NCBI GenBank assembly: GCA_030616605.1
Contig: JAUWWY010000003.1
Coordinates: 6,707-70,706, forward strand
Length of the DNA: 64,000 bases
Origin: a bacterium
Lineage (GTDB): Bacteria; Patescibacteriota; Minisyncoccia; Minisyncoccales; CG1-02-41-26
Direction: 5' to 3'
The notes beneath the pieces were generated by a model. It searched no databases. It saw nothing but the letters and a program-made list of their open reading frames with translations, and was not told where the DNA came from. The translations under genes were made by a program, and so were the position numbers. The stretch's first letter is position 1; the number at the start of each line of letters is the position of its first letter. Positions 1 through 64,000 of the stretch are shown piece by piece.

Positions 1-213
1 CCTGGCTATCTGGTAAATATAAGCAGTAGGGTTTTTTATCTTATTTCTATTTGGATTATCTGGTATTCTAAATTTATCCCAAGCTTTTGTGAAAACCTGA
101 CTAGTCAAATCTTCAGCCACTTCTTGAGATTCAACCTTCAAAAGAACAAAACGATAAATTTTCTCCACATACTTATCGTAAAGTCTTGAAAACCTTTTTT
201 TGGGATTTTTCAT
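1..213 (-). CDS. Sigma-70 family (ECF-like) RNA polymerase sigma factor, N-terminal 71 codons; the 3' end lies outside the window
   Basis: Own translation from the ATG at 213: MKNPKKRFSRLYDKYVEKIYRFVLLKVESQEVAEDLTSQVFTKAWDKFRIPDNP... This fits the sigma-70 region 2 pattern. It is absent from the ORF track because it is truncated. Confidence 0.6.
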   Translation of the reverse strand, partial: MKNPKKRFSRLYDKYVEKIYRFVLLKVESQEVAEDLTSQVFTKAWDKFRIPDNPNRNKIKNPTAYIYQIAR

Positions 214-225
214 ATGTGATTAATA

Positions 226-314
226 TGTCCTATTGATGTCCTATTAACTAAGTGTCCTATTGATGTCCTATTAACTCTTATTGATGTCCTATTGAAACTG
301 TTCTGTCCTATTGA
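226..314. repeat. Six direct copies of TGTCCTATT(G/A)A, a candidate operator array
   Basis: Copies start at 226, 237, 253, 264, 285 and 304. They span the gap between the stop of the HTH gene (289) and the sigma factor start (213). Confidence 0.7.
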
Positions 315-885
315 TTTTATAGAAAGTCTGTCTTCCCTCCCCTATTCTCTTAACTAATCCTTTGTTCATTAAATAATCAAAATCTCTTCTTAAAGTCCTT
401 TTACTAATATCAGCAAAGATTTCTTTAAGTTCCCAAATCTGAGCCCTATCTTTTTCTCTTAGAAATTCTAAGATTTTTTCACATCTTTCTTTTGGCAAAC
501 CTTCTTCTTTTATTTTTACAGTTTGACTTTTGGAATGGATTTGAAAAGAATCTTTGTCTTTTCTCTCTCTGATTATTTCTCCTATCCTATCATATTCTCT
601 TTCTAATACAAAAAAATTTCTTTTATCAACCCAGTCCTGGTCTTTTGCTATTTCAAAATATCTTTGAATAATTTTAATGTCTCTTAAAACTTGCTCTCTG
701 ATTTTATCTTTTTGATTTTTTGTTAAGCTTATCGGATTTTTTAAAAAAATTAAAACCGAATCGGTCATAATTCTATTAGCTTTTTGCCTTAAAAAAAATT
801 TTAAGGGCTCATTTTTTGGAAAAAGCTCTGTCACCCTATATAAAGCCAATGTCATTTTTGTCAAATATCCCCTCTTCATGTCCAT
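289..885 (-). CDS. Transcriptional regulator: four-helix-bundle (23S rRNA IVS-protein-like) N-domain fused to a DeoR-type HTH
   Basis: The N-terminal segment YRVTELFPKNEPLKFFLRQKANRI resembles the four-helix-bundle family. The C-terminal segment ILEFLREK...ISKRTLRRDFDYLMNKGLVKRIG is a DeoR-like HTH. Confidence 0.6.
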   Translation of the reverse strand: MDMKRGYLTKMTLALYRVTELFPKNEPLKFFLRQKANRIMTDSVLIFLKNPISLTKNQKDKIREQVLRDIKIIQRYFEIAKDQDWVDKRNFFVLEREYDRIGEIIRERKDKDSFQIHSKSQTVKIKEEGLPKERCEKILEFLREKDRAQIWELKEIFADISKRTLRRDFDYLMNKGLVKRIGEGRQTFYKINRTEQFQ

Positions 886-891
886 TTTTTA

Positions 892-919
892 AATTTAACA
901 TTATTCAATAAAATGTCAA
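892..919 (-). promoter_or_regulatory. Sigma70-like promoter TTGACA-16-TAAATT; the -10 ends 6 nt before the ATG, so the mRNA may be leaderless
   Basis: The minus strand reads TTGACATTTTATTGAATAATGTTAAATTTAAAAAATG. Confidence 0.45.
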
Positions 920-941
920 TCTTAATAATGTCAATCTTAAT
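912..941. repeat. Perfect tandem duplication AATGTCAATCTTAAT x2, which duplicates the -35 box
   Basis: Positions 912-926 and 927-941 are identical. Confidence 0.8.
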
Positions 942-944
942 TAA

Positions 945-981
945 GTAAAGGGCTGGGAATGAAACTTATCAAACCCAGCCC
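945..981 (-). terminator. Hairpin GGGCTGGG-N16-CCCAGCCC downstream of the small zinc-ribbon ORF
   Basis: An 8-bp GC-rich stem at 950-957 and 974-981. The following U-tract is weak (TTTACTT). Confidence 0.4.
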
Positions 982-1026
982 ATAAATATTTGTTTCTACC
1001 TCCCGTTTTCTAAAAATTTGTCCTAT

Positions 1027-1194
1027 TTAAACACCCTGCGGTAAAGTGTGCTTTTTCTTCCTGCCATTTTTGTTATTCTTAAACTTATGAATTTGTCCGC
1101 ACTGACAAGTAATCTTTACTCCTCCTTTGTCTTCGGGCCAATGAATTTCTTCGCCACAGCCACAAATAACTATATCAGGATCAGGTCTGCTCAC
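1027..1194 (-). CDS. Small zinc-ribbon protein, 55 aa, with a GTG start
   Basis: Own translation: VSRPDPDIVICGCGEEIHWPEDKGGVKITCQCGQIHKFKNNKNGRKKKHTLPQGV, with CxC...CxC motifs. GAAAGGA lies 7 nt upstream, TTGATA-16-TAAAAT lies further upstream, and a hairpin lies downstream. It is below the ORF-track size cutoff. Confidence 0.35.
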   Translation of the reverse strand: MSRPDPDIVICGCGEEIHWPEDKGGVKITCQCGQIHKFKNNKNGRKKKHTLPQGV

Positions 1195-1350
1195 TAACGT
1201 ATCCTTTCTTTTTTTGATTAAAAAAAACCTTTTTTTAAAGTTCCATCTTATTTTAACAATTATTTAAAATTTATCAACCCTGAGTTTTCCACAGGGAAAT
1301 AAATTAATAAAGGTTGACAAGAAAATTTTTATTTTTGACAATAAGATAAT

Positions 1351-1986
1351 ATGAAAAAGAAAATTTGGATTTTTTTAATAATCCTCGTACTGTTGGCTGG
1401 AGGATTTTTTTATTGGTGGAGTAATCGACAATCAGAGGAAGAAGAATCACAGCCCCCTACTCTATTCAGTAAAGAAGACTATAAAATTCAAGAAAGAGCA
1501 GATGGAAAATACATTGTTGTCGAAAAGGTCGGTTTAACAGCCAAAGTACCAGAAGGATGGAGAGTAGAAAAAGAAGGAAGCGATATCCCAGAACCAGAAT
1601 ATTGGATCAATCTTTATTCACCAGATGCAGAGGTAAAAGAGATTCTAACAAAGGGGTGTAGTATAGGTGTTATGCTCGCAACCGCAACGGAAACAGTTCA
1701 GAGAATAGAAGAAAATATAAAATTATTACAAGAACACCCAGAAAAATCTAGTGAACTTAAAGATGATTACTTTTTGGCTGATAAATTTGACATTATAGAG
1801 ATAAGCGATTATTCGGCACTAAAAGTAATATCACAAGAACATCAAATTATGGGCCAAGGTATTAATGTCGATATTCCGATAGGAAGCAATGTGTGGATAA
1901 ATTTTAATACTGTATTTCCCTCAGGATATAAAGAAAAATGTTCTCCAATATGGGAAGACTTTCTGAAAACAGTAGTGATTAAATAA
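1351..1986 (+). CDS. Hypothetical membrane-anchored or secreted protein
   Basis: ORF track, 211 aa. The N-terminal hydrophobic helix is KKIWIFLIILVLLAGGFFYWW. It ends 1 nt before the next gene. Confidence 0.6.
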   Translation: MKKKIWIFLIILVLLAGGFFYWWSNRQSEEEESQPPTLFSKEDYKIQERADGKYIVVEKVGLTAKVPEGWRVEKEGSDIPEPEYWINLYSPDAEVKEILTKGCSIGVMLATATETVQRIEENIKLLQEHPEKSSELKDDYFLADKFDIIEISDYSALKVISQEHQIMGQGINVDIPIGSNVWINFNTVFPSGYKEKCSPIWEDFLKTVVIK

Positions 1987-1987
1987 T

Positions 1988-4900
1988 ATGTTTAAGAAAG
2001 CTTTTTTAATTTTAATATCAATTCTTTTGATATTGTTTTTTATTAGCCCAGAAATTGTTTTTGCTCAAGAAAATCAGAACGTAAATTGGCCTCTTAAGCA
2101 AGGAGAAGTAGAAAACCTATTGGATATCATCAGAAAAGAACCTTTAACTGATGCAAATTTTAATCTTTTTTTTGAGTCATTATCTCATACCTATTCGGAC
2201 TATCCAAGAAAAACTGGAGCCGTAGTTTTAGTTAAACAAGCAATTTTAAAAGAACAATTGGATTATTGGTTTAAAGGAATTCCAAAGGAGCTTTCAAAAA
2301 AGTTTCTAAAAACTGCCTTAGAAATAGGCATAACAATAATTACCAAGGGCTCCTATGGAGCATATGATATTTTAAATCAGTTGGAGAAAATTACTGTTAA
2401 AAAAGCTAATGAATATGCTCTTAATTGGTTCCTTCAAAATGAAATAAAAATAGGAAGCGGTGAAACAAGTTATATCTTCCCTTCTTATAAAGGAAATACT
2501 CAAAAATTAGATATTCAATATATTATTGTTTACAAACCCCTAAGTCAAAATAAGAGAGAAATTGTTGCTGAATTTTATTCAAAAAATCCTATTGAGCCGC
2601 CGATAGGTACAAGACCTAATGCAATAGGAGGAAACAGAGATGACCCTAGATCAACCCCTTGGCCATCGGATCGCTGGATAGAAAATGAAAGACAACGAGA
2701 TAATGATGGAAAATTAGAGCCATTTATTGTAAGAGTTAAAGGATTTGTAGAGAGGAATGACTGGAATCAGTTTATTTGGGATAAATCAAAACCAAAACCA
2801 GTAGTTGAAATAGATTTTGACAAGCCAGTGCCGGAAATTGAGAACAGTGATATTATTTTGGAAAGTCCTCCATCAAAAATTTCTTTTGCTAAAGAGATAT
2901 CTAAGTTGCTCTTGGAAAAATTGAAATCTGGGGTGGGAGAAATAAAAGATACCACAGCAAATCTTATAAATAAAATTAAATCTTATCTTACCAGTATAGA
3001 ACCAGCCGCCCAGATTGAAAGTCACGATCTTCCAAAAGATCTATTATCAAAGCTTGAAGATCTATGGAGATTGAACCTCGATAGATTAACAGAAGAAGCA
3101 CTATCTCTTGAAAAAATTAAGGAAGCTCTGGAAGAGGAAGGGAAAGAATTTCCAGAAAAAATCAAACTCACTTTAGATGAACTTATTGAAAGATTTGATG
3201 ATATTTCAGAAGAAGCAGAAATACTTTTAGCTCAGGTAGAAAATTTTTTGGCAAAAGAAAACCAAGTAATAAGGGAAAATGGGATGATAGAGGAAAAAGT
3301 TGAAGAAGAAATCGAAGAAGAGGAAATTGAAAAAGTAGACGAGGAAAAACAAGAAGGAACTCCTGAACAAGAAATTATCTTTTGTTCTGTTTCAAATTAC
3401 CAAACTCCAACCAGAAATAAAGTTATTATCAATGAAATTGCCTGGATGGGAACTACTAATTCTTCAAACGATGAGTGGTTCGAGCTGAAAAATATTTCTC
3501 CAAATTCAATTGATTTAAGTGGCTGGCAGATTTTAGATAAAGACTTTCAAATAAAAATTGTTTTCAATAAAGAAGAACAAGTCTCCGGAGGACAGACCTC
3601 CGGAGGTGGCTTTTTTCTTTTGGAAAGAACTGATGATGATTCTGTACTGAACGTCCCAGCCGATTTCATTTATACTGGTGCTTTAAATGACAACAGTGAA
3701 GCTTTATATCTTTTTGATAAAGATTGTAATCTCCAAGACAAAATTGAAGCTATCTCAGATTGGCCAGCTGGGAATAAAAATTCTAAAAAAACAATGGAAA
3801 GAAAAAGTGATTTGGCCTGGCAAACAAGTCGGTATGTTGGTGGTACTCCGAAAGCTGAAAATAGTTCGGGCGAAACTCAATATAATGGCGGAGGCGGAGG
3901 AGCAGAGACACCCTCTCCCGAGCAACCAAAAGAAGAACCAAAAATCACTCTTTCTTATCTCGAAGAAAATCCAGTCAATAAAGAAATCGAAGTTGAATTA
4001 TCTGTCTCAGGATTAGAAGATGCTTCTTACGATGTGAAAATCTCGATTGAAAATGCCAGTGGAACGCTTTCTAAAATTTTTAATGAAAAAGAAAACGATT
4101 GGAAATCGTCAGCTTATTACCTCACCAATGTTTTTTCGGGGAATTCGTTTAAGGGAAATTTTAGATTAAAAATAATAGAAGATAAACAAGATTTCAGAGG
4201 CGAAGCAGATATTGTTGCAAAAATCAGAGAAAATGGAAAAAGCAAATATTTTGAATTCGCTGATAAAATTAATATTACAGAACCAGAAAAACAACCATTA
4301 GAAACAAAAGACTATTCTCCTTTAGATGTGGTAATCAATGAAATTGCCTGGATGGGAACTCAGGCTGATTATAATGATGAATGGCTTGAACTTTATAATA
4401 ATACCCCCGAAGAAGTTGATCTAAATGACTGGGTTATTAACTGGGGAGAAGGAACAAGTACCCGTTCTATTAACTTAACCGGGAATATCTCTGCTTATGG
4501 CTTTTATCTTTTAGAGAGAACAGCAAGTACAACAATTTCTGATATTGAAGAAGATCAAATTTATCATGGTGCCTTGGGAAATGAGGGCGAGAAATTAGAA
4601 TTAGTAGATTTAAATTCTAATCTGATTGACAAAGTTGATTGCTCAAGTGAATGGTTTGCCGGAAATAATGAAACAAAACATACAATGGAAAGAATTGACC
4701 CCAGGGTTTCTGGAAATAATTTAGAAAATTGGGCAGATAACAATGGAGTGGAAATAAACGGATCAGATGCTGAGGATAATTCAATTCTCGGCACCCCAAA
4801 AGTAAAAAACAGTGTCTTTTCAACTTTACCTCCTAATCCTGTATCTGACTTTGTTATTGATGAAGAAAATAGTAAATATAATACGGTCGTTTTAACTTGG

Positions 4901-6412
4901 TCCACCACCACTGATCCGGATACTGCTGAGCAAGATATTTCTTATGTTATTTATTGGGCAAAAGAAGAAATCGACGAAGAAAATGCTAGCACCACTAATC
5001 CAACTGCTTTTTCAACCAGCACGGTAACAACTACCCTTATTCTCTCTGTCCTTGATTACGACTCAACTTATTATTTCGGTATCCGAGCTTTTGACGGCGG
5101 AAATTATTCTTCCCTCTCGACTACCACTCCTTACAACACTCCTTTACCTCCAATCAATGATTTGAATGCTGGTACTTCAGCCATTAGAAAGACAGTTGAC
5201 CTTTTTTGGACAGCTCCGGGAGCAGAAAGTTATCTTATTAAGTATGCTGAAAAAGAAATTGTAGAAAACCCAACGAGCACCGAGAAAATAAGCTGGGAGG
5301 AAACCACCCTTGTTGAAAACTCAATAGTTCCTAAAGTAGCAGGAGAAATTGAAGGTTTTACTATTGAAAATTTAATTCCTGATAAAACATATTACTTTGC
5401 TATTAAATCAATAAATAAAGCAAATGCCTTCTCAGAAATTTCAAACTCTCCAAAAGCCAAAGCAATACCAGGCTTCCAAGACAATGGCGATGGAACAATA
5501 ACTGATTTATATACTGGCTTGATGTGGGTAAAAGACGGCAATGGCAGAGGCGCTAATAACGGACAGCCGCTGAGCTGGCAAGATGCAGAAACGTTTAGCG
5601 ACAACCTCGTCCTGTGTCAAAACGGGATATTCAGCACAAGCACTACCAGCACAATTTGCGCTGATAAGGGAGGAATAAAATACGATTACTGGCGCCTACC
5701 CGGGTTTAAGGAATTGGCTGCTATTGTTGATTATCAAGAGAGCAGTCCACTTATTAATCAGAACTTTTTTCCTAATACCTCCAGAACAAACTACTGGACT
5801 CTCTCTTATGATGATGTCCCTGGAATTGCTTATAATTATCCGAGCAGAAGCGATATTGAAACCGTAAATTTTAACAGCGGCACTTTGGAAATTATTTCTT
5901 CCAGAGCAGACCTACTTTATTATGTAAGACCTGTGCGCGGTCCTGCCATTGGCACACCCAACATCCTGCCGCCTGCCAATATGGACAACAGCCCAGCGCA
6001 ATACTGTCAGCTTGGTTATACAGAAAACGAAAAAACAATCACTGACAACTGCACTAACTTAATGTGGGTAAAAGGAGGCACTAGAGCTTTGTTAAGTGAT
6101 AGAGATAATGACCCTTTATCTCCTAAACCAGGCAATATTTCCTGGAAAGGAGCTGTTGCTTTTTGCGAGGGCTTAGAACTTGACGGCTATAATGACTGGC
6201 GTGTGCCTAATATTCTTGAATTGATTATAGTCGCCAATAGAAACGACCACAATATTCTTCCAACAGAAAGCGGCTATACTTATTATTATTTGTCATCTAC
6301 TGGAGATGAAAGCAATTTCTGGGGCGTTTGGAAAGAGGAAACCATAAAAACACATTATTTTTCCAAAGACAGCGGCGAACTTTACCTGCAGTGCCTGCGC
6401 AACATTAACTAA
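1988..6412 (+). CDS. Giant secreted surface protein with 2 lamin-tail domains, FN3-like repeats and 2 C-terminal DUF1566/Lcl-like domains
   Basis: There is an N-terminal signal or TM segment. NEIAWMG..NDEW(F/L)EL(K/Y)N occurs twice, which marks the LTD. The motifs TGLMWVKD, NLMWVKG, YWRLP and DWRVPNILEL fit DUF1566. Confidence 0.8.
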   Translation: MFKKAFLILISILLILFFISPEIVFAQENQNVNWPLKQGEVENLLDIIRKEPLTDANFNLFFESLSHTYSDYPRKTGAVVLVKQAILKEQLDYWFKGIPKELSKKFLKTALEIGITIITKGSYGAYDILNQLEKITVKKANEYALNWFLQNEIKIGSGETSYIFPSYKGNTQKLDIQYIIVYKPLSQNKREIVAEFYSKNPIEPPIGTRPNAIGGNRDDPRSTPWPSDRWIENERQRDNDGKLEPFIVRVKGFVERNDWNQFIWDKSKPKPVVEIDFDKPVPEIENSDIILESPPSKISFAKEISKLLLEKLKSGVGEIKDTTANLINKIKSYLTSIEPAAQIESHDLPKDLLSKLEDLWRLNLDRLTEEALSLEKIKEALEEEGKEFPEKIKLTLDELIERFDDISEEAEILLAQVENFLAKENQVIRENGMIEEKVEEEIEEEEIEKVDEEKQEGTPEQEIIFCSVSNYQTPTRNKVIINEIAWMGTTNSSNDEWFELKNISPNSIDLSGWQILDKDFQIKIVFNKEEQVSGGQTSGGGFFLLERTDDDSVLNVPADFIYTGALNDNSEALYLFDKDCNLQDKIEAISDWPAGNKNSKKTMERKSDLAWQTSRYVGGTPKAENSSGETQYNGGGGGAETPSPEQPKEEPKITLSYLEENPVNKEIEVELSVSGLEDASYDVKISIENASGTLSKIFNEKENDWKSSAYYLTNVFSGNSFKGNFRLKIIEDKQDFRGEADIVAKIRENGKSKYFEFADKINITEPEKQPLETKDYSPLDVVINEIAWMGTQADYNDEWLELYNNTPEEVDLNDWVINWGEGTSTRSINLTGNISAYGFYLLERTASTTISDIEEDQIYHGALGNEGEKLELVDLNSNLIDKVDCSSEWFAGNNETKHTMERIDPRVSGNNLENWADNNGVEINGSDAEDNSILGTPKVKNSVFSTLPPNPVSDFVIDEENSKYNTVVLTWSTTTDPDTAEQDISYVIYWAKEEIDEENASTTNPTAFSTSTVTTTLILSVLDYDSTYYFGIRAFDGGNYSSLSTTTPYNTPLPPINDLNAGTSAIRKTVDLFWTAPGAESYLIKYAEKEIVENPTSTEKISWEETTLVENSIVPKVAGEIEGFTIENLIPDKTYYFAIKSINKANAFSEISNSPKAKAIPGFQDNGDGTITDLYTGLMWVKDGNGRGANNGQPLSWQDAETFSDNLVLCQNGIFSTSTTSTICADKGGIKYDYWRLPGFKELAAIVDYQESSPLINQNFFPNTSRTNYWTLSYDDVPGIAYNYPSRSDIETVNFNSGTLEIISSRADLLYYVRPVRGPAIGTPNILPPANMDNSPAQYCQLGYTENEKTITDNCTNLMWVKGGTRALLSDRDNDPLSPKPGNISWKGAVAFCEGLELDGYNDWRVPNILELIIVANRNDHNILPTESGYTYYYLSSTGDESNFWGVWKEETIKTHYFSKDSGELYLQCLRNIN

Positions 6413-6425
6413 AATCTGTAGCTAT

Positions 6426-6468
6426 CACCGTCCCGACCGGTGTTAAATTGACACCGGTCGGGACGGTG
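6426..6468. other. Perfect 18-bp inverted repeat with a 7-nt loop between convergent genes
   Basis: The sequence is CACCGTCCCGACCGGTGT-TAAATTG-ACACCGGTCGGGACGGTG. Neither side has a clear U-tract, so a terminator role is uncertain. Confidence 0.7.
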
Positions 6469-6495
6469 TAAATTGACTCTCAAAATGAAGTAATA

Positions 6496-6531
6496 AAAAA
6501 AGTCCTCTTAATGAATTAAGGGGACTTTTGG
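6496..6531 (-). terminator. Intrinsic terminator of WG gene 1
   Basis: Minus-strand hairpin AAAAGTCCCCTTAA-TTCA-TTAAGAGGACTTTTT followed by a T-run. Confidence 0.7.
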
Positions 6532-6548
6532 TTTGTTTTGGGATTGTG

Positions 6549-6986
6549 TCAAGCTTCTCGGGTTCCGTCAGGACGAACCTGAAATTGCTTGCTGCCCTGT
6601 CTGGCCCAAGCCAAGCCTTTATGGAAGACACCGATAGAGTCATACCTCTGCTTGTAAGCAGGGTTTCCATCAGGATGGATGTGAAACTGTTCCCCGTTCT
6701 TCGTGGCTCGAGCCAGGCCTTTATTGAAGGAACCGACAGAATCATACTTCTGCTCGTAGGCAGGGGTTCCGTCAAGACGAATATGGAAGTATTCGCCGTC
6801 CTTTCTGGCCTCAGCCAAGCCTTCATGGAAGAGACCGACAAAGTCATATCTCTGCTCATAAGCAGGAGTTCCGTCAGGACGAATGTGAAACTGCTCGCTA
6901 CCCTTTTGAACCACAGCCAGGCCTTCATGGAAGGAACCGACAGAGTCATACATCTGCAACAGTTTTTCTCTTGTTAAAATTTCCAT
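6549..6986 (-). CDS. WG/KWG-type beta-repeat protein, 4 modules of 34 aa, no signal peptide
   Basis: 145 aa. It has a 12-aa cap followed by repeats of YDxVGxFxEGLAxxxKxxxxFHIRPDGTPAYxQR. The upstream SD is AAAGGAGAAAAGGAATG. Confidence 0.85.
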   Translation of the reverse strand: MEILTREKLLQMYDSVGSFHEGLAVVQKGSEQFHIRPDGTPAYEQRYDFVGLFHEGLAEARKDGEYFHIRLDGTPAYEQKYDSVGSFNKGLARATKNGEQFHIHPDGNPAYKQRYDSIGVFHKGLAWARQGSKQFQVRPDGTREA

Positions 6987-7046
6987 TCCTTTTCTCCTTT
7001 ATTATTGTTAATTATTGTTGTTAATGTACAAGCTAAAACTATTTAT

Positions 7047-7075
7047 AATATATCATACATATTCATTATTGTCAA
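7047..7075 (-). promoter_or_regulatory. Promoter TTGACA-17-TATATT for WG gene 1
   Basis: The minus strand reads TTGACAATAATGAATATGTATGATATATT. Confidence 0.6.
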
Positions 7076-7100
7076 AGAATATTAAACTGATGGAATAAAG

Positions 7101-7133
7101 AAAAGTCCTCTTAATGAATTAAGAGGACTTTTG
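7101..7133 (-). terminator. Intrinsic terminator of WG gene 2
   Basis: Palindrome AAAAGTCCTCTTAATGAATTAAGAGGACTTTT with a T-run on the minus strand. Confidence 0.75.
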
Positions 7134-7148
7134 GATTGTTTTGGATTG

Positions 7149-7484
7149 TCAACCTACTCTGGTTCCGTCAGGACGAATGTGAAACCGTCCGTTACCCTTT
7201 CTGACACAAGCCAGACCATCTTGGAAGGGAGCGACCCAGTTGTACCTCTGATTGTAAGCAGGGGTTCCGTCAGGATGAATGTGAAACCACTTGTTGCCAT
7301 TTTGGACCACAGCCAGACCTTCATGGAAGGGACCAACAAAGTCATATCTGTGCTTGTAAGCAGGGGTTCCGTCAGGACGAATTTGGAACTGTTTGTTATC
7401 CTTTCTGACCCAAGCCAGGCCCTCATGAAAGGAACCGACAGAGTCATACATTTTTAACAGTTCTTCTTTTGTTAAGGTTTTCAT
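7149..7484 (-). CDS. WG/KWG-type beta-repeat protein, 3 modules
   Basis: 111 aa with the same cap and 34-aa modules. The ORF track frame matches its paralogs. Confidence 0.85.
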   Translation of the reverse strand: MKTLTKEELLKMYDSVGSFHEGLAWVRKDNKQFQIRPDGTPAYKHRYDFVGPFHEGLAVVQNGNKWFHIHPDGTPAYNQRYNWVAPFQDGLACVRKGNGRFHIRPDGTRVG

Positions 7485-7531
7485 TCCTTTTTTCCTTTAT
7501 TATTGTCAATGTACAAGTTAAAACTATTTAT

Positions 7532-7560
7532 AATATATCATATATATTCATTATTGTCAA
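7532..7560 (-). promoter_or_regulatory. Promoter TTGACA-17-TATATT for WG gene 2
   Basis: Conserved cassette sequence. Confidence 0.6.
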
Positions 7561-7585
7561 AGAATATTTAAAATTGAGGGAATAA

Positions 7586-7618
7586 AAAAGTCCTCTTAAT
7601 GAATTAAGAGGACTTTTG
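7586..7618 (-). terminator. Intrinsic terminator of WG gene 3
   Basis: Same palindrome plus T-run. Confidence 0.75.
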
Positions 7619-7636
7619 GTTTGTTTTGGGATTGTA

Positions 7637-8074
7637 TTAATCTGCTCGGGTTCCGTCAGGATGAATGTAGAACGACTCTTTGTCCTTTCTGGCCCAAGCC
7701 AGGTCTTTGTAGAAGATACCGACAGAGTCATACCTCTGCTCGTAAGCAGGAGTTCCGTCAGGACGAATGTGGAACGACTTGCCATCCTTTCTGGCCACAG
7801 CTAGGCCTTCCTGGAAGGGACCGACAGAATCATATCTTTGCTCGTAAGCAGGGGTTCCGTCAGGACGAATGTGGAACCGCTGATCGTCTCCTTCGACCTG
7901 AGCCAGGCCTTCTTGGAAGGAACCGACCCAGTCATATCTTTGCTTGTAGGCAGGAGTTCCGTCAGGACGGATGTGGAACGACTCGCCGCCCTTACGGACT
8001 TCAGCCAGGCCTTCATGGAAATCACCAACCCAGTCATACCTCTGCAACAGCTCTTCTCTTGTTAAGGTTTCCAT
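7637..8074 (-). CDS. WG/KWG-type beta-repeat protein, 4 modules
   Basis: 145 aa paralog. Confidence 0.85.
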   Translation of the reverse strand: METLTREELLQRYDWVGDFHEGLAEVRKGGESFHIRPDGTPAYKQRYDWVGSFQEGLAQVEGDDQRFHIRPDGTPAYEQRYDSVGPFQEGLAVARKDGKSFHIRPDGTPAYEQRYDSVGIFYKDLAWARKDKESFYIHPDGTRAD

Positions 8075-8119
8075 TTCTTTTCTCCTTTATTATTGTCAAT
8101 GTTCAAATTAAGTATCCAT

Positions 8120-8148
8120 AATATATCATATATATTCATTATTGTCAA
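8120..8148 (-). promoter_or_regulatory. Promoter TTGACA-17-TATATT for WG gene 3
   Basis: Conserved cassette sequence. Confidence 0.6.
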
Positions 8149-8173
8149 AGAATATTTAAAATTGAGGGAATAA

Positions 8174-8206
8174 AAAAGTCCTCTTAATGAATTAAGAGGA
8201 CTTTTT
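8174..8206 (-). terminator. Intrinsic terminator of WG gene 4
   Basis: Same palindrome plus T-run. Confidence 0.75.
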
Positions 8207-8223
8207 GATTGTTTTGGATTGGA

Positions 8224-8763
8224 TCAATCTACTCTGGTTCCGTCAGAACGAATGTGGAACTCCTCGCCGTTCTTTGCGGCCCAAGCCAAGCCATCCTTGA
8301 AGGGACCAACAGCGTCATACCTCTGCTTATAAACAGGGATTCCATCAGCATGAATATGGAATTCCTTGTCGTCCTTTTTGACTCGAGCCAAGCCTTCATG
8401 AAAGGGACCGACAGAGTCATACCTCTGCTCGTAAGCAGGGGTTCCGTCAGAACGGATGTGGAACTCCTTGTCGTCCTTTTTGACCACAGCTAAACCTTCA
8501 TTGAAAGGACCGACAGAGTCATACCTCTGCTCGTAGGCAGGGGTTCCGTCAGGACGGATATGGAACTCTTTGCCGTCCTTTCTGGCCCAAGCCAGACCTT
8601 CATTGAAAGGACCGACAGAGTCATACCTCTGCTTGTAAACAGGGCTTCCATTAGGACGGATGTGGAACCACTCGTTGCCCTTTCTGGCCCAAGCCAGACC
8701 TTCATTGAAGTTACCAACAGAATCATACCTCCGCAACAGTTCTTCTCTTGTCAGGGTTTTCAT
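8224..8763 (-). CDS. WG/KWG-type beta-repeat protein, 5 modules
   Basis: 179 aa paralog. Confidence 0.85.
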   Translation of the reverse strand: MKTLTREELLRRYDSVGNFNEGLAWARKGNEWFHIRPNGSPVYKQRYDSVGPFNEGLAWARKDGKEFHIRPDGTPAYEQRYDSVGPFNEGLAVVKKDDKEFHIRSDGTPAYEQRYDSVGPFHEGLARVKKDDKEFHIHADGIPVYKQRYDAVGPFKDGLAWAAKNGEEFHIRSDGTRVD

Positions 8764-8810
8764 TTCTCTCCTCCTTTGTTATTGTCAATGTACAAGTTAA
8801 AACTATTTAT

Positions 8811-8839
8811 AATATATCATACATATTCATTATTGTCAA
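8811..8839 (-). promoter_or_regulatory. Promoter TTGACA-17-TATATT for WG gene 4
   Basis: Conserved cassette sequence. Confidence 0.6.
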
Positions 8840-8864
8840 AGAATATTGAAAGATAAAGTAATAA

Positions 8865-8897
8865 AAAAGTCCTCTTAATGAATTAAGAGGACTTTTG
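8865..8897 (-). terminator. Intrinsic terminator of WG gene 5
   Basis: Same palindrome plus T-run. Confidence 0.75.
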
Positions 8898-8914
8898 GAT
8901 TGGATTGTATTGTG

Positions 8915-9250
8915 TCAATCTACTCTGGTTCCATCGGGACGGATGTGGAACGATTCTTTGTCCTTTCTTGCCTGAGCCAGGCCGTCCTGGAAGGGGCCGA
9001 CCCAGTCATATTTTTGCTCATAAGCAGGTGTTCCGTTAGGATGAATGTGGAACCACTTCTCATCCTTTCCAGCCACAGCCAGACCTTCATAGAAGGGACC
9101 GACCCAGTCATATCTTTGCTTGTAAGCAGGGGTTCCGTCAGGATGAATGTGGAAGTATTCCTCACCTTTTCCAGCCTCAGCCAGGTCTTCGTGGAAGATA
9201 CCGACGTGGTCATACATCTGCAAGAGTTTTTTTCTTGTTAGGGTTTCCAT
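8915..9250 (-). CDS. WG/KWG-type beta-repeat protein, 3 modules
   Basis: 111 aa paralog. Confidence 0.85.
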   Translation of the reverse strand: METLTRKKLLQMYDHVGIFHEDLAEAGKGEEYFHIHPDGTPAYKQRYDWVGPFYEGLAVAGKDEKWFHIHPNGTPAYEQKYDWVGPFQDGLAQARKDKESFHIRPDGTRVD

Positions 9251-9293
9251 TCCTCTTTTCCTTTATTATTGTCAATGTACAAGTTAATTGTTT

Positions 9294-9322
9294 ATAGTAT
9301 ATAACATATTCATTATTGTCAA
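9294..9322 (-). promoter_or_regulatory. Promoter TTGACA-17-TACTAT for WG gene 5
   Basis: Variant -10 in an otherwise conserved cassette. Confidence 0.5.
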
Positions 9323-9345
9323 AGAATATTTAAAAATGATGGAAT

Positions 9346-9374
9346 AAAAAGGGCTAGCGTTTGCTAGCCCTTTT
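9346..9374 (-). terminator. Intrinsic terminator after the PRTase gene
   Basis: Hairpin GGGCTAGC-GTTT-GCTAGCCC flanked by A- and T-runs. Confidence 0.7.
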
Positions 9375-9390
9375 GGGTTGGTTTCAATTC

Positions 9391-10032
9391 CTATATACCT
9401 TCTCCAGCTTTGCGAGCGAGAAACTCCCGGCCCTTACCTACTTCAGTGTTGATTGGTACTCTTTGAGCACAGAGAGGGCAATCTGCTTCATCCCAGGATT
9501 CAAAGTCAAGATCAATGAGGGCAAAAATTTCAGGCACATTGCCAACATCTTCAGGGGTAATCCCGCCTCTGTTACAAAAAACACCGAGTCCAACCACTTC
9601 ACCCTCAAGATTCCGCACTGCTTCCACAACTTTTCTTGCCGAGCCTCCGGTAGTAAGAACATCTTCAACAACCAGAATACGTTGCTTAGCAATAGAGCCA
9701 GCATATCCCCGTTTAAAAATGAATGTCTTTCCATCTTCGGATTTTTCAGCAAAAACAGCAAGAATCGTTTCCCCCCTCAACTTACTCAGCCAATAAGCAG
9801 TCCATTGAGAAAGAATCACCCCGCCTACAGCCGGAGCAGCAACAACATCAATCCCGTATGAGGTTGGATTACGGAAATGCTCGGCAATCCCTTTGCACAA
9901 GGTGGATACGAGCTCGGCGTAGCGATAAACCGCATCTTTATTAATATAGATAGAGCCGTGCTTTCCTGAGGCTAAAACAAAATGACCCTTAAGAATTGCT
10001 CCAGTTCTCTCAAATATCTCTAATATTGCCAT
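9391..10032 (-). CDS. Type I phosphoribosyltransferase, orotate-PRTase-like
   Basis: 213 aa. The PRPP loop is ILVVEDVLTTGGS. The N-terminal segment GHFVLASGKHGSIYINKD is OPRT-like. A strong SD, AAGGAGA, lies upstream. Confidence 0.7.
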   Translation of the reverse strand: MAILEIFERTGAILKGHFVLASGKHGSIYINKDAVYRYAELVSTLCKGIAEHFRNPTSYGIDVVAAPAVGGVILSQWTAYWLSKLRGETILAVFAEKSEDGKTFIFKRGYAGSIAKQRILVVEDVLTTGGSARKVVEAVRNLEGEVVGLGVFCNRGGITPEDVGNVPEIFALIDLDFESWDEADCPLCAQRVPINTEVGKGREFLARKAGEGI

Positions 10033-10116
10033 TTTTAACTATCTCCTTTTTTTGTTTTTAAAGTTCAAGGTTTAGTAAACCAATACTAAAACAAATCTGA
10101 CAAAAAAACAAGAGAA
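10033..10116 (-). promoter_or_regulatory. Promoter-leader cassette, copy 1: TTGTTT-17-TAGTAT, palindrome GGTTTACTAAACC, and leader ending AAAAAAAGGAGA
   Basis: Nearly identical to 11775-11855 over about 85 nt. The palindrome lies at 10068-10082. Confidence 0.6.
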
Positions 10117-10149
10117 TAAAAAATGTCCCGAGATAGAATCTCGGGACAT
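10117..10149 (-). terminator. Intrinsic terminator after purH
   Basis: Hairpin ATGTCCCGA-N9-TCGGGACAT followed by TTTTTT on the minus strand. Confidence 0.75.
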
Positions 10150-10172
10150 TTATGGTTTTGGTTCTTGGTTTC

Positions 10173-11774
10173 TTAGTGATTAAAAAAACCACGACCAACT
10201 TTGTCAGGAATAAGATACATAGCCACTTTGTTCTTTTCGCAAAGCGTCTTTACTTCTTTATCACGAATCGAACCGCTTGAAGCAAGTATCACCTTGATTC
10301 CGGCTGCAGCAAGAACAGCTGGGCCATCAGAAAATGGAAAGAAACTGTCGCTATAAGCAACTGCTCCATTTAGGTTATGACCCATCTCTTTAGCTTTGCG
10401 AATTGCCAACCTGCAAGCTCCAACCCGATCATTCTGGCCAACGCCATTGCCAATAACATAGCCATCGCGCACCAGGGTGATTGTATTGCTGTTGCTGGTT
10501 GAACCAACTGCCCAGGCCAAGAGAAGGTCATTCTCCTGTTCAGGTGTTGCCTCACCGAGCTTTTCAAGTCGGGAATCTTGCAGATCTAGTACAAACATGT
10601 AGTTTGGTTGACGGAGAAATCCTCCAGGCACATACCGAAATCGAGGCGCAGAATCAAGACTTTCATAAGCAAGATGACTGAGTGCACGATTGGTTAAAAA
10701 CCTGCACTTGTCTTTTTTCCGTCTCAACATCTGAACTGCTTTTTCAGTGAATGTTGGAGCAATGATGCCATCCAGTAATCGACGCTGTCCTTCATCTACC
10801 AGAAAAGTAAGTAAAGCATCTGCTCTTATTTCATCCAGCAAGAAGCTTGTCATTACTATTCCGCCGAAAATAGCACGAGTGTCACCACTGACCATCATTC
10901 GAATAACATCAATACCGTTTGTCCCGACAGCGGCACCGCATGCATTTCCATGTTTACAGGCAACTGCTATCATGGGTACCCTGGAATGATTAATATCAAA
11001 CACAGCGGCGATGTGGGTAATGGTCTGAATTAATCGGGCAACATCAACAAGGTTGATATAGCTTGGCTCAATGCCGGCGATAGACTGAAATCTGTCCAAT
11101 GACAATTGGTAGTCTGAACCAGTGCTAAACAATGCCGCGGGTGTTTGCCAGGGATTTTCTCCGTAGCGACAAATCGCTACCTGATGGCCAATAAAGCCAT
11201 CGTGTTTTCCCTTACTGTGATAACGAGCAGAAGTAAAAGAGTACTCAGCTGCCACTGCCTCTGCTTTGGCTGCCAGTTCAGTGATAAAAGTGTCTTCATT
11301 CGGCTTGCCGTTTTTCAACCAGTCAATTACTTGCAGGCGGTCATCAGCGTCGCAAATTACGATACGGCGTCCTTTGGCAGCAGACCGAAGAATTGTCGGG
11401 CCACCAACGTCAGTCTGCTCTATAACAGACTCAGGAGTACTTCCAGGGGCATTGATTGCTTCATGAAGCGGATAAAGATCCACACAGGCTAAGTCAATCC
11501 GGGGGATTTTCAGTCTTTCTAACTCATTAATATCCTCTTGAGAACCTGTGGCTTGGAGACCGGCATGGACTTCTCGAGAAAGAGTAACAACCCGGTGACC
11601 TAAAATCGCGCCGCCACCAACCAATTCAGCAACATCTTGAACCGGAATATCTGCTTTAGCCAGGGTCTTAGCTGTTCCTCCTGATGCAAGAAGTTGCCAG
11701 CCGAGTTCCACTAATTGTCTGGCAAACTCTTCAATTCCCGATTTATTGTAAACCGATAAGAGTGCTGTTTTCAT
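10173..11774 (-). CDS. purH: Bifunctional AICAR transformylase / IMP cyclohydrolase
   Basis: 533 aa. It has the MGS-like N-domain (ALLSVYNKSGIEEFARQL..ASGGTAK) followed by an AICARFT domain. Confidence 0.85.
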   Translation of the reverse strand: MKTALLSVYNKSGIEEFARQLVELGWQLLASGGTAKTLAKADIPVQDVAELVGGGAILGHRVVTLSREVHAGLQATGSQEDINELERLKIPRIDLACVDLYPLHEAINAPGSTPESVIEQTDVGGPTILRSAAKGRRIVICDADDRLQVIDWLKNGKPNEDTFITELAAKAEAVAAEYSFTSARYHSKGKHDGFIGHQVAICRYGENPWQTPAALFSTGSDYQLSLDRFQSIAGIEPSYINLVDVARLIQTITHIAAVFDINHSRVPMIAVACKHGNACGAAVGTNGIDVIRMMVSGDTRAIFGGIVMTSFLLDEIRADALLTFLVDEGQRRLLDGIIAPTFTEKAVQMLRRKKDKCRFLTNRALSHLAYESLDSAPRFRYVPGGFLRQPNYMFVLDLQDSRLEKLGEATPEQENDLLLAWAVGSTSNSNTITLVRDGYVIGNGVGQNDRVGACRLAIRKAKEMGHNLNGAVAYSDSFFPFSDGPAVLAAAGIKVILASSGSIRDKEVKTLCEKNKVAMYLIPDKVGRGFFNH

Positions 11775-11855
11775 CTTTTTCTCCTTTTTTTGTTTTTAAA
11801 GTTCAAGGTTTAATAAACCAATACTAAAACAAATCTGAAAAAAAGGCAAGAGAAA
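11775..11855 (-). promoter_or_regulatory. Promoter-leader cassette, copy 2: TTGCCT-17-TAGTAT, palindrome GGTTTATTAAACC, and leader ending AAAAAAAGGAGA
   Basis: Near-identical to copy 1. The palindrome lies at 11816-11830. Confidence 0.6.
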
Positions 11856-11899
11856 TAAAAAATGATGGACCGAAAATAAATCAAAGAATTAACTTATTT

Positions 11900-11941
11900 A
11901 AAAAGCCCAACATTGACGTTGTCACTGTTGGGCTTTTTTAT
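11900..11941. terminator. Bidirectional-looking terminator after purE
   Basis: Stem AGCCCAACA...TGTTGGGCT flanked by an A-run and a T-run. Confidence 0.7.
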
Positions 11942-11943
11942 TT

Positions 11944-12441
11944 TCACTTTTCTTTTGATGATAAAATGTCAAACTGGGCTGGTTTACGATTTTTCAGAAG
12001 AAATCTCCCTAACCCATCTTCAACGGTCTTGTCACCAATGGCAACGATTTGACAAGCCAGAATAGCTGCATTATACAACCCTGACTTACCAATGCCTGGA
12101 ACAGCAACCGGTATGCCAGAAGGCATACGGACCATTGAGAAAAGTGCATCCTGACCATCAAGCACCTCTGAAATCAAAGGTACCCCAATAACGAGTCGAT
12201 GACGGATATGAGAGGCAATCGCACCAGCAAGATGGGCTGCCATCCCAGCTGCAGCGATAAAAACGACTGTCTCTTTTCCTTCCTCCTTGCAATACGTTTT
12301 TAAGTCAGCCGGGTTACGATGAGCTGAGATAATGGAAAGTTTCCAAGATACTCCTATTTCGCTTAAAACACCAAGTATTTCAGATTCTTCCACTATCGTC
12401 ATGTCGCTTTTACTTCCTAAAATGACAACGACTTGGGACAT
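11944..12441 (-). CDS. purE: N5-carboxyaminoimidazole ribonucleotide mutase
   Basis: 165 aa. The motifs VVVILGSKSD and AAGMAAHLAG fit the PurE family. Confidence 0.85.
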   Translation of the reverse strand: MSQVVVILGSKSDMTIVEESEILGVLSEIGVSWKLSIISAHRNPADLKTYCKEEGKETVVFIAAAGMAAHLAGAIASHIRHRLVIGVPLISEVLDGQDALFSMVRMPSGIPVAVPGIGKSGLYNAAILACQIVAIGDKTVEDGLGRFLLKNRKPAQFDILSSKEK

Positions 12442-12473
12442 AGTTTATCCTTTCTTTCAGGTTTTAACCGATT

Positions 12474-13958
12474 TCAAATACCCAATATCTCTTGAAAAAG
12501 TCTTGCCTCATTTCTCAAAAGATACGATGGTAAGAAAATCTGATTCCAACGATCAAGATTTTCTTGGTCGCTGAAAATTCGTTTCAGAATCTCGTTCCAT
12601 CTTTGAATATCCTCTTCTTCAGCCCCTAATTGAGATGAGGGCTTGAGCTGTGCTTTGGCAATGATGTCCTGGATTGAAACCGGAGTTGAAACCGGGACTT
12701 GTTGAGATTTTAGAAACAACTTATTCATTTCAACAAGAGACCCTGCCAGATTTTCTCGCAACTTCTTTGCTCCATCGCTTGGTTCAAACGCATTAAAGGC
12801 AGCTAGTTGAACTATCCTATAAGCATCTTCAGTAGTTAAACCAAAAGCAATGCCAGATTCTTTTAAAACTTCCTTTACTTCACTTGAAGCATAGCAGCCA
12901 CGAGATTCAATCACCTCCAAAAGCATGTTATCCGGGTAGACCACCAAGTCCTTAAGAACCCGGGTCATAGTTTTAAGGGAACGGATTACCACATGGAAAA
13001 GATCAGGCCAAGCCACCCTTTCCACACAGGACTGTTCAATTGCCCTTTCTTCCCAGGTCCTGATATTATCCATAATCATCAGGTAATATCCCTTTGCCAT
13101 TCTTCCCATGCCCTCTGTTTGTTCGGTAGAGATAGTGTTTTTCTTATGGGGCATGGCTGAAGAACCTTTTTGTTTTTTACCAAAGGGCTCCTGATAAATC
13201 GGTCGGCCACTCCTGGCTCCCAGGCGAATAGTGATGGCGATTTTGTCAAGAGTGAGTACAATTTGGCAAAGAGCCTGGGCAATTGGCGCGTAGAGCTCCC
13301 TAGGAATTATCTGGGTTGCCCCATAATAAGGTTCAAAACCCAGAATTCTCAGTGCTTCTTTTTCAACTACTGGCTCTATGGTTCCGTAGTTACCGATTGC
13401 CCCGGATAACTTAGAGTACTTCAGGTTTTGTTCGGCTTTCCCTAAATTATCAATATCAACCTCAAGGTCTTGACGCCAAGTAAGGCAACGTTTGCCAAAT
13501 GTTTGAAGCTCTGCTTCCTGACCATGAGTGCGGGCATTCATTATAGTGTAGCGATATCTCCGAGCCATTTGTTCCAGAATTGTCTCAAGTGCTTCATAAT
13601 ACATTTTCACTAATAGGAGCGATTCTTTTAGCATTCCGGCAAAGGGTGCTTCTTCAGTATCGTAAGAAGTTATCTTTTTATGGAAATATAACTGAAGTTC
13701 GGGCGATAAAAACCTTAACCGCTCCTCAAGGAAAGCGTTTAAATCGTGGTGAATCTCTTGGTCTTTTTGCAACCACCAATCCAAATCTATTGGGGTTTTG
13801 GTCAAGATTGCTGAGATTTCCTCGTAGATTTTCTTAGGCACTTTGCCCAAATTAGCCATCGCCTGAATCACTGCTAGCTCGGTTCTCTGCCAGAGACCTA
13901 ACTTGTGTTCGTTAGACCAAATTACAGTAATCACTTCGTCTTCATATCTTTCTATCAT
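12474..13958 (-). CDS. purB: Adenylosuccinate lyase, start revised to MIERYEDE
   Basis: Fumarate-lyase family (SSAMPHKKN signature). GGAGG lies 8 nt upstream of the ATG at 13958. The 33-codon extension in the ORF track overlaps the promoter and terminator. Confidence 0.8.
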   Translation of the reverse strand: MIERYEDEVITVIWSNEHKLGLWQRTELAVIQAMANLGKVPKKIYEEISAILTKTPIDLDWWLQKDQEIHHDLNAFLEERLRFLSPELQLYFHKKITSYDTEEAPFAGMLKESLLLVKMYYEALETILEQMARRYRYTIMNARTHGQEAELQTFGKRCLTWRQDLEVDIDNLGKAEQNLKYSKLSGAIGNYGTIEPVVEKEALRILGFEPYYGATQIIPRELYAPIAQALCQIVLTLDKIAITIRLGARSGRPIYQEPFGKKQKGSSAMPHKKNTISTEQTEGMGRMAKGYYLMIMDNIRTWEERAIEQSCVERVAWPDLFHVVIRSLKTMTRVLKDLVVYPDNMLLEVIESRGCYASSEVKEVLKESGIAFGLTTEDAYRIVQLAAFNAFEPSDGAKKLRENLAGSLVEMNKLFLKSQQVPVSTPVSIQDIIAKAQLKPSSQLGAEEEDIQRWNEILKRIFSDQENLDRWNQIFLPSYLLRNEARLFQEILGI

Positions 13959-14036
13959 TTCTCTTCCTCCTTTTTTGTTAATGTTCAAACTTATGAAAGT
14001 TATATTAAAACAAATCTGTGAAAAAAGCAAGAGAAG
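13959..14036 (-). promoter_or_regulatory. Promoter-leader cassette, copy 3 (diverged): TTGCTT-17-TAATAT with leader AAAAAAGGAGG
   Basis: Shares CTCTTGC...CAGATTTGTTTTA and the A-rich SD leader with copies 1 and 2. Confidence 0.55.
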
Positions 14037-14071
14037 AAAAAGCCCGTCAGAGGTCAAAAGACATGACGGGC
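14037..14071 (-). terminator. Intrinsic terminator after the 14103-14600 gene
   Basis: Stem GCCCGTCA...TGACGGGC followed by TTTTT on the minus strand. Confidence 0.7.
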
Positions 14072-14102
14072 ATTGAGATTGAGCAACGAGCTGGTCTTAT
14101 AT

Positions 14103-14600
14103 CTACCAGGCTCGAAAGCTCTCCAGAGTAGTAACGAGATGCTCCTGGTTGCGAATCGTGTTCATTGCCAGGTTGAGCTGGGCTAGAGCCAAGTCGATTT
14201 GGCTGACTGAAAAGGGCTGAACAATGTCCTTGTTCTGCGGCCAAGGCTCCCAGACCTGTTTGCCATCCATTTCGAAAGAGACGGAATTTAAGCCACTCTC
14301 GGGAAACTCGCGGATGATGAGCCGATCAAACTGTTCGTCACCATTATAATCGTGGCCGCTGATGGCGAACGGATTGGGCGCCGATTCCTCATACTTCTTA
14401 GGGTGAAGATGAACCAGGCGATACCAGGCGCCGCTCCACATGTATTCTTCTATCAGCACGTCATAGACACCGAGTTCACCCTCGTAGAGGTTCCAAGCAT
14501 CGAGATTTGACTTTGATTTGCTACTAATGAAAATGACTGCTACACAGAGGAGTATCACGACAGCGAAGGCAAGCAGGTTTATTGGTGTAGTTACTCTCAT
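14103..14600 (-). CDS. Hypothetical membrane-anchored protein
   Basis: 165 aa. The N-terminal TM segment is INLLAFAVVILLCVAVIFI. The SD AAGGGAGAG lies upstream. Confidence 0.6.
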   Translation of the reverse strand: MRVTTPINLLAFAVVILLCVAVIFISSKSKSNLDAWNLYEGELGVYDVLIEEYMWSGAWYRLVHLHPKKYEESAPNPFAISGHDYNGDEQFDRLIIREFPESGLNSVSFEMDGKQVWEPWPQNKDIVQPFSVSQIDLALAQLNLAMNTIRNQEHLVTTLESFRAW

Positions 14601-14656
14601 TTTTCTCTCCCTTTGTTTTTGTTAAAGTTCTGGTTTCTAATTTCAAGAACACCTAA

Positions 14657-14685
14657 ATTATAGCAAATTTTATACCTTTTGTCAA
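14657..14685 (-). promoter_or_regulatory. Consensus promoter TTGACA-17-TATAAT with an extended TGC
   Basis: The minus strand reads TTGACAAAAGGTATAAAATTTGCTATAAT. Confidence 0.7.
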
Positions 14686-14687
14686 GA

Positions 14688-14716
14688 TTAAAATATCCCG
14701 AGGCGTAGCCTCGGGA
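14688..14716 (-). terminator. Hairpin after tRNA-Lys
   Basis: Stem TCCCGAGGC-GTA-GCCTCGGGA followed by a U-rich stretch, TATTTTAAT. Confidence 0.5.
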
Positions 14717-14721
14717 ATTTG

Positions 14722-14798
<77 letters not shown>

Positions 14799-14804
14799 AA
14801 AAAG

Positions 14805-15884
14805 TTACAATTCTTCTTTGTCTAATTCTTTCAACAATTCTTTTTGTTTTCTGGTTAATTTCTTTGGTGTCTTAATGACCAATTCAACATATAAGTTTCC
14901 TCTGCCAAAACCAGAAAAATGAGGAATTCCTTTTTTGGAAATTCTGAAAATTTTACCTGATTCTGTGCCAGCCGGAATTCTGAGGAAAATATTTTTCCCA
15001 TCCAATATTGGAACCTCTACTTCTTTTCCTAAAACAGCTTGAGAAAAAGAAATCGGCAAACTTAAATACAAATTATCGCCTTTTCTCTTAAATAGAGGAT
15101 GAGGTCGAACAAAAATTTTAAGATACAAATTCCCGCTTTTGGCTCCTTTTCTACCAGCATCCCCTTTGCCAGGAATTTTTAGGGTTTGGTCAAAATCTAC
15201 ACCGGCCGGAATAGAAACCTCTATGGTTTCTTTTTCATCAATTCTTCCCTCAGCTTGACAAACATTACAGGGCTTTTCTGGAATTTTACCCTCGCCTTTA
15301 CATTCGGGACAAATAACATACTGAGTAATTGTACCTAAAAAGATTTTTTTTATTTGTTGAATTTCTCCTGTTCCCCTGCAACTAAAACATTCTTTAGTTT
15401 TAGTTCCCGGCTCGCCACCTGAACCCTGACACCTGGAACAAACCTTTTTTTTGGCAAGAATTATTGTTTTTTTAAAATTCTCTAAAGTATCTTTCAAATC
15501 TATTTCCATTTCAACCCCAATATCTTTTCCCTGGTTAATGTTTTTTCTTTGACCCTTTTTTCTTAAATCAAATAAATCTTCAAATATATCTTCAATATTT
15601 AAAGAATTAAAATCAAAGCCAAAATCAAAACCTGCGCCAGCACCAAAACCTCCTGCACCAGAACCGCCAATCCCTGGACCTTCAAATACTCGTCCAAATC
15701 TATCATACTGCGTTCTCTTTTCAGGATTACCCAAAATTTGATAGGCTTCATTTATCTCTTTGAATTTCTTTTCATCGCCACCTTTATGGGGGTGATGTTT
15801 ATGAGCTAATTTATGAAAAGCCTTTTTAATTTCTTCTGAAGAGGCATCTTTGGAGATGCCTAAAATTTGATAGTAATCCTTCAT
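14805..15884 (-). CDS. dnaJ: Chaperone DnaJ
   Basis: J-domain HPD motif (HHPHKGGD region), a G/F-rich linker, and four CxxCxGxG zinc motifs. Confidence 0.9.
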
Positions 15885-15900
15885 AATTACAATTTACGAT

Positions 15901-17787
15901 TTACAACTTTTCTTTAAATTTTCCTTCTTCTGGTTTATCTTTATCTTCTTTTTTATCTTCTGGTTTTTTTTCTTGCGTGGATTTCTTGTACATTTCAGCC
16001 CCAACTTTCTGAATTGCCTGCGATAACTCAGTGGTCTTTGATTTTATATCCTCTATATTATCACTGTCTTTAATTTTTTTCAATTCAGCAATTTTTTCCT
16101 CAATCTCTTTTTTATTCTCTTTAGAAACTTTATCTCCTGCCTCTTTTAAAGTTTTTTCAGTGGTATAAATCAAATTATCAGCTATATTCCTTGTCTCAAT
16201 TAATTCTTTCTTTTTTTGGTCTTCAGCATCATGTTTTTGAGCTTCTTTTTTCATCTCATCAATTTCCTCTTTTTGCAAACCAGTAGAACCTTCAATTCTT
16301 ACTGACTGACTCTTATTGGTAGCTTTATCTTGGGCTTTGACATTTAAAATTCCATTAGCATCAATGTCAAAAGTAACCTCAATCTGGGGAATTCCCCGGG
16401 GACTAGGAGGAATGCCATCTAAAATGAATCTACCCAAGCTCTTATTACCAACTGCCATTGGTCGCTCACCCTGTAAAACATGAATTTCTACTGATGGTTG
16501 ATTATCAGCTGCAGTAGAAAAAATCTGGGTTTTATCAATCGGATAGGTGGTATTTTTGGGAATTAGAATTGTAGTCACCCCTCCCAAAGTTTCAATTCCC
16601 AGAGAAAGGGGTGTAGCGTCCAATAAAAGAACTTCTTTGGTTTCTCCTCCAATGATTGCTCCCTGAAGAGCAGCTCCCATTGCTACTACTTCATCGGGAT
16701 TAATTTCTTTTGAAGGTTCTTTATTAAAAAGTTTTTTTATTTCCTCTTGGATTTTTGGCATTCTTGTCTGGCCGCCAACCAAAACTATTTCTTCAATATC
16801 CTCTGGTTTAAGTTTTGCTTCTTTTAAAGTGTTTTTTAACAACTCAATAGACCTTTCAATATACTCACTGACCATATTTTCCAATTGAGCTTTGGTCAGT
16901 TTATAAAGAAGATGTTTTGGTCCCGAGCTATCTGAAGTAATATAGGGAAGGTTTATCTCGGTTTCTTGAGTGCTGGATAATTCAATTTTTGCTTTCTCAG
17001 CTGCTTCTTTTATTCTTTGTAAAGCTAAAGTATCTTTTGATAAATCAATTCCCTGGTCTTTTTTATAATTTTCAACGACCCAGCCCATTATTTTTTGGTC
17101 AAAATCATCTCCACCAAGATGAGTATCTCCTCCGACGCCAATTACCTCAACTGTGTCAGGGTCTTTACGAACATCTAAAATTGAAACGTCAAAAGTTCCA
17201 CCACCAAAATCGTAAACTAAAATTTGCTGATTTCCTTTCTTGGTAAAACCATAAGCCAAAGCTGCTGCTGTTGGTTCGTTAATCACCATCTTTACATTCA
17301 GGCCAGCAATTTCACCGGCTACTTTTGTTGCTTTTCTTTGAGAATCATCAAAGTAAGCCGGACAGGTAATAACCACATCTGTAATCTTTTCTCCAATTTT
17401 TTCTTCAGCATCTTGTTTGAACTTTTGCAAAATCATTGCTGAAACTTCAGGTGGGTTGTGCCATTTTTCTCCCATCTTTACTTCAACTCCTCCATCTTTA
17501 CTTTCTCTTATTTCATAAGAAAAAAGTTTTCTATCTTTTTGAACTTCAGGGTCAGAAAATCTCCTTCCTATTAATCTTTTAATGGAAAAGATAGTGTTTT
17601 CAGGATTAGTAATTGCCTGTCTCTTGGCTAAAACGCCAACTAATCTTTCTTTGTTTTTAGTCAAAGTAACTATTGAAGGGGTGGTTCTTGACCCCTCTTT
17701 ATTTTCAATAATTGAAGGACTACCTCCCTCAACTACAGCCATAGCTGAAAAGGTTGTCCCAAGATCTATTCCTAAAATTTTTGACAT
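15901..17787 (-). CDS. dnaK: Chaperone DnaK (Hsp70)
   Basis: Hsp70 signatures GIDLGTTFS and [10 protein letters not shown]. Confidence 0.95.
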
Positions 17788-17806
17788 AAGTTTTTTGATT
17801 TTAAAT

Positions 17807-18304
17807 TTACTTGGCGACCCTTACCTTGGCAGGCCTTATAACCCTGCCTTTTAATTTATAACCTTTTTGAATTATTTCTAAAATCTCTCCTGTTTTTTTT
17901 CCTTTAGTTTTAACTTCTTCTATGGCTTGGTGAAAATTGGGATCAAATTTTTCTTCCTTTGTCTTTATTTCTTCTATTCCTTGCTCTTTTAAAAATTTTT
18001 GAAATTGTTTTTCAATTTGAGAGAGTCCCTCCAAATAATTTAAGTTCTCTTTGCTTCGGGACAACTCTTTTTTTGCTTTTTGGAAATTATCCAAAATTGG
18101 CAAAATCTTTAAAATTATTTCGGTTTTTTCTATCTCAAAAAATTTTTTAAGTCTCTCTGTCTCCTCTCGTTTATAATTAATAAAATCTGCTCTTGCTCTC
18201 TGCCAGCCGGCTAAATACTCATCACGCAATTTCTGACATTCTTCAAATCTCTTTTTTAATTCCTCTAATTTTAAATTTTTTTTGTTTGCTTTTTCTTTAG
18301 CCAT
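17807..18304 (-). CDS. grpE: Nucleotide exchange factor GrpE
   Basis: 165 aa with the GrpE-like core RARADFINYKRE. It lies between hrcA and dnaK. Confidence 0.85.
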   Translation of the reverse strand: MAKEKANKKNLKLEELKKRFEECQKLRDEYLAGWQRARADFINYKREETERLKKFFEIEKTEIILKILPILDNFQKAKKELSRSKENLNYLEGLSQIEKQFQKFLKEQGIEEIKTKEEKFDPNFHQAIEEVKTKGKKTGEILEIIQKGYKLKGRVIRPAKVRVAK

Positions 18305-19010
18305 GTTTTAATAAACAATTAATTAAAGAAATATTTTTTTTAAAATCCATCCTTTTTGGACCGAGAATTGCAAATGTTGGTTTGTTTTTTGCTCTTGAAC
18401 TGTGACCAATAATAATACTAAATTCTTTTCTCTTAAAAGGAGATTCTTTACCAATATAAATTTTAATTTCTTTGTCTTGGTTAACAAAATCAAGTTTATC
18501 AATATTCTCCTCCAAAGCATTAACTAGTTCTGTAAATTTTCTCAAGTAATCAAGATTATGAAATTCTGGGACCTGTAAAATTTCTTCCCAACCTTCTTTC
18601 CAAAAAATACCAAAATCTTGAACAAAAACTACACCTAAATTAGAAGAAAAACAAGCCAAATTTTTCGCAACCTCCTGAGAAAAACGTAAAACGTCACTTA
18701 TTTGTTTGGAAATTAGTTCAAAGTCTTCAAAGATATTTTTCTCAGTTAATTCAAAATTTTCTTTTTCAAATAAATTATCCACAAAAAACCTATAACCCTT
18801 GTCAGTCGGCACTCTTCCTCCAGAAATATAACCCTTTTCCAAAAAGCCTGTTTGGGTTAATTCAGCAAAATCTAATCTGATGGTCGCCGGCGAAATTTCC
18901 AAACCACATTCTTGCTTTAAAAAACCAGAGCTTATAGGAATTGCTGTTTTAATGTATTCTTGGACCAGTTTTTCTAATATTTCTTTTTGTCTCTCAGTAA
19001 TATCTAACAT
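18297..19010 (-). CDS. hrcA: Heat-inducible repressor HrcA, short form of 237 aa
   Basis: N-terminal wHTH (ERQKEILEKLVQEYI...PISS). Operon context and an upstream CIRCE-like element support the call. Confidence 0.8.
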   Translation of the reverse strand: MLDITERQKEILEKLVQEYIKTAIPISSGFLKQECGLEISPATIRLDFAELTQTGFLEKGYISGGRVPTDKGYRFFVDNLFEKENFELTEKNIFEDFELISKQISDVLRFSQEVAKNLACFSSNLGVVFVQDFGIFWKEGWEEILQVPEFHNLDYLRKFTELVNALEENIDKLDFVNQDKEIKIYIGKESPFKRKEFSIIIGHSSRAKNKPTFAILGPKRMDFKKNISLINCLLKHG

Positions 19011-19107
19011 AAACTTTATTATAAGAACCTGCCTTCGGCAGAACCTTCTAATTACTTCGTTCGGTCGAAAATTGAAAGTAAACTTTCAATTTTCTCCCTC
19101 ACTTGTA

Positions 19108-19135
19108 ATTATACTCAGCTAAAATTAGCAGTCAA
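19108..19135 (-). promoter_or_regulatory. hrcA operon promoter TTGACT-16-TATAAT
   Basis: The minus strand reads TTGACTGCTAATTTTAGCTGAGTATAAT. The -35 overlaps the CIRCE element. Confidence 0.65.
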
Positions 19136-19151
19136 CCCCTTTAACTGCTAA
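19125..19151. promoter_or_regulatory. CIRCE-like operator TTAGCAGTC-N9-AACTGCTAA
   Basis: An 8-bp perfect inverted repeat, TTAGCAGT/ACTGCTAA, with a 9-11 nt spacer. The consensus is TTAGCACTC-N9-GAGTGCTAA. Confidence 0.75.
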
Positions 19152-19197
19152 TTATCTAATTTCCTTGACAAAATAATTTATGCTAAAATAAAAAAAC

Positions 19198-20109
19198 ATG
19201 CAGATTATTAAAGCAAAAGATTTAACTTGGGTTGAAATAAAAAATCCAAAAGATAAGGACCTTAAATGGTTAAAGGAAAAGTTTAATCTCCATCCCTTGG
19301 TCTTAAAAGAACTTCTTCCTCCTTTGGATTATCCAAAAATTGAAAATTTCGGCGACTATCTTTTTATTGTTCTTTTTTATCCATTTTTTGATAAAAAAAC
19401 ATCTCAAACTATTCCTTTTGAATTAGATATTATTGTTTCAAAAAATTACATCATCACTTCTCATTATATGGATATCGTTCCCTTAAAGGCAATTTTTGAT
19501 AAATGCAATCTCTATGAAGATATTAGAAAAGAATATACAGACGAAGGCCCAGCTGAACTTTTATATCGAATTATAAATGGAATACTTTTAGCTTCTTTTC
19601 CAAAACTAAGCCACATAAAACAAAATATTGACAACATTGAAAAACAAATATTTCAGAAGGAATATAAAGAAACTATCTCCCAAACATCCCTTATTAAAAG
19701 AGATATTATAGGATTTCAAAGAATAATTGAGCCCCAAAAATTGGTTTTGACAAACTTAATAAAAGAAGTTCAACCTCTTTTTAATAAAAAATTTATCCCC
19801 TATTTCCACAACTTAATAAGTCTCTATAACCAAGTAGAAAGCATTTTAACTACACGTCATAAAACCCTTGATGCCTTAGAGTCCACCAATCAATCACTTT
19901 TAACTACAAAAACTAATGAGATAATAAAACTTTTAACTATTTTTTCAGTTATTGTTTTTCCTTTAACATTACTGGCAGCGATTTTTGGTATGAACACTAC
20001 CTATCTTCCTTTTGTCGGCAAATCTGGAGATTTTTGGATAATTTTTGCAATAATGGCCGTTGGAACAATAGGCATGCTTAGTTTCTTTAAATTTAAAAAG
20101 TGGCTGTAA
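19198..20109 (+). CDS. corA: Magnesium/cobalt transporter CorA
   Basis: GMN motif (IFGMNTTYLP) and two C-terminal TM helices. Confidence 0.85.
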   Translation: MQIIKAKDLTWVEIKNPKDKDLKWLKEKFNLHPLVLKELLPPLDYPKIENFGDYLFIVLFYPFFDKKTSQTIPFELDIIVSKNYIITSHYMDIVPLKAIFDKCNLYEDIRKEYTDEGPAELLYRIINGILLASFPKLSHIKQNIDNIEKQIFQKEYKETISQTSLIKRDIIGFQRIIEPQKLVLTNLIKEVQPLFNKKFIPYFHNLISLYNQVESILTTRHKTLDALESTNQSLLTTKTNEIIKLLTIFSVIVFPLTLLAAIFGMNTTYLPFVGKSGDFWIIFAIMAVGTIGMLSFFKFKKWL

Positions 20110-20137
20110 AGAAAAATTTCCCTACCGGGACTCTCCT

Positions 20138-20926
20138 TTACTTGTAAAAAACTTTAGAAAACCTCAAGTCGATGTAATTGAGGTTTTTTCTTTCTTCTGG
20201 AAAAATTTCTTTTTCTAAAAGTAAGCTGAGCTTAGTTAAAGCTAAATTTATATCAGCAGATAGGTCAAAATAGATTTCCCAACCCTCAATTGTCTTGACA
20301 TCTAATCTTTCTCCACTACTGAAAGTAAATTTCTCTAAATCTATTTCTAAATCTTTTTCTAATTTGTTCTGAATATCTAAGAGTTGATTCATTTTCTCTC
20401 TGGCAATAATTTGCTCACCTTCTTGCTCTTCACCAGCCCCTCGGCTAAAAATTGTCATCAAATCTTCCGAGATCGGACCTCGGAAGATTATTCCCTCCCC
20501 AAAAATTACTCCCTCTCGGTCAATTAAAAAACAATTATCTTCTTTAAAACACCAAATATCAACCGCTTTTCTTGTTTTAACCTCTAAAATTAAGGTTTTG
20601 GGAAATTTTTTCTTAAGATTTACCTCTTTTATTTCCGGATAGTCTTTTAAAATTTTCTCCTCTATTTTTTTAGAAGATATTAAAAAGAAACTGTTATTTA
20701 ATTCTTTTTTTAAAACACTTTCTAATGACCCTCTTAAGACGAGATTTTCTTTTTCTGTTAAAATTTGGATTTCTTTTATCTTAAATATTTCAGTAAAAAA
20801 TAAAAAATAAAAAACAAAAAAAGCTAAGATAAAAATCAGGACAAAATTCCAAAAAATCCGCCTTTTCAAAATCGACTTTCTTTTTCTAAATCTACGACTT
20901 CTGATTTTTTTAAATTTCCTTCTCAT
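20138..20926 (-). CDS. ftsQ: Cell division protein FtsQ-like (POTRA)
   Basis: Basic N-terminus, a single TM helix, then a POTRA-like segment. It sits in a cell-wall gene cluster. Confidence 0.6.
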   Translation of the reverse strand: MRRKFKKIRSRRFRKRKSILKRRIFWNFVLIFILAFFVFYFLFFTEIFKIKEIQILTEKENLVLRGSLESVLKKELNNSFFLISSKKIEEKILKDYPEIKEVNLKKKFPKTLILEVKTRKAVDIWCFKEDNCFLIDREGVIFGEGIIFRGPISEDLMTIFSRGAGEEQEGEQIIAREKMNQLLDIQNKLEKDLEIDLEKFTFSSGERLDVKTIEGWEIYFDLSADINLALTKLSLLLEKEIFPEERKNLNYIDLRFSKVFYK

Positions 20927-20931
20927 AGATT

Positions 20932-21960
20932 TTAAAATCCTCTTTTCTTTTTCCTTAAATTCTCAAAAATAAAAGTCAGCCAATATTTAAAAGAAAGGGG
21001 TAAATCTTGAGTTTTGACATATGTTTTTTCATAACCGCCAAAACCTTTTTTAAACAAGCTCAAACCCCAAAAGGGATGTTTTTTTGATTCTATCTCAGCT
21101 ATTCCCCAAAAATTGTAAAGTTTGCAACCCCTGTTTTTGGCTTCTTTTATTGCTTCCCATTGTAAAAGATAAGAGGCTGGAATTTGAGGATATTTTTGAG
21201 ATGAGGCGCCCTGATGGTAAAAAGCAATTCCCTGCCAAAAAATAATAATAGCCGAAGCTAAACATTCTTCCCTGTATTTTGCCAAAAAAATTAAAATTTG
21301 CTTGTCGTCTGAAAAAGCTGATAATTCATTTTTTAAATAGTTGAGAGAAAAAGGAGCAAAGTGGTGACGGTTAACTGTTTTTTGATATAAATCATTGAAA
21401 ACTTCAATATCTTTTGGCTCTTGAGATTTTTCTATTTTTAACTCTTCATTTTTTAAACCTTGTCTTATTAAATAGCGAGTTGTTTTTCGCATCTCCATCA
21501 AAAGCTCTTCTTCGGGCTTTTGAAGATTCAATTCCCAGGTTATTTCTGGATGAGTATGGAAGGGAGCAGTTCTGAAACCTAAATCTTTAAATATCTTTTT
21601 ATTTTCTTCATTTCTCTGCCAAATCGGGGCTATTCTGATAAAACTACAATTTTCTTGTTTGGCAATTTTTTTCAGTTTCTTTACTAATTCTTCTAAGCTT
21701 TGAGCTTTTCGCTTTTCGTTTTGAGCTTTTATTACTGGTCCATGGGGCAAAAATAAAAATCTTCCTCTCCGGGCTTCAACCTTACTAACCTGAGCCAAAA
21801 CCTCTAAATTATCTCTATCAAAAACCCCTAATCTCCAAATCTTATCTCCCATCATCTTTTGAAACTCTCCCCAATTCCAACTCTCTAAAAAAGTTTTTTC
21901 TTCACATTCCAAAAGAAAATTTTCCCATATCTTTTTATTTTGGATTTCTTCAATTTCCAT
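20932..21960 (-). CDS. FemAB-family peptidoglycan interpeptide bridge peptidyltransferase
   Basis: 342 aa. The FLESWNWGEFQ start and overall pattern are typical of the FemAB family. Confidence 0.7.
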   Translation of the reverse strand: MEIEEIQNKKIWENFLLECEEKTFLESWNWGEFQKMMGDKIWRLGVFDRDNLEVLAQVSKVEARRGRFLFLPHGPVIKAQNEKRKAQSLEELVKKLKKIAKQENCSFIRIAPIWQRNEENKKIFKDLGFRTAPFHTHPEITWELNLQKPEEELLMEMRKTTRYLIRQGLKNEELKIEKSQEPKDIEVFNDLYQKTVNRHHFAPFSLNYLKNELSAFSDDKQILIFLAKYREECLASAIIIFWQGIAFYHQGASSQKYPQIPASYLLQWEAIKEAKNRGCKLYNFWGIAEIESKKHPFWGLSLFKKGFGGYEKTYVKTQDLPLSFKYWLTFIFENLRKKKRGF

Positions 21961-23335
21961 TTTTTTCTGATAACATTTTAATCAACTGTTTTGGTACTCG
22001 GCTTTCTAAAAGGATTATATCTCCAGGATTGGTTAAGCTTTTTATTTTCTTATAAATTTGTTTTGGCTTTTTAAAAAACAAAATGCTTTCTGAAGGCATG
22101 CCAGATTTTTGAGCACCTCGTTTTAATTCTTTAAATCTATCTCTAGTGGTGATTATAGCTAAGTCGCAAATTTCGCCAATCTTCTCCCCTATTCTCTGAT
22201 GGATTTCTTTTGATGCTTTTCCTAATTCAATAAGACAAGGCATAATAATAACTCTTTTAGCCGACTGGGTTTTTAAATAATCTAAATGGCTAATTACGCT
22301 CTTTGGATTAGCAGAATAAGTGCTATCAATTATATTTAAATTATTAATACCTTTTTTAATTTGGATTGGGCTTTTAATTTTTTTTGAAGCTTTAATTATC
22401 TCTTCTAAACTCACTCCCAACATCTCGGCTGTCGCAGCCGCCATTAAAATATTTTCAATATTCCAGGGTAATAAATTTTTAGCAATTGATTTAAACTTAT
22501 TATCATCTGAATAAATAATTTTTTTAGGAATTTTTGTCTTTTGAAAAAGTTCCTGGCAATATTTATTATTTCCATTAAAAATCGCTAAACCTTTCTGGGG
22601 CAAGTTCTCAATTAATTCGTATTTTGCTTTTATAATATTTTCTAAAGAACCAAAAGTTGAAAGATGTTGTTCATTTATCCCGGTTAAAATTCCTATCTTA
22701 GGTTTTATCATCTGACAAACTTCTCTTATTTTTCCTCTTTCATAAGCTCCAATTTCAACAATGAAAATCTCGTGTGCCGGAGTTAATTCATTTAAAATAG
22801 TTTGGGCAATACCGATTTCAGCATTAATATGTTTTTTTGTTTTTAAAACCTTAAATTTTTCTGATAAAATCTGAGTTAAAAATTCTTTAGTTGAAGTCTT
22901 GCCATAACTTCCGGTGATACCGATAACCAAAAGATTTTTAAGTTTTTCCTTTTTCTTTTGGGCTTTTTTTAAAATTCTTTTTCTCAAAAAAACAGCTGGG
23001 ATTTGAAAAATCAAAACCAAGAGAGAAAAAATTATTGGCGATAAAATAAACAGGACTAGAAGCCAAAGATAGAATTTTTCATCCTCAAGAGGGAAAAGAA
23101 AAAAAAGAATTAAAACTTCCAAAATTATACCGCTAAATAAAATAAATAGAATTTTTTTAGTAAATTTAGGAAATTTAATTCTCCAAAAACTAGAAATTTT
23201 TTTTCTTATTTTATGAGTTTCAAAGTGAGCTCGGAATCTGCCAAAATGATATTCTTTGAGTTGCCAAAGCCAGGTCCAAAAGAGCAAGCATTTAAATAAA
23301 ATTAAAAACCAAAGGATTGTGATAATTATTCTCAT
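21950..23335 (-). CDS. murF: Mur ligase (MurF-like) with an N-terminal multi-TM extension
   Basis: P-loop GITGSYGKTSTKE near aa 140. The first 125 aa or so are hydrophobic helices. Confidence 0.7.
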   Translation of the reverse strand: MRIIITILWFLILFKCLLFWTWLWQLKEYHFGRFRAHFETHKIRKKISSFWRIKFPKFTKKILFILFSGIILEVLILFFLFPLEDEKFYLWLLVLFILSPIIFSLLVLIFQIPAVFLRKRILKKAQKKKEKLKNLLVIGITGSYGKTSTKEFLTQILSEKFKVLKTKKHINAEIGIAQTILNELTPAHEIFIVEIGAYERGKIREVCQMIKPKIGILTGINEQHLSTFGSLENIIKAKYELIENLPQKGLAIFNGNNKYCQELFQKTKIPKKIIYSDDNKFKSIAKNLLPWNIENILMAAATAEMLGVSLEEIIKASKKIKSPIQIKKGINNLNIIDSTYSANPKSVISHLDYLKTQSAKRVIIMPCLIELGKASKEIHQRIGEKIGEICDLAIITTRDRFKELKRGAQKSGMPSESILFFKKPKQIYKKIKSLTNPGDIILLESRVPKQLIKMLSEKNGN

Positions 23336-24036
23336 TTTAGAAACTTTTTTATTTCTTCAACTAAAAGTGTCGGATTTTCTCTTCGGATAGAATGGCCAAT
23401 TCCTTTAAAAACTTCAAGTTTTGAGTTTTTGATTTCTTGATGCATTAGATAGGCATCTTTCACAGGAGTCATTTTATCTTCCTTGCCCCATAAAATTAAA
23501 GTTGGTACTTTTATTTGAGATAAATAAGGGGTTAAATCTTCGTCAACAATATTTTTGAAAATGTCTTTCATTATGCCCACGGCTTTTAAATAATCGGTTT
23601 TTCTTAATATTTTCACATAAAATATTTTTTGACAAAGAGGATAAAATTTTCTGATAACAGGCAAATGGAAAATAATTTTTCCGATTTTAGCAATCAGTAA
23701 AACTACAGGGTTCCTTTTCGGTTTTATGCCGGCTGAAGAACATAATATAAGACCTTTTAATTTTTCATAATACTTAACAGCAAATTTTATGGCTATTCTC
23801 CCACCAAATGAATGTCCAAACAAAAAAAACTGCGAAACATTTTGTTTTTCGCAAAAATTTCTAAGCCACTCAACATAATTATCAACAAACCATTCTTCTT
23901 TTGGTGGAAGAGTATTTCCAAATCCTGGCAGATCTGGAACTAAGACCCTGTATCCCTCGCCCTCTAAAGATTTCTTCACCTCAAGCCAGTTTTCTGAGCA
24001 AGATCCCCAGCCGTGAAGAATTATAATTATATTCAT
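23332..24036 (-). CDS. Alpha/beta hydrolase
   Basis: HGWG oxyanion motif and nucleophile elbow GHSFGG. Confidence 0.75.
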   Translation of the reverse strand: MNIIIILHGWGSCSENWLEVKKSLEGEGYRVLVPDLPGFGNTLPPKEEWFVDNYVEWLRNFCEKQNVSQFFLFGHSFGGRIAIKFAVKYYEKLKGLILCSSAGIKPKRNPVVLLIAKIGKIIFHLPVIRKFYPLCQKIFYVKILRKTDYLKAVGIMKDIFKNIVDEDLTPYLSQIKVPTLILWGKEDKMTPVKDAYLMHQEIKNSKLEVFKGIGHSIRRENPTLLVEEIKKFLK

Positions 24037-25268
24037 TTTCTTGGGATAATTTTAAAGCCAACATATTTTTGCAAAACTTTGGGAATATTAATTTTTCCGT
24101 CTTTTCTTTGGTAATTTTCCAATATAGCAATTATTGTTCTGCCAATAGCAAAAGCAGTACCGTTTAATGTATGGACAAACCCTAATTTTTGAGTTTTAGA
24201 ATTTCGGTAGCGAATGTTCAACCGTCTTGCCTGAAAATCTGTACAATTAGAAGTTGAGAAAATCTCCCTGTATTTTTTTTGACCTGGCAGCCAGGCTTCA
24301 ATATCATACGTTGCTGCAGCCGGCCTTGCCAAATCACCGGTGCATATTTGAACTATTTGATAAGGAATTTTCAAGTAGTTCATCAATTCTTCTTCTAATG
24401 ATAAAAGAAATTTATGCTCTTTCTCTGAATCTTCTGGTTTACAAAAACTGAACATCTCAACCTTATCAAACTGATGAACCCTGAAAATTCCTCTGGTATC
24501 CTTACCATAAGAACCAGCCTCTCTTCGGAAACAAGAGGAAAAAGCAAGATATCTTTTTGGTAAATCTTTTTCATCTAAAATCTCTTCTGAATGCATTGTT
24601 CCTATTGATTGCTCGGCAGTGCCAATTAAATATAAATTATCCTTGGGAAGAAAATATGCTTCATTGTCATCAGTTTGCTCTAAATATCCCATTCTCAATG
24701 CCATTTCTGGTTTTATCATTACTGGAGGAACAAGGGGAACAAATCCTTTTTTAATTAGTTTATCAAAAGCAAAATTTATTAAAGCAAATTCAAGTAAAGC
24801 CGCCTCTTTTTTTAAATAACCAAATCTTGTGCCGGCGACTTTGGCTGCTCTTTTAACATCAATCAAGTCTAATGATTCGCCTAATTCCAAGTGGTCGCGA
24901 ATTCTAAAATCAAATTTGGGAAGTTTGCCTCCTTTTTTAGCCACTAGATTCTCTGTTTCATCTTTGCCTACGGGAACATCATCTAATGGTAAATTTGGAA
25001 TCTGAATCATTAAATCATTAAATTCTTTTTCTATTTCAGAAAGCTCATCTGACAGTTTTTTGAATTTTTCCTTTAGTTCTCTTGCTTTTTCTATTTCTTC
25101 CCTGCTTATTTTTTTCTGTTCAGCTCTTAATAATTCTGTTTGCTGGATTAATTCTCTTTTTTGCTTATCCAAATCCAAAAGCTTATCAATATCAACATCA
25201 ACTTGTTTTTTCTGACAACCTTGTTTAATTTTTTGCGGATTATTTCTAATAAAATTTATGTCTAACAT
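24033..25268 (-). CDS. serS: Seryl-tRNA synthetase
   Basis: N-terminal coiled-coil arm plus a class II core (FRREAGS, TLNGTA). Confidence 0.9.
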   Translation of the reverse strand: MLDINFIRNNPQKIKQGCQKKQVDVDIDKLLDLDKQKRELIQQTELLRAEQKKISREEIEKARELKEKFKKLSDELSEIEKEFNDLMIQIPNLPLDDVPVGKDETENLVAKKGGKLPKFDFRIRDHLELGESLDLIDVKRAAKVAGTRFGYLKKEAALLEFALINFAFDKLIKKGFVPLVPPVMIKPEMALRMGYLEQTDDNEAYFLPKDNLYLIGTAEQSIGTMHSEEILDEKDLPKRYLAFSSCFRREAGSYGKDTRGIFRVHQFDKVEMFSFCKPEDSEKEHKFLLSLEEELMNYLKIPYQIVQICTGDLARPAAATYDIEAWLPGQKKYREIFSTSNCTDFQARRLNIRYRNSKTQKLGFVHTLNGTAFAIGRTIIAILENYQRKDGKINIPKVLQKYVGFKIIPRK

Positions 25269-25271
25269 AAT

Positions 25272-26735
25272 TTACTTTGGTCTCATTGTTGGAAACAATA
25301 TAACTTCTCTCAAACTATGAGAGCCAGTAAGCAAGGCAATCAATCTATCAATTCCCATACCAAAACCAGCCGCTGGCGGCATACCATATTCTAAAGCCTC
25401 TAAAAAGTCCCTGTCAATTCTTTGGGCTTCCTTAAGTCCTTTTTTAAACAATTTTTCCTGTTCTTCAAATCTTTTTCTTTGCTCTAAAGGATTATTGAGT
25501 TCTGAAAAAGCATTTACCAATTCTACTCCTCCGGCTACCAATTGAAAATTAGCTAATTTTAAAGGATTTTTTTCAAAAGCCTTAGCTAAGGGCTGAAATC
25601 CCAAAGGATAATGAATAATAAAACTGGGCTGCCAAATTTTTGGTCGGCAGAATTTTTTGTAAATTTCATCAGCAATTTCTGCTTTTGGCGTTTCCTTTTC
25701 CAGTTCAAGCCCTAACTCTTTTGCTTTTTTTAGTAATCCATCTCTTGAAATCTCATCATAGTCTACATTTGTATATTTTCTTAAAAGCTGGAAAAGTTCT
25801 ATTCTCGGCCAAGGTGTTTTAAAGTTTATTTTCTTTTTATCAAATTCTATCTCAAGTTTGCCAAAATTCTTTTTTACAATATGCCTTAACAAATTTTCTG
25901 TTAATTTCATCAGCTCTTTATAATCAGCAAAAGCCCAATAAAATTCCAACATTGTGAAATCAGGATTGTGAAGTTTATCTATTCCTTCATTGCGAAAACA
26001 TTTTCCAATCTCATAAACTTTTTCAAAGCCGCCAACTAAAAGCCGTTTCAAATAAAGCTCCGGAGAAATTCTTAAATACAAATCTAAATCTAAGGCATTA
26101 AGGTGGGTTTTGAAAGGTCGAGCCCGAGCTCCACCGTAAATTGATTGCAAAATCGGGGTTTCAACTTCCAAAAATTCCTGTTTTTCTAAAAATTCCCGAA
26201 TTGATTTTACAATTTTTGAACGCAGTTCAAATTTTTTCTTAACTTCTTCATTAAAAATCAAATCCAAATATCTTTTTCTATACCTTTCCTCAATGTCTTT
26301 CAAGCCATGCCATTTATCCGGCAAAGGCGCTAAAGATTTAGTTAAAATTTTAAAATCAGAAATTTCTAAAGTTTTCTCTCTGGCTTTTGTTTTCATCAAA
26401 ATACCTTTAGTTTCAATGAAATCGCCAATATCAAAAACGTCTTTAAAAAACTTAAATCCTTTTTCTCCTAATTTATCTTTTTTAAAAAGAGTTTGAATTC
26501 TTCCAGTTCCATCTTTCAAATCCAAAAAGACAACCCCGCCATGCTCTCTCCAACCAATAATTCTTCCTGCTAAGACTATCTCTTTTTTTTGAGAACTCAG
26601 TTTAGAAAAATTCTTCAGAGCTTCTGAAATTTTATGAGTCCTTTTTGTCGTCTGAGGAAAAGGATTAAAACCTCGAGAGGAAATCTTTTTTAATTTTTTT
26701 ATTCGATTTTTCTTTATTTCTTCTAAATTAGCCAT
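25272..26735 (-). CDS. lysS: Lysyl-tRNA synthetase, class II
   Basis: OB-fold anticodon domain plus class II motifs (FRNEG, GMGIDRL). Confidence 0.9.
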   Translation of the reverse strand: MANLEEIKKNRIKKLKKISSRGFNPFPQTTKRTHKISEALKNFSKLSSQKKEIVLAGRIIGWREHGGVVFLDLKDGTGRIQTLFKKDKLGEKGFKFFKDVFDIGDFIETKGILMKTKAREKTLEISDFKILTKSLAPLPDKWHGLKDIEERYRKRYLDLIFNEEVKKKFELRSKIVKSIREFLEKQEFLEVETPILQSIYGGARARPFKTHLNALDLDLYLRISPELYLKRLLVGGFEKVYEIGKCFRNEGIDKLHNPDFTMLEFYWAFADYKELMKLTENLLRHIVKKNFGKLEIEFDKKKINFKTPWPRIELFQLLRKYTNVDYDEISRDGLLKKAKELGLELEKETPKAEIADEIYKKFCRPKIWQPSFIIHYPLGFQPLAKAFEKNPLKLANFQLVAGGVELVNAFSELNNPLEQRKRFEEQEKLFKKGLKEAQRIDRDFLEALEYGMPPAAGFGMGIDRLIALLTGSHSLREVILFPTMRPK

Positions 26736-26772
26736 ATATATTCATTTTAACTTCAAAATAAATTTTTTCAAT

Positions 26773-28737
26773 TCAATTTTGACCAAAATACCATTCTATT
26801 ATTTCTTTGGCTGCCTTTTGGGCAACAACTCTAAGCTCTTTTACATTCTCTATTACTATGACCAATAAAATTTCTGACTCTTCGTAAGGCGCAAAAAGAG
26901 TAATCCAATTATGATAAACATCTTTTATTGAAGTTTGGGCAGTTCCGGTTTTAACAGCAACTTTAACCGGTGAATCATTTAAAAAGAAAGCAGAGCCGGA
27001 TGGTGAAACAACCGCTCTTCTCATCCCCTCTCTTACAATTTCAATTGATTCCGGGTTAATAAAAATTTCTTTTAAGATTTCTATTTCTATTTCTTCATCA
27101 GAAAACAAATTTTTTTTAACCAGTCTTGGTTTAAAAATTTTCCCTTGATTAGCAATAGCTTGGAAGGCAACGGCTACCTGAATAGGAGTCACTAAAATAT
27201 AACCTTGGCCAATAGCTAAATTATAAGTATCTCCCAAATACCAAATTTGTTGAGCTTGGAAACGGTCAGAAAAATAATTTTCTTTCCATTCAGGGTCTGG
27301 AACTCTTCCAGTAACTTCACCCGGTAAATCTATCCCGGTTTTCTCACCCCAATTAAATTTGCGAAGCCATTGGGCAATTTTTCTTGACCCTAATCCCTCA
27401 AAATATTCTACTAATCTTGGGTCAGCTGATTTCGGAGCTTCATACCCTCCTCCGATTATATAAAAGAAAGGGTTTATTGATTCAGCTATTGCTCTTTTGA
27501 TAGAAGTTAAACCATGAAATTTCCAATCAGAGTAACATTCAAGTTCTTTGGTATATTTGTGTTCAAGACAAAGTTCTAAGGGACAAAAGAAAGTTGTCTC
27601 CTCTTTAATTATTTCTTCTTCTAAAGCAGCAATCCCAATTAATGGTTTTATGGTTGACCCTATTGGATAAACTCCACCGATTACCCGATTTAACTGAGGC
27701 TTTTTGGGGTCTTCGTTAAGAGCTTTGAGTTCCTCTTGACTGATTCCTTGGGCAAAAAGATTATTGTCAAAGGTTGGTAAAGAAACAGAAGCTAAAATTT
27801 CTCCTGACCTTGGGTCCAAAACTAAAGAGGCAGCAGCAGTTCCTTCTCCTCCATTGAGAATTTCTCTTAATGTTTGGGTTATCTTTTTTTGTAAATCAAG
27901 GTCTAAAGTTAAAACTAAACTATTTCCGGAGCTAGGATTTTGTTTTATTTTTTGAGAAATTACTCTGCCATTAACATCTCTTTCTATTTCCAAAACTCCT
28001 TTGATTTCTGCTAAGGTCTTTTCATACTGTTTTTCCAATCCTTCTTTGCCAACATAATTCTCAATCTCGTAACCTTCACCCAGATTTTCAAGTTCTTGGG
28101 CAGATATTTTACCAAGATAACCAAGAATATGACTTAGACTTTCCTCTGGAACATAATTTCTTTCAATTCTCTTTTTAACTTCAATTCCAGGCAGGTTTTC
28201 AATTTGTGTTTCAATTAAAATTAATTGAAGGCGGGGAAGATTTTCAGAAAGTAAAACTAAATCTTGAGAATTCTCTTTGATTTTTTCCTTTAAATCTAAA
28301 AGAGGTAAATTAGTAATTTCTGAAACTCTGGTTAAAACTTTTTCTCTTTCTTCTTTTTCTTCGGGAAGTTTAGAAAGGCGGGAATAAAGATCAAAAGTAG
28401 CAGTATTAAAAACTAATTGAGTCATATTTCTGTCGTAAATCACTCCTCTTTCCGCTTTAATTTGTAAATTTAAAAATTTATTTCCCAGAGATAAGGTATT
28501 ATATTTTTCATAGCTCAAAATCTGTAAGTTAAAACTTGATGCTATAAGAAAAAGAAAAATACCAATTCCAAAAACAGAAAATAACCAAAAAATTCTTTTT
28601 TTCAGGGGAGATTCAATTTTTCTTTCTAATACTTCAGAATTTTCTCCTCTTTTTTTTAAAAAATCATCTAAAAAAATTTCTTCAATTTCTAAATGATTAT
28701 GCTTAGTTTTGTTTTCTTTTTTTCTAAAAAATTTCAT
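26773..28737 (-). CDS. mrdA: Penicillin-binding protein 2 (transpeptidase)
   Basis: TM anchor, STIK (SxxK) and KTGTA motifs. It lies downstream of mreCD. Confidence 0.8.
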   Translation of the reverse strand: MKFFRKKENKTKHNHLEIEEIFLDDFLKKRGENSEVLERKIESPLKKRIFWLFSVFGIGIFLFLIASSFNLQILSYEKYNTLSLGNKFLNLQIKAERGVIYDRNMTQLVFNTATFDLYSRLSKLPEEKEEREKVLTRVSEITNLPLLDLKEKIKENSQDLVLLSENLPRLQLILIETQIENLPGIEVKKRIERNYVPEESLSHILGYLGKISAQELENLGEGYEIENYVGKEGLEKQYEKTLAEIKGVLEIERDVNGRVISQKIKQNPSSGNSLVLTLDLDLQKKITQTLREILNGGEGTAAASLVLDPRSGEILASVSLPTFDNNLFAQGISQEELKALNEDPKKPQLNRVIGGVYPIGSTIKPLIGIAALEEEIIKEETTFFCPLELCLEHKYTKELECYSDWKFHGLTSIKRAIAESINPFFYIIGGGYEAPKSADPRLVEYFEGLGSRKIAQWLRKFNWGEKTGIDLPGEVTGRVPDPEWKENYFSDRFQAQQIWYLGDTYNLAIGQGYILVTPIQVAVAFQAIANQGKIFKPRLVKKNLFSDEEIEIEILKEIFINPESIEIVREGMRRAVVSPSGSAFFLNDSPVKVAVKTGTAQTSIKDVYHNWITLFAPYEESEILLVIVIENVKELRVVAQKAAKEIIEWYFGQN

Positions 28738-29144
28738 ATTTTATCCAAAATTAAATTAAAAAAGAAGTTACCAAAAATTAGAGAAATTTTGTAAAAAGAA
28801 AAAAAGACAACAAAAAGCAAAAGGTTGACTAAAACATTAGATTTTTGAAATATTTGAGAAATTCTCTCAACCAAGAAATAAGTTAGAACTAAACTAAAAG
28901 TGAAAACCCCAAAAGGATAAAAAGAAAAAAGGTCTAAAATTATCCCGGCTAAAAAAGCGCTCTCAATACCAAAATTTCCTTTACTAAAAAAAATCAAAAG
29001 AAAAAGAGAAATTAAATAAATGTTAAGGGTAAAGCTGAAAATGGTAAAATTGTTTAAAAAATTCTCTTGAACTAAGAGCAAAAAATAAAAAAAGAAAATT
29101 AAAATCAGGTACTTTTCAATATTTTTAAGCAAATAATTTTTCAT
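28734..29144 (-). CDS. mreD: Rod shape-determining protein MreD-like
   Basis: A 136-aa polytopic membrane protein between mreC and PBP2. Confidence 0.55.
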   Translation of the reverse strand: MKNYLLKNIEKYLILIFFFYFLLLVQENFLNNFTIFSFTLNIYLISLFLLIFFSKGNFGIESAFLAGIILDLFSFYPFGVFTFSLVLTYFLVERISQIFQKSNVLVNLLLFVVFFSFYKISLIFGNFFFNLILDKI

Positions 29145-29150
29145 AAAATT

Positions 29151-29969
29151 CTACTCTTCTTCTTTTATCAAAAATAAGGTTTCAAGATTTAATTTCCTGA
29201 AATAAGGTTCTATTTCTCCTTCCTGGAAAGGCTTAATATCACTTTTTTTGATATTCTTTATTTCACCAACTAAAAGATTTTCCGGAAAGATTCCTTCCAG
29301 AAGAGCAGTACTGACAATATCCCCTGTTTTAATTGGAGAATCTGGCGGCAAAAGTTCAATTTGAAGTTTAAAATTTCCTTTTCCCTTTGCTGAACCTAAA
29401 ATAGAATCTTCTTCGCTTTCCTGCCTGCCGGCAGGCACGGCAACTTTAACACTGAAAGTAAAATTTTTATTGGAAATTAGAATAACTTGAGAAAAATTAT
29501 TAAATACTTGTCCAACCTTACCTACTAACACTTTCTCTTTTGTAATCAGAGGCATATTTTCGGAAACTCCATCTTTTTTTCCCCGGTTTATCAAAACAAA
29601 ATCGCCTTCACTTTTTTGGGAAATGATTTCAGCTAAAATTAGCTTAAATTCTTTTTCAAGCTCTAAATCTAAAGCTTCTCTTAAATTTTTATTCTCTTTT
29701 TCTAATTCTTTCAATTCCAGAATTTTACTTTTTAAAAAAAGGTTTTCTTTTTTAAGTTCCCTATTGTCTATTTTTAATTCTTTAAGTTTGAAAAAACTTC
29801 CAAATATTTCCGACATTGTAATCTGTTTTTGCCAAAGAAATTTTTGAATAGGAGAGGAAATTGAAAAAACTATATTTTTTATATTTAAATAGAAAAATTT
29901 ATTTAAAGCCAAAAAGGCTAAAAAGATTAGTAAAATAACTAAAACAATTTTTAATTTTTTAGATTTCAT
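29151..29969 (-). CDS. mreC: Rod shape-determining protein MreC
   Basis: TM anchor, a coiled coil (LKKENLFLKSKILELKELEKENKNLREAL) and a beta-barrel region. Confidence 0.8.
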   Translation of the reverse strand: MKSKKLKIVLVILLIFLAFLALNKFFYLNIKNIVFSISSPIQKFLWQKQITMSEIFGSFFKLKELKIDNRELKKENLFLKSKILELKELEKENKNLREALDLELEKEFKLILAEIISQKSEGDFVLINRGKKDGVSENMPLITKEKVLVGKVGQVFNNFSQVILISNKNFTFSVKVAVPAGRQESEEDSILGSAKGKGNFKLQIELLPPDSPIKTGDIVSTALLEGIFPENLLVGEIKNIKKSDIKPFQEGEIEPYFRKLNLETLFLIKEEE

Positions 29970-30017
29970 CTTGATTATTTATTCTATACAAAAATGAGCC
30001 AAATAAAAACCCCTAAT

Positions 30018-30128
30018 ATTTGGCGACGACCTACTTTCGCACAAAAGCACTATCATCGGCCCTGAGGTATTTCACTTCCGAGTTCGGAATGGGATCGGGT
30101 GGGACAACCTCGGTATTATCGCCAAATA
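30018..30128 (-). rRNA. rrf: 5S rRNA
   Basis: The minus strand reads ...CCCACCCGATCCCATTCCGAACTCGGAAGTGAAA.... It is flanked by the inverted repeat AAAACCCCTAATATTTGGCG / CGCCAAATATTAGGGGTTTT. Confidence 0.9.
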
Positions 30129-30180
30129 TTAGGGGTTTTTAAGGTGATTATCATTGATTATCGGCTAAATTTTAAACTGA

Positions 30181-33180
<3,000 letters not shown>

Positions 33181-33390
33181 GGTTCAGCTTAAAATTTAGC
33201 CGATAATCAATAATAACCACATAAATAACCACATATTTAATGCAATTAAATTTTTAAAGAACTTCATTCAATCAGCTAGGAAATTAAAAACTACTTCTCG
33301 AAAGAAGCAGTTAAAATTCAGATAAAAAATCTCTGGTTTCTAACCACCTCTTTTAATAAAAACTAGTTTAAAATCCTGCATACTTTTTTT

Positions 33391-33418
33391 AGTTTAACAA
33401 AATAAAAAGGCTTGTCAA
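33391..33418 (-). promoter_or_regulatory. Separate 23S-5S promoter TTGACA-16-TAAACT
   Basis: The minus strand reads GGGGGTTGACAAGCCTTTTTATTTTGTTAAACT. Confidence 0.6.
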
Positions 33419-33424
33419 CCCCCA

Positions 33425-33471
33425 TAAAAAACAAACTTACCTCTTTTCCTGAAAAAGAAGTAAGTTTGTTT
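33425..33471 (-). terminator. Strong terminator after the membrane protein gene
   Basis: A stem of about 19 bp, AAACAAACTTAC.TCTTTT/AAAAGA.GTAAGTTTGTTT, followed by TTTTTT. Confidence 0.75.
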
Positions 33472-33524
33472 TCAAGAAACCTTTTTTTGGAGTTTACTCG
33501 CCCACTTTTTAGAAAAGTGGGGAA

Positions 33525-34205
33525 TTATTCTCCAACTTTTCTTCTAAATTGCTCTAAAAGGTCTCTGGCTAAATCTTTTCCTCCGATACCAAAAGCAATA
33601 GAAGAACTAATAACAATCAATGCAACAAATCCTGAAACCAAAATCTGAATAATCTCTTTAGCTATTCCTAACTGAGACAAAATTGCTAAAATAGCAAAAA
33701 TCCAAACTGCCCACTTAACAATTGCTCCTAAAACCTTAGAAGAAGCAACTTCCATTCTGCCAACAATCGCCTTTGCTAATTTCTCAGAAAAATCAGCTAC
33801 AATTGCTGCTACCACAAAAATAGCAACAGCTATCAATAAGTTAGGAAGCCAGCTAACAATATCTTTTAAAAAGCCGGCAAATGCTGTTAAACCCAAAATT
33901 TGAACCGATGCCAATAAAAAGACAATTATCAAAACCCATTTGACTATCGATCCAATAAAATCTGAAACTGTCATTTTAAACTCGGCTTTCTCCAATACTT
34001 TATCCCATTTTGCCTTTTCAAAAATTCTATTCAGCCTCAATCTTTTTAAAAGCTCAGCAATACCTTTTCCAACCCAAATAGCAATTAACCAACCGATTAT
34101 AAAGACAATCAAAGCTCCAATCAGCTCAGGAAGAAAACTTATAAAACCCTCCCAGAGTTTCTGAAGGGCGTTTAGAGTAATAGATGACCAATCTTGAAGA
34201 AACAT
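33525..34205 (-). CDS. Polytopic membrane protein with conserved TM-helix repeats, like the N-terminal region of MscS
   Basis: 226 aa with repeated helices of the type LPNLLIAVAIFVVAAIVADFSEKLAKAIV. Confidence 0.6.
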   Translation of the reverse strand: MFLQDWSSITLNALQKLWEGFISFLPELIGALIVFIIGWLIAIWVGKGIAELLKRLRLNRIFEKAKWDKVLEKAEFKMTVSDFIGSIVKWVLIIVFLLASVQILGLTAFAGFLKDIVSWLPNLLIAVAIFVVAAIVADFSEKLAKAIVGRMEVASSKVLGAIVKWAVWIFAILAILSQLGIAKEIIQILVSGFVALIVISSSIAFGIGGKDLARDLLEQFRRKVGE

Positions 34206-34279
34206 ATTTATTCAGCTTAAAAAATCTTATAAACCTCTCCGACCTTTATTATAGAATCTTAATCTATTATACAAAATAA

Positions 34280-34576
34280 TAAAAAGAGCCGACAAGAGCC
34301 AGCTGTGGATAACTCAAACGAGAAAAAAAGTGGAAATTGCTGGAAAAAGTTAGAACCCATTACCAGAAAAATCCGGACTCCTGACCTGCCCGCCACGGGC
34401 AGTAATCCGCTAACGCGGATTCCCACCCTCCACTCATATGTCCTGCTTCGCAGGATAGACAAACGGGTAAAAAATATCCTTCCCCAGACCCCTTCCTTTT
34501 TTTACCCGTCTGCTCAAAAGGCGAGCCGGGGGGGAATTTCCGCGCTTCGTGCGGAAAAAAATCTATAAAGGATTAT
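34280..34576 (-). ncRNA. Unclassified structured RNA of about 295 nt (or a long cis-leader)
   Basis: It has its own TGCTATAAT promoter. There are at least six hairpins, including 7-bp stems AATCCGC/GCGGATT and CTGCCCG/CGGGCAG and a 16-bp A/U-clamped stem with a 23-nt purine loop. It ends in a terminator-like AGCUGGC-UCUU-GUCGGCU plus a U-run. Confidence 0.55.
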
Positions 34577-34582
34577 GGGATC

Positions 34583-34591
34583 ATTATAGCA
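34583..34591 (-). promoter_or_regulatory. Extended -10 promoter TGCTATAAT for the structured RNA
   Basis: The minus strand reads TTTTTTGCTATAATGATCC. Confidence 0.5.
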
Positions 34592-34632
34592 AAAAATCGC
34601 CTATTTGGCGACCCCGTTGAGGGTGAACCTCA
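34591..34632 (-). terminator. Terminator of the HTH-HEPN operon
   Basis: Hairpins TTGAGG-TTCAC-CCTCAA and TCGCC-AAATA-GGCGA followed by TTTTTT. Confidence 0.65.
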
Positions 34633-34655
34633 ACAAGCTAGCTTAGGGGTAAATT

Positions 34656-35441
34656 TTAGTTATTTTGGGAGTGAAGATACTGTATATAGGCAAACCAATC
34701 ACGAGCATGAACTTTCAGGCGTTCTAGATCTTTTCCCGTGATAGGATTGTTGTGAGCAATAACATTCCTCGTCGGTCTAAGCTCTTCTAACTTGGCAATT
34801 AAATTTTTTGCTGCACCTTTTTTAAAGAATTTTGAAAAGATAGAGTCAAATACTCTTATAATTCGCAGCAAATCTCCATAATCGGTGTAATAAATTTCAT
34901 GGACACCTCTTTTTGAATGATACCAATTCTCTGATTCTTTGGTCTTTCTATCTGAAACTCTTTTAACTATTTCCTTTAAAGATTTCTTACCCTGTAACTG
35001 ATCCCACCAATTTCCTCCAAAAATATTCGAAAGTGTTCTTATTATAAAAATACGAATTGAGTTTTCTAATGCAAACATAATAGAATATCCCTCGGAGGGA
35101 ATATTTGAATATAAAGAATCTTGCAGATATGGGTCAGCGAACTCACTCCTGATATCGGCTACAGGCTTTATAGTCTTCTTTTTAAGGCTAATGTCGCCAG
35201 GAACATTCCTTTTGTTAATTTCAGTGGCTAGTTGCATCTGTTGAGATGGATTCAGTTTTTTGAATATCGAAGACGAACCAATCTTATATTTGTTTGCAGT
35301 TATGACTAGAGCCACCTCGGGAGCAATGTTCTTCCTTGAAGCCAAAGCACTGACACTTTTAACAATTGCTAGATCCGATTTGCGTGCCTTTTTAGCAATT
35401 TTATGAATCAGTTTTTTATTTAGAATTGGAGGCCTACCCAT
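34656..35441 (-). CDS. HEPN-domain protein, Swt1-like; predicted RNase
   Basis: 261 aa. The C-terminal motif LRPTRNVIAHNNPI contains R-x4-H. The upstream segment ALENSIRIFIIRTL...NWWDQ fits Swt1-type HEPN. Confidence 0.65.
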   Translation of the reverse strand: MGRPPILNKKLIHKIAKKARKSDLAIVKSVSALASRKNIAPEVALVITANKYKIGSSSIFKKLNPSQQMQLATEINKRNVPGDISLKKKTIKPVADIRSEFADPYLQDSLYSNIPSEGYSIMFALENSIRIFIIRTLSNIFGGNWWDQLQGKKSLKEIVKRVSDRKTKESENWYHSKRGVHEIYYTDYGDLLRIIRVFDSIFSKFFKKGAAKNLIAKLEELRPTRNVIAHNNPITGKDLERLKVHARDWFAYIQYLHSQNN

Positions 35442-35446
35442 ATTTC

Positions 35447-35620
35447 TTAAAATTTCTTCTTAATTCGCCTCGTGGAAACCATCCGACTAACAATTGCGGG
35501 ATCAATTCCCAAAACGCTGGCGATATCTTTACTCTGAACGCCTTGATGGGTAAGAGCTAAAACAAGAAGCTTTTTAATATCCTCAAGTAGTTGGTTTGTT
35601 TTCTTATTATTGTCCATCAT
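35447..35620 (-). CDS. Mini-HTH protein, paralog 4 (57 aa)
   Basis: Own translation: MMDNNKKTNQLLEDIKKLLVLALTHQGVQSKDIASVLGIDPAIVSRMVSTRRIKKKF. It is below the ORF-track cutoff. Its architecture matches the three upstream paralogs. Confidence 0.55.
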   Translation of the reverse strand: MMDNNKKTNQLLEDIKKLLVLALTHQGVQSKDIASVLGIDPAIVSRMVSTRRIKKKF

Positions 35621-35622
35621 AG

Positions 35623-35829
35623 TTATTTAGATTTGTTAGGTTTCTTTATACCTTTTAAAATTTTATTTACACGACCATCACTCATGCCCATAATTTTGGC
35701 AATATTATTTTGTCCAAGATCTGTACTCGCATATAAAAGTCCGACTCCAAAACGTTCCAAGAGTTCAATGGTCCGATCTGAACTGGCAGATTTCGATTGT
35801 TTTTTAATTATCTTCTTCTTTTTTTCCAT
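35623..35829 (-). CDS. Mini-HTH protein, paralog 3 (68 aa)
   Basis: HTH-like segment GQNNIAKIMGMSDGRVNKILKGIKK. Confidence 0.6.
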   Translation of the reverse strand: MEKKKKIIKKQSKSASSDRTIELLERFGVGLLYASTDLGQNNIAKIMGMSDGRVNKILKGIKKPNKSK

Positions 35830-35831
35830 AG

Positions 35832-36047
35832 TTATTTTCTATTCTTTTTAAGACGATTTTTTATTACATTCACTGTGTTAGGCGATGTGTTAAGTATTTC
35901 AGCAATCTCAGAATTCCCCATTCCGAAACGAGATAGCGCCTGGACTCCTTCCGTCGTTGAGAAGTTCTCGGATTGCACATTCATTTGAAGTGCAATTAAT
36001 ACCCCTAATCGCCTTGCAATAGATTCAAGTAATTCTTTATTTTCCAT
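35832..36047 (-). CDS. Mini-HTH protein, paralog 2 (71 aa)
   Basis: HTH-like segment LSRFGMGNSEIAEILNTSPNTVNVIKNRLKK, similar to sigma region 4 or LuxR. Confidence 0.6.
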   Translation of the reverse strand: MENKELLESIARRLGVLIALQMNVQSENFSTTEGVQALSRFGMGNSEIAEILNTSPNTVNVIKNRLKKNRK

Positions 36048-36049
36048 GA

Positions 36050-36277
36050 TTATTTTTTACTTTTTTTAAGTTCTGATAATTCTTTACTTATATAGCCGAC
36101 CTTTTTACTGAGAATATCTGCAATTTCTGAAGAATTCAGACCAAAAGCAGATAATTCTCTGATTTGTTCCTTAAGTGTTACCTCTCCACCATCATTCGCA
36201 ATTTTCAACAAAAGAGAGATAACAATGCTTAATTTGCGATCAATTGATTGGGTGATATTATTATTTTCTTTTGGCAT
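36050..36277 (-). CDS. Mini-HTH protein, paralog 1 (75 aa)
   Basis: HTH-like segment LSAFGLNSSEIADILSKKVGYISKELSELKK. Confidence 0.6.
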   Translation of the reverse strand: MPKENNNITQSIDRKLSIVISLLLKIANDGGEVTLKEQIRELSAFGLNSSEIADILSKKVGYISKELSELKKSKK

Positions 36278-36315
36278 GTAATTGACTGTTAAGTAAATAA
36301 AAGAGGCCCATAGTT

Positions 36316-36343
36316 ATTGTAGACCTTTAAAATATGCTGTCAA
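36316..36343 (-). promoter_or_regulatory. Promoter TTGACA-16-TACAAT of the HTH-HEPN operon
   Basis: The minus strand reads CTTGACAGCATATTTTAAAGGTCTACAAT. Confidence 0.6.
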
Positions 36344-36486
36344 GTGGTAATGCTACTGTTTACCTATGTAACAAATTTTATCAATAAGTTTTATATCCCC
36401 CATTTTTAATTTCCTACGTCTCCAATAATTTTAATCTCCTCCGATAGTTGAATTTTTATTAGTACCAAACTCGATTTTAATTACTG

Positions 36487-36559
36487 TGGACCGTGCCAGA
36501 TTCGAACTGGCGACCTCCCGCGTGCAAGGCGGGTGCTCTTCCAACTAAGCTAACGGCCC
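36487..36559 (-). tRNA. tRNA-Ala(UGC), no encoded CCA
   Basis: Hand fold: acceptor GGGCCGT/ACGGTCC with the G3:U70 identity pair, and anticodon loop CTTGCAC. Confidence 0.9.
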
Positions 36560-36564
36560 TCATG

Positions 36565-36636
36565 TGGGCGCGGATGGAATCGAACCATCAACCTCTGTCT
36601 TATCAGGACAGCGTTCTACCACTGAACTACGCGCCC
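36565..36636 (-). tRNA. tRNA-Ile(GAU), no encoded CCA
   Basis: Hand fold: acceptor GGGCGCG/CGCGCCC and anticodon loop CTGATAA. Confidence 0.9.
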
Positions 36637-36836
36637 AAAAGTATTTATATTACACTATATTATCATAAAATCAAAAATAAAAAAACTCCTCCAAAGGAGT
36701 TTTCTGTTTATTGGTTTCTCTGAGTTGCTCCGAGAGTCGAGTTTTGAGATGATTCGACTAACACCTAAGAGTTAAAATTCGAATTCCAAATTTCAACTCT
36801 TGTCGACACTGTCTGCCGGTTGGCAAACAATTATAG

Positions 36837-38340
<1,504 letters not shown>

Positions 38341-38407
38341 AAAATGAGTACTCGAAGCAACTCAGAAAAACCAATAAATTGTAAAGAACATCTTTTTTAA
38401 CCCTTTT

Positions 38408-38435
38408 ATCTTAATCGTTTTATTTCTTTTGTCAA
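38408..38435 (-). promoter_or_regulatory. 16S promoter TTGACA-16-TAAGAT
   Basis: The minus strand reads GGTTGACAAAAGAAATAAAACGATTAAGAT. Confidence 0.6.
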
Positions 38436-38470
38436 CCTTTTCCGAGGTTAAATTTCGGGAAATTCAAAGG

Positions 38471-38542
38471 AGCCGAGGAGAGGATTTGAACCCCCAACCT
38501 ATGGTTTACAAAACCATTGCTCTACCATTGAGCTACCTCGGC
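38471..38542 (-). tRNA. tRNA-Thr(UGU), no encoded CCA
   Basis: Hand fold: acceptor GCCGAGG/CCTCGGC and anticodon loop TTTGTAA. Confidence 0.85.
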
Positions 38543-38560
38543 ATAAAATTTTCTACCAAC

Positions 38561-38866
38561 TTATCTTTTTCTTATTTTTTCCCAGTAATCGTCAGAGAGT
38601 TTGGTTTCTTTTTCTTTTGAATGTCTTTTGAGATTCTTTAAATTTAGAAATATTTTCTTTCTCAAAAAAAACCAACAATTTTTAATCTTTTTTTTAATTT
38701 CTTTAAAAATTAAAGACCAAGAAATTTTCTTTCTTTTAACTTGTTCTTTTTCTGGAACCGGCAAAGTTTTCAAAACCGGAATCTTTCGGACCGCAATCGC
38801 ACCCATGCCAATAATACTACTTATTAAAATTATTTTTGCCGCGATAACAAACATATAATTTGACAC
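38561..38866 (-). CDS. Small single-pass membrane protein, Lys-rich
   Basis: 101 aa with the N-terminal TM segment FVIAAKIILISSIIGMGAIAV. Confidence 0.5.
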   Translation of the reverse strand: MSNYMFVIAAKIILISSIIGMGAIAVRKIPVLKTLPVPEKEQVKRKKISWSLIFKEIKKKIKNCWFFLRKKIFLNLKNLKRHSKEKETKLSDDYWEKIRKR

Positions 38867-38875
38867 TTGGATTTA

Positions 38876-39460
38876 TTATATCTCGTATCTCGTAAACTTC
38901 TCTATTTCTATTTTCTCTCCCAGTTTAGCAATATAATCCTCGATTAAATCTCCTATTGTTTTTGTTTCATCTTTGACCCAGTTCTGAGAGATTAAAGAAA
39001 CTTCCTCTTTATATTTCTTGAGTTTTCCTTCAATAACTTGTTCAATTATTTTTTGGGGTTTGCCAGAATCAGCAAATTGCTTTTGATAAATTTTTCTTTC
39101 TCCATCCAGAAATTCTTCAGGAATATCTTTCGGAGAAACAAACAAAGGACGTAAAGCCGCAATCTGCAAGCAAATCTCATGAGCCAATTTTCTAAATTCT
39201 TCACTCTTGGCCACAAAATCTGTTTCGCAATGGATTTTCAGTAAAACTCCAATTTTTTCTCCACTATGAATGTAGCTGGCAATAATCCCCTGACCAATTC
39301 CTCTACTCTCTTTTCCTTTAATCATTTCTTTGCCTTTTTCCCTTAAAATCTCTTTTGCTTTTTCAATATCTCCTTCAGCTTCTTTTAAAGCTTTTTTACA
39401 TTCTATCATTGAAATTCCGGTTTGCTCTCTAAGTTGTTTAAGTTGTTCAATTGAAGACAT
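38876..39460 (-). CDS. tsf: Elongation factor Ts, short form
   Basis: N-terminal UBA-like segment LKQLREQTGISMIECKKALKEAEGDIEKA. Confidence 0.9.
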   Translation of the reverse strand: MSSIEQLKQLREQTGISMIECKKALKEAEGDIEKAKEILREKGKEMIKGKESRGIGQGIIASYIHSGEKIGVLLKIHCETDFVAKSEEFRKLAHEICLQIAALRPLFVSPKDIPEEFLDGERKIYQKQFADSGKPQKIIEQVIEGKLKKYKEEVSLISQNWVKDETKTIGDLIEDYIAKLGEKIEIEKFTRYEI

Positions 39461-39466
39461 AAATAC

Positions 39467-40210
39467 TTATTTTTTACTTTTCTTTACTACTTCAGCAACC
39501 TTTTCCAAAATATATTTAACTGAGCTTATTGCATCATCGTTGGCAGGTATTGGATAATCAACCAACAACGGGTCAGCGTTTGTATCAACAATTGCTATCA
39601 CTTTTATCTTTTTTGCTTTAGCTTCCTTTAGAGCCAAATTATCTTTAACTATATCGCAGATAAACACAGCACCTGGAAGTGTTTCCATATTTTTTATGCC
39701 TTTAAATTTTTTCTCTAACTTATTCAATTCTTTTTCTATTTCTATTCTCTCTTTTTTCGTATATCTTTCAAGCTTACCTTCCTTTTTCTTATTTTCTAAT
39801 TCTTTAAAATATTGAACCCTCTTATTAATAACTTTAAAATTAGTAAAAGTACCGCCCAACCACCTTTCACTAACATAAAACAGATTAGACTCTTTGGCTA
39901 TGTCTTCAATCAAACTTTTCAAAGGAACTTTTGTTCCAATTAAAAGCATTTTATCATCTTTCTTAAAAAGTTCAGAAATAAAAACCAAAGCTTCTTTCAA
40001 ACCAGAGGCTGTTTTTTTTAAATCAATTATGTGAACAGTATTTCTTATTCCAACAATATATTCTTCCATATTTGGATGAAGTTTTGAAATCTTGTGTCCC
40101 AAATGAATTCCAGCTTTTGTCATTTCGTCAATATCTATTCCAAAGTCCTTTATTGGCTCTTTTTTTTCTTCTTTTAAGGTTTTTTTAGTTTTAATAGTTT
40201 CTGGTGACAT
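39467..40210 (-). CDS. rpsB: 30S ribosomal protein S2, start revised to MSPETIK
   Basis: The S2 core is AGIHLGHKISKLHPNM. The ORF-track extension of 39 codons would run through the divergent rpmE promoter and start. Confidence 0.85.
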   Translation of the reverse strand: MSPETIKTKKTLKEEKKEPIKDFGIDIDEMTKAGIHLGHKISKLHPNMEEYIVGIRNTVHIIDLKKTASGLKEALVFISELFKKDDKMLLIGTKVPLKSLIEDIAKESNLFYVSERWLGGTFTNFKVINKRVQYFKELENKKKEGKLERYTKKERIEIEKELNKLEKKFKGIKNMETLPGAVFICDIVKDNLALKEAKAKKIKVIAIVDTNADPLLVDYPIPANDDAISSVKYILEKVAEVVKKSKK

Positions 40211-40226
40211 AAATATATTATTCCCA

Positions 40227-40255
40227 ATTCTACAATATTCCTCTTGATTTTTCAA
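40227..40255 (-). promoter_or_regulatory. rpsB promoter TTGAAA-17-TAGAAT with an extended TG
   Basis: The minus strand reads TTGAAAAATCAAGAGGAATATTGTAGAAT. Confidence 0.55.
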
Positions 40256-40272
40256 TGCCTTTAAGATATAAT
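40244..40272 (+). promoter_or_regulatory. rpmE promoter TTGATT-17-TATAAT, 7 nt before the ATG, so the mRNA is probably leaderless
   Basis: The plus strand reads TTGATTTTTCAATGCCTTTAAGATATAATCCGAATTATG. Confidence 0.55.
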
Positions 40273-40279
40273 CCGAATT

Positions 40280-40501
40280 ATGAAAAAAGACATCCACCCA
40301 AAATACTATAAAAAAGCAAAAGTTCACTGTGTCTGTGGAGCTACTTTTGAAATTGGTTCAACTCAAGAGCATATTGAAACAGAAATATGCGTCAAGTGTC
40401 ATCCGCTTTTTACTGGTAAAGAAAAAATAATTGATACCGCTGGAAGAGTTGAGAAGTTTAAAAAACGATTAGAAAAAAAGAGGAAAGATGCAAAGAAATG
40501 A
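40280..40501 (+). CDS. rpmE: 50S ribosomal protein L31
   Basis: [10 protein letters not shown] with the zinc motif CxC...CxxCHP. Confidence 0.9.
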
Positions 40502-41228
40502 GAAAAATTCAATAATTATGGAAATTAGAGCTGGAGCAGGTGGCGAAGAAGCTACCTTGTTTGCTAAAGATCTTTTTCGGATGTATTCGAAATATGCTGT
40601 TTCAAAGGGTTGGCAAGTTCAAGTTTTAGATGATTATCAAACGGAAGTCGGAGGATTAAAACAAGTCATTTTTAAAATAGAAGGAGAAGGAACTTTTTCT
40701 AAAATGAAATATGAAGGGGGAGTTCATCGGGTTCAAAGAATTCCCAAAACAGAAAAAGCAAATAGAATACATACTTCAACTATTTCTGTCGCTGTTTTGC
40801 CAATTCCTACCACCACTGAAATTAAATTAAATCCAGCCGATTTAAAGATGGATTTTTATAAATCCTCAGGACCCGGCGGCCAGTATGTCAATAAACGTCA
40901 GACTGCTGTCCGAATCAGCCATTTGCCAACTGGCTTAGTGGTCTCTTGTCAAACCTCAAGAAATCTTGAGCAAAACAAAAAATCAGCTCTGGAAATTTTA
41001 GCTGCTAAACTTTATGAAAAAGAAAAGAGTGAAACAGAAGAAAAATTAGACCAAGAACGAAAACTTCAAATAGGAAAAGCTCAAAGAGCTGAAAAAATAA
41101 GAACTTACAATTTTCCCCAAGACAGAATCACTGACCATCGAATAAAAAAGAGTTGGCACAACATTGAGAAAATCTTAGATGGAAACTTAGATGTTATTTT
41201 AAAAAAACTCCAAATATTAAAATACTAA
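40488..41228 (+). CDS. prfA: Class I peptide chain release factor, RF1-type (PKT, GGQ), lacking N-terminal domain 1
   Basis: 246 aa. It aligns to E. coli RF1 from about residue 103 ([11 protein letters not shown]). [14 protein letters not shown] carries the PxT motif and SGPGGQYVN carries GGQ. It overlaps rpmE by 14 nt. Confidence 0.75.
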
Positions 41229-42683
41229 TTTTTGGCAAGTCGCAGACATAAAACCATTACCAATGTAATCCTGAATACATTTTGCCACTGTCATTATTGG
41301 TTTACCGTAGTTTTCCCTCCAGTACCAAGAAGTACAACTAGAACCAAAATATCTTAAAGCAGCGCATATTTCTTTTTCGTAAGTTTGATAACCCGCACCC
41401 AGGTCTCTTAAATATAAGCCACTAGCTAAAAAAGCATCTCTGACATTCCAAGGATTGGCAGGAGTATCTCCTGTCTTTTTTTCTATCGCTTTTTTATAAA
41501 GCATCCAGGTTGAGGGAATAAATTGAGCCGGCCCCATAGCTCCTCCCCAACCAAAATAGCCGCTACTGGTAATCATACAACAGGAAACAGGAGTATGAGA
41601 ATAATCGGTCTCAAGCTTTCCTGTGTTGTTTAATTCTTTTATAATATTCAAAAAAGGAGGTACATCGCGACTTGGCTTCATTGTCCGTGGCGCTTTATTG
41701 CCTGTCTTAATGTAAATGCCGTCGCCGGTTTTAGTGTCTATCAAATAACACCCTCCCTTAAGCTTGCCTATTCTTGTTTCCTGCCATAAAACAGCGAGAG
41801 AAAAAGCAGCTCTTATGCCTGTTTGTTTTGAAATATCTTTAGCAATTCTTACTGCATCTTCAAATTTTATACCACCTTCAGGCACTTCAATTAATTCAAA
41901 AAGTAAATTACCAATCTTAGTTGCTGTTTCTTCGGCTTCTTTTTTCTCTTGAAGATAATTTTGGTATTCCCCTTCGGTTAACTTTAAAAAATACTCTTCT
42001 TCTTTTTTGCTTTCTGCACTTTCTTGCTTTTGAAATATTTGAACGGTCACTAAATTCTCTAATTCTTTTTTCTCTTCATCCATAGATTCTTTTTGACCTT
42101 CCAGGGAAATTTTTAGTTCCTTAATGTCTCCGAGTAAATTCTGGGTCTCTAAATTCAATGACTCCAGAGCCATCAAATTATCAAAAAAATCACTAAAGTC
42201 TTCTTCGGATAAAAATATTTCTAAAAGAGATTTCTGGTCTTCTTCGTATCTTAATTGTAAAAGTGAAGAGAGTCTTTCTTTAACCTGGTCAATTTTTGAA
42301 CCGGTTTTCCCAATTGATTCTTCAGTATCAGTAATTTGGATACTAAGGTCTTTTACTATTATATTGCCTTGGTATATTTGGTAATCTAAACTTTTTATTT
42401 TATTACTTAGAATATAAATTTTATTCTCAAGAGTGTCTTTTTCCTGTTTAGTTTTGGTAATATCACTTTCTATTTCCTCACTTTTTTCTTGATAATATGC
42501 TTGACATTTTCTTAACAAAGATTCGTAATCCTCTTCTGAAAAATTTTCTGGTCTTTCTTTAATTTTTTCCCACTGACAAATTTCTTCTAAATTTTCTTGA
42601 GCAAAAATTCTAAAATCGGGAAATAAAAAAACCATAATTATTATGGTTAATAAAATTGTTTTTGTGAAACAAGAAAAATTCAT
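41217..42683 (-). CDS. Secreted coiled-coil protein with a C-terminal lytic transglycosylase (SLT/MltB-like) domain
   Basis: Signal or TM segment, then a long coiled coil. The C-terminal motifs are LWQETR and GAMGPAQFIPSTW. Confidence 0.7.
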   Translation of the reverse strand: MNFSCFTKTILLTIIIMVFLFPDFRIFAQENLEEICQWEKIKERPENFSEEDYESLLRKCQAYYQEKSEEIESDITKTKQEKDTLENKIYILSNKIKSLDYQIYQGNIIVKDLSIQITDTEESIGKTGSKIDQVKERLSSLLQLRYEEDQKSLLEIFLSEEDFSDFFDNLMALESLNLETQNLLGDIKELKISLEGQKESMDEEKKELENLVTVQIFQKQESAESKKEEEYFLKLTEGEYQNYLQEKKEAEETATKIGNLLFELIEVPEGGIKFEDAVRIAKDISKQTGIRAAFSLAVLWQETRIGKLKGGCYLIDTKTGDGIYIKTGNKAPRTMKPSRDVPPFLNIIKELNNTGKLETDYSHTPVSCCMITSSGYFGWGGAMGPAQFIPSTWMLYKKAIEKKTGDTPANPWNVRDAFLASGLYLRDLGAGYQTYEKEICAALRYFGSSCTSWYWRENYGKPIMTVAKCIQDYIGNGFMSATCQKLVF

Positions 42684-42694
42684 AAAATTGAAAA

Positions 42695-43363
42695 TTATTT
42701 AGATTTTACTTCCCCTGCTTCCTTTTCTTCTTCTGCTTCTTCTTCAGCTGGTTTCTCTTCTTCTACTACCTTTTCTTCCTCAGCTGGTTTTTCTTCCTCC
42801 TCTTCTTTTCTCGGTGGCATAACATGAGCCACAATGTCTTCTTTATTTCTTAAAATAGTTATTTTTTCCGGTATCTTTAAATCAGCAACTGTAATTTTAT
42901 CATCAAAAGTTTTAAGTTTCTCAACATTAATTTTAATATCCTTTGGTAAATCTTGAGCTAATCCTTTAACTTCAATGGTTTGAATTTCCCGAATCAAAGT
43001 TCCTTCTAAGTTTTTTTCAGCCGGGGCTTCTCCTTCAAAAACCAAAGGAATTTCCGCTTCAACCTCTTTTTTGGCTGAGGGATGATAAAAATCAATATGC
43101 AAAAATTTCCCTGTCAAAGGATGCCGGGCTGTATCATGAATTAAAACTTGTAATTTTTTAGAACCTTTTCCCATAATTTCAAGTGAAATCAAGGAACTCT
43201 CTCCCGCCTCTTTATAAACTTTTTCAAATTCTTTCTCATTAACCTCCAAAGGAAAGTTTTTGATTTCAGCTCCATACAAAATAGCCGGTAAAAACCCTTC
43301 CTTTCTTAAAGATTTGTTTTTACTGCCAAATTTTTCTCGGATTTTAGCTTTAAGAGAAACCAT
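42695..43363 (-). CDS. rplY: 50S ribosomal protein L25/Ctc with an acidic tail
   Basis: The L25 N-domain contains REGFLPAILYG-type sequence. The C-terminal tail is E/K-rich. Confidence 0.85.
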   Translation of the reverse strand: MVSLKAKIREKFGSKNKSLRKEGFLPAILYGAEIKNFPLEVNEKEFEKVYKEAGESSLISLEIMGKGSKKLQVLIHDTARHPLTGKFLHIDFYHPSAKKEVEAEIPLVFEGEAPAEKNLEGTLIREIQTIEVKGLAQDLPKDIKINVEKLKTFDDKITVADLKIPEKITILRNKEDIVAHVMPPRKEEEEEKPAEEEKVVEEEKPAEEEAEEEKEAGEVKSK

Positions 43364-43380
43364 ATTATTTTGTTACTTTG

Positions 43381-43599
43381 TTATTTTGTTATTTTTATAA
43401 CTTGGACTGGACAGACTTCAACTGCTTCTTGAGCGCAACCCAGGTCTTCTACCTCAAGCTCTTCAATTTCAGTTTTAGCATCAAATTTTGACCCTTTCAA
43501 GTGAGCTTTTCCATCTTCTGCCATTTCAAAGAATTTTGGACATATAACCACACAAGAGCCGCAACCAATACATTTTGCTTTATCATGGATAATTTTCAC
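43381..43599 (-). CDS. Small 4Fe-4S ferredoxin
   Basis: 72 aa with CIGCGSCVVICP and a distal C...CP. Confidence 0.75.
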   Translation of the reverse strand: MKIIHDKAKCIGCGSCVVICPKFFEMAEDGKAHLKGSKFDAKTEIEELEVEDLGCAQEAVEVCPVQVIKITK

Positions 43600-44582
43600 A
43601 GTGGCTTCTTTTCTACTTTAACTTTTGGCCAACTTCCCCACTCTCCTTTTTTCAATAAACCATTTTTAGCTCCAATTTTCTGGATACAGGCCGTAGCGTT
43701 AGCTGTCGCAAGCTGAATGGCATACTCTATATTATTTTTTTCCAAAAATCCGCTCAAAAACCCACTTCCAAAAGCATCGCCAGCTCCAGTCTTTTCAAAG
43801 GGAAGAACTGAAGGAACTCCTGCCTTAAAAACATGTTTGCCATCACAAACCATTGACCCTTTCTCCCCCTTGGTTATGACAACAATACCTTCAGTTAAAA
43901 GCATTAACTTCTTAATTATTTCTTTTTCTTTTTTAATTGGAATTTTAGTTAATAAAAATGCTTCCTCAAGATTAAGAATTAAAATATCAACTTTTTTCAA
44001 AATTGGTTCTAAAATTACTTTTTTTAAATTTATTTGGCTATTACCAAGATTTGCAACAACTTTTATTTTATTATCTTTGGCAAAATTAACTAAGGGTTCA
44101 AAAACATTGGCACTCTTACCGCTTAAGGGAGCAAGATAAAACCATTTAGGGACTGGTGAGACTGTGGGAATTTCTTGGGCATCCAAGAAATGACAAGCTC
44201 CCCGGTAAATTAAGATAGTTCTCTCTCCAATAGGCGAGGAAAGAATAACAGAATAAGCTGTTGAGTGTTTTTTATCTTTTTTAATAAACTTGGTTTCAAC
44301 ATTAAATTCTTTTAGTTCTTCAATCACTGCCTCTCCTCTTTTATCATCACCAATCTTACCCCAATAAGCCACTTTAAAACCTTGATTACTGAAAGTGCAA
44401 GCACTGTTCGTTCCGCCGCCGCCGCTTGCTACTTTTAAATCTTCAATAAATATTTTCGCTCCCAAAGGAAAACATAAAGCCTTATTTGCTAAAAACTCTT
44501 CTTCTAAAATTCGATAATTCTCTTTTTTCAATCTCAAAAAAGTATCCCTTGTTGCTGAACCAAATGTTATAATGTCGTACAT
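43596..44582 (-). CDS. PfkB-family carbohydrate kinase
   Basis: GGGGTN and GAGDAFGSGF motifs. Confidence 0.8.
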   Translation of the reverse strand: MYDIITFGSATRDTFLRLKKENYRILEEEFLANKALCFPLGAKIFIEDLKVASGGGGTNSACTFSNQGFKVAYWGKIGDDKRGEAVIEELKEFNVETKFIKKDKKHSTAYSVILSSPIGERTILIYRGACHFLDAQEIPTVSPVPKWFYLAPLSGKSANVFEPLVNFAKDNKIKVVANLGNSQINLKKVILEPILKKVDILILNLEEAFLLTKIPIKKEKEIIKKLMLLTEGIVVITKGEKGSMVCDGKHVFKAGVPSVLPFEKTGAGDAFGSGFLSGFLEKNNIEYAIQLATANATACIQKIGAKNGLLKKGEWGSWPKVKVEKKPL

Positions 44583-44591
44583 ATTATCTTT

Positions 44592-46979
44592 TTATCTTTT
44601 TTGTTTAGCTAAATTTAATATTGTTTTAATAACTGTATCAGGATTTAAAGACATGCTTTCAATTCCCTCTTTCATTAAAAATTCAGCAAATTCCGGATAG
44701 TCACTCGGTGCCTGGCCGCAAATTCCGCAGTATTTTTTCTTTTCTCGACAAAGCCGAATTATTTTTTTTATCATTTCCTTTACCGCCGGATTTCTTTCAT
44801 CACCAATCTTTTGTAAAAAAGTATTATCACGGTCGATACCTAAAGCTAATTGAGTTAAATCATTACTCCCGATTGACATTCCATCAAAGATCTCCAAAAA
44901 CTCTTCAGCTAAAATCACGTTTGAGGGAATTTCACACATCACATAAACTTTTAATCCATCCTTTCCTTTTTCCAGTCCAGTTTTTTTCATTAATTCCAGA
45001 ACTTTCTTTCCTTCTTCAACTGTCCGGCAGAAAGGAACCATTACTTTCACGTTTTTTAAACCAAAAACATCTCTTACTCTTTTAATTGCTTGACATTCCA
45101 TTAAAAAGGCGGGTTTAAAATTTTTATCATAATACCTTGAAGCTCCCCGCCAACCTAACATTGGGTTTACTTCTTCTGGTTCAAAAATTTTCCCGCCGAT
45201 TAACTGAACATATTCATTTGTTTTAAAATCAGAAAGTCTGACAATTACTTCTTTAGGATAAAAAGCAGCAGCAATCTGACCGATTCCCTCAGCCAATTCT
45301 TTAATAAAATATTCTTTTTTATCTTTATGCTCAATTGTTATTTTTTCGATTTTATTTCTCAGGGCTTTATCTTTTATCTTATTGAAGTGATAAAGGGCTA
45401 AAGGATGGACTTTTATTTTTTCAGCAATTATAAATTCTTCTCTAGCCAGTCCCACTCCATCATTTGGTAAAAATGAAGTTTTGAAAGCAGTCTCTGGTAT
45501 TCCAATATTTATCATTATCTTTGTTTTGAGCTTGGGAATCTTTTTCAAATCAAATCTTTTTATCTCATAAGGAACTTTTTCTTTAAAAATTCTTCCATTT
45601 AAACCCTGTGTGCAATCAACAGTTACTAGCTGACCGGTTTTTAAAACTTTGGTTGCTTTTTGAGTGCCAACAATACAGGGAATTCCCAACTCTCTTGAAA
45701 CGATAGCGGCATGGCAGACTTTAGAACCTTCATCAGTGACAATAGCTGAAGCCAATCTCATAATTTGAACCCAATCCGGGTCAGTCATTTTTGTTACTAA
45801 AACCTCTCCTTTTTTAAATTGTAATATTTTAGAAATATCAGTAATTAGCCGAACTTTCCCAAAGCCAATTTTATCACCTACTGCAGTACCCCTCAAAATT
45901 GGCGGTTCTTTAGTTTTTATTTCATATTCTTCAAAAAACTTCTTCTTTTTTAAGGTGTGAACTGTTTCTGGTCTTGATTGAACAATAAAAAGTTCTTTGG
46001 TCTTTCCATCTTTTGCCCACTCAATATCTTGAGCTAATTTATAATGTTTTTCAATCAAACAAGCCCATTGGGCTAAAGTTAAAATTTCATCATCAGTTAA
46101 AGAAAACTTTAATTGTTTCCCTTTTGATACTTTTATTTCTTTCAATCCTCCTTTGCGATTGTAAATGTATTTTTTGCTCTTTCGTCCCAAATTCTTTACA
46201 ATTATCGGTTTGTAAAGATTGTCTTGACCGGGCGAAAGAAGGGGTTTAAAAACAAAAAATTCATCTGGGGTAATCATTCCTTTAACTATCATTTCCCCAA
46301 GGCCATAAATTGAATTTATTAAAACAACATTTTGAAAACCAGTCTCTGTATCTAAAGTAAAAATCACTCCCGAAGAAGCCAAATCGCTTCTTATCATCTT
46401 TTGGACGCCAACTGAAAGAGCAATTTTCAAGTGTGAAAATCCCTTTTCTTCTTTATAGGCAATGGCTCTATTATTAAATAAAGAAGCAAAAGCTTTTTTT
46501 ATAGCTTTTAATAAATTTTCCTCTTCTGAGATATTTAGAAAAGTTTCAAATTGTCCAGCAAAAGAGGCCTCAGGAAGATCCTCACAAGTTCCTGAAGACC
46601 TGACTGCAACATCTACATTTTCCGCTCCATATTTTCTTGAGAGCTTCTGGTAAGCACTTAAAATTTCTTTTTTTAAATCTTCTGGAAAATCTGCTTTTAA
46701 AATAAGTTGGCGAGCTTCTCTTCCGGTTTCTTGTAAACTTTTTAAACTTTGGGGATTAAATTTTCTAAAAGTTTCTTTTAGATTTTGGTTAATTTTATTC
46801 TTTTTCAGAAAATACCAATAAGCCTTTGAGGTTAAAGTAAAACCATCGGGGATATTAATCCCCTTTTTGCTAAGCTTTCTATACATTTCTCCCAAAGAGG
46901 CATTCTTTCCCCCTACTAGAGAAATGTCTTTTGAAGAGATTTCTCTAAACCAAAGAATATTTTTCTGAGATTTAATCAT
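44592..46979 (-). CDS. ppsA: Phosphoenolpyruvate synthase
   Basis: 795 aa with GGKNASLGEM, a swivel-His region (CHAAIVSRELGIP) and a PEP-utilising C-domain. Confidence 0.85.
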   Translation of the reverse strand: MIKSQKNILWFREISSKDISLVGGKNASLGEMYRKLSKKGINIPDGFTLTSKAYWYFLKKNKINQNLKETFRKFNPQSLKSLQETGREARQLILKADFPEDLKKEILSAYQKLSRKYGAENVDVAVRSSGTCEDLPEASFAGQFETFLNISEEENLLKAIKKAFASLFNNRAIAYKEEKGFSHLKIALSVGVQKMIRSDLASSGVIFTLDTETGFQNVVLINSIYGLGEMIVKGMITPDEFFVFKPLLSPGQDNLYKPIIVKNLGRKSKKYIYNRKGGLKEIKVSKGKQLKFSLTDDEILTLAQWACLIEKHYKLAQDIEWAKDGKTKELFIVQSRPETVHTLKKKKFFEEYEIKTKEPPILRGTAVGDKIGFGKVRLITDISKILQFKKGEVLVTKMTDPDWVQIMRLASAIVTDEGSKVCHAAIVSRELGIPCIVGTQKATKVLKTGQLVTVDCTQGLNGRIFKEKVPYEIKRFDLKKIPKLKTKIMINIGIPETAFKTSFLPNDGVGLAREEFIIAEKIKVHPLALYHFNKIKDKALRNKIEKITIEHKDKKEYFIKELAEGIGQIAAAFYPKEVIVRLSDFKTNEYVQLIGGKIFEPEEVNPMLGWRGASRYYDKNFKPAFLMECQAIKRVRDVFGLKNVKVMVPFCRTVEEGKKVLELMKKTGLEKGKDGLKVYVMCEIPSNVILAEEFLEIFDGMSIGSNDLTQLALGIDRDNTFLQKIGDERNPAVKEMIKKIIRLCREKKKYCGICGQAPSDYPEFAEFLMKEGIESMSLNPDTVIKTILNLAKQKR

Positions 46980-46995
46980 ATAGTAAGCACAAGCA

Positions 46996-47541
46996 TTATT
47001 CTTCTTTCAGAAAGATGGTAATGTCTCGAGGATCATTTGTCCCCGCCCCTTCGTCCCAACAAGTACAGCAAGCAGGTCTTTCATTAGTCGGACACCGATT
47101 AGTTTCGCAAACTCCATATAAAACCGCATAAGTTCCTGAACAACCACAGCAAGGATCATCCACTTTCATATAGCGGTAACTGCATTTCTCCCAATTACCA
47201 GAACCAGTAGGATTTCTTTCAATTACAGGTGCAGTAATAAATCCTTCGTCTATCAGGGGTTGAATAAAGAGGTCATCTTCTCCATTTAAAATACTACCCC
47301 CATCCCAATTACCCCAACAGCCAATATCTCCCGTATCAGTGTTTTCTGGATATTTATCATAAACTGTATAGTATTGTTGTAAAGCATGGCCAATTTGATA
47401 AAGCTCCTGGACTCGTCTGGCATCTCTGGATTGAGCCGCACCCTTTATTAAAACAAATATCAACGTACCCGCTAAAATTCCAAGAATAACAATAACTATC
47501 AAAAGCTCAAGAACTGTAAACCCTTTTTGTTTTTGTTTCAT
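46996..47541 (-). CDS. Type IV pilin-like protein with a Cys-rich head (10 Cys)
   Basis: Prepilin motif KGFTVLELLIVIVILGILAG. Confidence 0.8.
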   Translation of the reverse strand: MKQKQKGFTVLELLIVIVILGILAGTLIFVLIKGAAQSRDARRVQELYQIGHALQQYYTVYDKYPENTDTGDIGCWGNWDGGSILNGEDDLFIQPLIDEGFITAPVIERNPTGSGNWEKCSYRYMKVDDPCCGCSGTYAVLYGVCETNRCPTNERPACCTCWDEGAGTNDPRDITIFLKEE

Positions 47542-47544
47542 ATT

Positions 47545-49464
47545 TTATAGTCCAATAACCTTTTTTACCTCCTCAACACTTTGAGGATTAGATAAAGTGG
47601 AAAGATCACCAAGATCTTCCCCGGTAAACAACCTTTTTAAAATTCGACGCATAATTTTACCCGACCTTGTTTTGGGTAAATCCTCAACCAGATAAACTTC
47701 TTTTGGCAAAGCAATAGGACCAATCTCTTTTCTAATCTCTTCAATTACTTCTTTTTTTATTTGTTCAACTGGTTTTTTTGTTTTTTTTGAGACAATGAAA
47801 GCTACTGGCACCTCACCTTTTATCTCATCTTTCTTTCCAATAACCGCACACTCAGTAATGTCTTCGTGTAAAGAAATCGCACTTTCTAATTCACCTGTGG
47901 TTATTCTGTGTCCAGCTACTTTAATTACATCATCCACCCTTCCCACAATTCTAATCAAACCATTCTTGTCGTGCAAAGCAGCATCCGAAGTAAAATAAAT
48001 TTTTTCCCCATACTGGGTCCAATAGGTCTCCAAGTATTTTTGGGGATTTTTGTAGATTCCCCGAAACAAACCTGGAGCAAACGGTGGCAAAAGTACCAAA
48101 TTTCCTTCCTTTCCAGCTCTCACTGATTTTCCTCTGTCATCTAAAATATCAACTTTTACCCCTGGAAAAGCCAGGCCGGTAAAAGAAGGCTTAAAAGGAC
48201 CAATCCCGGGCAAAGAGGTAATTAAAATGCCGCCTGTTTCTGTCTGCCACCAAGTATCAACTATTGGACACCTTTTCTTTCCAATTTTTTCAAAGTACCA
48301 CTGCCAAGCGGCCTCATCAAATGGTTCGCCTACTGAACCCAAAAGTCGTAAAGTTTCAAACTTGTAACTTTCCGAAATTTTACCATTGTATTTTTCAAAC
48401 ATTCTAATTGCGGTTGGGGCAGTGTAAAAAACAGTCACACCATATTTCTCAATAATTTCAGCCCATCTGTGAGGCGTGGGCCAATCAGGCGCTCCCTCAA
48501 AAATCAAGAAAGTAACTCCATTTAATAAAGGAGAATAGCAATTGTAGGTATGACCAGTTATCCAGCCAATGTCAGCCATTGACCAAAAAATATCATCCTC
48601 TTTCCAGTCAAATATCCATTTTCCAGTAAACTTTGCCTGAACAGCATAGCCGCCGCAAGTGTGCTCACAACCCTTTGGTTTACCAGTACTCCCACTGGTA
48701 TATAAAATAAATAACAAGTCCTCACTGTCCATTATTTCAGGTTGACAAAAATCTGGCTGATTCTCAATTACTTCATCCCACCAAATATCCCTTCTTTCTT
48801 CCCAGAAAATTTCATTCTTAGCTCGCTTTACGACAATAACTTTTTCAACCTTAGTTTCTTCTATTCCGGCATCAGCATTTTCTTTTAAATTGATAACTTT
48901 TCCTCTCCGATAATAACCATCAGCAGTGATTAAAATTTTAGCTTCCGTATCTTGTAATCTTATTTTTAAAGCAGCCGGAGAAAAGGCAGAAAAAACCAAA
49001 GTATGGACAGCTCCAATTCTGGCACAAGCCAACATGGCAATGATAACTTCTGGAATCATCGGCAGATAAATCCCAACTCTATTTCCTTTTTTAACCCCTA
49101 ATTTTTTTAGAGCATTGGCAAATTTATTGACTTCTTTTGAAAGTTCTTTGTAAGTTAAAATTTTTGCTTTTTCCTCAGTTAGTTCCGGCTCCCAAATCAA
49201 AGCTGGTTTTTCGCCTCTTTTTTTTAAATTTTCATCAAGAGCATTTTCTGTAATATTTATTTTTCCATTTTTAAACCATTCAAAATAGGGTGGTTTATGA
49301 GAAAAAACTTCAGTCCATTTTTTTGACCACTTCAGTTCTTTTGCCAACTCTTCCCAGAATTTAACTGGATTCTTTTCTGCTTTTTTGTAAATTGATTTAT
49401 CTTTCAGCCATGCTCTTTTTTTAAATTCTTTTCCGGGAAAATACAAATCCCCTTTTTTCATCAT
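47545..49464 (-). CDS. acs: Acetyl-CoA synthetase
   Basis: AMP-binding motif YTSGSTGKPKG and an Acs-like N-terminus. Confidence 0.9.
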   Translation of the reverse strand: MMKKGDLYFPGKEFKKRAWLKDKSIYKKAEKNPVKFWEELAKELKWSKKWTEVFSHKPPYFEWFKNGKINITENALDENLKKRGEKPALIWEPELTEEKAKILTYKELSKEVNKFANALKKLGVKKGNRVGIYLPMIPEVIIAMLACARIGAVHTLVFSAFSPAALKIRLQDTEAKILITADGYYRRGKVINLKENADAGIEETKVEKVIVVKRAKNEIFWEERRDIWWDEVIENQPDFCQPEIMDSEDLLFILYTSGSTGKPKGCEHTCGGYAVQAKFTGKWIFDWKEDDIFWSMADIGWITGHTYNCYSPLLNGVTFLIFEGAPDWPTPHRWAEIIEKYGVTVFYTAPTAIRMFEKYNGKISESYKFETLRLLGSVGEPFDEAAWQWYFEKIGKKRCPIVDTWWQTETGGILITSLPGIGPFKPSFTGLAFPGVKVDILDDRGKSVRAGKEGNLVLLPPFAPGLFRGIYKNPQKYLETYWTQYGEKIYFTSDAALHDKNGLIRIVGRVDDVIKVAGHRITTGELESAISLHEDITECAVIGKKDEIKGEVPVAFIVSKKTKKPVEQIKKEVIEEIRKEIGPIALPKEVYLVEDLPKTRSGKIMRRILKRLFTGEDLGDLSTLSNPQSVEEVKKVIGL

Positions 49465-49465
49465 A

Positions 49466-50008
49466 TTAAAACTCCAAAATCATTATGAGTTCATCGATAA
49501 GATTTCCATTAAATTGATACTGATGAGACACTCTTGCTACTTGTTTAAATCCTAAATCTTTATAAAGCTTCATTGCTATTTTGTTTGTCTGAGAAAGACT
49601 CAATCTAATAATTTTGGGAATGGGTTTTAATCGAGTCTTAGCTAATTTAAGGATTTTTTCTGTTAAATAAGTTCCCAGGCCCATTCCTCGATAATCCTTT
49701 CTTATGGCTATGCTTAGTATTCCGACATGTTCTTTGCGTTCTTCCAGTAAATAGATTTCAGCTTCGGCAATAATCTTTTTATTGTGCCAGCTTACCAAAA
49801 AAACCGATTTCTTTTCTTTAACCCCTTTTAATTTGGCTTTTAGCCATTCTCTTTCTTCTTTCAGAGATTTCTTTTTCTTTATTAAAATCTGGGCTTTTTC
49901 TTCTACTAAAGAATTAATAAAGTCTTTAAAATATCGGGTTTTAGAAACGTCTTTCTCAAAAAGGGTTTTGGTGATAATTTTTTTATCTCCAAAAGATTTT
50001 ACTTCCAT
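49466..50008 (-). CDS. GNAT N-acetyltransferase, start revised to MEVKSF
   Basis: The GNAT core is RGMGLGTYL. The longer track ORF overlaps gap by 68 nt. Confidence 0.65.
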   Translation of the reverse strand: MEVKSFGDKKIITKTLFEKDVSKTRYFKDFINSLVEEKAQILIKKKKSLKEEREWLKAKLKGVKEKKSVFLVSWHNKKIIAEAEIYLLEERKEHVGILSIAIRKDYRGMGLGTYLTEKILKLAKTRLKPIPKIIRLSLSQTNKIAMKLYKDLGFKQVARVSHQYQFNGNLIDELIMILEF

Positions 50009-50009
50009 A

Positions 50010-51029
50010 TCAAAGTTTTTTGCCGACATACTCGGCGAATTCTCCCAAGCGACAGGCGTATCCCCATTCATTATCATACCAAACTAATACCTTTATTAAA
50101 TTATCAAAGGCTTGAGTTGATAAAGCATCAATAATTGCAGAAAAAGAATTACCTATGTAATCGGAAGAAACAAGTGGAGCATCCTCAACCCCTAAAATTC
50201 CTCTAAATTCTTTTGTTTGAGAAGCTTTTTTCAGAAGATAATTTATTTCTTCAGCTGTTGTTTCTTTTTTAACTTGAGCTACAAAATCAACAATGGAAAC
50301 AGTTGGGGTTGGCACCCGCAAAGATAAACCATCTAATTTTCCTTTAAGTTCCGGTAAACATTTTTCTACTGTTTTAGTGGCTCCGGTTGTAGTTGGAATA
50401 ATATTCAAAGCAGCAGCCCTTGTTCTTCTTAAATCTTTATGAGCTAAATCTAAAATTCTTTGGTCATTGGTATAACTGTGAACGGTTGTCATAAAACCCT
50501 TTAAAATTTCAAACTCCTTGTTTAAAATTTTAGCTACCGGAGCTAAACAATTAGTGGTGCAAGAACCCATTGAAATAACATCATCTTTTTCCGGTTTATA
50601 ATCCTCTTCGTTCACCCCCAAAAGATATGTTGGAATTTCTTCTGATTTAGCCGGCGCTGAAATTATGACCTTCTTGGCTCCAGCTTTTAGATGCTTTTCT
50701 GCTCCTTCTAAATCAGTAAAATGGCCAGTGCATTCCAAAACAATATCCACTCCTAATTTTTCCCAGGGCAAATTCTCAGGCTCTTTCTCAGAGAAAAGCT
50801 CCACTTTTTTCCCATTTAAAGTCCCATCAATCAAAAGTCCTCCACCCCCAGACTTAACTTGCTTTTTGTAAATCCCGTATAAAGAATCGTATTTCAAAAG
50901 ATGAGATAGGGTTTTTGAATCAGCTAAATCATTAATGGCAATCACATCCATTTCCGGATGTTTGTCCAAAATTCTTCTGAAGGTTGGTCTGCCAATTCGA
51001 CCAAAACCATTTATTGCAATTTTAATCAT
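50010..51029 (-). CDS. gap: Glyceraldehyde-3-phosphate dehydrogenase
   Basis: INGFGRIGR and the active site SCTTNCLAP. Confidence 0.95.
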   Translation of the reverse strand: MIKIAINGFGRIGRPTFRRILDKHPEMDVIAINDLADSKTLSHLLKYDSLYGIYKKQVKSGGGGLLIDGTLNGKKVELFSEKEPENLPWEKLGVDIVLECTGHFTDLEGAEKHLKAGAKKVIISAPAKSEEIPTYLLGVNEEDYKPEKDDVISMGSCTTNCLAPVAKILNKEFEILKGFMTTVHSYTNDQRILDLAHKDLRRTRAAALNIIPTTTGATKTVEKCLPELKGKLDGLSLRVPTPTVSIVDFVAQVKKETTAEEINYLLKKASQTKEFRGILGVEDAPLVSSDYIGNSFSAIIDALSTQAFDNLIKVLVWYDNEWGYACRLGEFAEYVGKKL

Positions 51030-51038
51030 ATTTGTTGT

Positions 51039-51278
51039 TTAATTCTCTATATTTAAAAGTTTCGAAATTCGCTTTCTATCAAATCCGACCACAAACTCCC
51101 CATCTATCTCCAATACTGGTACTGCCATCTGGCCTGTTTTCTCCACCATTTCCCGGGCTGCTTCCTGGTTTTGACTAACATCAATCTCTTCAAAATCAAC
51201 ATTGTGCTTTTTTAAAAATTCTTTCAGGGATACACAATAAGGACAGACAGGAGTACTATATACTTTAACTTTATTCAT
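51039..51278 (-). CDS. Glutaredoxin-like protein
   Basis: 79 aa with a CPYC motif. Confidence 0.8.
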   Translation of the reverse strand: MNKVKVYSTPVCPYCVSLKEFLKKHNVDFEEIDVSQNQEAAREMVEKTGQMAVPVLEIDGEFVVGFDRKRISKLLNIEN

Positions 51279-51281
51279 AAT

Positions 51282-51989
51282 TTATTGGCAACCGCCGCCT
51301 CCTGGATTTTCTCCGCTTGGAGATTCAGCTCCCAAAGGCGCTTCACAGCCAGTAGCTGCTGAAAAATTTTCAAAAGTTCTTTCTCCTTGATATTGTTTTC
51401 CTTTGATAAGAATAGTTGGAAATCCTTGAACTCCTTTTTCACTACATAATTCTTCTTCTTCTGTACATTCAACATAGATGGGTTTTACCATATCAAATCC
51501 GCCCAACATCTCCACTAATTTTTCAGTCCAACCGCACCAATTTGCTCCGTAGATAACAAAATCAGCTTCTTTAAGACAAGCTATAAATTCTGTAAGTTCT
51601 TCGGGGGCTATAGTATTTTCAGAAGAAGATTGTGATTCTTCAGAGTCCGGGTTTTGAACAATAGGTTCCTCTTCTAAATAAAATCCTTCAGGAAAGAAAA
51701 TTTTTCCGTCTTTTGTCAGAAAAGAAAGAATTTTTTGGCCAGCTACTTCAATCTGAAATTTATACAAACCTGCTTCTTCTTCAATTTCTCCTACTAAACT
51801 CGCCTTGAGTTGTCCTTGTAAAAGACTTTCATTTATATAAGTCAGAATTAAGTCCTCTACTTCTTCAATATTAATAGTATCTTTTCCAATTTTTTGACCG
51901 AATTGAGAATAAACCAATCCCCCAGCCAGAGCTACACAAACTATCAGGAGAATCAATATTATTAAATTTTTATTTTTAAGATTTATCAT
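51282..51989 (-). CDS. Membrane-anchored thioredoxin-fold protein with a degenerate active site (WCGWT)
   Basis: YGANWCGWT...YVECTE...CSEKGVQGFPT resembles VKOR-associated Trx domains, but the second Cys of the CxxC is absent. Confidence 0.5.
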   Translation of the reverse strand: MINLKNKNLIILILLIVCVALAGGLVYSQFGQKIGKDTINIEEVEDLILTYINESLLQGQLKASLVGEIEEEAGLYKFQIEVAGQKILSFLTKDGKIFFPEGFYLEEEPIVQNPDSEESQSSSENTIAPEELTEFIACLKEADFVIYGANWCGWTEKLVEMLGGFDMVKPIYVECTEEEELCSEKGVQGFPTILIKGKQYQGERTFENFSAATGCEAPLGAESPSGENPGGGGCQ

Positions 51990-53182
51990 AATTTTATTTT
52001 AACAATTAGTTTCAAAAAATCAATACTTTTTATTCTACCAAGTTTTCCTTTTGAGCAATCTTTTTCTGAAAATTTTTTAACATTATCTTTTCCATCGCCA
52101 AAAATCAAAACTGGAACCGGTTCTTTACAATGCCTTTTAAGAGTACAACAGGTTGAGTGGTCAGCAGTTACTACTATTAAAGTATTTTTGAGATTTAAAA
52201 TTGGCTTCAAATTTTTATCAATTTTTTCAATAAATTTCTTTTTTTCCTGAAAATTCCCATCCTCAGCTAAACTATCAGTAGCTTTAATGTGGAGAAAAAT
52301 AAAATCGTATTTTTTAAAAGCTTTTATAGCAGCCCGAATTTTTCCCTTTAAATTTGTATTGGGAAGCCCATTTGCTCCTTTAACTTTTATTACATCCATT
52401 CCTAAAATTTTTCCGATTTGTTGATAAAGGAATTTTCCGGCAATACAACAAGCCTTCAAACCATATCTTTTTCTAAAACTTGGTAATTTCTTTAGAGTAC
52501 TGGCTCCCCGGACCAAAAGATAGTTAGCTGGGAGCAAGCCGAGTTTTTCTCTTTTTTTATTTTGAGGATGTTCTTTTAAAATCTTGTGGGCTTTTCTTAA
52601 AAATTCATTTAGAATTTTTGCTGTAAAAACAGCTTGAGGAGTTTTATCGAGTGGTTTAATTTTTCTTGCTCTCTTTTCTAACTTTCCATAAAATGGATCT
52701 CCATCTGAGATATTAGAACTTAAATTTCTTCCCCTCAAAATAACTCCTAATCTATGTTCACTAGCGCTTTTTAGCAATAACTTAATATTATCAACTTTAA
52801 TTCCTTTCAAAGCTTTAATTAAGGATTGGGTCTCCCTAATTCTTCCAGCTCGCCTATCAATCATATTTAATCTCTCATCAACAGTGGCAAAATTTCCCCT
52901 CAAAGCAACATCACCCTTTTTCGCCTTCATACCAGTGCCAGTTGCTGTAATAATTCCCCTCCTTATTTTATAAAACTCAGGGTCATAACCAAATAAAGAA
53001 AAATGAGCTTCTTCAGAGGTTGGGGTAGCGCCGCGGAATTTAAGTTTTTTTAAACCACAAATTCCTTGTTTGGCTAAAAAATCTAAATTTGGCGTTCTGG
53101 CCGCCTCCAAAGGAGTTTTGTTGCCAAGCTCTTTGATAGGTCGGTCGCCAAGACCATCAATGATTAATAATAAAATTTTCAT
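51986..53182 (-). CDS. apgM: Cofactor-independent phosphoglycerate mutase, archaeal type
   Basis: MKILLLIIDGLGDRP and the metalloenzyme C-terminal motif TADHST. Confidence 0.85.
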   Translation of the reverse strand: MKILLLIIDGLGDRPIKELGNKTPLEAARTPNLDFLAKQGICGLKKLKFRGATPTSEEAHFSLFGYDPEFYKIRRGIITATGTGMKAKKGDVALRGNFATVDERLNMIDRRAGRIRETQSLIKALKGIKVDNIKLLLKSASEHRLGVILRGRNLSSNISDGDPFYGKLEKRARKIKPLDKTPQAVFTAKILNEFLRKAHKILKEHPQNKKREKLGLLPANYLLVRGASTLKKLPSFRKRYGLKACCIAGKFLYQQIGKILGMDVIKVKGANGLPNTNLKGKIRAAIKAFKKYDFIFLHIKATDSLAEDGNFQEKKKFIEKIDKNLKPILNLKNTLIVVTADHSTCCTLKRHCKEPVPVLIFGDGKDNVKKFSEKDCSKGKLGRIKSIDFLKLIVKIKL

Positions 53183-53185
53183 AGC

Positions 53186-54403
53186 TTACAAAGAACTGTT
53201 CTCTGTTAATTCTTCTTCGATTTTTAAAAGTCGGTTATATTTTGCCATTCGTTCTGCTGGACCAGGCGCTCCCGACTTTATAAATTCAGCTCTAATACCA
53301 ACAGCGAGGTCGGCAATAAAATCATCAAGGGTTTCACCAGAACGATGGGAAACAATAATTTTCCATTCAAATTTTTTTGCCAGTTTTGCCGCAGCAATTG
53401 TTTCTGTTATTGTTCCAATTTGATTGGGCTTTAGAATTATTCCATTACAAGCCTCTTTTTCTTTAGCTTCCTTAATTCTTTCCAGATTTGTCACTGTCAA
53501 ATCATCTCCCATAATTAACAACTTTGCACTTTGCACTTTGCACTTTGCACTTAATTGCTGCCAGGATTTCCAGTCATCTTGTTCAAATGGGTCTTCTAAA
53601 AATGAAATGGGATATTCTTTGAGTAAATCTTGGTAAAACCCTAAAAGTTCCTCTCCTGTTCTTTTTTCTCCTTCAAAATTATATTTTCCCTCTTGGAAAA
53701 AATGTGAAGCGGCGCAATCCAAACCAATTTTTACTTTTCTCTCATTTTTGGTTTTTCTTATAGCTTCTGTTATTAAATCTAATGCCTCTTTTGTTTTTTT
53801 TAAAGGCGGTGCAAATCCTCCTTCAACACCAAGATTACAAGCTTTTTCTTCAAATTTATTTTTTAAAATCTCTTTTAATGAGTGATAAATTTCTGTTCCT
53901 ATTCTTAAATTTTTTTGAAAAATCTCTGTTTGAGGAACAATCATAAACTCCTGAATATCTAAATCGTTCCCACTATGAAGTCCACCTTCGATAATTAAAA
54001 TACAGGGAAGAGGTAATTTTGTTTCTCTCTCGGCGATTTTTGAAATCCATTTCCATAAAGCTAAGTTCTGAGCTGCTGCTCCAGCCCGACAAACTGCTAT
54101 TGATACTCCTAAGATAGCATTAGCTCCAAGACTTGACTTATTTTCTGTTCCATCTAATTTTATCAAAAATTCATCAATTTCTTTTTGCTGGCTTACATCT
54201 TTTCCTTTTAATTCTGGACTGATAATCTCATTAACATTCTTCACGCCATCTCTAAGCTCAACTGCCTCATATTTTCCCCGGGATGTACCAGAAGGTATTG
54301 AAGCTTGAAAAATTCCAAGCTCTGTTTCAACTTCTACTTCAATTGTTGGCTCGCTCCTTGAATCCAAAATCTCTTTTGCTTTTATTTTTTTTATTTCGGG
54401 CAT
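53186..54403 (-). CDS. eno: Enolase
   Basis: Enolase signatures SHRSGETLD and IKAKEILDSR. Confidence 0.95.
   Translation of the reverse strand: MPEIKKIKAKEILDSRSEPTIEVEVETELGIFQASIPSGTSRGKYEAVELRDGVKNVNEIISPELKGKDVSQQKEIDEFLIKLDGTENKSSLGANAILGVSIAVCRAGAAAQNLALWKWISKIAERETKLPLPCILIIEGGLHSGNDLDIQEFMIVPQTEIFQKNLRIGTEIYHSLKEILKNKFEEKACNLGVEGGFAPPLKKTKEALDLITEAIRKTKNERKVKIGLDCAASHFFQEGKYNFEGEKRTGEELLGFYQDLLKEYPISFLEDPFEQDDWKSWQQLSAKCKVQSAKLLIMGDDLTVTNLERIKEAKEKEACNGIILKPNQIGTITETIAAAKLAKKFEWKIIVSHRSGETLDDFIADLAVGIRAEFIKSGAPGPAERMAKYNRLLKIEEELTENSSL
53520..53552. repeat. Heptanucleotide tandem repeat (TTTGCAC)4 inside eno
   Basis: The plus strand reads aacTTTGCACTTTGCACTTTGCACTTTGCACtt, which encodes LSAKCKVQSAKL on the minus strand. 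Confidence 0.9.
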
Positions 54404-54407
54404 TTTA

Positions 54408-55331
54408 TTAATTCATATTTTGCAAATACTTATAGACAGCCAGAGCAGCTCTGGCACCTTCACCAGCGGCAATAATTATTTGCTTCCATTTTCCATCATT
54501 AACATCGCCAGCAGCAAAAATACCCGGGCACGAGGTCTGACAAGTTTTAAAATCAACTTTAATCTCATCCGCTTCATTAAACTCAACTAATCCCTTAACA
54601 AAAGCAGTGGCTGGAATAGTTCCAATCTGAACAAAAACTCCATCAATTGGCACTTGAAAAGTTTTCTTGGTTTTTAAATCATGATAGAGCAATGATTGAA
54701 CTTTACCCCTCCCCTCAATTTTTTTAACCTCTTTATTTAAATGAATTTCAATTTTCTTTTCTTTTTTTGCCTCTTCCTGTAAAATCTCATCGGCTATTAT
54801 TTTATCAGACCTCTCAAAAATAAAAATTCTTTTTGCGTATTTTAACAAATCCAAAGCTGCCTCAAATCCAGAATTCCCACCCCCAATCACGGCCACCGCC
54901 TTATCTTGAAAAAAAGGGGCATCGCATATAGAACAGTATGATACACCTTGACCAATAAATTCTTTCTCACCCGGAACTTCCAAAGGTCTCGGGTCCCTGC
55001 CAGTAGCTATAATCACTGACTTTGTTAAAAAATTTTTTTTGCTTCCTGTTTTAATTAAAAAAAATTCTTTCTCTTTCTTCACCCTAACTACTTTTTCAGC
55101 TTCTTGAATTTCAATCTCAAACTTTTTTATATGTTCTTTAAACTTTTCCATCAATTCAATTCCTGAAATTCCAGGTAATCCCAAGTAGTTATCAATTTGA
55201 CCTGTTTTCCCCACCTGACCTATAAAATCCTCAGTTACTAATAAAGTTTTTAATTTTTTTCTGGCAGCATAAATACCCGCAGTCACTCCTGCGGGTCCCC
55301 CACCAATTATTATTAAGTCGTAAAGCTCCAT
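54408..55331 (-). CDS. trxB: Thioredoxin-disulfide reductase
   Basis: GGGPAG, a redox CSICD motif, and GGGNSG. Confidence 0.9.
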   Translation of the reverse strand: MELYDLIIIGGGPAGVTAGIYAARKKLKTLLVTEDFIGQVGKTGQIDNYLGLPGISGIELMEKFKEHIKKFEIEIQEAEKVVRVKKEKEFFLIKTGSKKNFLTKSVIIATGRDPRPLEVPGEKEFIGQGVSYCSICDAPFFQDKAVAVIGGGNSGFEAALDLLKYAKRIFIFERSDKIIADEILQEEAKKEKKIEIHLNKEVKKIEGRGKVQSLLYHDLKTKKTFQVPIDGVFVQIGTIPATAFVKGLVEFNEADEIKVDFKTCQTSCPGIFAAGDVNDGKWKQIIIAAGEGARAALAVYKYLQNMN

Positions 55332-55335
55332 AGAG

Positions 55336-56214
55336 TTATTTTATTCTTTTTAAAAACTCTTTGAGGATTGCTCCGTATTGAGGATGTTTTAAACAAAGAT
55401 ATAAATTTGATTTCATCCAATCAATAATCCTGCCGCATTCAAGCCACTCCCCATCAATCTCATAACCATAAACTATTTTACCATCTTTTATTATTAAGTT
55501 TAGAGCATCAGCTAAAATTATTTCTCCTTTTTTATCAGGTTGAGTTTTTTTCAAATAATTAAAAATTTCAGGAGTTAGAATATATCTGCCAGCAATTACT
55601 AAATCAGAAAGAGCTTCATCCGGGGGTGCTTTTTCTTTAATTTTTTTAATTTTATACAATCTGTTAGCAATTTTTTCTACAGCCACTGAACCATAGGAAG
55701 AAATCTTTTCCTTGGAAACCTTTTTCAAACCAATTATCGGTCTCTGGGAAGTCTGAAAAATTTTTTTAAGCTGACTCAAGGCGGCAACTTTGCTTTCAAA
55801 AACATCATCAGGAAACAAAACAGCAAACCCTTCGTTTTTAATCTGATTTTTAGCTCTTAAAACTGCGTCGCCATCTCCCTTGGGAACTTTTTGAAGACTG
55901 GAAGAAAAAACAAGTTCTTCAAAATCTTTTTCTATTTTTTTTAGATTCTCCAAATGTTTCTTTTTTTGATTGTCTTTTTTGAGAATGTTTTCTAATTTTT
56001 GATTTTTCTTGAAATAATCATAAATAATTTTTTTATTTTCCGACAAAATAAAAATTATCTTATCTATTTCAGAATATTTTGCTTCTCGGACAGCAAAATC
56101 AATCAAGGGCACATCAGTCAAGGGTAAAAGCTCTTTAGGAAGAGCTTTAGTTAAGGGAAGAAATCGAGTGCCCAAGCCAGCGACTGGAATAATTGCTTTA
56201 GTAATTTGTCGCAT
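55336..56214 (-). CDS. galU: UTP-glucose-1-phosphate uridylyltransferase
   Basis: KAIIPVAGLGTRFLPLTKALPKELLP. Confidence 0.9.
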   Translation of the reverse strand: MRQITKAIIPVAGLGTRFLPLTKALPKELLPLTDVPLIDFAVREAKYSEIDKIIFILSENKKIIYDYFKKNQKLENILKKDNQKKKHLENLKKIEKDFEELVFSSSLQKVPKGDGDAVLRAKNQIKNEGFAVLFPDDVFESKVAALSQLKKIFQTSQRPIIGLKKVSKEKISSYGSVAVEKIANRLYKIKKIKEKAPPDEALSDLVIAGRYILTPEIFNYLKKTQPDKKGEIILADALNLIIKDGKIVYGYEIDGEWLECGRIIDWMKSNLYLCLKHPQYGAILKEFLKRIK

Positions 56215-56215
56215 A

Positions 56216-57430
56216 TTACTTTTTTCTCAAAAAGGCGGGGACTTCCCATTCCGGTTCCTGAACCAGTGATAGTTCCCGTTCTTCGGCTTCTTTTTTTGCT
56301 TTTTTTACTTCTAAAGCCGACTTTCGAACTTTACGCATGGGTTTAACTTTTCTTTTGCTTTTAGCTTTCTTTTTGACTTTTCCTTTCTTTTTTTCTTTCT
56401 TTTTTTCTTTTTGCTCTTTAACATTTTCTTTTTCCTGACTTGAAAAATCTTCTCCTATCCCCAAAAGAGTAATTTTAAGTTTCTTAACTGATTTTGAACT
56501 CTGGGAAATTCCAAAAATAATTTTTGCTGTAGGGTTTAAATCAAAAATTGACTTGGCTATTTTTTCTATTTCTCTCAGTTCCAAATTCGAGCCATCGGAA
56601 ATGTTAAACAAAATCTTTTTAAGTTTTGAAGGAGGAGTAAAAAGAGGATTTTCAAAAATTCCTTTAATTGCTTCTTCCACCCTATTGGGTCCTTGACCAA
56701 TTCCCCGACCAAAATAAACCATCTGGTTCTTCCCTTTAAGAATGGTCCAGAGGTCAGCAAAATCAATATTAATAATTCCCGGTAATGAGATTATCTTAAT
56801 TAAATCCTGAAAATAACCAATTAAAAGTTGGTTCATTGAAGAAAGAGATTTTTGTAAAGAAGCTTTTTTTTCAGAGTGTTTCAGAATTTCTTCATTTGGT
56901 AAAACAATCACTCCTGCTAAATTGTCTTTCAAATTCTTTAAACTGTTTTTAGCAAGTCTCATCTTTTTCTCTCCTTCAAAATTAAAAGGCAAAGTGAAAA
57001 TACCAATAGAGAGTACTTTTGCTTCTTTTAAAACTTGACTGAAAACCGGAGAAGCTCCAGAACCCACTCCTCCTCCAAGACAACTTACTAAAATCACCAA
57101 ATCAAGACCCTGAATCTTTTTTTTGATTTTTTCTCTTACCTCCATTGCCGCCTTTTCCCCGATTTCTGAATTCATTCCCGTACCCCAACCTCGGGTCAAT
57201 TCCTGACCAAATTGAAAAGCTCCAATCCCTGAAGAAATTTTCTTAAAACTTCTTTGATCAGTATCTGCTGCCAAAAAACTCACTCCTTTTAAATTTTTTG
57301 CCATCTCATTCAAAATAGAAGAGGCTCCTCCGCCAACACCAATAATTCGAATCTTAATCTGTCGAGGTTTTAATAGTTCTTTCTCCTTTTTCTTGGATTT
57401 TTTTGAAGTTTTCTTTTTTAGTTTTGACAT
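56216..57430 (-). CDS. ftsZ: Cell division GTPase FtsZ with Lys-rich terminal extensions
   Basis: GVGGGAS and the tubulin signature GGGVGSGASP. Confidence 0.9.
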   Translation of the reverse strand: MSKLKKKTSKKSKKKEKELLKPRQIKIRIIGVGGGASSILNEMAKNLKGVSFLAADTDQRSFKKISSGIGAFQFGQELTRGWGTGMNSEIGEKAAMEVREKIKKKIQGLDLVILVSCLGGGVGSGASPVFSQVLKEAKVLSIGIFTLPFNFEGEKKMRLAKNSLKNLKDNLAGVIVLPNEEILKHSEKKASLQKSLSSMNQLLIGYFQDLIKIISLPGIINIDFADLWTILKGKNQMVYFGRGIGQGPNRVEEAIKGIFENPLFTPPSKLKKILFNISDGSNLELREIEKIAKSIFDLNPTAKIIFGISQSSKSVKKLKITLLGIGEDFSSQEKENVKEQKEKKKEKKKGKVKKKAKSKRKVKPMRKVRKSALEVKKAKKEAEERELSLVQEPEWEVPAFLRKK

Positions 57431-57450
57431 TTAGTCATTTGCTTTTAGAG

Positions 57451-59751
57451 TTATTCCTCTTCCTCCTCTTCTTCTTCTTCTTCTATTACTTCTTCTCTTT
57501 CTAATTCTTCAATTTTTGTTTTAACTAACTCATTATTGGGATTGAGTGCTAAAACTTTTTCAAATTCCTCCAAAGCTTTATCCTTTAGTCCTTTTATTTC
57601 ATAAGTTAAACCCAAAGAATAATGAGAATTGGAATGGTTGGGAGAAATAATTATAGCACTCTGAAACTGACCAATTGCTTTGTCATATTCCTTCTGATTG
57701 AAATAAAACCTGCCTAATTGAAAGTGAGCCTCAACTGAAAAAGGGTTGTTCTTAACTATTTCCTCTAACCGCAGTCCTGCCTCTTCTTTCTTTCCCTCTT
57801 CCTCGTCTATTAAGGCAAGTTGAATTCCGGGCTCAACATAATCTCCTCTTAATTCCAAAGCTTTGTTAAACCAAACTTTAGCTTCTTCTATCTTTTCCTC
57901 TGTAATCTTAAACTTTCCCAACTCATTCATTAAAACAGGGTTTTTGGGTTCAAGCTCCAAGGCATCTTCAAAACTTTTAATCCCCCATTCCAAAACTCCC
58001 TGAGCCAGTCCTTGAATATCGCGGTAGACTATACCCAATGTCTGATGAACAGCAACTCTCTTTGGAGAAACCTCTACTGCTCTTTGTGCTTCCCTAATAG
58101 CCAAAGCAGTCATATTTATTATCAACTGATTATCAGGTTGAACTTTGGTAAACTCGTTAGAAATCTCTACCAAATATCCTCTGGCTAAAGTCATATGATA
58201 AGTTGCCCTGGAATCATTTAACCTAGTAGAACTTTCTATTTTTTCAAAATTCTCTGCTGGACTTACTAAATAATCTCTATAATAAGCGTCAGCCACATAG
58301 TATTTAATCATAATAAAAGAGAAAAATCCGAGACCAATCAGGGCAACCCAAAACAAAATACTGAAAATTAGACCGATTTCTGGAAAATCGCGAAAGTTAA
58401 AGGTTTTCTCTTTTTGGGGCTTATCCCAGCTGACTGCTCCCAAGGCCAAAAATAACCAGAAGCTGAAAGCTAATGTTGTGTTTTGGTAAAAGACAAACTG
58501 GCTGGCTAACAAACCAAAAAAGGTGAGTAAAATAGGCAGCTGAAACTTAATACTTGATTCTTTAATCTTGGAGATTATAACAATCCAAGAAACCATTAAA
58601 AACATTCCGAGCAAAGCAAGGAAACTTAAAATTCCTAAAACTCCGGTTGTGCCAAGAAGTTCGGCAATATGATTTCCTGCCCTATCAAATCTTATTTGCC
58701 AGAAAGGTGTTTCTAAAAAGCTTTGGGGCTTGAACTTGGCAAAAAGATAATTGAAAGTACTATTTCCCGAACCAAAAACTATGTTTTCTTTCAATCCCTG
58801 AAAGCCAACGTTCCAGCTCATGCCTTGGGACAAATTAATTTCTCTTGGCAAATTAGAAAAGGTTTGAGTTTGTTGGAAAAACCCTTGTAAGGGATTAGTA
58901 AAAAGGAAAATAAGAGAAATTAGCAGGAACAAGATAGACAAGCTCAGCCGATTGACATCTTCTCTGAAAACTCTTTTCCAGAAACCAAATATCAGGAATA
59001 AAAGTAAAGAAAGAGAAATAACCAGCCAAGCCGGCCAGAAATCAACCAAAATTAAAAGGAGAAAAATAGCAAAAAGAAAAACATAAAGCCAAATAGAACT
59101 TGTCTTGAGCGCGCGGAAAGAACTTGTTCTGGGTTTATCAAGGGATTTTTTCCGAAAAGCTAGCATTGCAATCAGAAGAATAAAGATAATTGCTAAATAC
59201 ATTACTAGCTGGGCGCTTGAACCGCCAATCGGGTTAAAGGTTTTAAAAAGCATAACCTGGGGTAATACCAGGATACTATTGATTTTTGTCCAAATACCCA
59301 AAAGAGAAAAATAACTTATCAAAACAACAAAGAAAGAAGACCATAAAAATGTTTTCAGTATTCCATTAATTGACAGTCCCTTGTTTGAAGGGGAAACATT
59401 ATTGGTAACCAAAAAATAAAAAACTCCAAGCGACAATATTCCAATTAGATTGGGCCAAATCCGGCCGTAAAAACCAAAGATGCTTGAAGTTTTATCCACT
59501 GAAAAGACAGCATTTAGAATCATAACCAAGAGAAAAACGAGTACAAAGATATCAAGCGGACCTTTTTTAAATCTGATTTTCTTTTCTTTAAAAATCATCC
59601 CTGTCAACCAGGCTAAAAAGCCGATTGAAACCAAGAAAAAGAGTAAATAAGTTTTATTAAACTCAAATACTTCAACTGAACTAGAGAGCCAAAAAAGAGG
59701 AAGTAGAAAGACTAAGAGATAAATTGAAACTTTGACAATTTTTTGCCACAT
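57451..59751 (-). CDS. O-antigen ligase/polymerase-like polytopic membrane protein with C-terminal TPR repeats and a poly-Glu tail
   Basis: More than 10 TM helices, the Wzy_C-like motif RAGNHIAELLGTTGVLG, and TPRs in the last 250 aa or so. Confidence 0.7.
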   Translation of the reverse strand: MWQKIVKVSIYLLVFLLPLFWLSSSVEVFEFNKTYLLFFLVSIGFLAWLTGMIFKEKKIRFKKGPLDIFVLVFLLVMILNAVFSVDKTSSIFGFYGRIWPNLIGILSLGVFYFLVTNNVSPSNKGLSINGILKTFLWSSFFVVLISYFSLLGIWTKINSILVLPQVMLFKTFNPIGGSSAQLVMYLAIIFILLIAMLAFRKKSLDKPRTSSFRALKTSSIWLYVFLFAIFLLLILVDFWPAWLVISLSLLLFLIFGFWKRVFREDVNRLSLSILFLLISLIFLFTNPLQGFFQQTQTFSNLPREINLSQGMSWNVGFQGLKENIVFGSGNSTFNYLFAKFKPQSFLETPFWQIRFDRAGNHIAELLGTTGVLGILSFLALLGMFLMVSWIVIISKIKESSIKFQLPILLTFFGLLASQFVFYQNTTLAFSFWLFLALGAVSWDKPQKEKTFNFRDFPEIGLIFSILFWVALIGLGFFSFIMIKYYVADAYYRDYLVSPAENFEKIESSTRLNDSRATYHMTLARGYLVEISNEFTKVQPDNQLIINMTALAIREAQRAVEVSPKRVAVHQTLGIVYRDIQGLAQGVLEWGIKSFEDALELEPKNPVLMNELGKFKITEEKIEEAKVWFNKALELRGDYVEPGIQLALIDEEEGKKEEAGLRLEEIVKNNPFSVEAHFQLGRFYFNQKEYDKAIGQFQSAIIISPNHSNSHYSLGLTYEIKGLKDKALEEFEKVLALNPNNELVKTKIEELEREEVIEEEEEEEEEE

Positions 59752-59888
59752 GTTTTTTTACTATTGAGACTGCCGCGTCACGTCGGACATGACCGCGTCT
59801 GACACGATTGTCTCTTCATTTTAAAAAAGACTTTTATTAATTGTAAACAATTCTAATAAAAAAAGCAAAACTTTTCTGTAATAATGTT

Positions 59889-64000
<4,112 letters not shown>

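Follow-up and report, generated by a model that had tools for sequence, protein, structure and literature searches.

Promoter reuse and the regulation of nucleotide synthesis

In the described purine regulons, pur and pyr units that lie scattered have a single cis signature in common, with a dyad lying over the promoter; the operator of E. coli PurR is ACGCAAACGTTTGCGT, and the PurBox of the Bacillus and Lactococcus PurR is AWWWCCGAACWWT. Riboswitches of the ZTP/pfl, purine and PRPP classes occupy the 5' leaders of the same targets (purH, purB and pyrE-type genes). Promoters may also be reused, as in the families of 'putative mobile promoters' (Matus-Garcia, Nijveen and van Passel 2012), which are defined on the region from -150 to -50 (commentary PMC3575422), and Correia-type and MITE-type repeats carry promoters (cited in PMC3575422).

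In the window (the whole stretch of 64,000 nucleotides that was analysed), three cassettes on the minus strand precede a pyrE-like PRTase gene (cassette A1), purH (A2) and purB-purE (B). They are probably paralogous copies of a reused, pathway-specific, sigma-70-type promoter and leader module of about 85 bases. As in the putative mobile promoters, highly similar upstream sequences (93% identity between A1 and A2 over 82 nt, ungapped; 63% for B) stand before non-homologous genes of one genome, correspond to none of the known RNA families or insertion sequences, and have relatives in other genomes. The present module differs in spanning about -92 to -8, and thus including the -10 hexamer, the 5' UTR and the Shine-Dalgarno (SD) sequence, and in having its targets in two related pathways, an association which is conserved across lineages. 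Judged from the sequences compared, this pathway-bound association looks more like a regulon than like random propagation.

The cassettes share with the purine regulons the single signature before scattered units and the dyad over the promoter. However, the window matches the PurR operator and PurBox consensus no more often than chance and never inside a cassette, no gene for a LacI-type or PRT-type PurR lies nearby, and the conserved part is the -35 flank and the spacer, not the dyad. With riboswitches they have gene targets and leader position in common, but they match no covariance model and have no stable structure, and the leader is A-rich and only about 45 nt long. Like the Correia and MITE repeats, they are repeats about 100 bp long, have imperfect inverted ends and supply -35 and -10 hexamers; they differ in being only three in number, in one orientation and exactly at gene starts, with low-complexity ends, and in having neither target-site duplications nor, in the sequence searched, any copy at an unrelated locus.

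Anatomy and genomic setting of the cassettes

The features, all on the minus strand, are as follows.

6440..14720, minus strand: compositionally foreign island holding the cassettes, about 8 kb (GC, GC3, SD usage; left boundary approximate)
9391..10032, minus strand: PRTase gene, 213 aa (PF00156; top NCBIfam match pyrE_Therm, under its cut-off)
10033..10123, minus strand: cassette A1, before the pyrE-like PRTase gene (-35 TTGTTT 10106-10111; -10 TAGTAT 10083-10088; dyad GGTTTACTAAACC 10069-10081; leader box TTGAACTTTAAAAA 10055-10068; SD AAGGAG 10043-10048; ATG 10030-10032)
10121..10151, minus strand: intrinsic terminator of purH, 14-bp stem, its T-tail entering cassette A1
10173..11774, minus strand: purH (AICAR formyltransferase / IMP cyclohydrolase), 533 aa
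11775..11861, minus strand: cassette A2, before purH (-35 TTGCCT 11844-11849; -10 TAGTAT 11821-11826; dyad GGTTTATTAAACC 11807-11819; leader box 11793-11806; SD AAGGAG 11781-11786; ATG 11772-11774)
11900..11938, minus strand: terminator-like hairpin after purE (18-nt arms, 94% complementary), then a T-run; upstream of A2
11944..12441, minus strand: purE, 165 aa, without a cassette of its own
12474..13958, minus strand: purB (adenylosuccinate lyase, 494-aa form)
13959..14042, minus strand: cassette B, before purB-purE (-35 TTGCTT 14025-14030; -10 TAATAT 14002-14007; dyad AACTTTCATAAGTT 13988-14001; leader box TTGAACATTAACAA 13975-13988; SD AAGGAGG 13966-13972; ATG 13956-13958)
14039..14074, minus strand: terminator-like hairpin (CCCGTCA...TGACGGG) after a 165-aa ORF, then a T-run; upstream of B
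14722..14798, minus strand: tRNA-Lys(UUU), right edge of the island

An earlier, sequence-only reading of this DNA had described near-identical promoter-leader cassettes before the PRTase gene and purH and a diverged one before purB, and they are found where it placed them, each between an intrinsic terminator and a start codon. The -35 and -10 boxes with 17-nt spacing that it reported are present in all three. These hexamers agree with the sigma-70 consensus at 7 of 12 positions, which is under the promoter-scan threshold, and they are therefore absent from the scan list. The 82-nt repeat units (10042-10123, 11780-11861 and 13961-14042 for the PRTase, purH and purB copies, respectively) extend from the T-tail of the upstream terminator to the SD sequence, and the coding sequences that flank them are unrelated to each other. 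The core CAGATTTGTTTTA occurs exactly three times in the 64 kb, solely at the cassettes; when up to two mismatches are allowed, the count is at chance level.

The module would thus begin in the T-tail of the upstream terminator and continue with a conserved pyrimidine-rich block (TTCTCTTG) and a T-tract, which contain a weak predicted -35 hexamer (TTGYYT). A spacer of 17 nt, in which C(A/G)GATTTG is conserved, and the putative -10 hexamer TARTAT would follow, and then a 5' UTR of about 45 nt, A-rich and unstructured, with a TTGAAC-N-TTAAMAA box, ending at a strong AAGGAG ribosome-binding site. Since purE lies only 32 nt downstream of purB, the two are probably co-transcribed. The module would drive purB-purE, purH and the PRTase gene as separate, terminator-insulated units, and because the same module stands before each, the three units would have one transcriptional input in common.

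The island comprises five WG_beta_rep genes with TTGACA-17-TATATT cassettes of their own, the PRTase gene, purH, purE, purB and the 165-aa ORF. Its GC is 42-50%, and its GC3 is 0.35-0.60 versus 0.20-0.27 in the host. An AAAGGAG-type SD precedes all ten island genes but only 3 of 38 host genes, and the 3' end of the host 16S rRNA has UUUCU where CCUCC (anti-SD) would stand. In the related locus L015, the same island genes are preceded by just the 3' 27 nt of tRNA-Lys followed by a duplicated CACAAATTCCCGAGG. The best reading of these patterns is that the island was horizontally acquired beside tRNA-Lys. It resembles tRNA-adjacent genomic islands in being a compositionally distinct block against the tRNA-Lys 3' end, and in that the same genes of a relative follow an incomplete tRNA-Lys 3' end; it differs in that the island yielded no integrase and the window no second att repeat, and in its diffuse left boundary.

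Homologous cassettes, probable concerted evolution and gene specificity

At least five further metagenomic lineages have homologous cassettes, which stand before purH, purB, the PRTase gene and pyrF, in keeping with the claim that the cassettes are shared by functionally related genes. In L001 and L012 the order is tRNA-Leu, cassette, purH, the purH protein being 86% identical to that of the window by global alignment and 89% by BLASTP. In L015 it is cassette, purB, terminator, cassette, PRTase gene; the terminator of purH also lies upstream of the PRTase cassette there, and a diverged version lies 3' of purH in L001. The cassette precedes the PRTase gene in L014 and pyrF in L016 and L017, twice in the latter. 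The lineages that share the purH, PRTase and purB cassettes are about 20-30% diverged at fourfold sites. As the cassettes are already present in other lineages, the module predates the split of these lineages; it is older than the present genome and, within a small clade of Patescibacteria, accompanies genes for purine and pyrimidine synthesis.

Among close relatives, cassette versus fourfold-site identities are 87% versus 82%, 85% versus 71%, and 76% versus 77%. The cassettes are thus barely more conserved than fourfold-degenerate sites, and much of their similarity could reflect shared ancestry, not constraint. What speaks for constraint is chiefly a pair of distant cases in T-rich sequence, L003 and L004; in pyrF and the PRTase gene, identity to L003 at fourfold sites has reached saturation (0.27-0.30).

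The copies cluster according to genome, not gene (five genome-specific versus no gene-specific sites), and two promoter positions, a C/T immediately upstream of the -35 and the A/G in CAG/CGG, shift together across the three cassette types within a genome. Such grouping indicates concerted evolution, and the near-identity of A1 and A2 would be the product of gene conversion between repeats 1.7 kb apart rather than of recent duplication.

About 230 kb of related sequence was searched (227 kb for the promoter profile) with a PWM and a profile that were trained on pur/pyr promoters, so that the test of specificity is partly circular. Ten in-register instances score 37-47 bits with the PWM and everything else at most 20 bits; the eleventh training instance, from L003, scores 17.6 bits because of a 1-nt indel. 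When the nhmmer profile was built without L003 and L004, the pyrF and purB promoters of these two were the best unbiased non-training matches in 227 kb (E-values of 1.9e-4 and 4.5e-4; next match 0.014); a higher-scoring match, L010, was ignored, its locus having been fetched with a DNA pattern that holds part of the motif. No gene beyond the pur/pyr set was matched by the promoter-half profile in the 227 kb, and other promoters of L001 are of the ordinary TTGACA-17-TATAAT type. Of the small regulon with a shared operator that had been proposed, the regulon-like association across genomes (purH, purB, PRTase gene, pyrF) holds, but the palindrome as its operator is not supported.

Palindrome, leader and competing explanations

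In the operator model of the sequence-only reading, a dimeric repressor binds GGTTTA-N-TAAACC (AACTT-N4-AAGTT at purB, present at 13988-14001 as claimed) on the transcription start. This is unlikely. A 6-bp-arm dyad at one given 15-nt placement has a chance of about 3.5%, the A-type and B-type dyads share one centre column in the alignment, and two pairs are changed on both sides (G-C to A-T; G-C to C-G). The window, however, has about three perfect dyads per kb with 6-bp arms and spacers of 0-4, and the two perfect palindromes count as one observation, because they are duplicates of each other; the palindrome on its own is weak evidence. GGTTTANTAAACC occurs exactly twice in the window, at 10069-10081 and 11807-11819, with no further copies. 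In L001 and L015 the A-type box of the orthologous cassettes is eroded to ATTTTATTAAAC(C/T) and keeps 4-5 of its 6 pairs, the dyad is out of register in L016 and L017, and paired cells (77.5%) barely exceed those in shuffles (72.7%), 56 of 500 shuffles being equal or better. Moreover, the A-type and B-type half-sites differ, so that a single protein would be unable to read both. The 13-bp palindrome is most likely incidental. Still less probable, indeed extremely so, is a cis-acting leader RNA, whether riboswitch, attenuator or 5' stabiliser hairpin made by the palindrome. Genes of this kind are classic targets of riboswitches (ZTP, purine, PRPP), and in the purB dyad one pair changes from C-G to G-C and another to U-G, which RNA alone tolerates. 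But the Rfam check that had been suggested (ZTP/pfl and purine riboswitches) gave no match to the cassettes at the gathering score, nor with E allowed to reach 10. The leader RNA lacks structure: the three leaders of the window fold at about -3 kcal/mol (z-scores +0.8, +0.2 and -0.4), and the leaders of about 45 nt overall at -1.5 to -3.3 kcal/mol (z-scores -0.8 to +1.35), no better than shuffles. Given a -10 of TARTAT, the dyad straddles the predicted start site, and its 5' arm would therefore not be transcribed; also, since a hairpin loop takes 3 nt or more, not all six pairs of a 6-1-6 palindrome can form in one.

A miniature mobile element (about 100 bp, with imperfect terminal inverted repeats), or an anti-SD mimic in which UUCUCUU pairs with the SD region in read-through RNA so that only own-promoter transcripts are translated, is very unlikely even when the two are taken jointly. 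Each cassette has 19-26 nt of -35 flank that is 75-81% complementary to the SD leader, the UUCUCUU of the purB copy pairs perfectly with AAGAGAA between SD and AUG, and whole-cassette RNA folds in the window have z-scores of -2.8, -1.0 and -1.6. The same folds in L001, L015 and L017, however, have z-scores of +0.6, +0.1 and -0.2, the arms are T-rich versus A-rich low complexity that includes the gene's own start codon, and neither target-site duplications nor copies away from pur/pyr genes are seen in the sequence searched. A recent duplication of the segment, or a contig misassembled as a chimera of two organisms, is highly improbable. The identity of the two A-type copies and the sharp differences between island and flanks would favour it, but the similarity ends at the coding sequences, leaving none inside the repeat, the same cassettes are found in the diverged lineages, host-like sequence lies on both sides of the island in one contig, and the island genes adjoin the tRNA-Lys 3' end in the independent assembly L015. 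A true regulon, in which a transcription factor or specialised sigma factor reads the extended -35 block and spacer (TTCTCTTG, T-tract, N4, GATTTG), is possible but doubtful, and is a stronger form of the reused promoter module rather than a competitor of it. The positions that are conserved fall outside both hexamers, where a generic promoter may vary, and L003 keeps the block ahead of pyrF and L004 ahead of a non-orthologous purB (27% identity), comparisons in which synonymous sites are at or near saturation. The cassette promoter is weak by consensus versus the near-perfect TTGACA-17-TATAAT of neighbouring island genes; weak consensus is typical of factor-dependent promoters. The two co-changing positions also fit such a factor, but they are equally well explained by gene conversion. 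Furthermore, no candidate regulator lies in or beside the island (the window encodes no HTH proteins other than HrcA and a DeoR-like protein at 289-885), about 11 promoters from no more than eight lineages make up the sample, and purB homologues at about 70% identity are without the cassette.

With the reused module, three nucleotide-synthesis transcription units of a tiny-genome Patescibacteria would start with one and the same promoter and leader, which also stands before purine and pyrimidine genes of its relatives. If a dedicated factor does read it, purine and pyrimidine gene expression would be coupled to nucleotide supply.

Cassette anatomy and the leader box

The promoter-leader modules before the pyrE-like PRTase gene, purH (cassettes of A-type) and purB (B-type) are genuine, homologous to each other and associated with their pathways. 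They exemplify promoter reuse (cf. PMC3575422), conserved with the purine and pyrimidine genes and riding on a foreign island.

Features of the cassette region
14722-14798, minus strand: tRNA-Lys
14103-14600, minus strand: ORF of 165 aa without a family match
13961-14042, minus strand: cassette before purB, 63% identity
12474-13958, minus strand: purB
11944-12441, minus strand: purE, without a cassette copy, starting 32 nt after purB
11780-11861, minus strand: cassette before purH, 93% identity to the PRTase copy over 82 nt, gapless
10173-11774, minus strand: purH
10042-10123, minus strand: cassette before the PRTase gene
9391-10032, minus strand: pyrE-like PRTase gene

All three cassettes run from the T-tail of a terminator hairpin to a Shine-Dalgarno (SD) sequence, and the coding sequences flanking them cannot be aligned with each other. 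The exact core CAGATTTGTTTTA has three copies in 64 kb, solely at the three cassettes and always at the starts of pur or pyr genes, and the exact palindrome has two copies in the window. Sigma-70-type promoters consist of hexamers near TTGACA and TATAAT, 16-18 nt apart. Hexamers with 17-nt spacing are present in all three copies, just as the sequence-only reading described them; with only 7 of 12 positions agreeing with the sigma-70 consensus, they are below the threshold of the promoter scan, in which the promoters of neighbouring island genes have 11-12 of 12. Promoter activity and a start site, as well as gene conversion and co-regulation, are inferences.

The cassette as originally delimited is a composite of a pathway-specific promoter half, a variable dyad, and a lineage-wide leader box with the SD sequence behind it. 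This box, the 14-mer TTGNACNTTRAMAA, occurs eight times in the window against 0.15 expected, a statistic that is partly circular because the pattern was refined after the sites had been seen.

Leader boxes TTGNACNTTRAMAA in the window
7018-7031, minus strand
7503-7516, minus strand
8093-8106, minus strand
8782-8795, minus strand
9269-9282, minus strand
10055-10068, minus strand
11793-11806, minus strand
13975-13988, minus strand

All eight lie in 5' UTRs of the island, three of them in the pur cassettes and five before WG-repeat genes with a different, consensus-like promoter cassette. In the cassettes checked, the box starts 14-15 nt after the -10 hexamer. In the related contigs L001 and L014-L019 it is always in a 5' UTR, and before the purB gene of L017 it stands behind an unrelated promoter. 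In complementarity to the host 16S rRNA, the box does not surpass shuffles.

The WG_beta_rep genes form a tandem of five at window 6440-9350, each with a near-consensus promoter cassette (TTGACAATAATGAATATGTATGATATATTATAAATAG) and with near-identical terminators (AAAAGTCCTCTTAAT..ATTAAGAGGACTTTT). The same promoter cassette also precedes a YkuD gene in L014.

Homologous cassettes in related lineages

For purH, the PRTase and purB, the Patescibacteria protein families are large, with few members close to those of the window; the contigs encoding these close members carry homologous cassettes.

Related contigs, protein identity to the window, and cassette context
L001 (also L002, L012): purH 86% (global alignment) or 89% (BLASTP); ParA, tRNA-Leu, cassette, purH, window-like terminator
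L015: purB 86%, PRTase 74%; tRNA-Lys 3' fragment, terminator as at window 14696-14716, B-type cassette, purB, terminator of the window purH type, A-type cassette, PRTase gene, WG-repeat-like gene
L014: PRTase 90%; the contig starts inside the cassette
L016, L017: purB 78-79%; longer cassette version before pyrF, in L017 before two pyrF paralogues
L003: purH 73%; promoter half before pyrF
L004: purH 71%; promoter half before a non-orthologous purB (27% identity)

The cassette is absent from the purB homologues of about 70% identity (L020-L023). The GC content of L001 is about 44% throughout.

Several further differences among these contigs were observed. L015 is without purE, the second cassette and purH (L015 1737-1790 against window 12441-12473 and 10150-10172); the junction lies within a shared AAAACC and so points to microhomology between the purB and purH 3' flanks as the route of a 2.3-kb deletion or insertion. 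The L001 purH is apparently frameshifted near its 3' end (11440-11600), the called product ending at 11524 and the homology to the window purH running to about 11600, which is either an assembly error or gene decay. GC-rich structured inserts are found in some purB leaders, of about 200 nt in L004 (2440-2640), of about 100 nt in L017 (4190-4310), and as a hairpin (UCUCACCAGGCUCGGCCUCGUGAGA; leader fold z = -2.0) in L015 (205-235).

Identity of cassettes and of fourfold-degenerate sites
purH, window and L001: cassette 87%, fourfold sites 82%
PRTase gene, window and L015: cassette 85%, fourfold sites 71%
purB, window and L015: cassette 76%, fourfold sites 77%

In close lineages, the conservation of the cassettes exceeds that of fourfold-degenerate sites by little, and inheritance therefore accounts for most of the similarity there. 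Fourfold sites of pyrF and the PRTase gene are saturated at the distance of L003 (identity 0.27-0.30); for purH the value is 0.55. At this distance the block TCCTCTTG, T-tract, CTTGG.T.TG.TTTAAT aligns with L017 at about 28 of 32 positions (by eye, with a 1-nt indel allowed). That the block can be aligned despite the saturated fourfold sites argues for constraint on the -35 flank and spacer.

When the four A-type copies (window PRTase gene, window purH, L001 purH and L015 PRTase gene) are compared, five sites group them by genome and none by gene, and two of the five genome-specific sites are changed in the purB-type copy too. Synteny of the window with L015 holds for the PRTase cassette and its terminator, and synteny with L001 for the purH cassette. 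This makes the duplication old, with copies evolving in concert, for which gene conversion or co-evolution with a factor could be the cause. The sequence-only reading had considered recently duplicated expression cassettes; given the synteny and the unalignable coding sequences, this idea is no longer tenable.

That the cassette is simply the generic promoter of the donor lineage is rejected because the remaining promoters found over 21 kb of L001 are of the ordinary TTGACA-17-TATAAT kind. A weight matrix trained on 11 promoter halves and scored over about 170 kb gave 37-47 bits for ten in-register instances and at most 20 bits for all else, the L003 instance reaching 17.6 bits because of a 1-nt indel. 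With an nhmmer profile trained without L003 and L004 and searched over 227 kb, the best unbiased non-training matches were L003 pyrF (E = 1.9e-4) and L004 purB (E = 4.5e-4), the next having E = 0.014. A higher-scoring match in L010 was set aside, because part of the motif was in the pattern used to fetch this locus. The profile found no gene outside pur and pyr in the 227 kb. The matrix and profile results therefore tie the module to purine and pyrimidine genes, with the caveat that both models were trained on promoters of such genes. Altogether, the element stands before purH, purB, the PRTase gene and pyrF in the window and in L001, L003, L004, L015, L016 and L017.

The pattern GATTTGTTTYARTAT-N14-16-TTGAAC had five matches in 185,579 species genomes, a set that evidently lacks the source genome; of these matches, one (L007) was due to chance on inspection and the other four were in unrelated taxa. 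A stricter pattern matched only L012, another contig of the L001 organism, in the JGI metagenomes, and a pattern scan of IMG/VR gave one match, also by chance; these species-genome, metagenome and viral scans yielded no real cassette copy beyond L012. No candidate trans-acting regulator was found in or beside the island.

The palindrome, the leader and known elements

The palindrome had been proposed as a shared operator or leader hairpin. GGTTTAYTAAACC is perfect in the window genome only; its counterparts retain 4 of 6 pairs in L001 (ATTTTATTAAACC) and 5 of 6 in L015 (ATTTTATTAAACT). The purB dyads have the same central column as the A-type, with one pair changed from C-G to G-C. Over six sequences, 77.5% of the dyad cells are paired against 72.7% in shuffles (56 of 500 shuffles are equally good), and dyads of such size occur about 3 per kb in the window. 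With decay in L001 and L015 and pairing not above shuffles, a conserved operator is unsupported, and it is very unlikely that the dyad is functional. Moreover, TARTAT as the -10 hexamer puts the expected start near the dyad centre, so that the dyad would give no leader hairpin. The leaders, folded from the -10 to just beyond the start codon, have energies of about -3 kcal/mol with z = +0.8, +0.2 and -0.4 in the three window cassettes, and z ranges from -0.8 to +1.35 across the set, the exception being the L015 purB leader with its inserted hairpin. A leader hairpin is rejected because the folding is no better than that of shuffles; the combination of energy below shuffles with compensatory pairs was not found in the cassette leaders. 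What stands of the proposed regulon is a weaker form, namely a shared promoter and possibly a factor reading the -35 flank and spacer.

Within each cassette, 19-26 nt of the pyrimidine-rich -35 flank (UUCUCUU and a U-tract) show 75-81% complementarity to the SD and start region (window 10024-10125, 11766-11863 and 13950-14042), and masking of the SD in read-through transcripts is conceivable. This long-range pairing was not retained as a candidate; it is inconsistent among lineages, with fold z values of -2.8, -1.0 and -1.6 in the window and about 0 in the relatives.

A riboswitch or other known leader RNA, the check suggested for ZTP/pfl and purine elements, is ruled out by two Rfam searches. 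At the gathering score the window contains only rRNA and tRNA and no cis-regulatory family, and a permissive search (E up to 10, 9900-14800) gave only weak chance matches, none of them ZTP, purine, PRPP or PyrR-related. The E. coli-type PurR operator is a 16-bp palindrome with the core GCAAACGTTTGC in the promoter region, and the PurBox of the Bacillus and Lactococcus PurR is AWWWCCGAACWWT, upstream of or inside the promoter. In the window, the former has 21 matches with at most 3 mismatches against 28 expected, and the latter 66 with at most 2 mismatches against 69 expected; none of either is in the cassettes. With respect to MITE or Correia-like elements, there is no target-site duplication and no copy at an unrelated locus, and the inverted ends are imperfect and of low complexity only. 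For putative mobile promoters (PMPs), one criterion is an identity of 80% or more across 50 nt or more in front of non-paralogous coding sequences, and the window shows 93% over 82 nt with unrelated coding flanks. However, the PMP definition places the similarity between -150 and -50 as counted from the start codon (PMC3575422), whereas the window repeat spans about -92 to -8, so that just about 40 nt lie in this range.

The island and its translation setting

The island (about 6.4-14.7 kb) has 42-50% GC and a GC3 of 0.35-0.60, against 29-35% GC and a GC3 of 0.20-0.27 in the flanks. An SD sequence of the AAAGGAG type precedes 10 of 10 island genes, against 3 of 38 host ORFs with even a 4-mer SD-like core at -18 to -4. 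The 3' end of the host 16S rRNA (window 36837-36856, minus strand) is GAUCAUUUCUUUA against the consensus GAUCACCUCCUUU; therefore, the anti-SD motif CCUCC is replaced by UUUCU. Loss of this motif has been reported for a subgroup of Parcubacteria (PMC9297842), and a literature description of an SD-bearing island inside an anti-SD-less genome was not found.

The island adjoins tRNA-Lys. In L015 (70-140, against window 14696-14798) only the 3' 27 nt of tRNA-Lys are present, followed by a tandem duplication of the 15-mer CACAAATTCCCGAGG and then by island genes, and the left context differs, since the neighbour is not dnaJ, unlike in the window. This arrangement looks like an att-type remnant. 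No second copy of the tRNA-Lys 3' end was found in the window and no integrase in the island. Foreign composition and tRNA-Lys adjacency would fit a tRNA-targeted island, of which an integrase and a direct repeat of the tRNA end are further hallmarks. We infer that the island was horizontally acquired from a higher-GC, SD-using Patescibacteria lineage resembling that of L001.

Two very large surface-type ORFs, at window 1988-6412 (1474 aa, with LTD, fn3 and Lcl_C domains) and 59889-63992 (1367 aa), have the motif TGTCACCGGTCGGGACGGTG in common, and their 3' parts are repetitive and GC-richer; because of the former ORF, the island has a blurred left boundary. Between tRNA-Ala and 23S rRNA (window 33181-36485), 3.3 kb interrupt the rRNA operon, with two ORFs, for an MscS-like membrane protein (33525-34205) and a HEPN_Swt1 protein (34656-35441).

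In a joint reading, the cassettes would represent a clade-specific Patescibacteria purine/pyrimidine regulon, in which a putative factor reads TTCTCTTG, T-tract, N4, GATTTG and TARTAT. The regulon would move between lineages as terminator-promoter-leader-gene units, and the leader (TTGNACNTTRAMAA box and AAAGGAG) would permit translation by host ribosomes without a canonical anti-SD. Taken as a whole, this reading is improbable.

To our knowledge, almost nothing is known of gene regulation in the uncultivated, reduced-genome Patescibacteria. A module attached to purine and pyrimidine genes over several lineages is a concrete, testable cis element. If the cassette is merely an inherited promoter, it would show promoter reuse of a common kind. 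More can perhaps be learned from the setting than from the cassette itself: SD-bearing island genes in a genome without CCUCC and without SD sequences of its own are a natural experiment on the expression of acquired genes across incompatible styles of translation initiation.

Follow-up and report, generated by a model that had tools for sequence, protein, structure and literature searches.

A GC-rich repeat of ultra-small bacteria, present in a split rRNA operon, as a possible end of accessory islands beside tRNA-Ala-like genes

The DNA considered in this study (64,000 nucleotides, called the window) comes from an AT-rich genome of the Patescibacteria (CPR), and the nearest relatives of its genes are found in Paceibacterota/Parcubacteria MAGs. 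On its minus strand lies a split rRNA operon that houses the element of interest, which I will call E. In operon order, 16S rRNA (36837-38342) is followed by tRNA-Ile and tRNA-Ala(UGC) (together 36636-36486), then by an island of about 2.1 kb (34330..36485), a membrane-protein gene (33525..34205), 23S rRNA (33180-30182) and 5S rRNA, all on the minus strand. The tRNA-Ala (36486..36559), whose 3' end reads ...GGUCCAC, forms the proximal edge of the island and is oriented as E is, the tail of E ending in ...UUUCCAC. The island holds four small HTH genes (36277-35447) and a HEPN_Swt1 gene (35441-34656), both named from Pfam assignments, and E itself (34330..34560) occupies the distal edge, with the HEPN gene between it and the HTH genes. 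The membrane-protein gene belongs to the backbone, where it lies between tRNA-Ala and 23S rRNA, and its product has a conserved MscS-type TM helix.

E consists of a closing stem, two inner hairpins, a 3' hairpin and a conserved tail; its 5' limit in the window is approximate, and its 3' limit is fixed by the boundary (...CCAC) of the repeat family described below. The initial annotation took 34280-34591 for a structured RNA of about 295 nt, with a promoter and terminator of its own, that it could not classify, and all the sequence features it listed were located on the minus strand. A sigma-70-like promoter lies upstream of E (34583..34611; TCGCCA, 17 nt, then the extended -10 TG-n-TATAAT, scoring 10/12 matches), with the promoter-like TGCTATAAT at 34591-34583; such a promoter is absent as a feature of the family. 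There follow the hairpin UUCCGC/GCGGAA (34556-34538), the hairpin H1, in which a 16-bp stem encloses a 23-nt purine loop (34513-34459; core GGGGUCUGGGG at 34492-34482), the hairpins UCCUGC-GAA-GCAGGA, AAUCCGC-GUUA-GCGGAUU and CUGCCCG-UGG-CGGGCAG, and, 26 nt past the end of E, the terminator-like AGCUGGC-UCUU-GUCGGCU with its U-run (34304-34287). The GC content is 0.45-0.55 over 34300-34600, as compared to 0.26-0.39 on both sides. The stretch is non-coding and strongly structured, and its promoter and terminator are plausible. What requires correction is its extent. The conserved unit stops at 34330 (...UUUCCAC), and the last ~50 nt (34329-34280), which are also kept in orthologues without E, belong to the promoter region of the membrane-protein gene. 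The parts of that promoter are the GTTATCCACA box (34313-34304), which is backbone sequence outside E, a -35 sequence TTGTCG (34295-34290), overlapped by the terminator-like hairpin, and a -10 sequence at 34271-34266.

The minimum free energy (MFE) of the fold in the window is -105.7 kcal/mol (z = -2.33), and one of 100 shuffled sequences folds equally well, a stability that is better than chance, yet undramatic. The purine loop had been suggested to form a pseudoknot with an upstream sequence. In the MFE fold, the C-run AUUCCCCCCC pairs with the downstream GGAGGGUGGGAAU, giving the long closing stem, and not with the G-rich loop. No match in Rfam 15 was found over 34280-34600, either at gathering thresholds (whole window) or at an E-value of 10 or better (a 3.8-kb slice, 33100-36900), nor did canonical copies of E from eight loci match at an E-value of 1 or better. 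The families covered include RNase P, tmRNA, SRP, 6S, T-box, cobalamin, FMN, group I and II introns, HEARO, GOLLD, ROOL and raiA, and no signature sequence of RNase P, tmRNA, SRP or 6S could be spotted by eye in the element. The region is unclassifiable with Rfam.

CPR metagenome contigs were scanned with the 19-nt motif AATGGGTTCTNACTTTTTC, and at least 120 contigs matched; among the matches listed, at least about 107 are true copies of E. The copies are 165-305 nt in length, with a body that is modular and palindromic, and their last 45 nt are almost invariant, coming to a sharp end at ...CAAACAAACACCAC(CA). The sequence ...GGGTTCTCCGCAAAATGGGTTCTGACTTTTTCAAACAAACACCAC is common to all copies listed. 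Conservation of the tail exceeds 90% through CACCAC, stands at 57-75% at the next CA and is random beyond. Upstream of the tail, the copies divide into subfamilies, 130 to 270 nt long, whose 5' ends are sharp and frequently read GCCGCCG.... Contigs often begin or break 60-90 nt inside E, and several hold two copies, which is the behavior of a repeat. No E-like element is described in Rfam 15 or in the literature searched (full text, non-exhaustive), and the family is apparently an undescribed, widespread GC-rich repeat of ultra-small (CPR) bacteria.

The element in the window bears the marks of this family. Its conserved 3' tail (34330..34385), ending in ...GGAUUUUUCUGGUAAUGGGUUCUAACUUUUUCCAGCAAUUUCCAC, is the sole match in the window to an HMM built from 83 unique family tails (nhmmer; 34385-34330 on the minus strand, E-value 2.2e-07, 31.4 bits). 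The tail follows the family pattern ...GGGTTCT..AATGGGTTCTRACTTTTTC..CACCAC, reading AATGGGTTCTAACTTTTTCCAGCAATTTCCAC in the window, with the last 14 nt diverged. A hallmark of the family is a long body hairpin with a G4-N3-G4 loop or, inverted, a C4-N3-C4 loop, and the window has it in H1 (34513-34459), the only place in the window with the G4-N3-G4 loop motif. Reverse-complementing the core of that loop, GGGGTCTGGGG, gives exactly CCCCAGACCCC, the loop most often found in the family. The layout of the MFE fold (GC-rich closing stem, inner hairpins, unpaired tail) is that of the consensus of the 300-nt subfamily, with stem sequences that are not alignable. Judged by these resemblances, the window element is a diverged solo copy of the E family. 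A single discrete RNA gene, in the form first suggested, is not supported, the element being one diverged copy among the many of a repeat family. One weak match elsewhere in the window (58843-58881) was weighed as a possible second copy, but it falls within an ORF of 766 aa and was dismissed as chance.

Other known classes were considered for E and rejected. A group I intron does not fit, in that Rfam is silent, E lies outside any tRNA or rRNA gene and its last base is not G; the tRNA introns of Patescibacteria described in one report (PMC13011429) concern, according to its abstract, tRNA-Asn and tRNA-Asp. A TnpB/IscB guide RNA or a derivative of IS200/IS605 was rejected with no TnpA, TnpB or IscB nearby, the sole recurrent neighbor being a large serine recombinase (LSR), and the E tip is often followed by a terminator hairpin or by the repeat of the recombinase unit described below, not by a guide-like spacer. 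E lacks the marks of a MITE, its 5' end (GCCGCCG...) and 3' end (...CACCAC) not being inverted repeats of each other and its solo copies having no flanking duplication. A phage origin was set aside after a scan of IMG/VR gave one match, within a coding region, attributable to chance.

The position of E at the edge of an island can be appreciated by comparison with related loci. Locus L002 has tRNA-Ala, 206 nt, the membrane-protein gene and then 23S rRNA, without the island of the window, and this arrangement indicates that the window carries an insertion of about 2.1 kb (the four HTH genes, HEPN and E). Homology of the backbone with L002 resumes 16 nt after 34330, the last conserved base of E. 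L102 has the same backbone, and there the order is tRNA-Ile, tRNA-Ala, a recombinase unit, an inverted copy of E (E_A), XRE plus three ORFs, a second copy (E_B), the GTTATCCACA promoter and the membrane-protein gene. L004 carries 6 kb at the same hot spot and no E. At tmRNA, L194/L208 show E-XRE-CYTH-methyltransferase-E flanked by a direct repeat of about 44 bp (the tmRNA CCACCA plus a terminator hairpin), and L211, with an SmpB 88% identical, shows tmRNA, a terminator, TGGTGG and then directly the next backbone gene, HtrA, with no unit. L194/L208 is the only one of six units with a flanking direct repeat; none is found in L145, L086 or L102, and in L137 and L142 the contig stops before the right end of the unit. 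A tie between E and the HEPN module was considered and rejected, six loci having close HEPN homologues (63-90% identity) and the upstream small ORFs and no E. The HTH-plus-HEPN cargo is a module independent of E, because its close homologues sit in restriction-modification, KAP-NTPase and DUF3800 islands that have no E.

Seven contigs contain two copies of E. Six of these have them in the order (-)...(+), with tips pointing outward around 1.4-4.7 kb, and in five of the six outward units (L086, L102, L142, L145 and L194) the two partners are each other's best match. Identity within pairs is 100% over 210 bp, 100% over 194 bp, 97%, 91% and 89% (the lowest over 136 bp). Beyond their paired E copies the units differ from one another, and the cargo is of accessory or defense type: XRE, CYTH, methyltransferases, a C5 DNA methylase, a LexA-like protein and a trypsin-like protein. 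The window has a single E and no inverted partner beside tRNA-Ala. Orientation is not random with respect to tRNA. In 16 cases a tRNA or tmRNA was located up to 8 kb away on the 5' side of E, and in 15 of them the nearest such gene has the orientation of E; most are tRNA-Ala at a distance of 2-4 kb. The window conforms to this rule, with tRNA-Ala 2.1 kb upstream on the same strand and the island between. Past the tip, 8 of 103 copies have a tRNA or tmRNA (five tRNA-Ala, one tRNA-Ile and two tmRNA) no more than 150 nt away, as compared to 1.7 expected. In L184 and L190, tRNA-Ala is followed by partial tRNA 3' fragments, the usual scar of integration. Many copies of E are solo, between ordinary convergent genes, with neither tRNA nor recombinase in view.

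The recurrent recombinase has a precise placement. In 12 loci the order is E tail, about 226 nt, LSR and tRNA. The LSR is about 500 aa in length (Resolvase, Recombinase and Zn-ribbon domains), and the 3' end of its gene runs into the tRNA gene on the opposite strand. The sequences that follow CCAC(CA) of the tRNA and CCAC(CA) of the E tip are equal, in inverted orientation, so that inverted repeats of 68-133 nt lie on both sides of the gene, with the CCAC(CA) of the tRNA and that of the E tail forming their outer ends. These repeats are 91-100% identical (100% in L142 and L144), are separated by a constant 1479-1486 nt and include the LSR's own C-terminal codons. As far as its sequence boundaries tell, a 1.7-kb, IS-like unit with an LSR as its only gene sits exactly between the CCAC(CA) end of the tRNA and the tip of E. 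A recombinase-only unit with an E-like partner is an architecture not encountered in the literature searched (full text, non-exhaustive), and the window has no LSR. The tip is a candidate recombination site of the LSR, as suggested by the precise junctions that the repeat makes with the CCAC(CA) of the tRNA and with the CCAC(CA) of E.

I propose, with a probability of roughly 0.55, that E is a conserved end or arm, working mainly at the level of DNA, of small accessory islands that lie 3' of tRNA-Ala-like genes (tRNA-Ala, tmRNA and tRNA-Val). E occupies the far edge of the island in the orientation of the tRNA, and fuller islands have a second, inverted E at the near edge, which places the cargo between long inverted repeats with outward tips. 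The tip of E ends in CCAC(CA), as does the tRNA or tmRNA next to which the island sits, and the tip could be a recombination half-site or an arm of the attP type, with CCAC marking the crossover. The GC-rich palindromic body would then be a structural or protein-binding arm and not a sequence-specific RNA, and the copy in the window would be a one-ended remnant that has lost the recombinase and the inner E. E is probably transcribed as well, as the 3' end of island transcripts, because its tips point outward and terminators often come next; one may speculate that its hairpins could block read-through toward the 23S rRNA side. Against the proposal that E is an island end, recombination was not observed and the crossover is not exactly defined, the tip and the tRNA ends share only CCAC(CA), and many solo copies have no tRNA or recombinase in view. 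Moreover, the same hot spot in L004 holds 6 kb without E, and a flanking direct repeat is found in only one of the six units (L194/L208). LSRs are not known to require long arms. A broader and decidedly more tentative suggestion is that E and the LSR-only unit make up an undescribed two-part mobile system, specific to CPR, in which cassettes lie between long structured inverted repeats with tips that copy the CCACCA of tRNA-Ala or tmRNA, and a tRNA end facing a tip provides a palindromic CCAC|GTGG landing site for the 1.7-kb LSR element. Such a system might capture, invert or move cassettes at tRNA-Ala-like genes, including those inside rRNA operons.

The alternative closest to the initial annotation is that E is a functional structured noncoding RNA carried by mobile islands, which I consider unlikely. 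In the window, the transcript would start at TGCTATAAT and stop at the hairpin of 34304-34287; its structured body would be the scaffold, and its function would reside in the tail, which is unstructured and rich in CA, ends in a tRNA-like ACCACCA and might act, for example, as a decoy for a protein or nuclease or as a mimic of the tRNA 3' end. The extreme conservation of the tail suits this idea, as do the promoter-like and terminator-like sites in the window and the better folding of the window copy on the sense strand (-92.4 vs -79.4 kcal/mol, 13 better, with 10 vs 4 G-U pairs). This sense-strand fold and the two sites also count against E as an island end, since they fit an expressed RNA, and the two sites may make the window copy an expressed RNA of about 290 nt. 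In the 300-nt subfamily, 15 of the 65 pairs predicted from the consensus have compensatory changes. A terminator-like hairpin lies within 75 nt past the tail in 32 of 102 E tails vs 5 of 149 controls (31% vs 3%, ~9-fold), and the gene downstream is co-oriented with E in 52 of 76 cases; along with the stability of the window copy's sense strand, both observations favor transcription and would be expected of an RNA element no less than of an island end. Other features of the family speak against an RNA. Its folding has no strand preference: the alignment of the 300-nt subfamily folds at -80.6 kcal/mol in antisense (74 pairs) vs -78.2 in sense, the sense strand is the more stable in 28 of 76 unique copies, and G-U counts are equal on both strands. 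The main hairpin presents its G-rich loop motif on the tail strand in 21 of 79 elements and inverted, as C-rich, in 24 of 79, which would make for very different RNAs, and other modules flip too. No promoter is positioned across the family (a -10-like box is found upstream in 27 of 51 copies in sense vs 20 of 51 in antisense, with no fixed spacing), and the flipped modules, the lack of strand asymmetry and the lack of a positioned promoter together point to the level of DNA. Copies that are paired as 100% identical inverted repeats fit homogenization of DNA, several copies start within a few nt of an upstream stop codon, and Rfam offers no relative. An expressed RNA from the window copy is not required by the evidence from the family.

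E could also be an intergenic repeat of mosaic build, selfish or neutral, like those of the REP/BIME, BOX or MITE type, spread by an unidentified enzyme and building up in safe intergenic spots beside terminators and tRNA genes. Where it sits in the window, on the border of the island, would then be a coincidence, and it would play no part in moving the island. The modular architecture with modules in either orientation, the many solo copies between convergent genes just upstream of terminators, the multiple copies that break assemblies, and units without a consistently encoded transposase would all be natural for such a repeat. I nonetheless rate the idea as quite unlikely, since neither terminal inverted repeats within a single copy nor target-site duplications are seen, and since passive scattering would not be expected to yield the tRNA orientation of 15 in 16, the outward tails in 6 of 7 contigs or the exact CCAC junctions with the recombinase unit. 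Least probable by far is the possibility, raised in the initial annotation, that E controls the membrane-protein gene in cis, as its leader, attenuator or riboswitch. E does share the strand of the gene and precedes it by 124 nt, and the orthologue in L018/L183 is likewise preceded by E; E tails face the membrane-protein gene in the window, L018/L183, L102, L081 and L169. However, in 80 genomic loci with relatives of the membrane protein (L001-L080), an E tail was found only in L018 (from Nealsonbacteria), which is also the sole locus among those compared to share a 25-nt stretch with the window element, and does so twice. E is absent upstream of the four closest orthologues (L001-L004, 61-67% identity), as of most others, and those four keep the GTTATCCACA box, the -10 sequence and a AAAGGTCG motif, all of which lie downstream of E in the window (34313-34240); in 13 of the loci compared, the GTTATCCACA box occupies an equivalent place ahead of the orthologue. 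The gene therefore has a conserved promoter box of its own beyond E. With E found, moreover, in about 100 unrelated gene contexts among the copies listed and no riboswitch matched in Rfam, the comparative evidence already speaks against a role as leader.

The genomes of CPR/Patescibacteria are tiny, and little is understood of how these bacteria exchange genes. A study of Patescibacteria from aquifers (125 genomes) reports genomic islands in the hundreds, in a text that contains no mention of tRNA, integrase, serine recombinase or inverted repeat (PMC12455944). If E is indeed an island end, its searchable 45-nt tip would delimit islands beside tRNA-Ala and tmRNA in thousands of fragmented CPR assemblies and would explain why contigs break at the edges of islands. 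The recombinase of the LSR-only unit, with its exact CCAC(CA) junctions, could turn out to be compact and site-specific, recognizing a target that is both short and defined. E also serves as a warning that GC-rich islands in AT-rich genomes should not be taken as novel RNA genes on the stability of their folds alone.

Among known systems, attP arms and att-flanked islands at tRNA or tmRNA genes, such as Islander-type islands and the tycheposons of Prochlorococcus (bioRxiv 10.1101/2020.12.28.424599), resemble the islands with E in placing a small cargo at the 3' end of tRNA or tmRNA. Islands of this att-flanked type share with those described here a hot spot with variable content, many without an integrase of their own, displaced 3' fragments of tRNA (here L184 and L190) and a direct repeat of a tRNA-like 3' end plus terminator (here in one unit). 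They differ in that the distal edge is here a structured element of 165-305 bp and not just a partial copy of the tRNA, identity between E and the tRNA is limited to CCAC(CA), the linked enzyme is a large serine recombinase and not a tyrosine integrase, and the cargo often lies between two inverted copies.

The REP/BIME sequences of enterobacteria and the BOX elements of pneumococci are, like E, GC-rich palindromic modules that occur in either orientation and as mosaics. They too are multi-copy and intergenic, often between convergent genes beside terminators, and are likely included in transcripts as 3' UTRs. E differs in its invariant, asymmetric 45-nt tip with a sharp end, its strong rule of orientation toward tRNA and its pairs that flank cargo, and no RAYT-like enzyme was seen near copies of E. 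The large noncoding RNAs GOLLD (RF01728) and ROOL are likewise GC-rich, multi-helix components of mobile DNA, located near tRNA genes in prophages and without known function. Relative to these, E is much smaller, matches nothing in Rfam 15 by sequence or structure, has no strand-specific signal of structure and carries modules in both orientations.

As to the enzyme, Tn4451 and Tn5397 (TnpX/TndX) and SCCmec (Ccr) have a large serine recombinase at the edge of the mobile unit, as do the loci with E, and elements with serine recombinases insert at a short defined sequence, cassettes piling up at a single chromosomal site beside a conserved gene, which also describes these loci. The unit found here is distinct in carrying only the LSR, with inverted repeats of 68-133 bp, between two inverted CCAC(CA) ends. 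Taken as a whole, E resembles islands at tRNA genes bounded by att sites in its location and behavior, REP/BIME and BOX repeats in its build and the cassettes of SCCmec and Tn4451 in its associated enzyme.

The rRNA operon of the window (30018-38542, minus strand) is interrupted by protein-coding genes, and between tRNA-Ala and 23S lies the membrane-protein gene (minus strand), an arrangement common to the window and L002, a relative that lacks the window's island. Since L002 is arranged in the same way, the splitting of the operon by the membrane-protein gene is ancestral in this lineage. As a separate observation, Rfam alignments place the 3' terminus of the 16S rRNA at 36837-36850 (minus strand), reading ...GGUAGAUCAUUUCUUUA, and the usual CCUCC anti-Shine-Dalgarno sequence is absent from this end.

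The promoter region of the membrane-protein gene contains a perfect match to the DnaA-box consensus TTATCCACA (34304-34313, minus strand). The window as a whole has three perfect occurrences, the others at 1892-1900 (minus strand) and 18775-18783 (plus strand), as compared to 0.34 expected. In 13 of the fetched loci the box recurs, in the form GTTATCCACA, at 90-170 nt upstream of the membrane-protein orthologue. It probably serves this gene as a conserved regulatory site. The motif AAAGGTCG, 3' of the gene's -10 (34240-34247, minus strand), is kept in nine orthologous loci.

The region between tRNA-Ala and the membrane-protein gene is a hot spot in other loci as well. In the relative represented by L004, 6 kb of genes separate the two at the same hot spot as the window's island, and the GC-rich repeat E is absent from those 6 kb; a group II intron domain (RF01998; L004 2063-2144) lies directly downstream of this relative's 16S rRNA gene. 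In locus L102, past the island and ahead of the membrane gene, comes a strong promoter-like TTGTTATAAT followed by about 300 nt of GC-rich sequence (8300-8620, plus strand). This stretch has no Rfam match at E<=1 and could be a further unclassified element, either an RNA or a repeat. Two further loci carry partial tRNA 3' fragments just after complete tRNA-Ala genes (the T-arm in L184 and L190, the acceptor end also in L184), as if integration had scarred this gene repeatedly.

The recombinase-only unit consists of a large serine recombinase (LSR) of about 500 aa between inverted repeats of 68-133 nt, with CCAC(CA) as its outer ends. It is found at L142 7769-9498, L144 2053-3782, L162 9251-10995, L102 4005-5650 and L165 478-2095. 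The inverted repeats are 100% identical in two loci, and the repeat at the 3' end of the gene encodes the C-terminal 30 or so residues of the LSR itself. One contig, L199, is in its entirety a near-perfect palindrome, running through tRNA-Ile, tRNA-Ala, LSR and E and then their mirror image; the assembly probably folded back on itself at the repeat, producing an artefact, and I therefore left this contig out of the counts.

At the tmRNA loci L211/L212, smpB and tmRNA are separated by a small GIY-YIG ORF (5448-5699), and a second precedes argS; the tmRNA was not called by ARAGORN, though its sequence is present. The window's island contains a recurrent module (34656-36277, minus strand) in which small ORFs of 53-88 aa, three to five in number, are followed by a HEPN_Swt1 protein. 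Two of the window's four small ORFs are paralogous, and one homologue of these ORFs gives a weak HTH match. Other metagenomes carry the module too, at 63-90% identity, within restriction-modification, KAP-NTPase and DUF3800 islands. It resembles a mobile module of the defence type.
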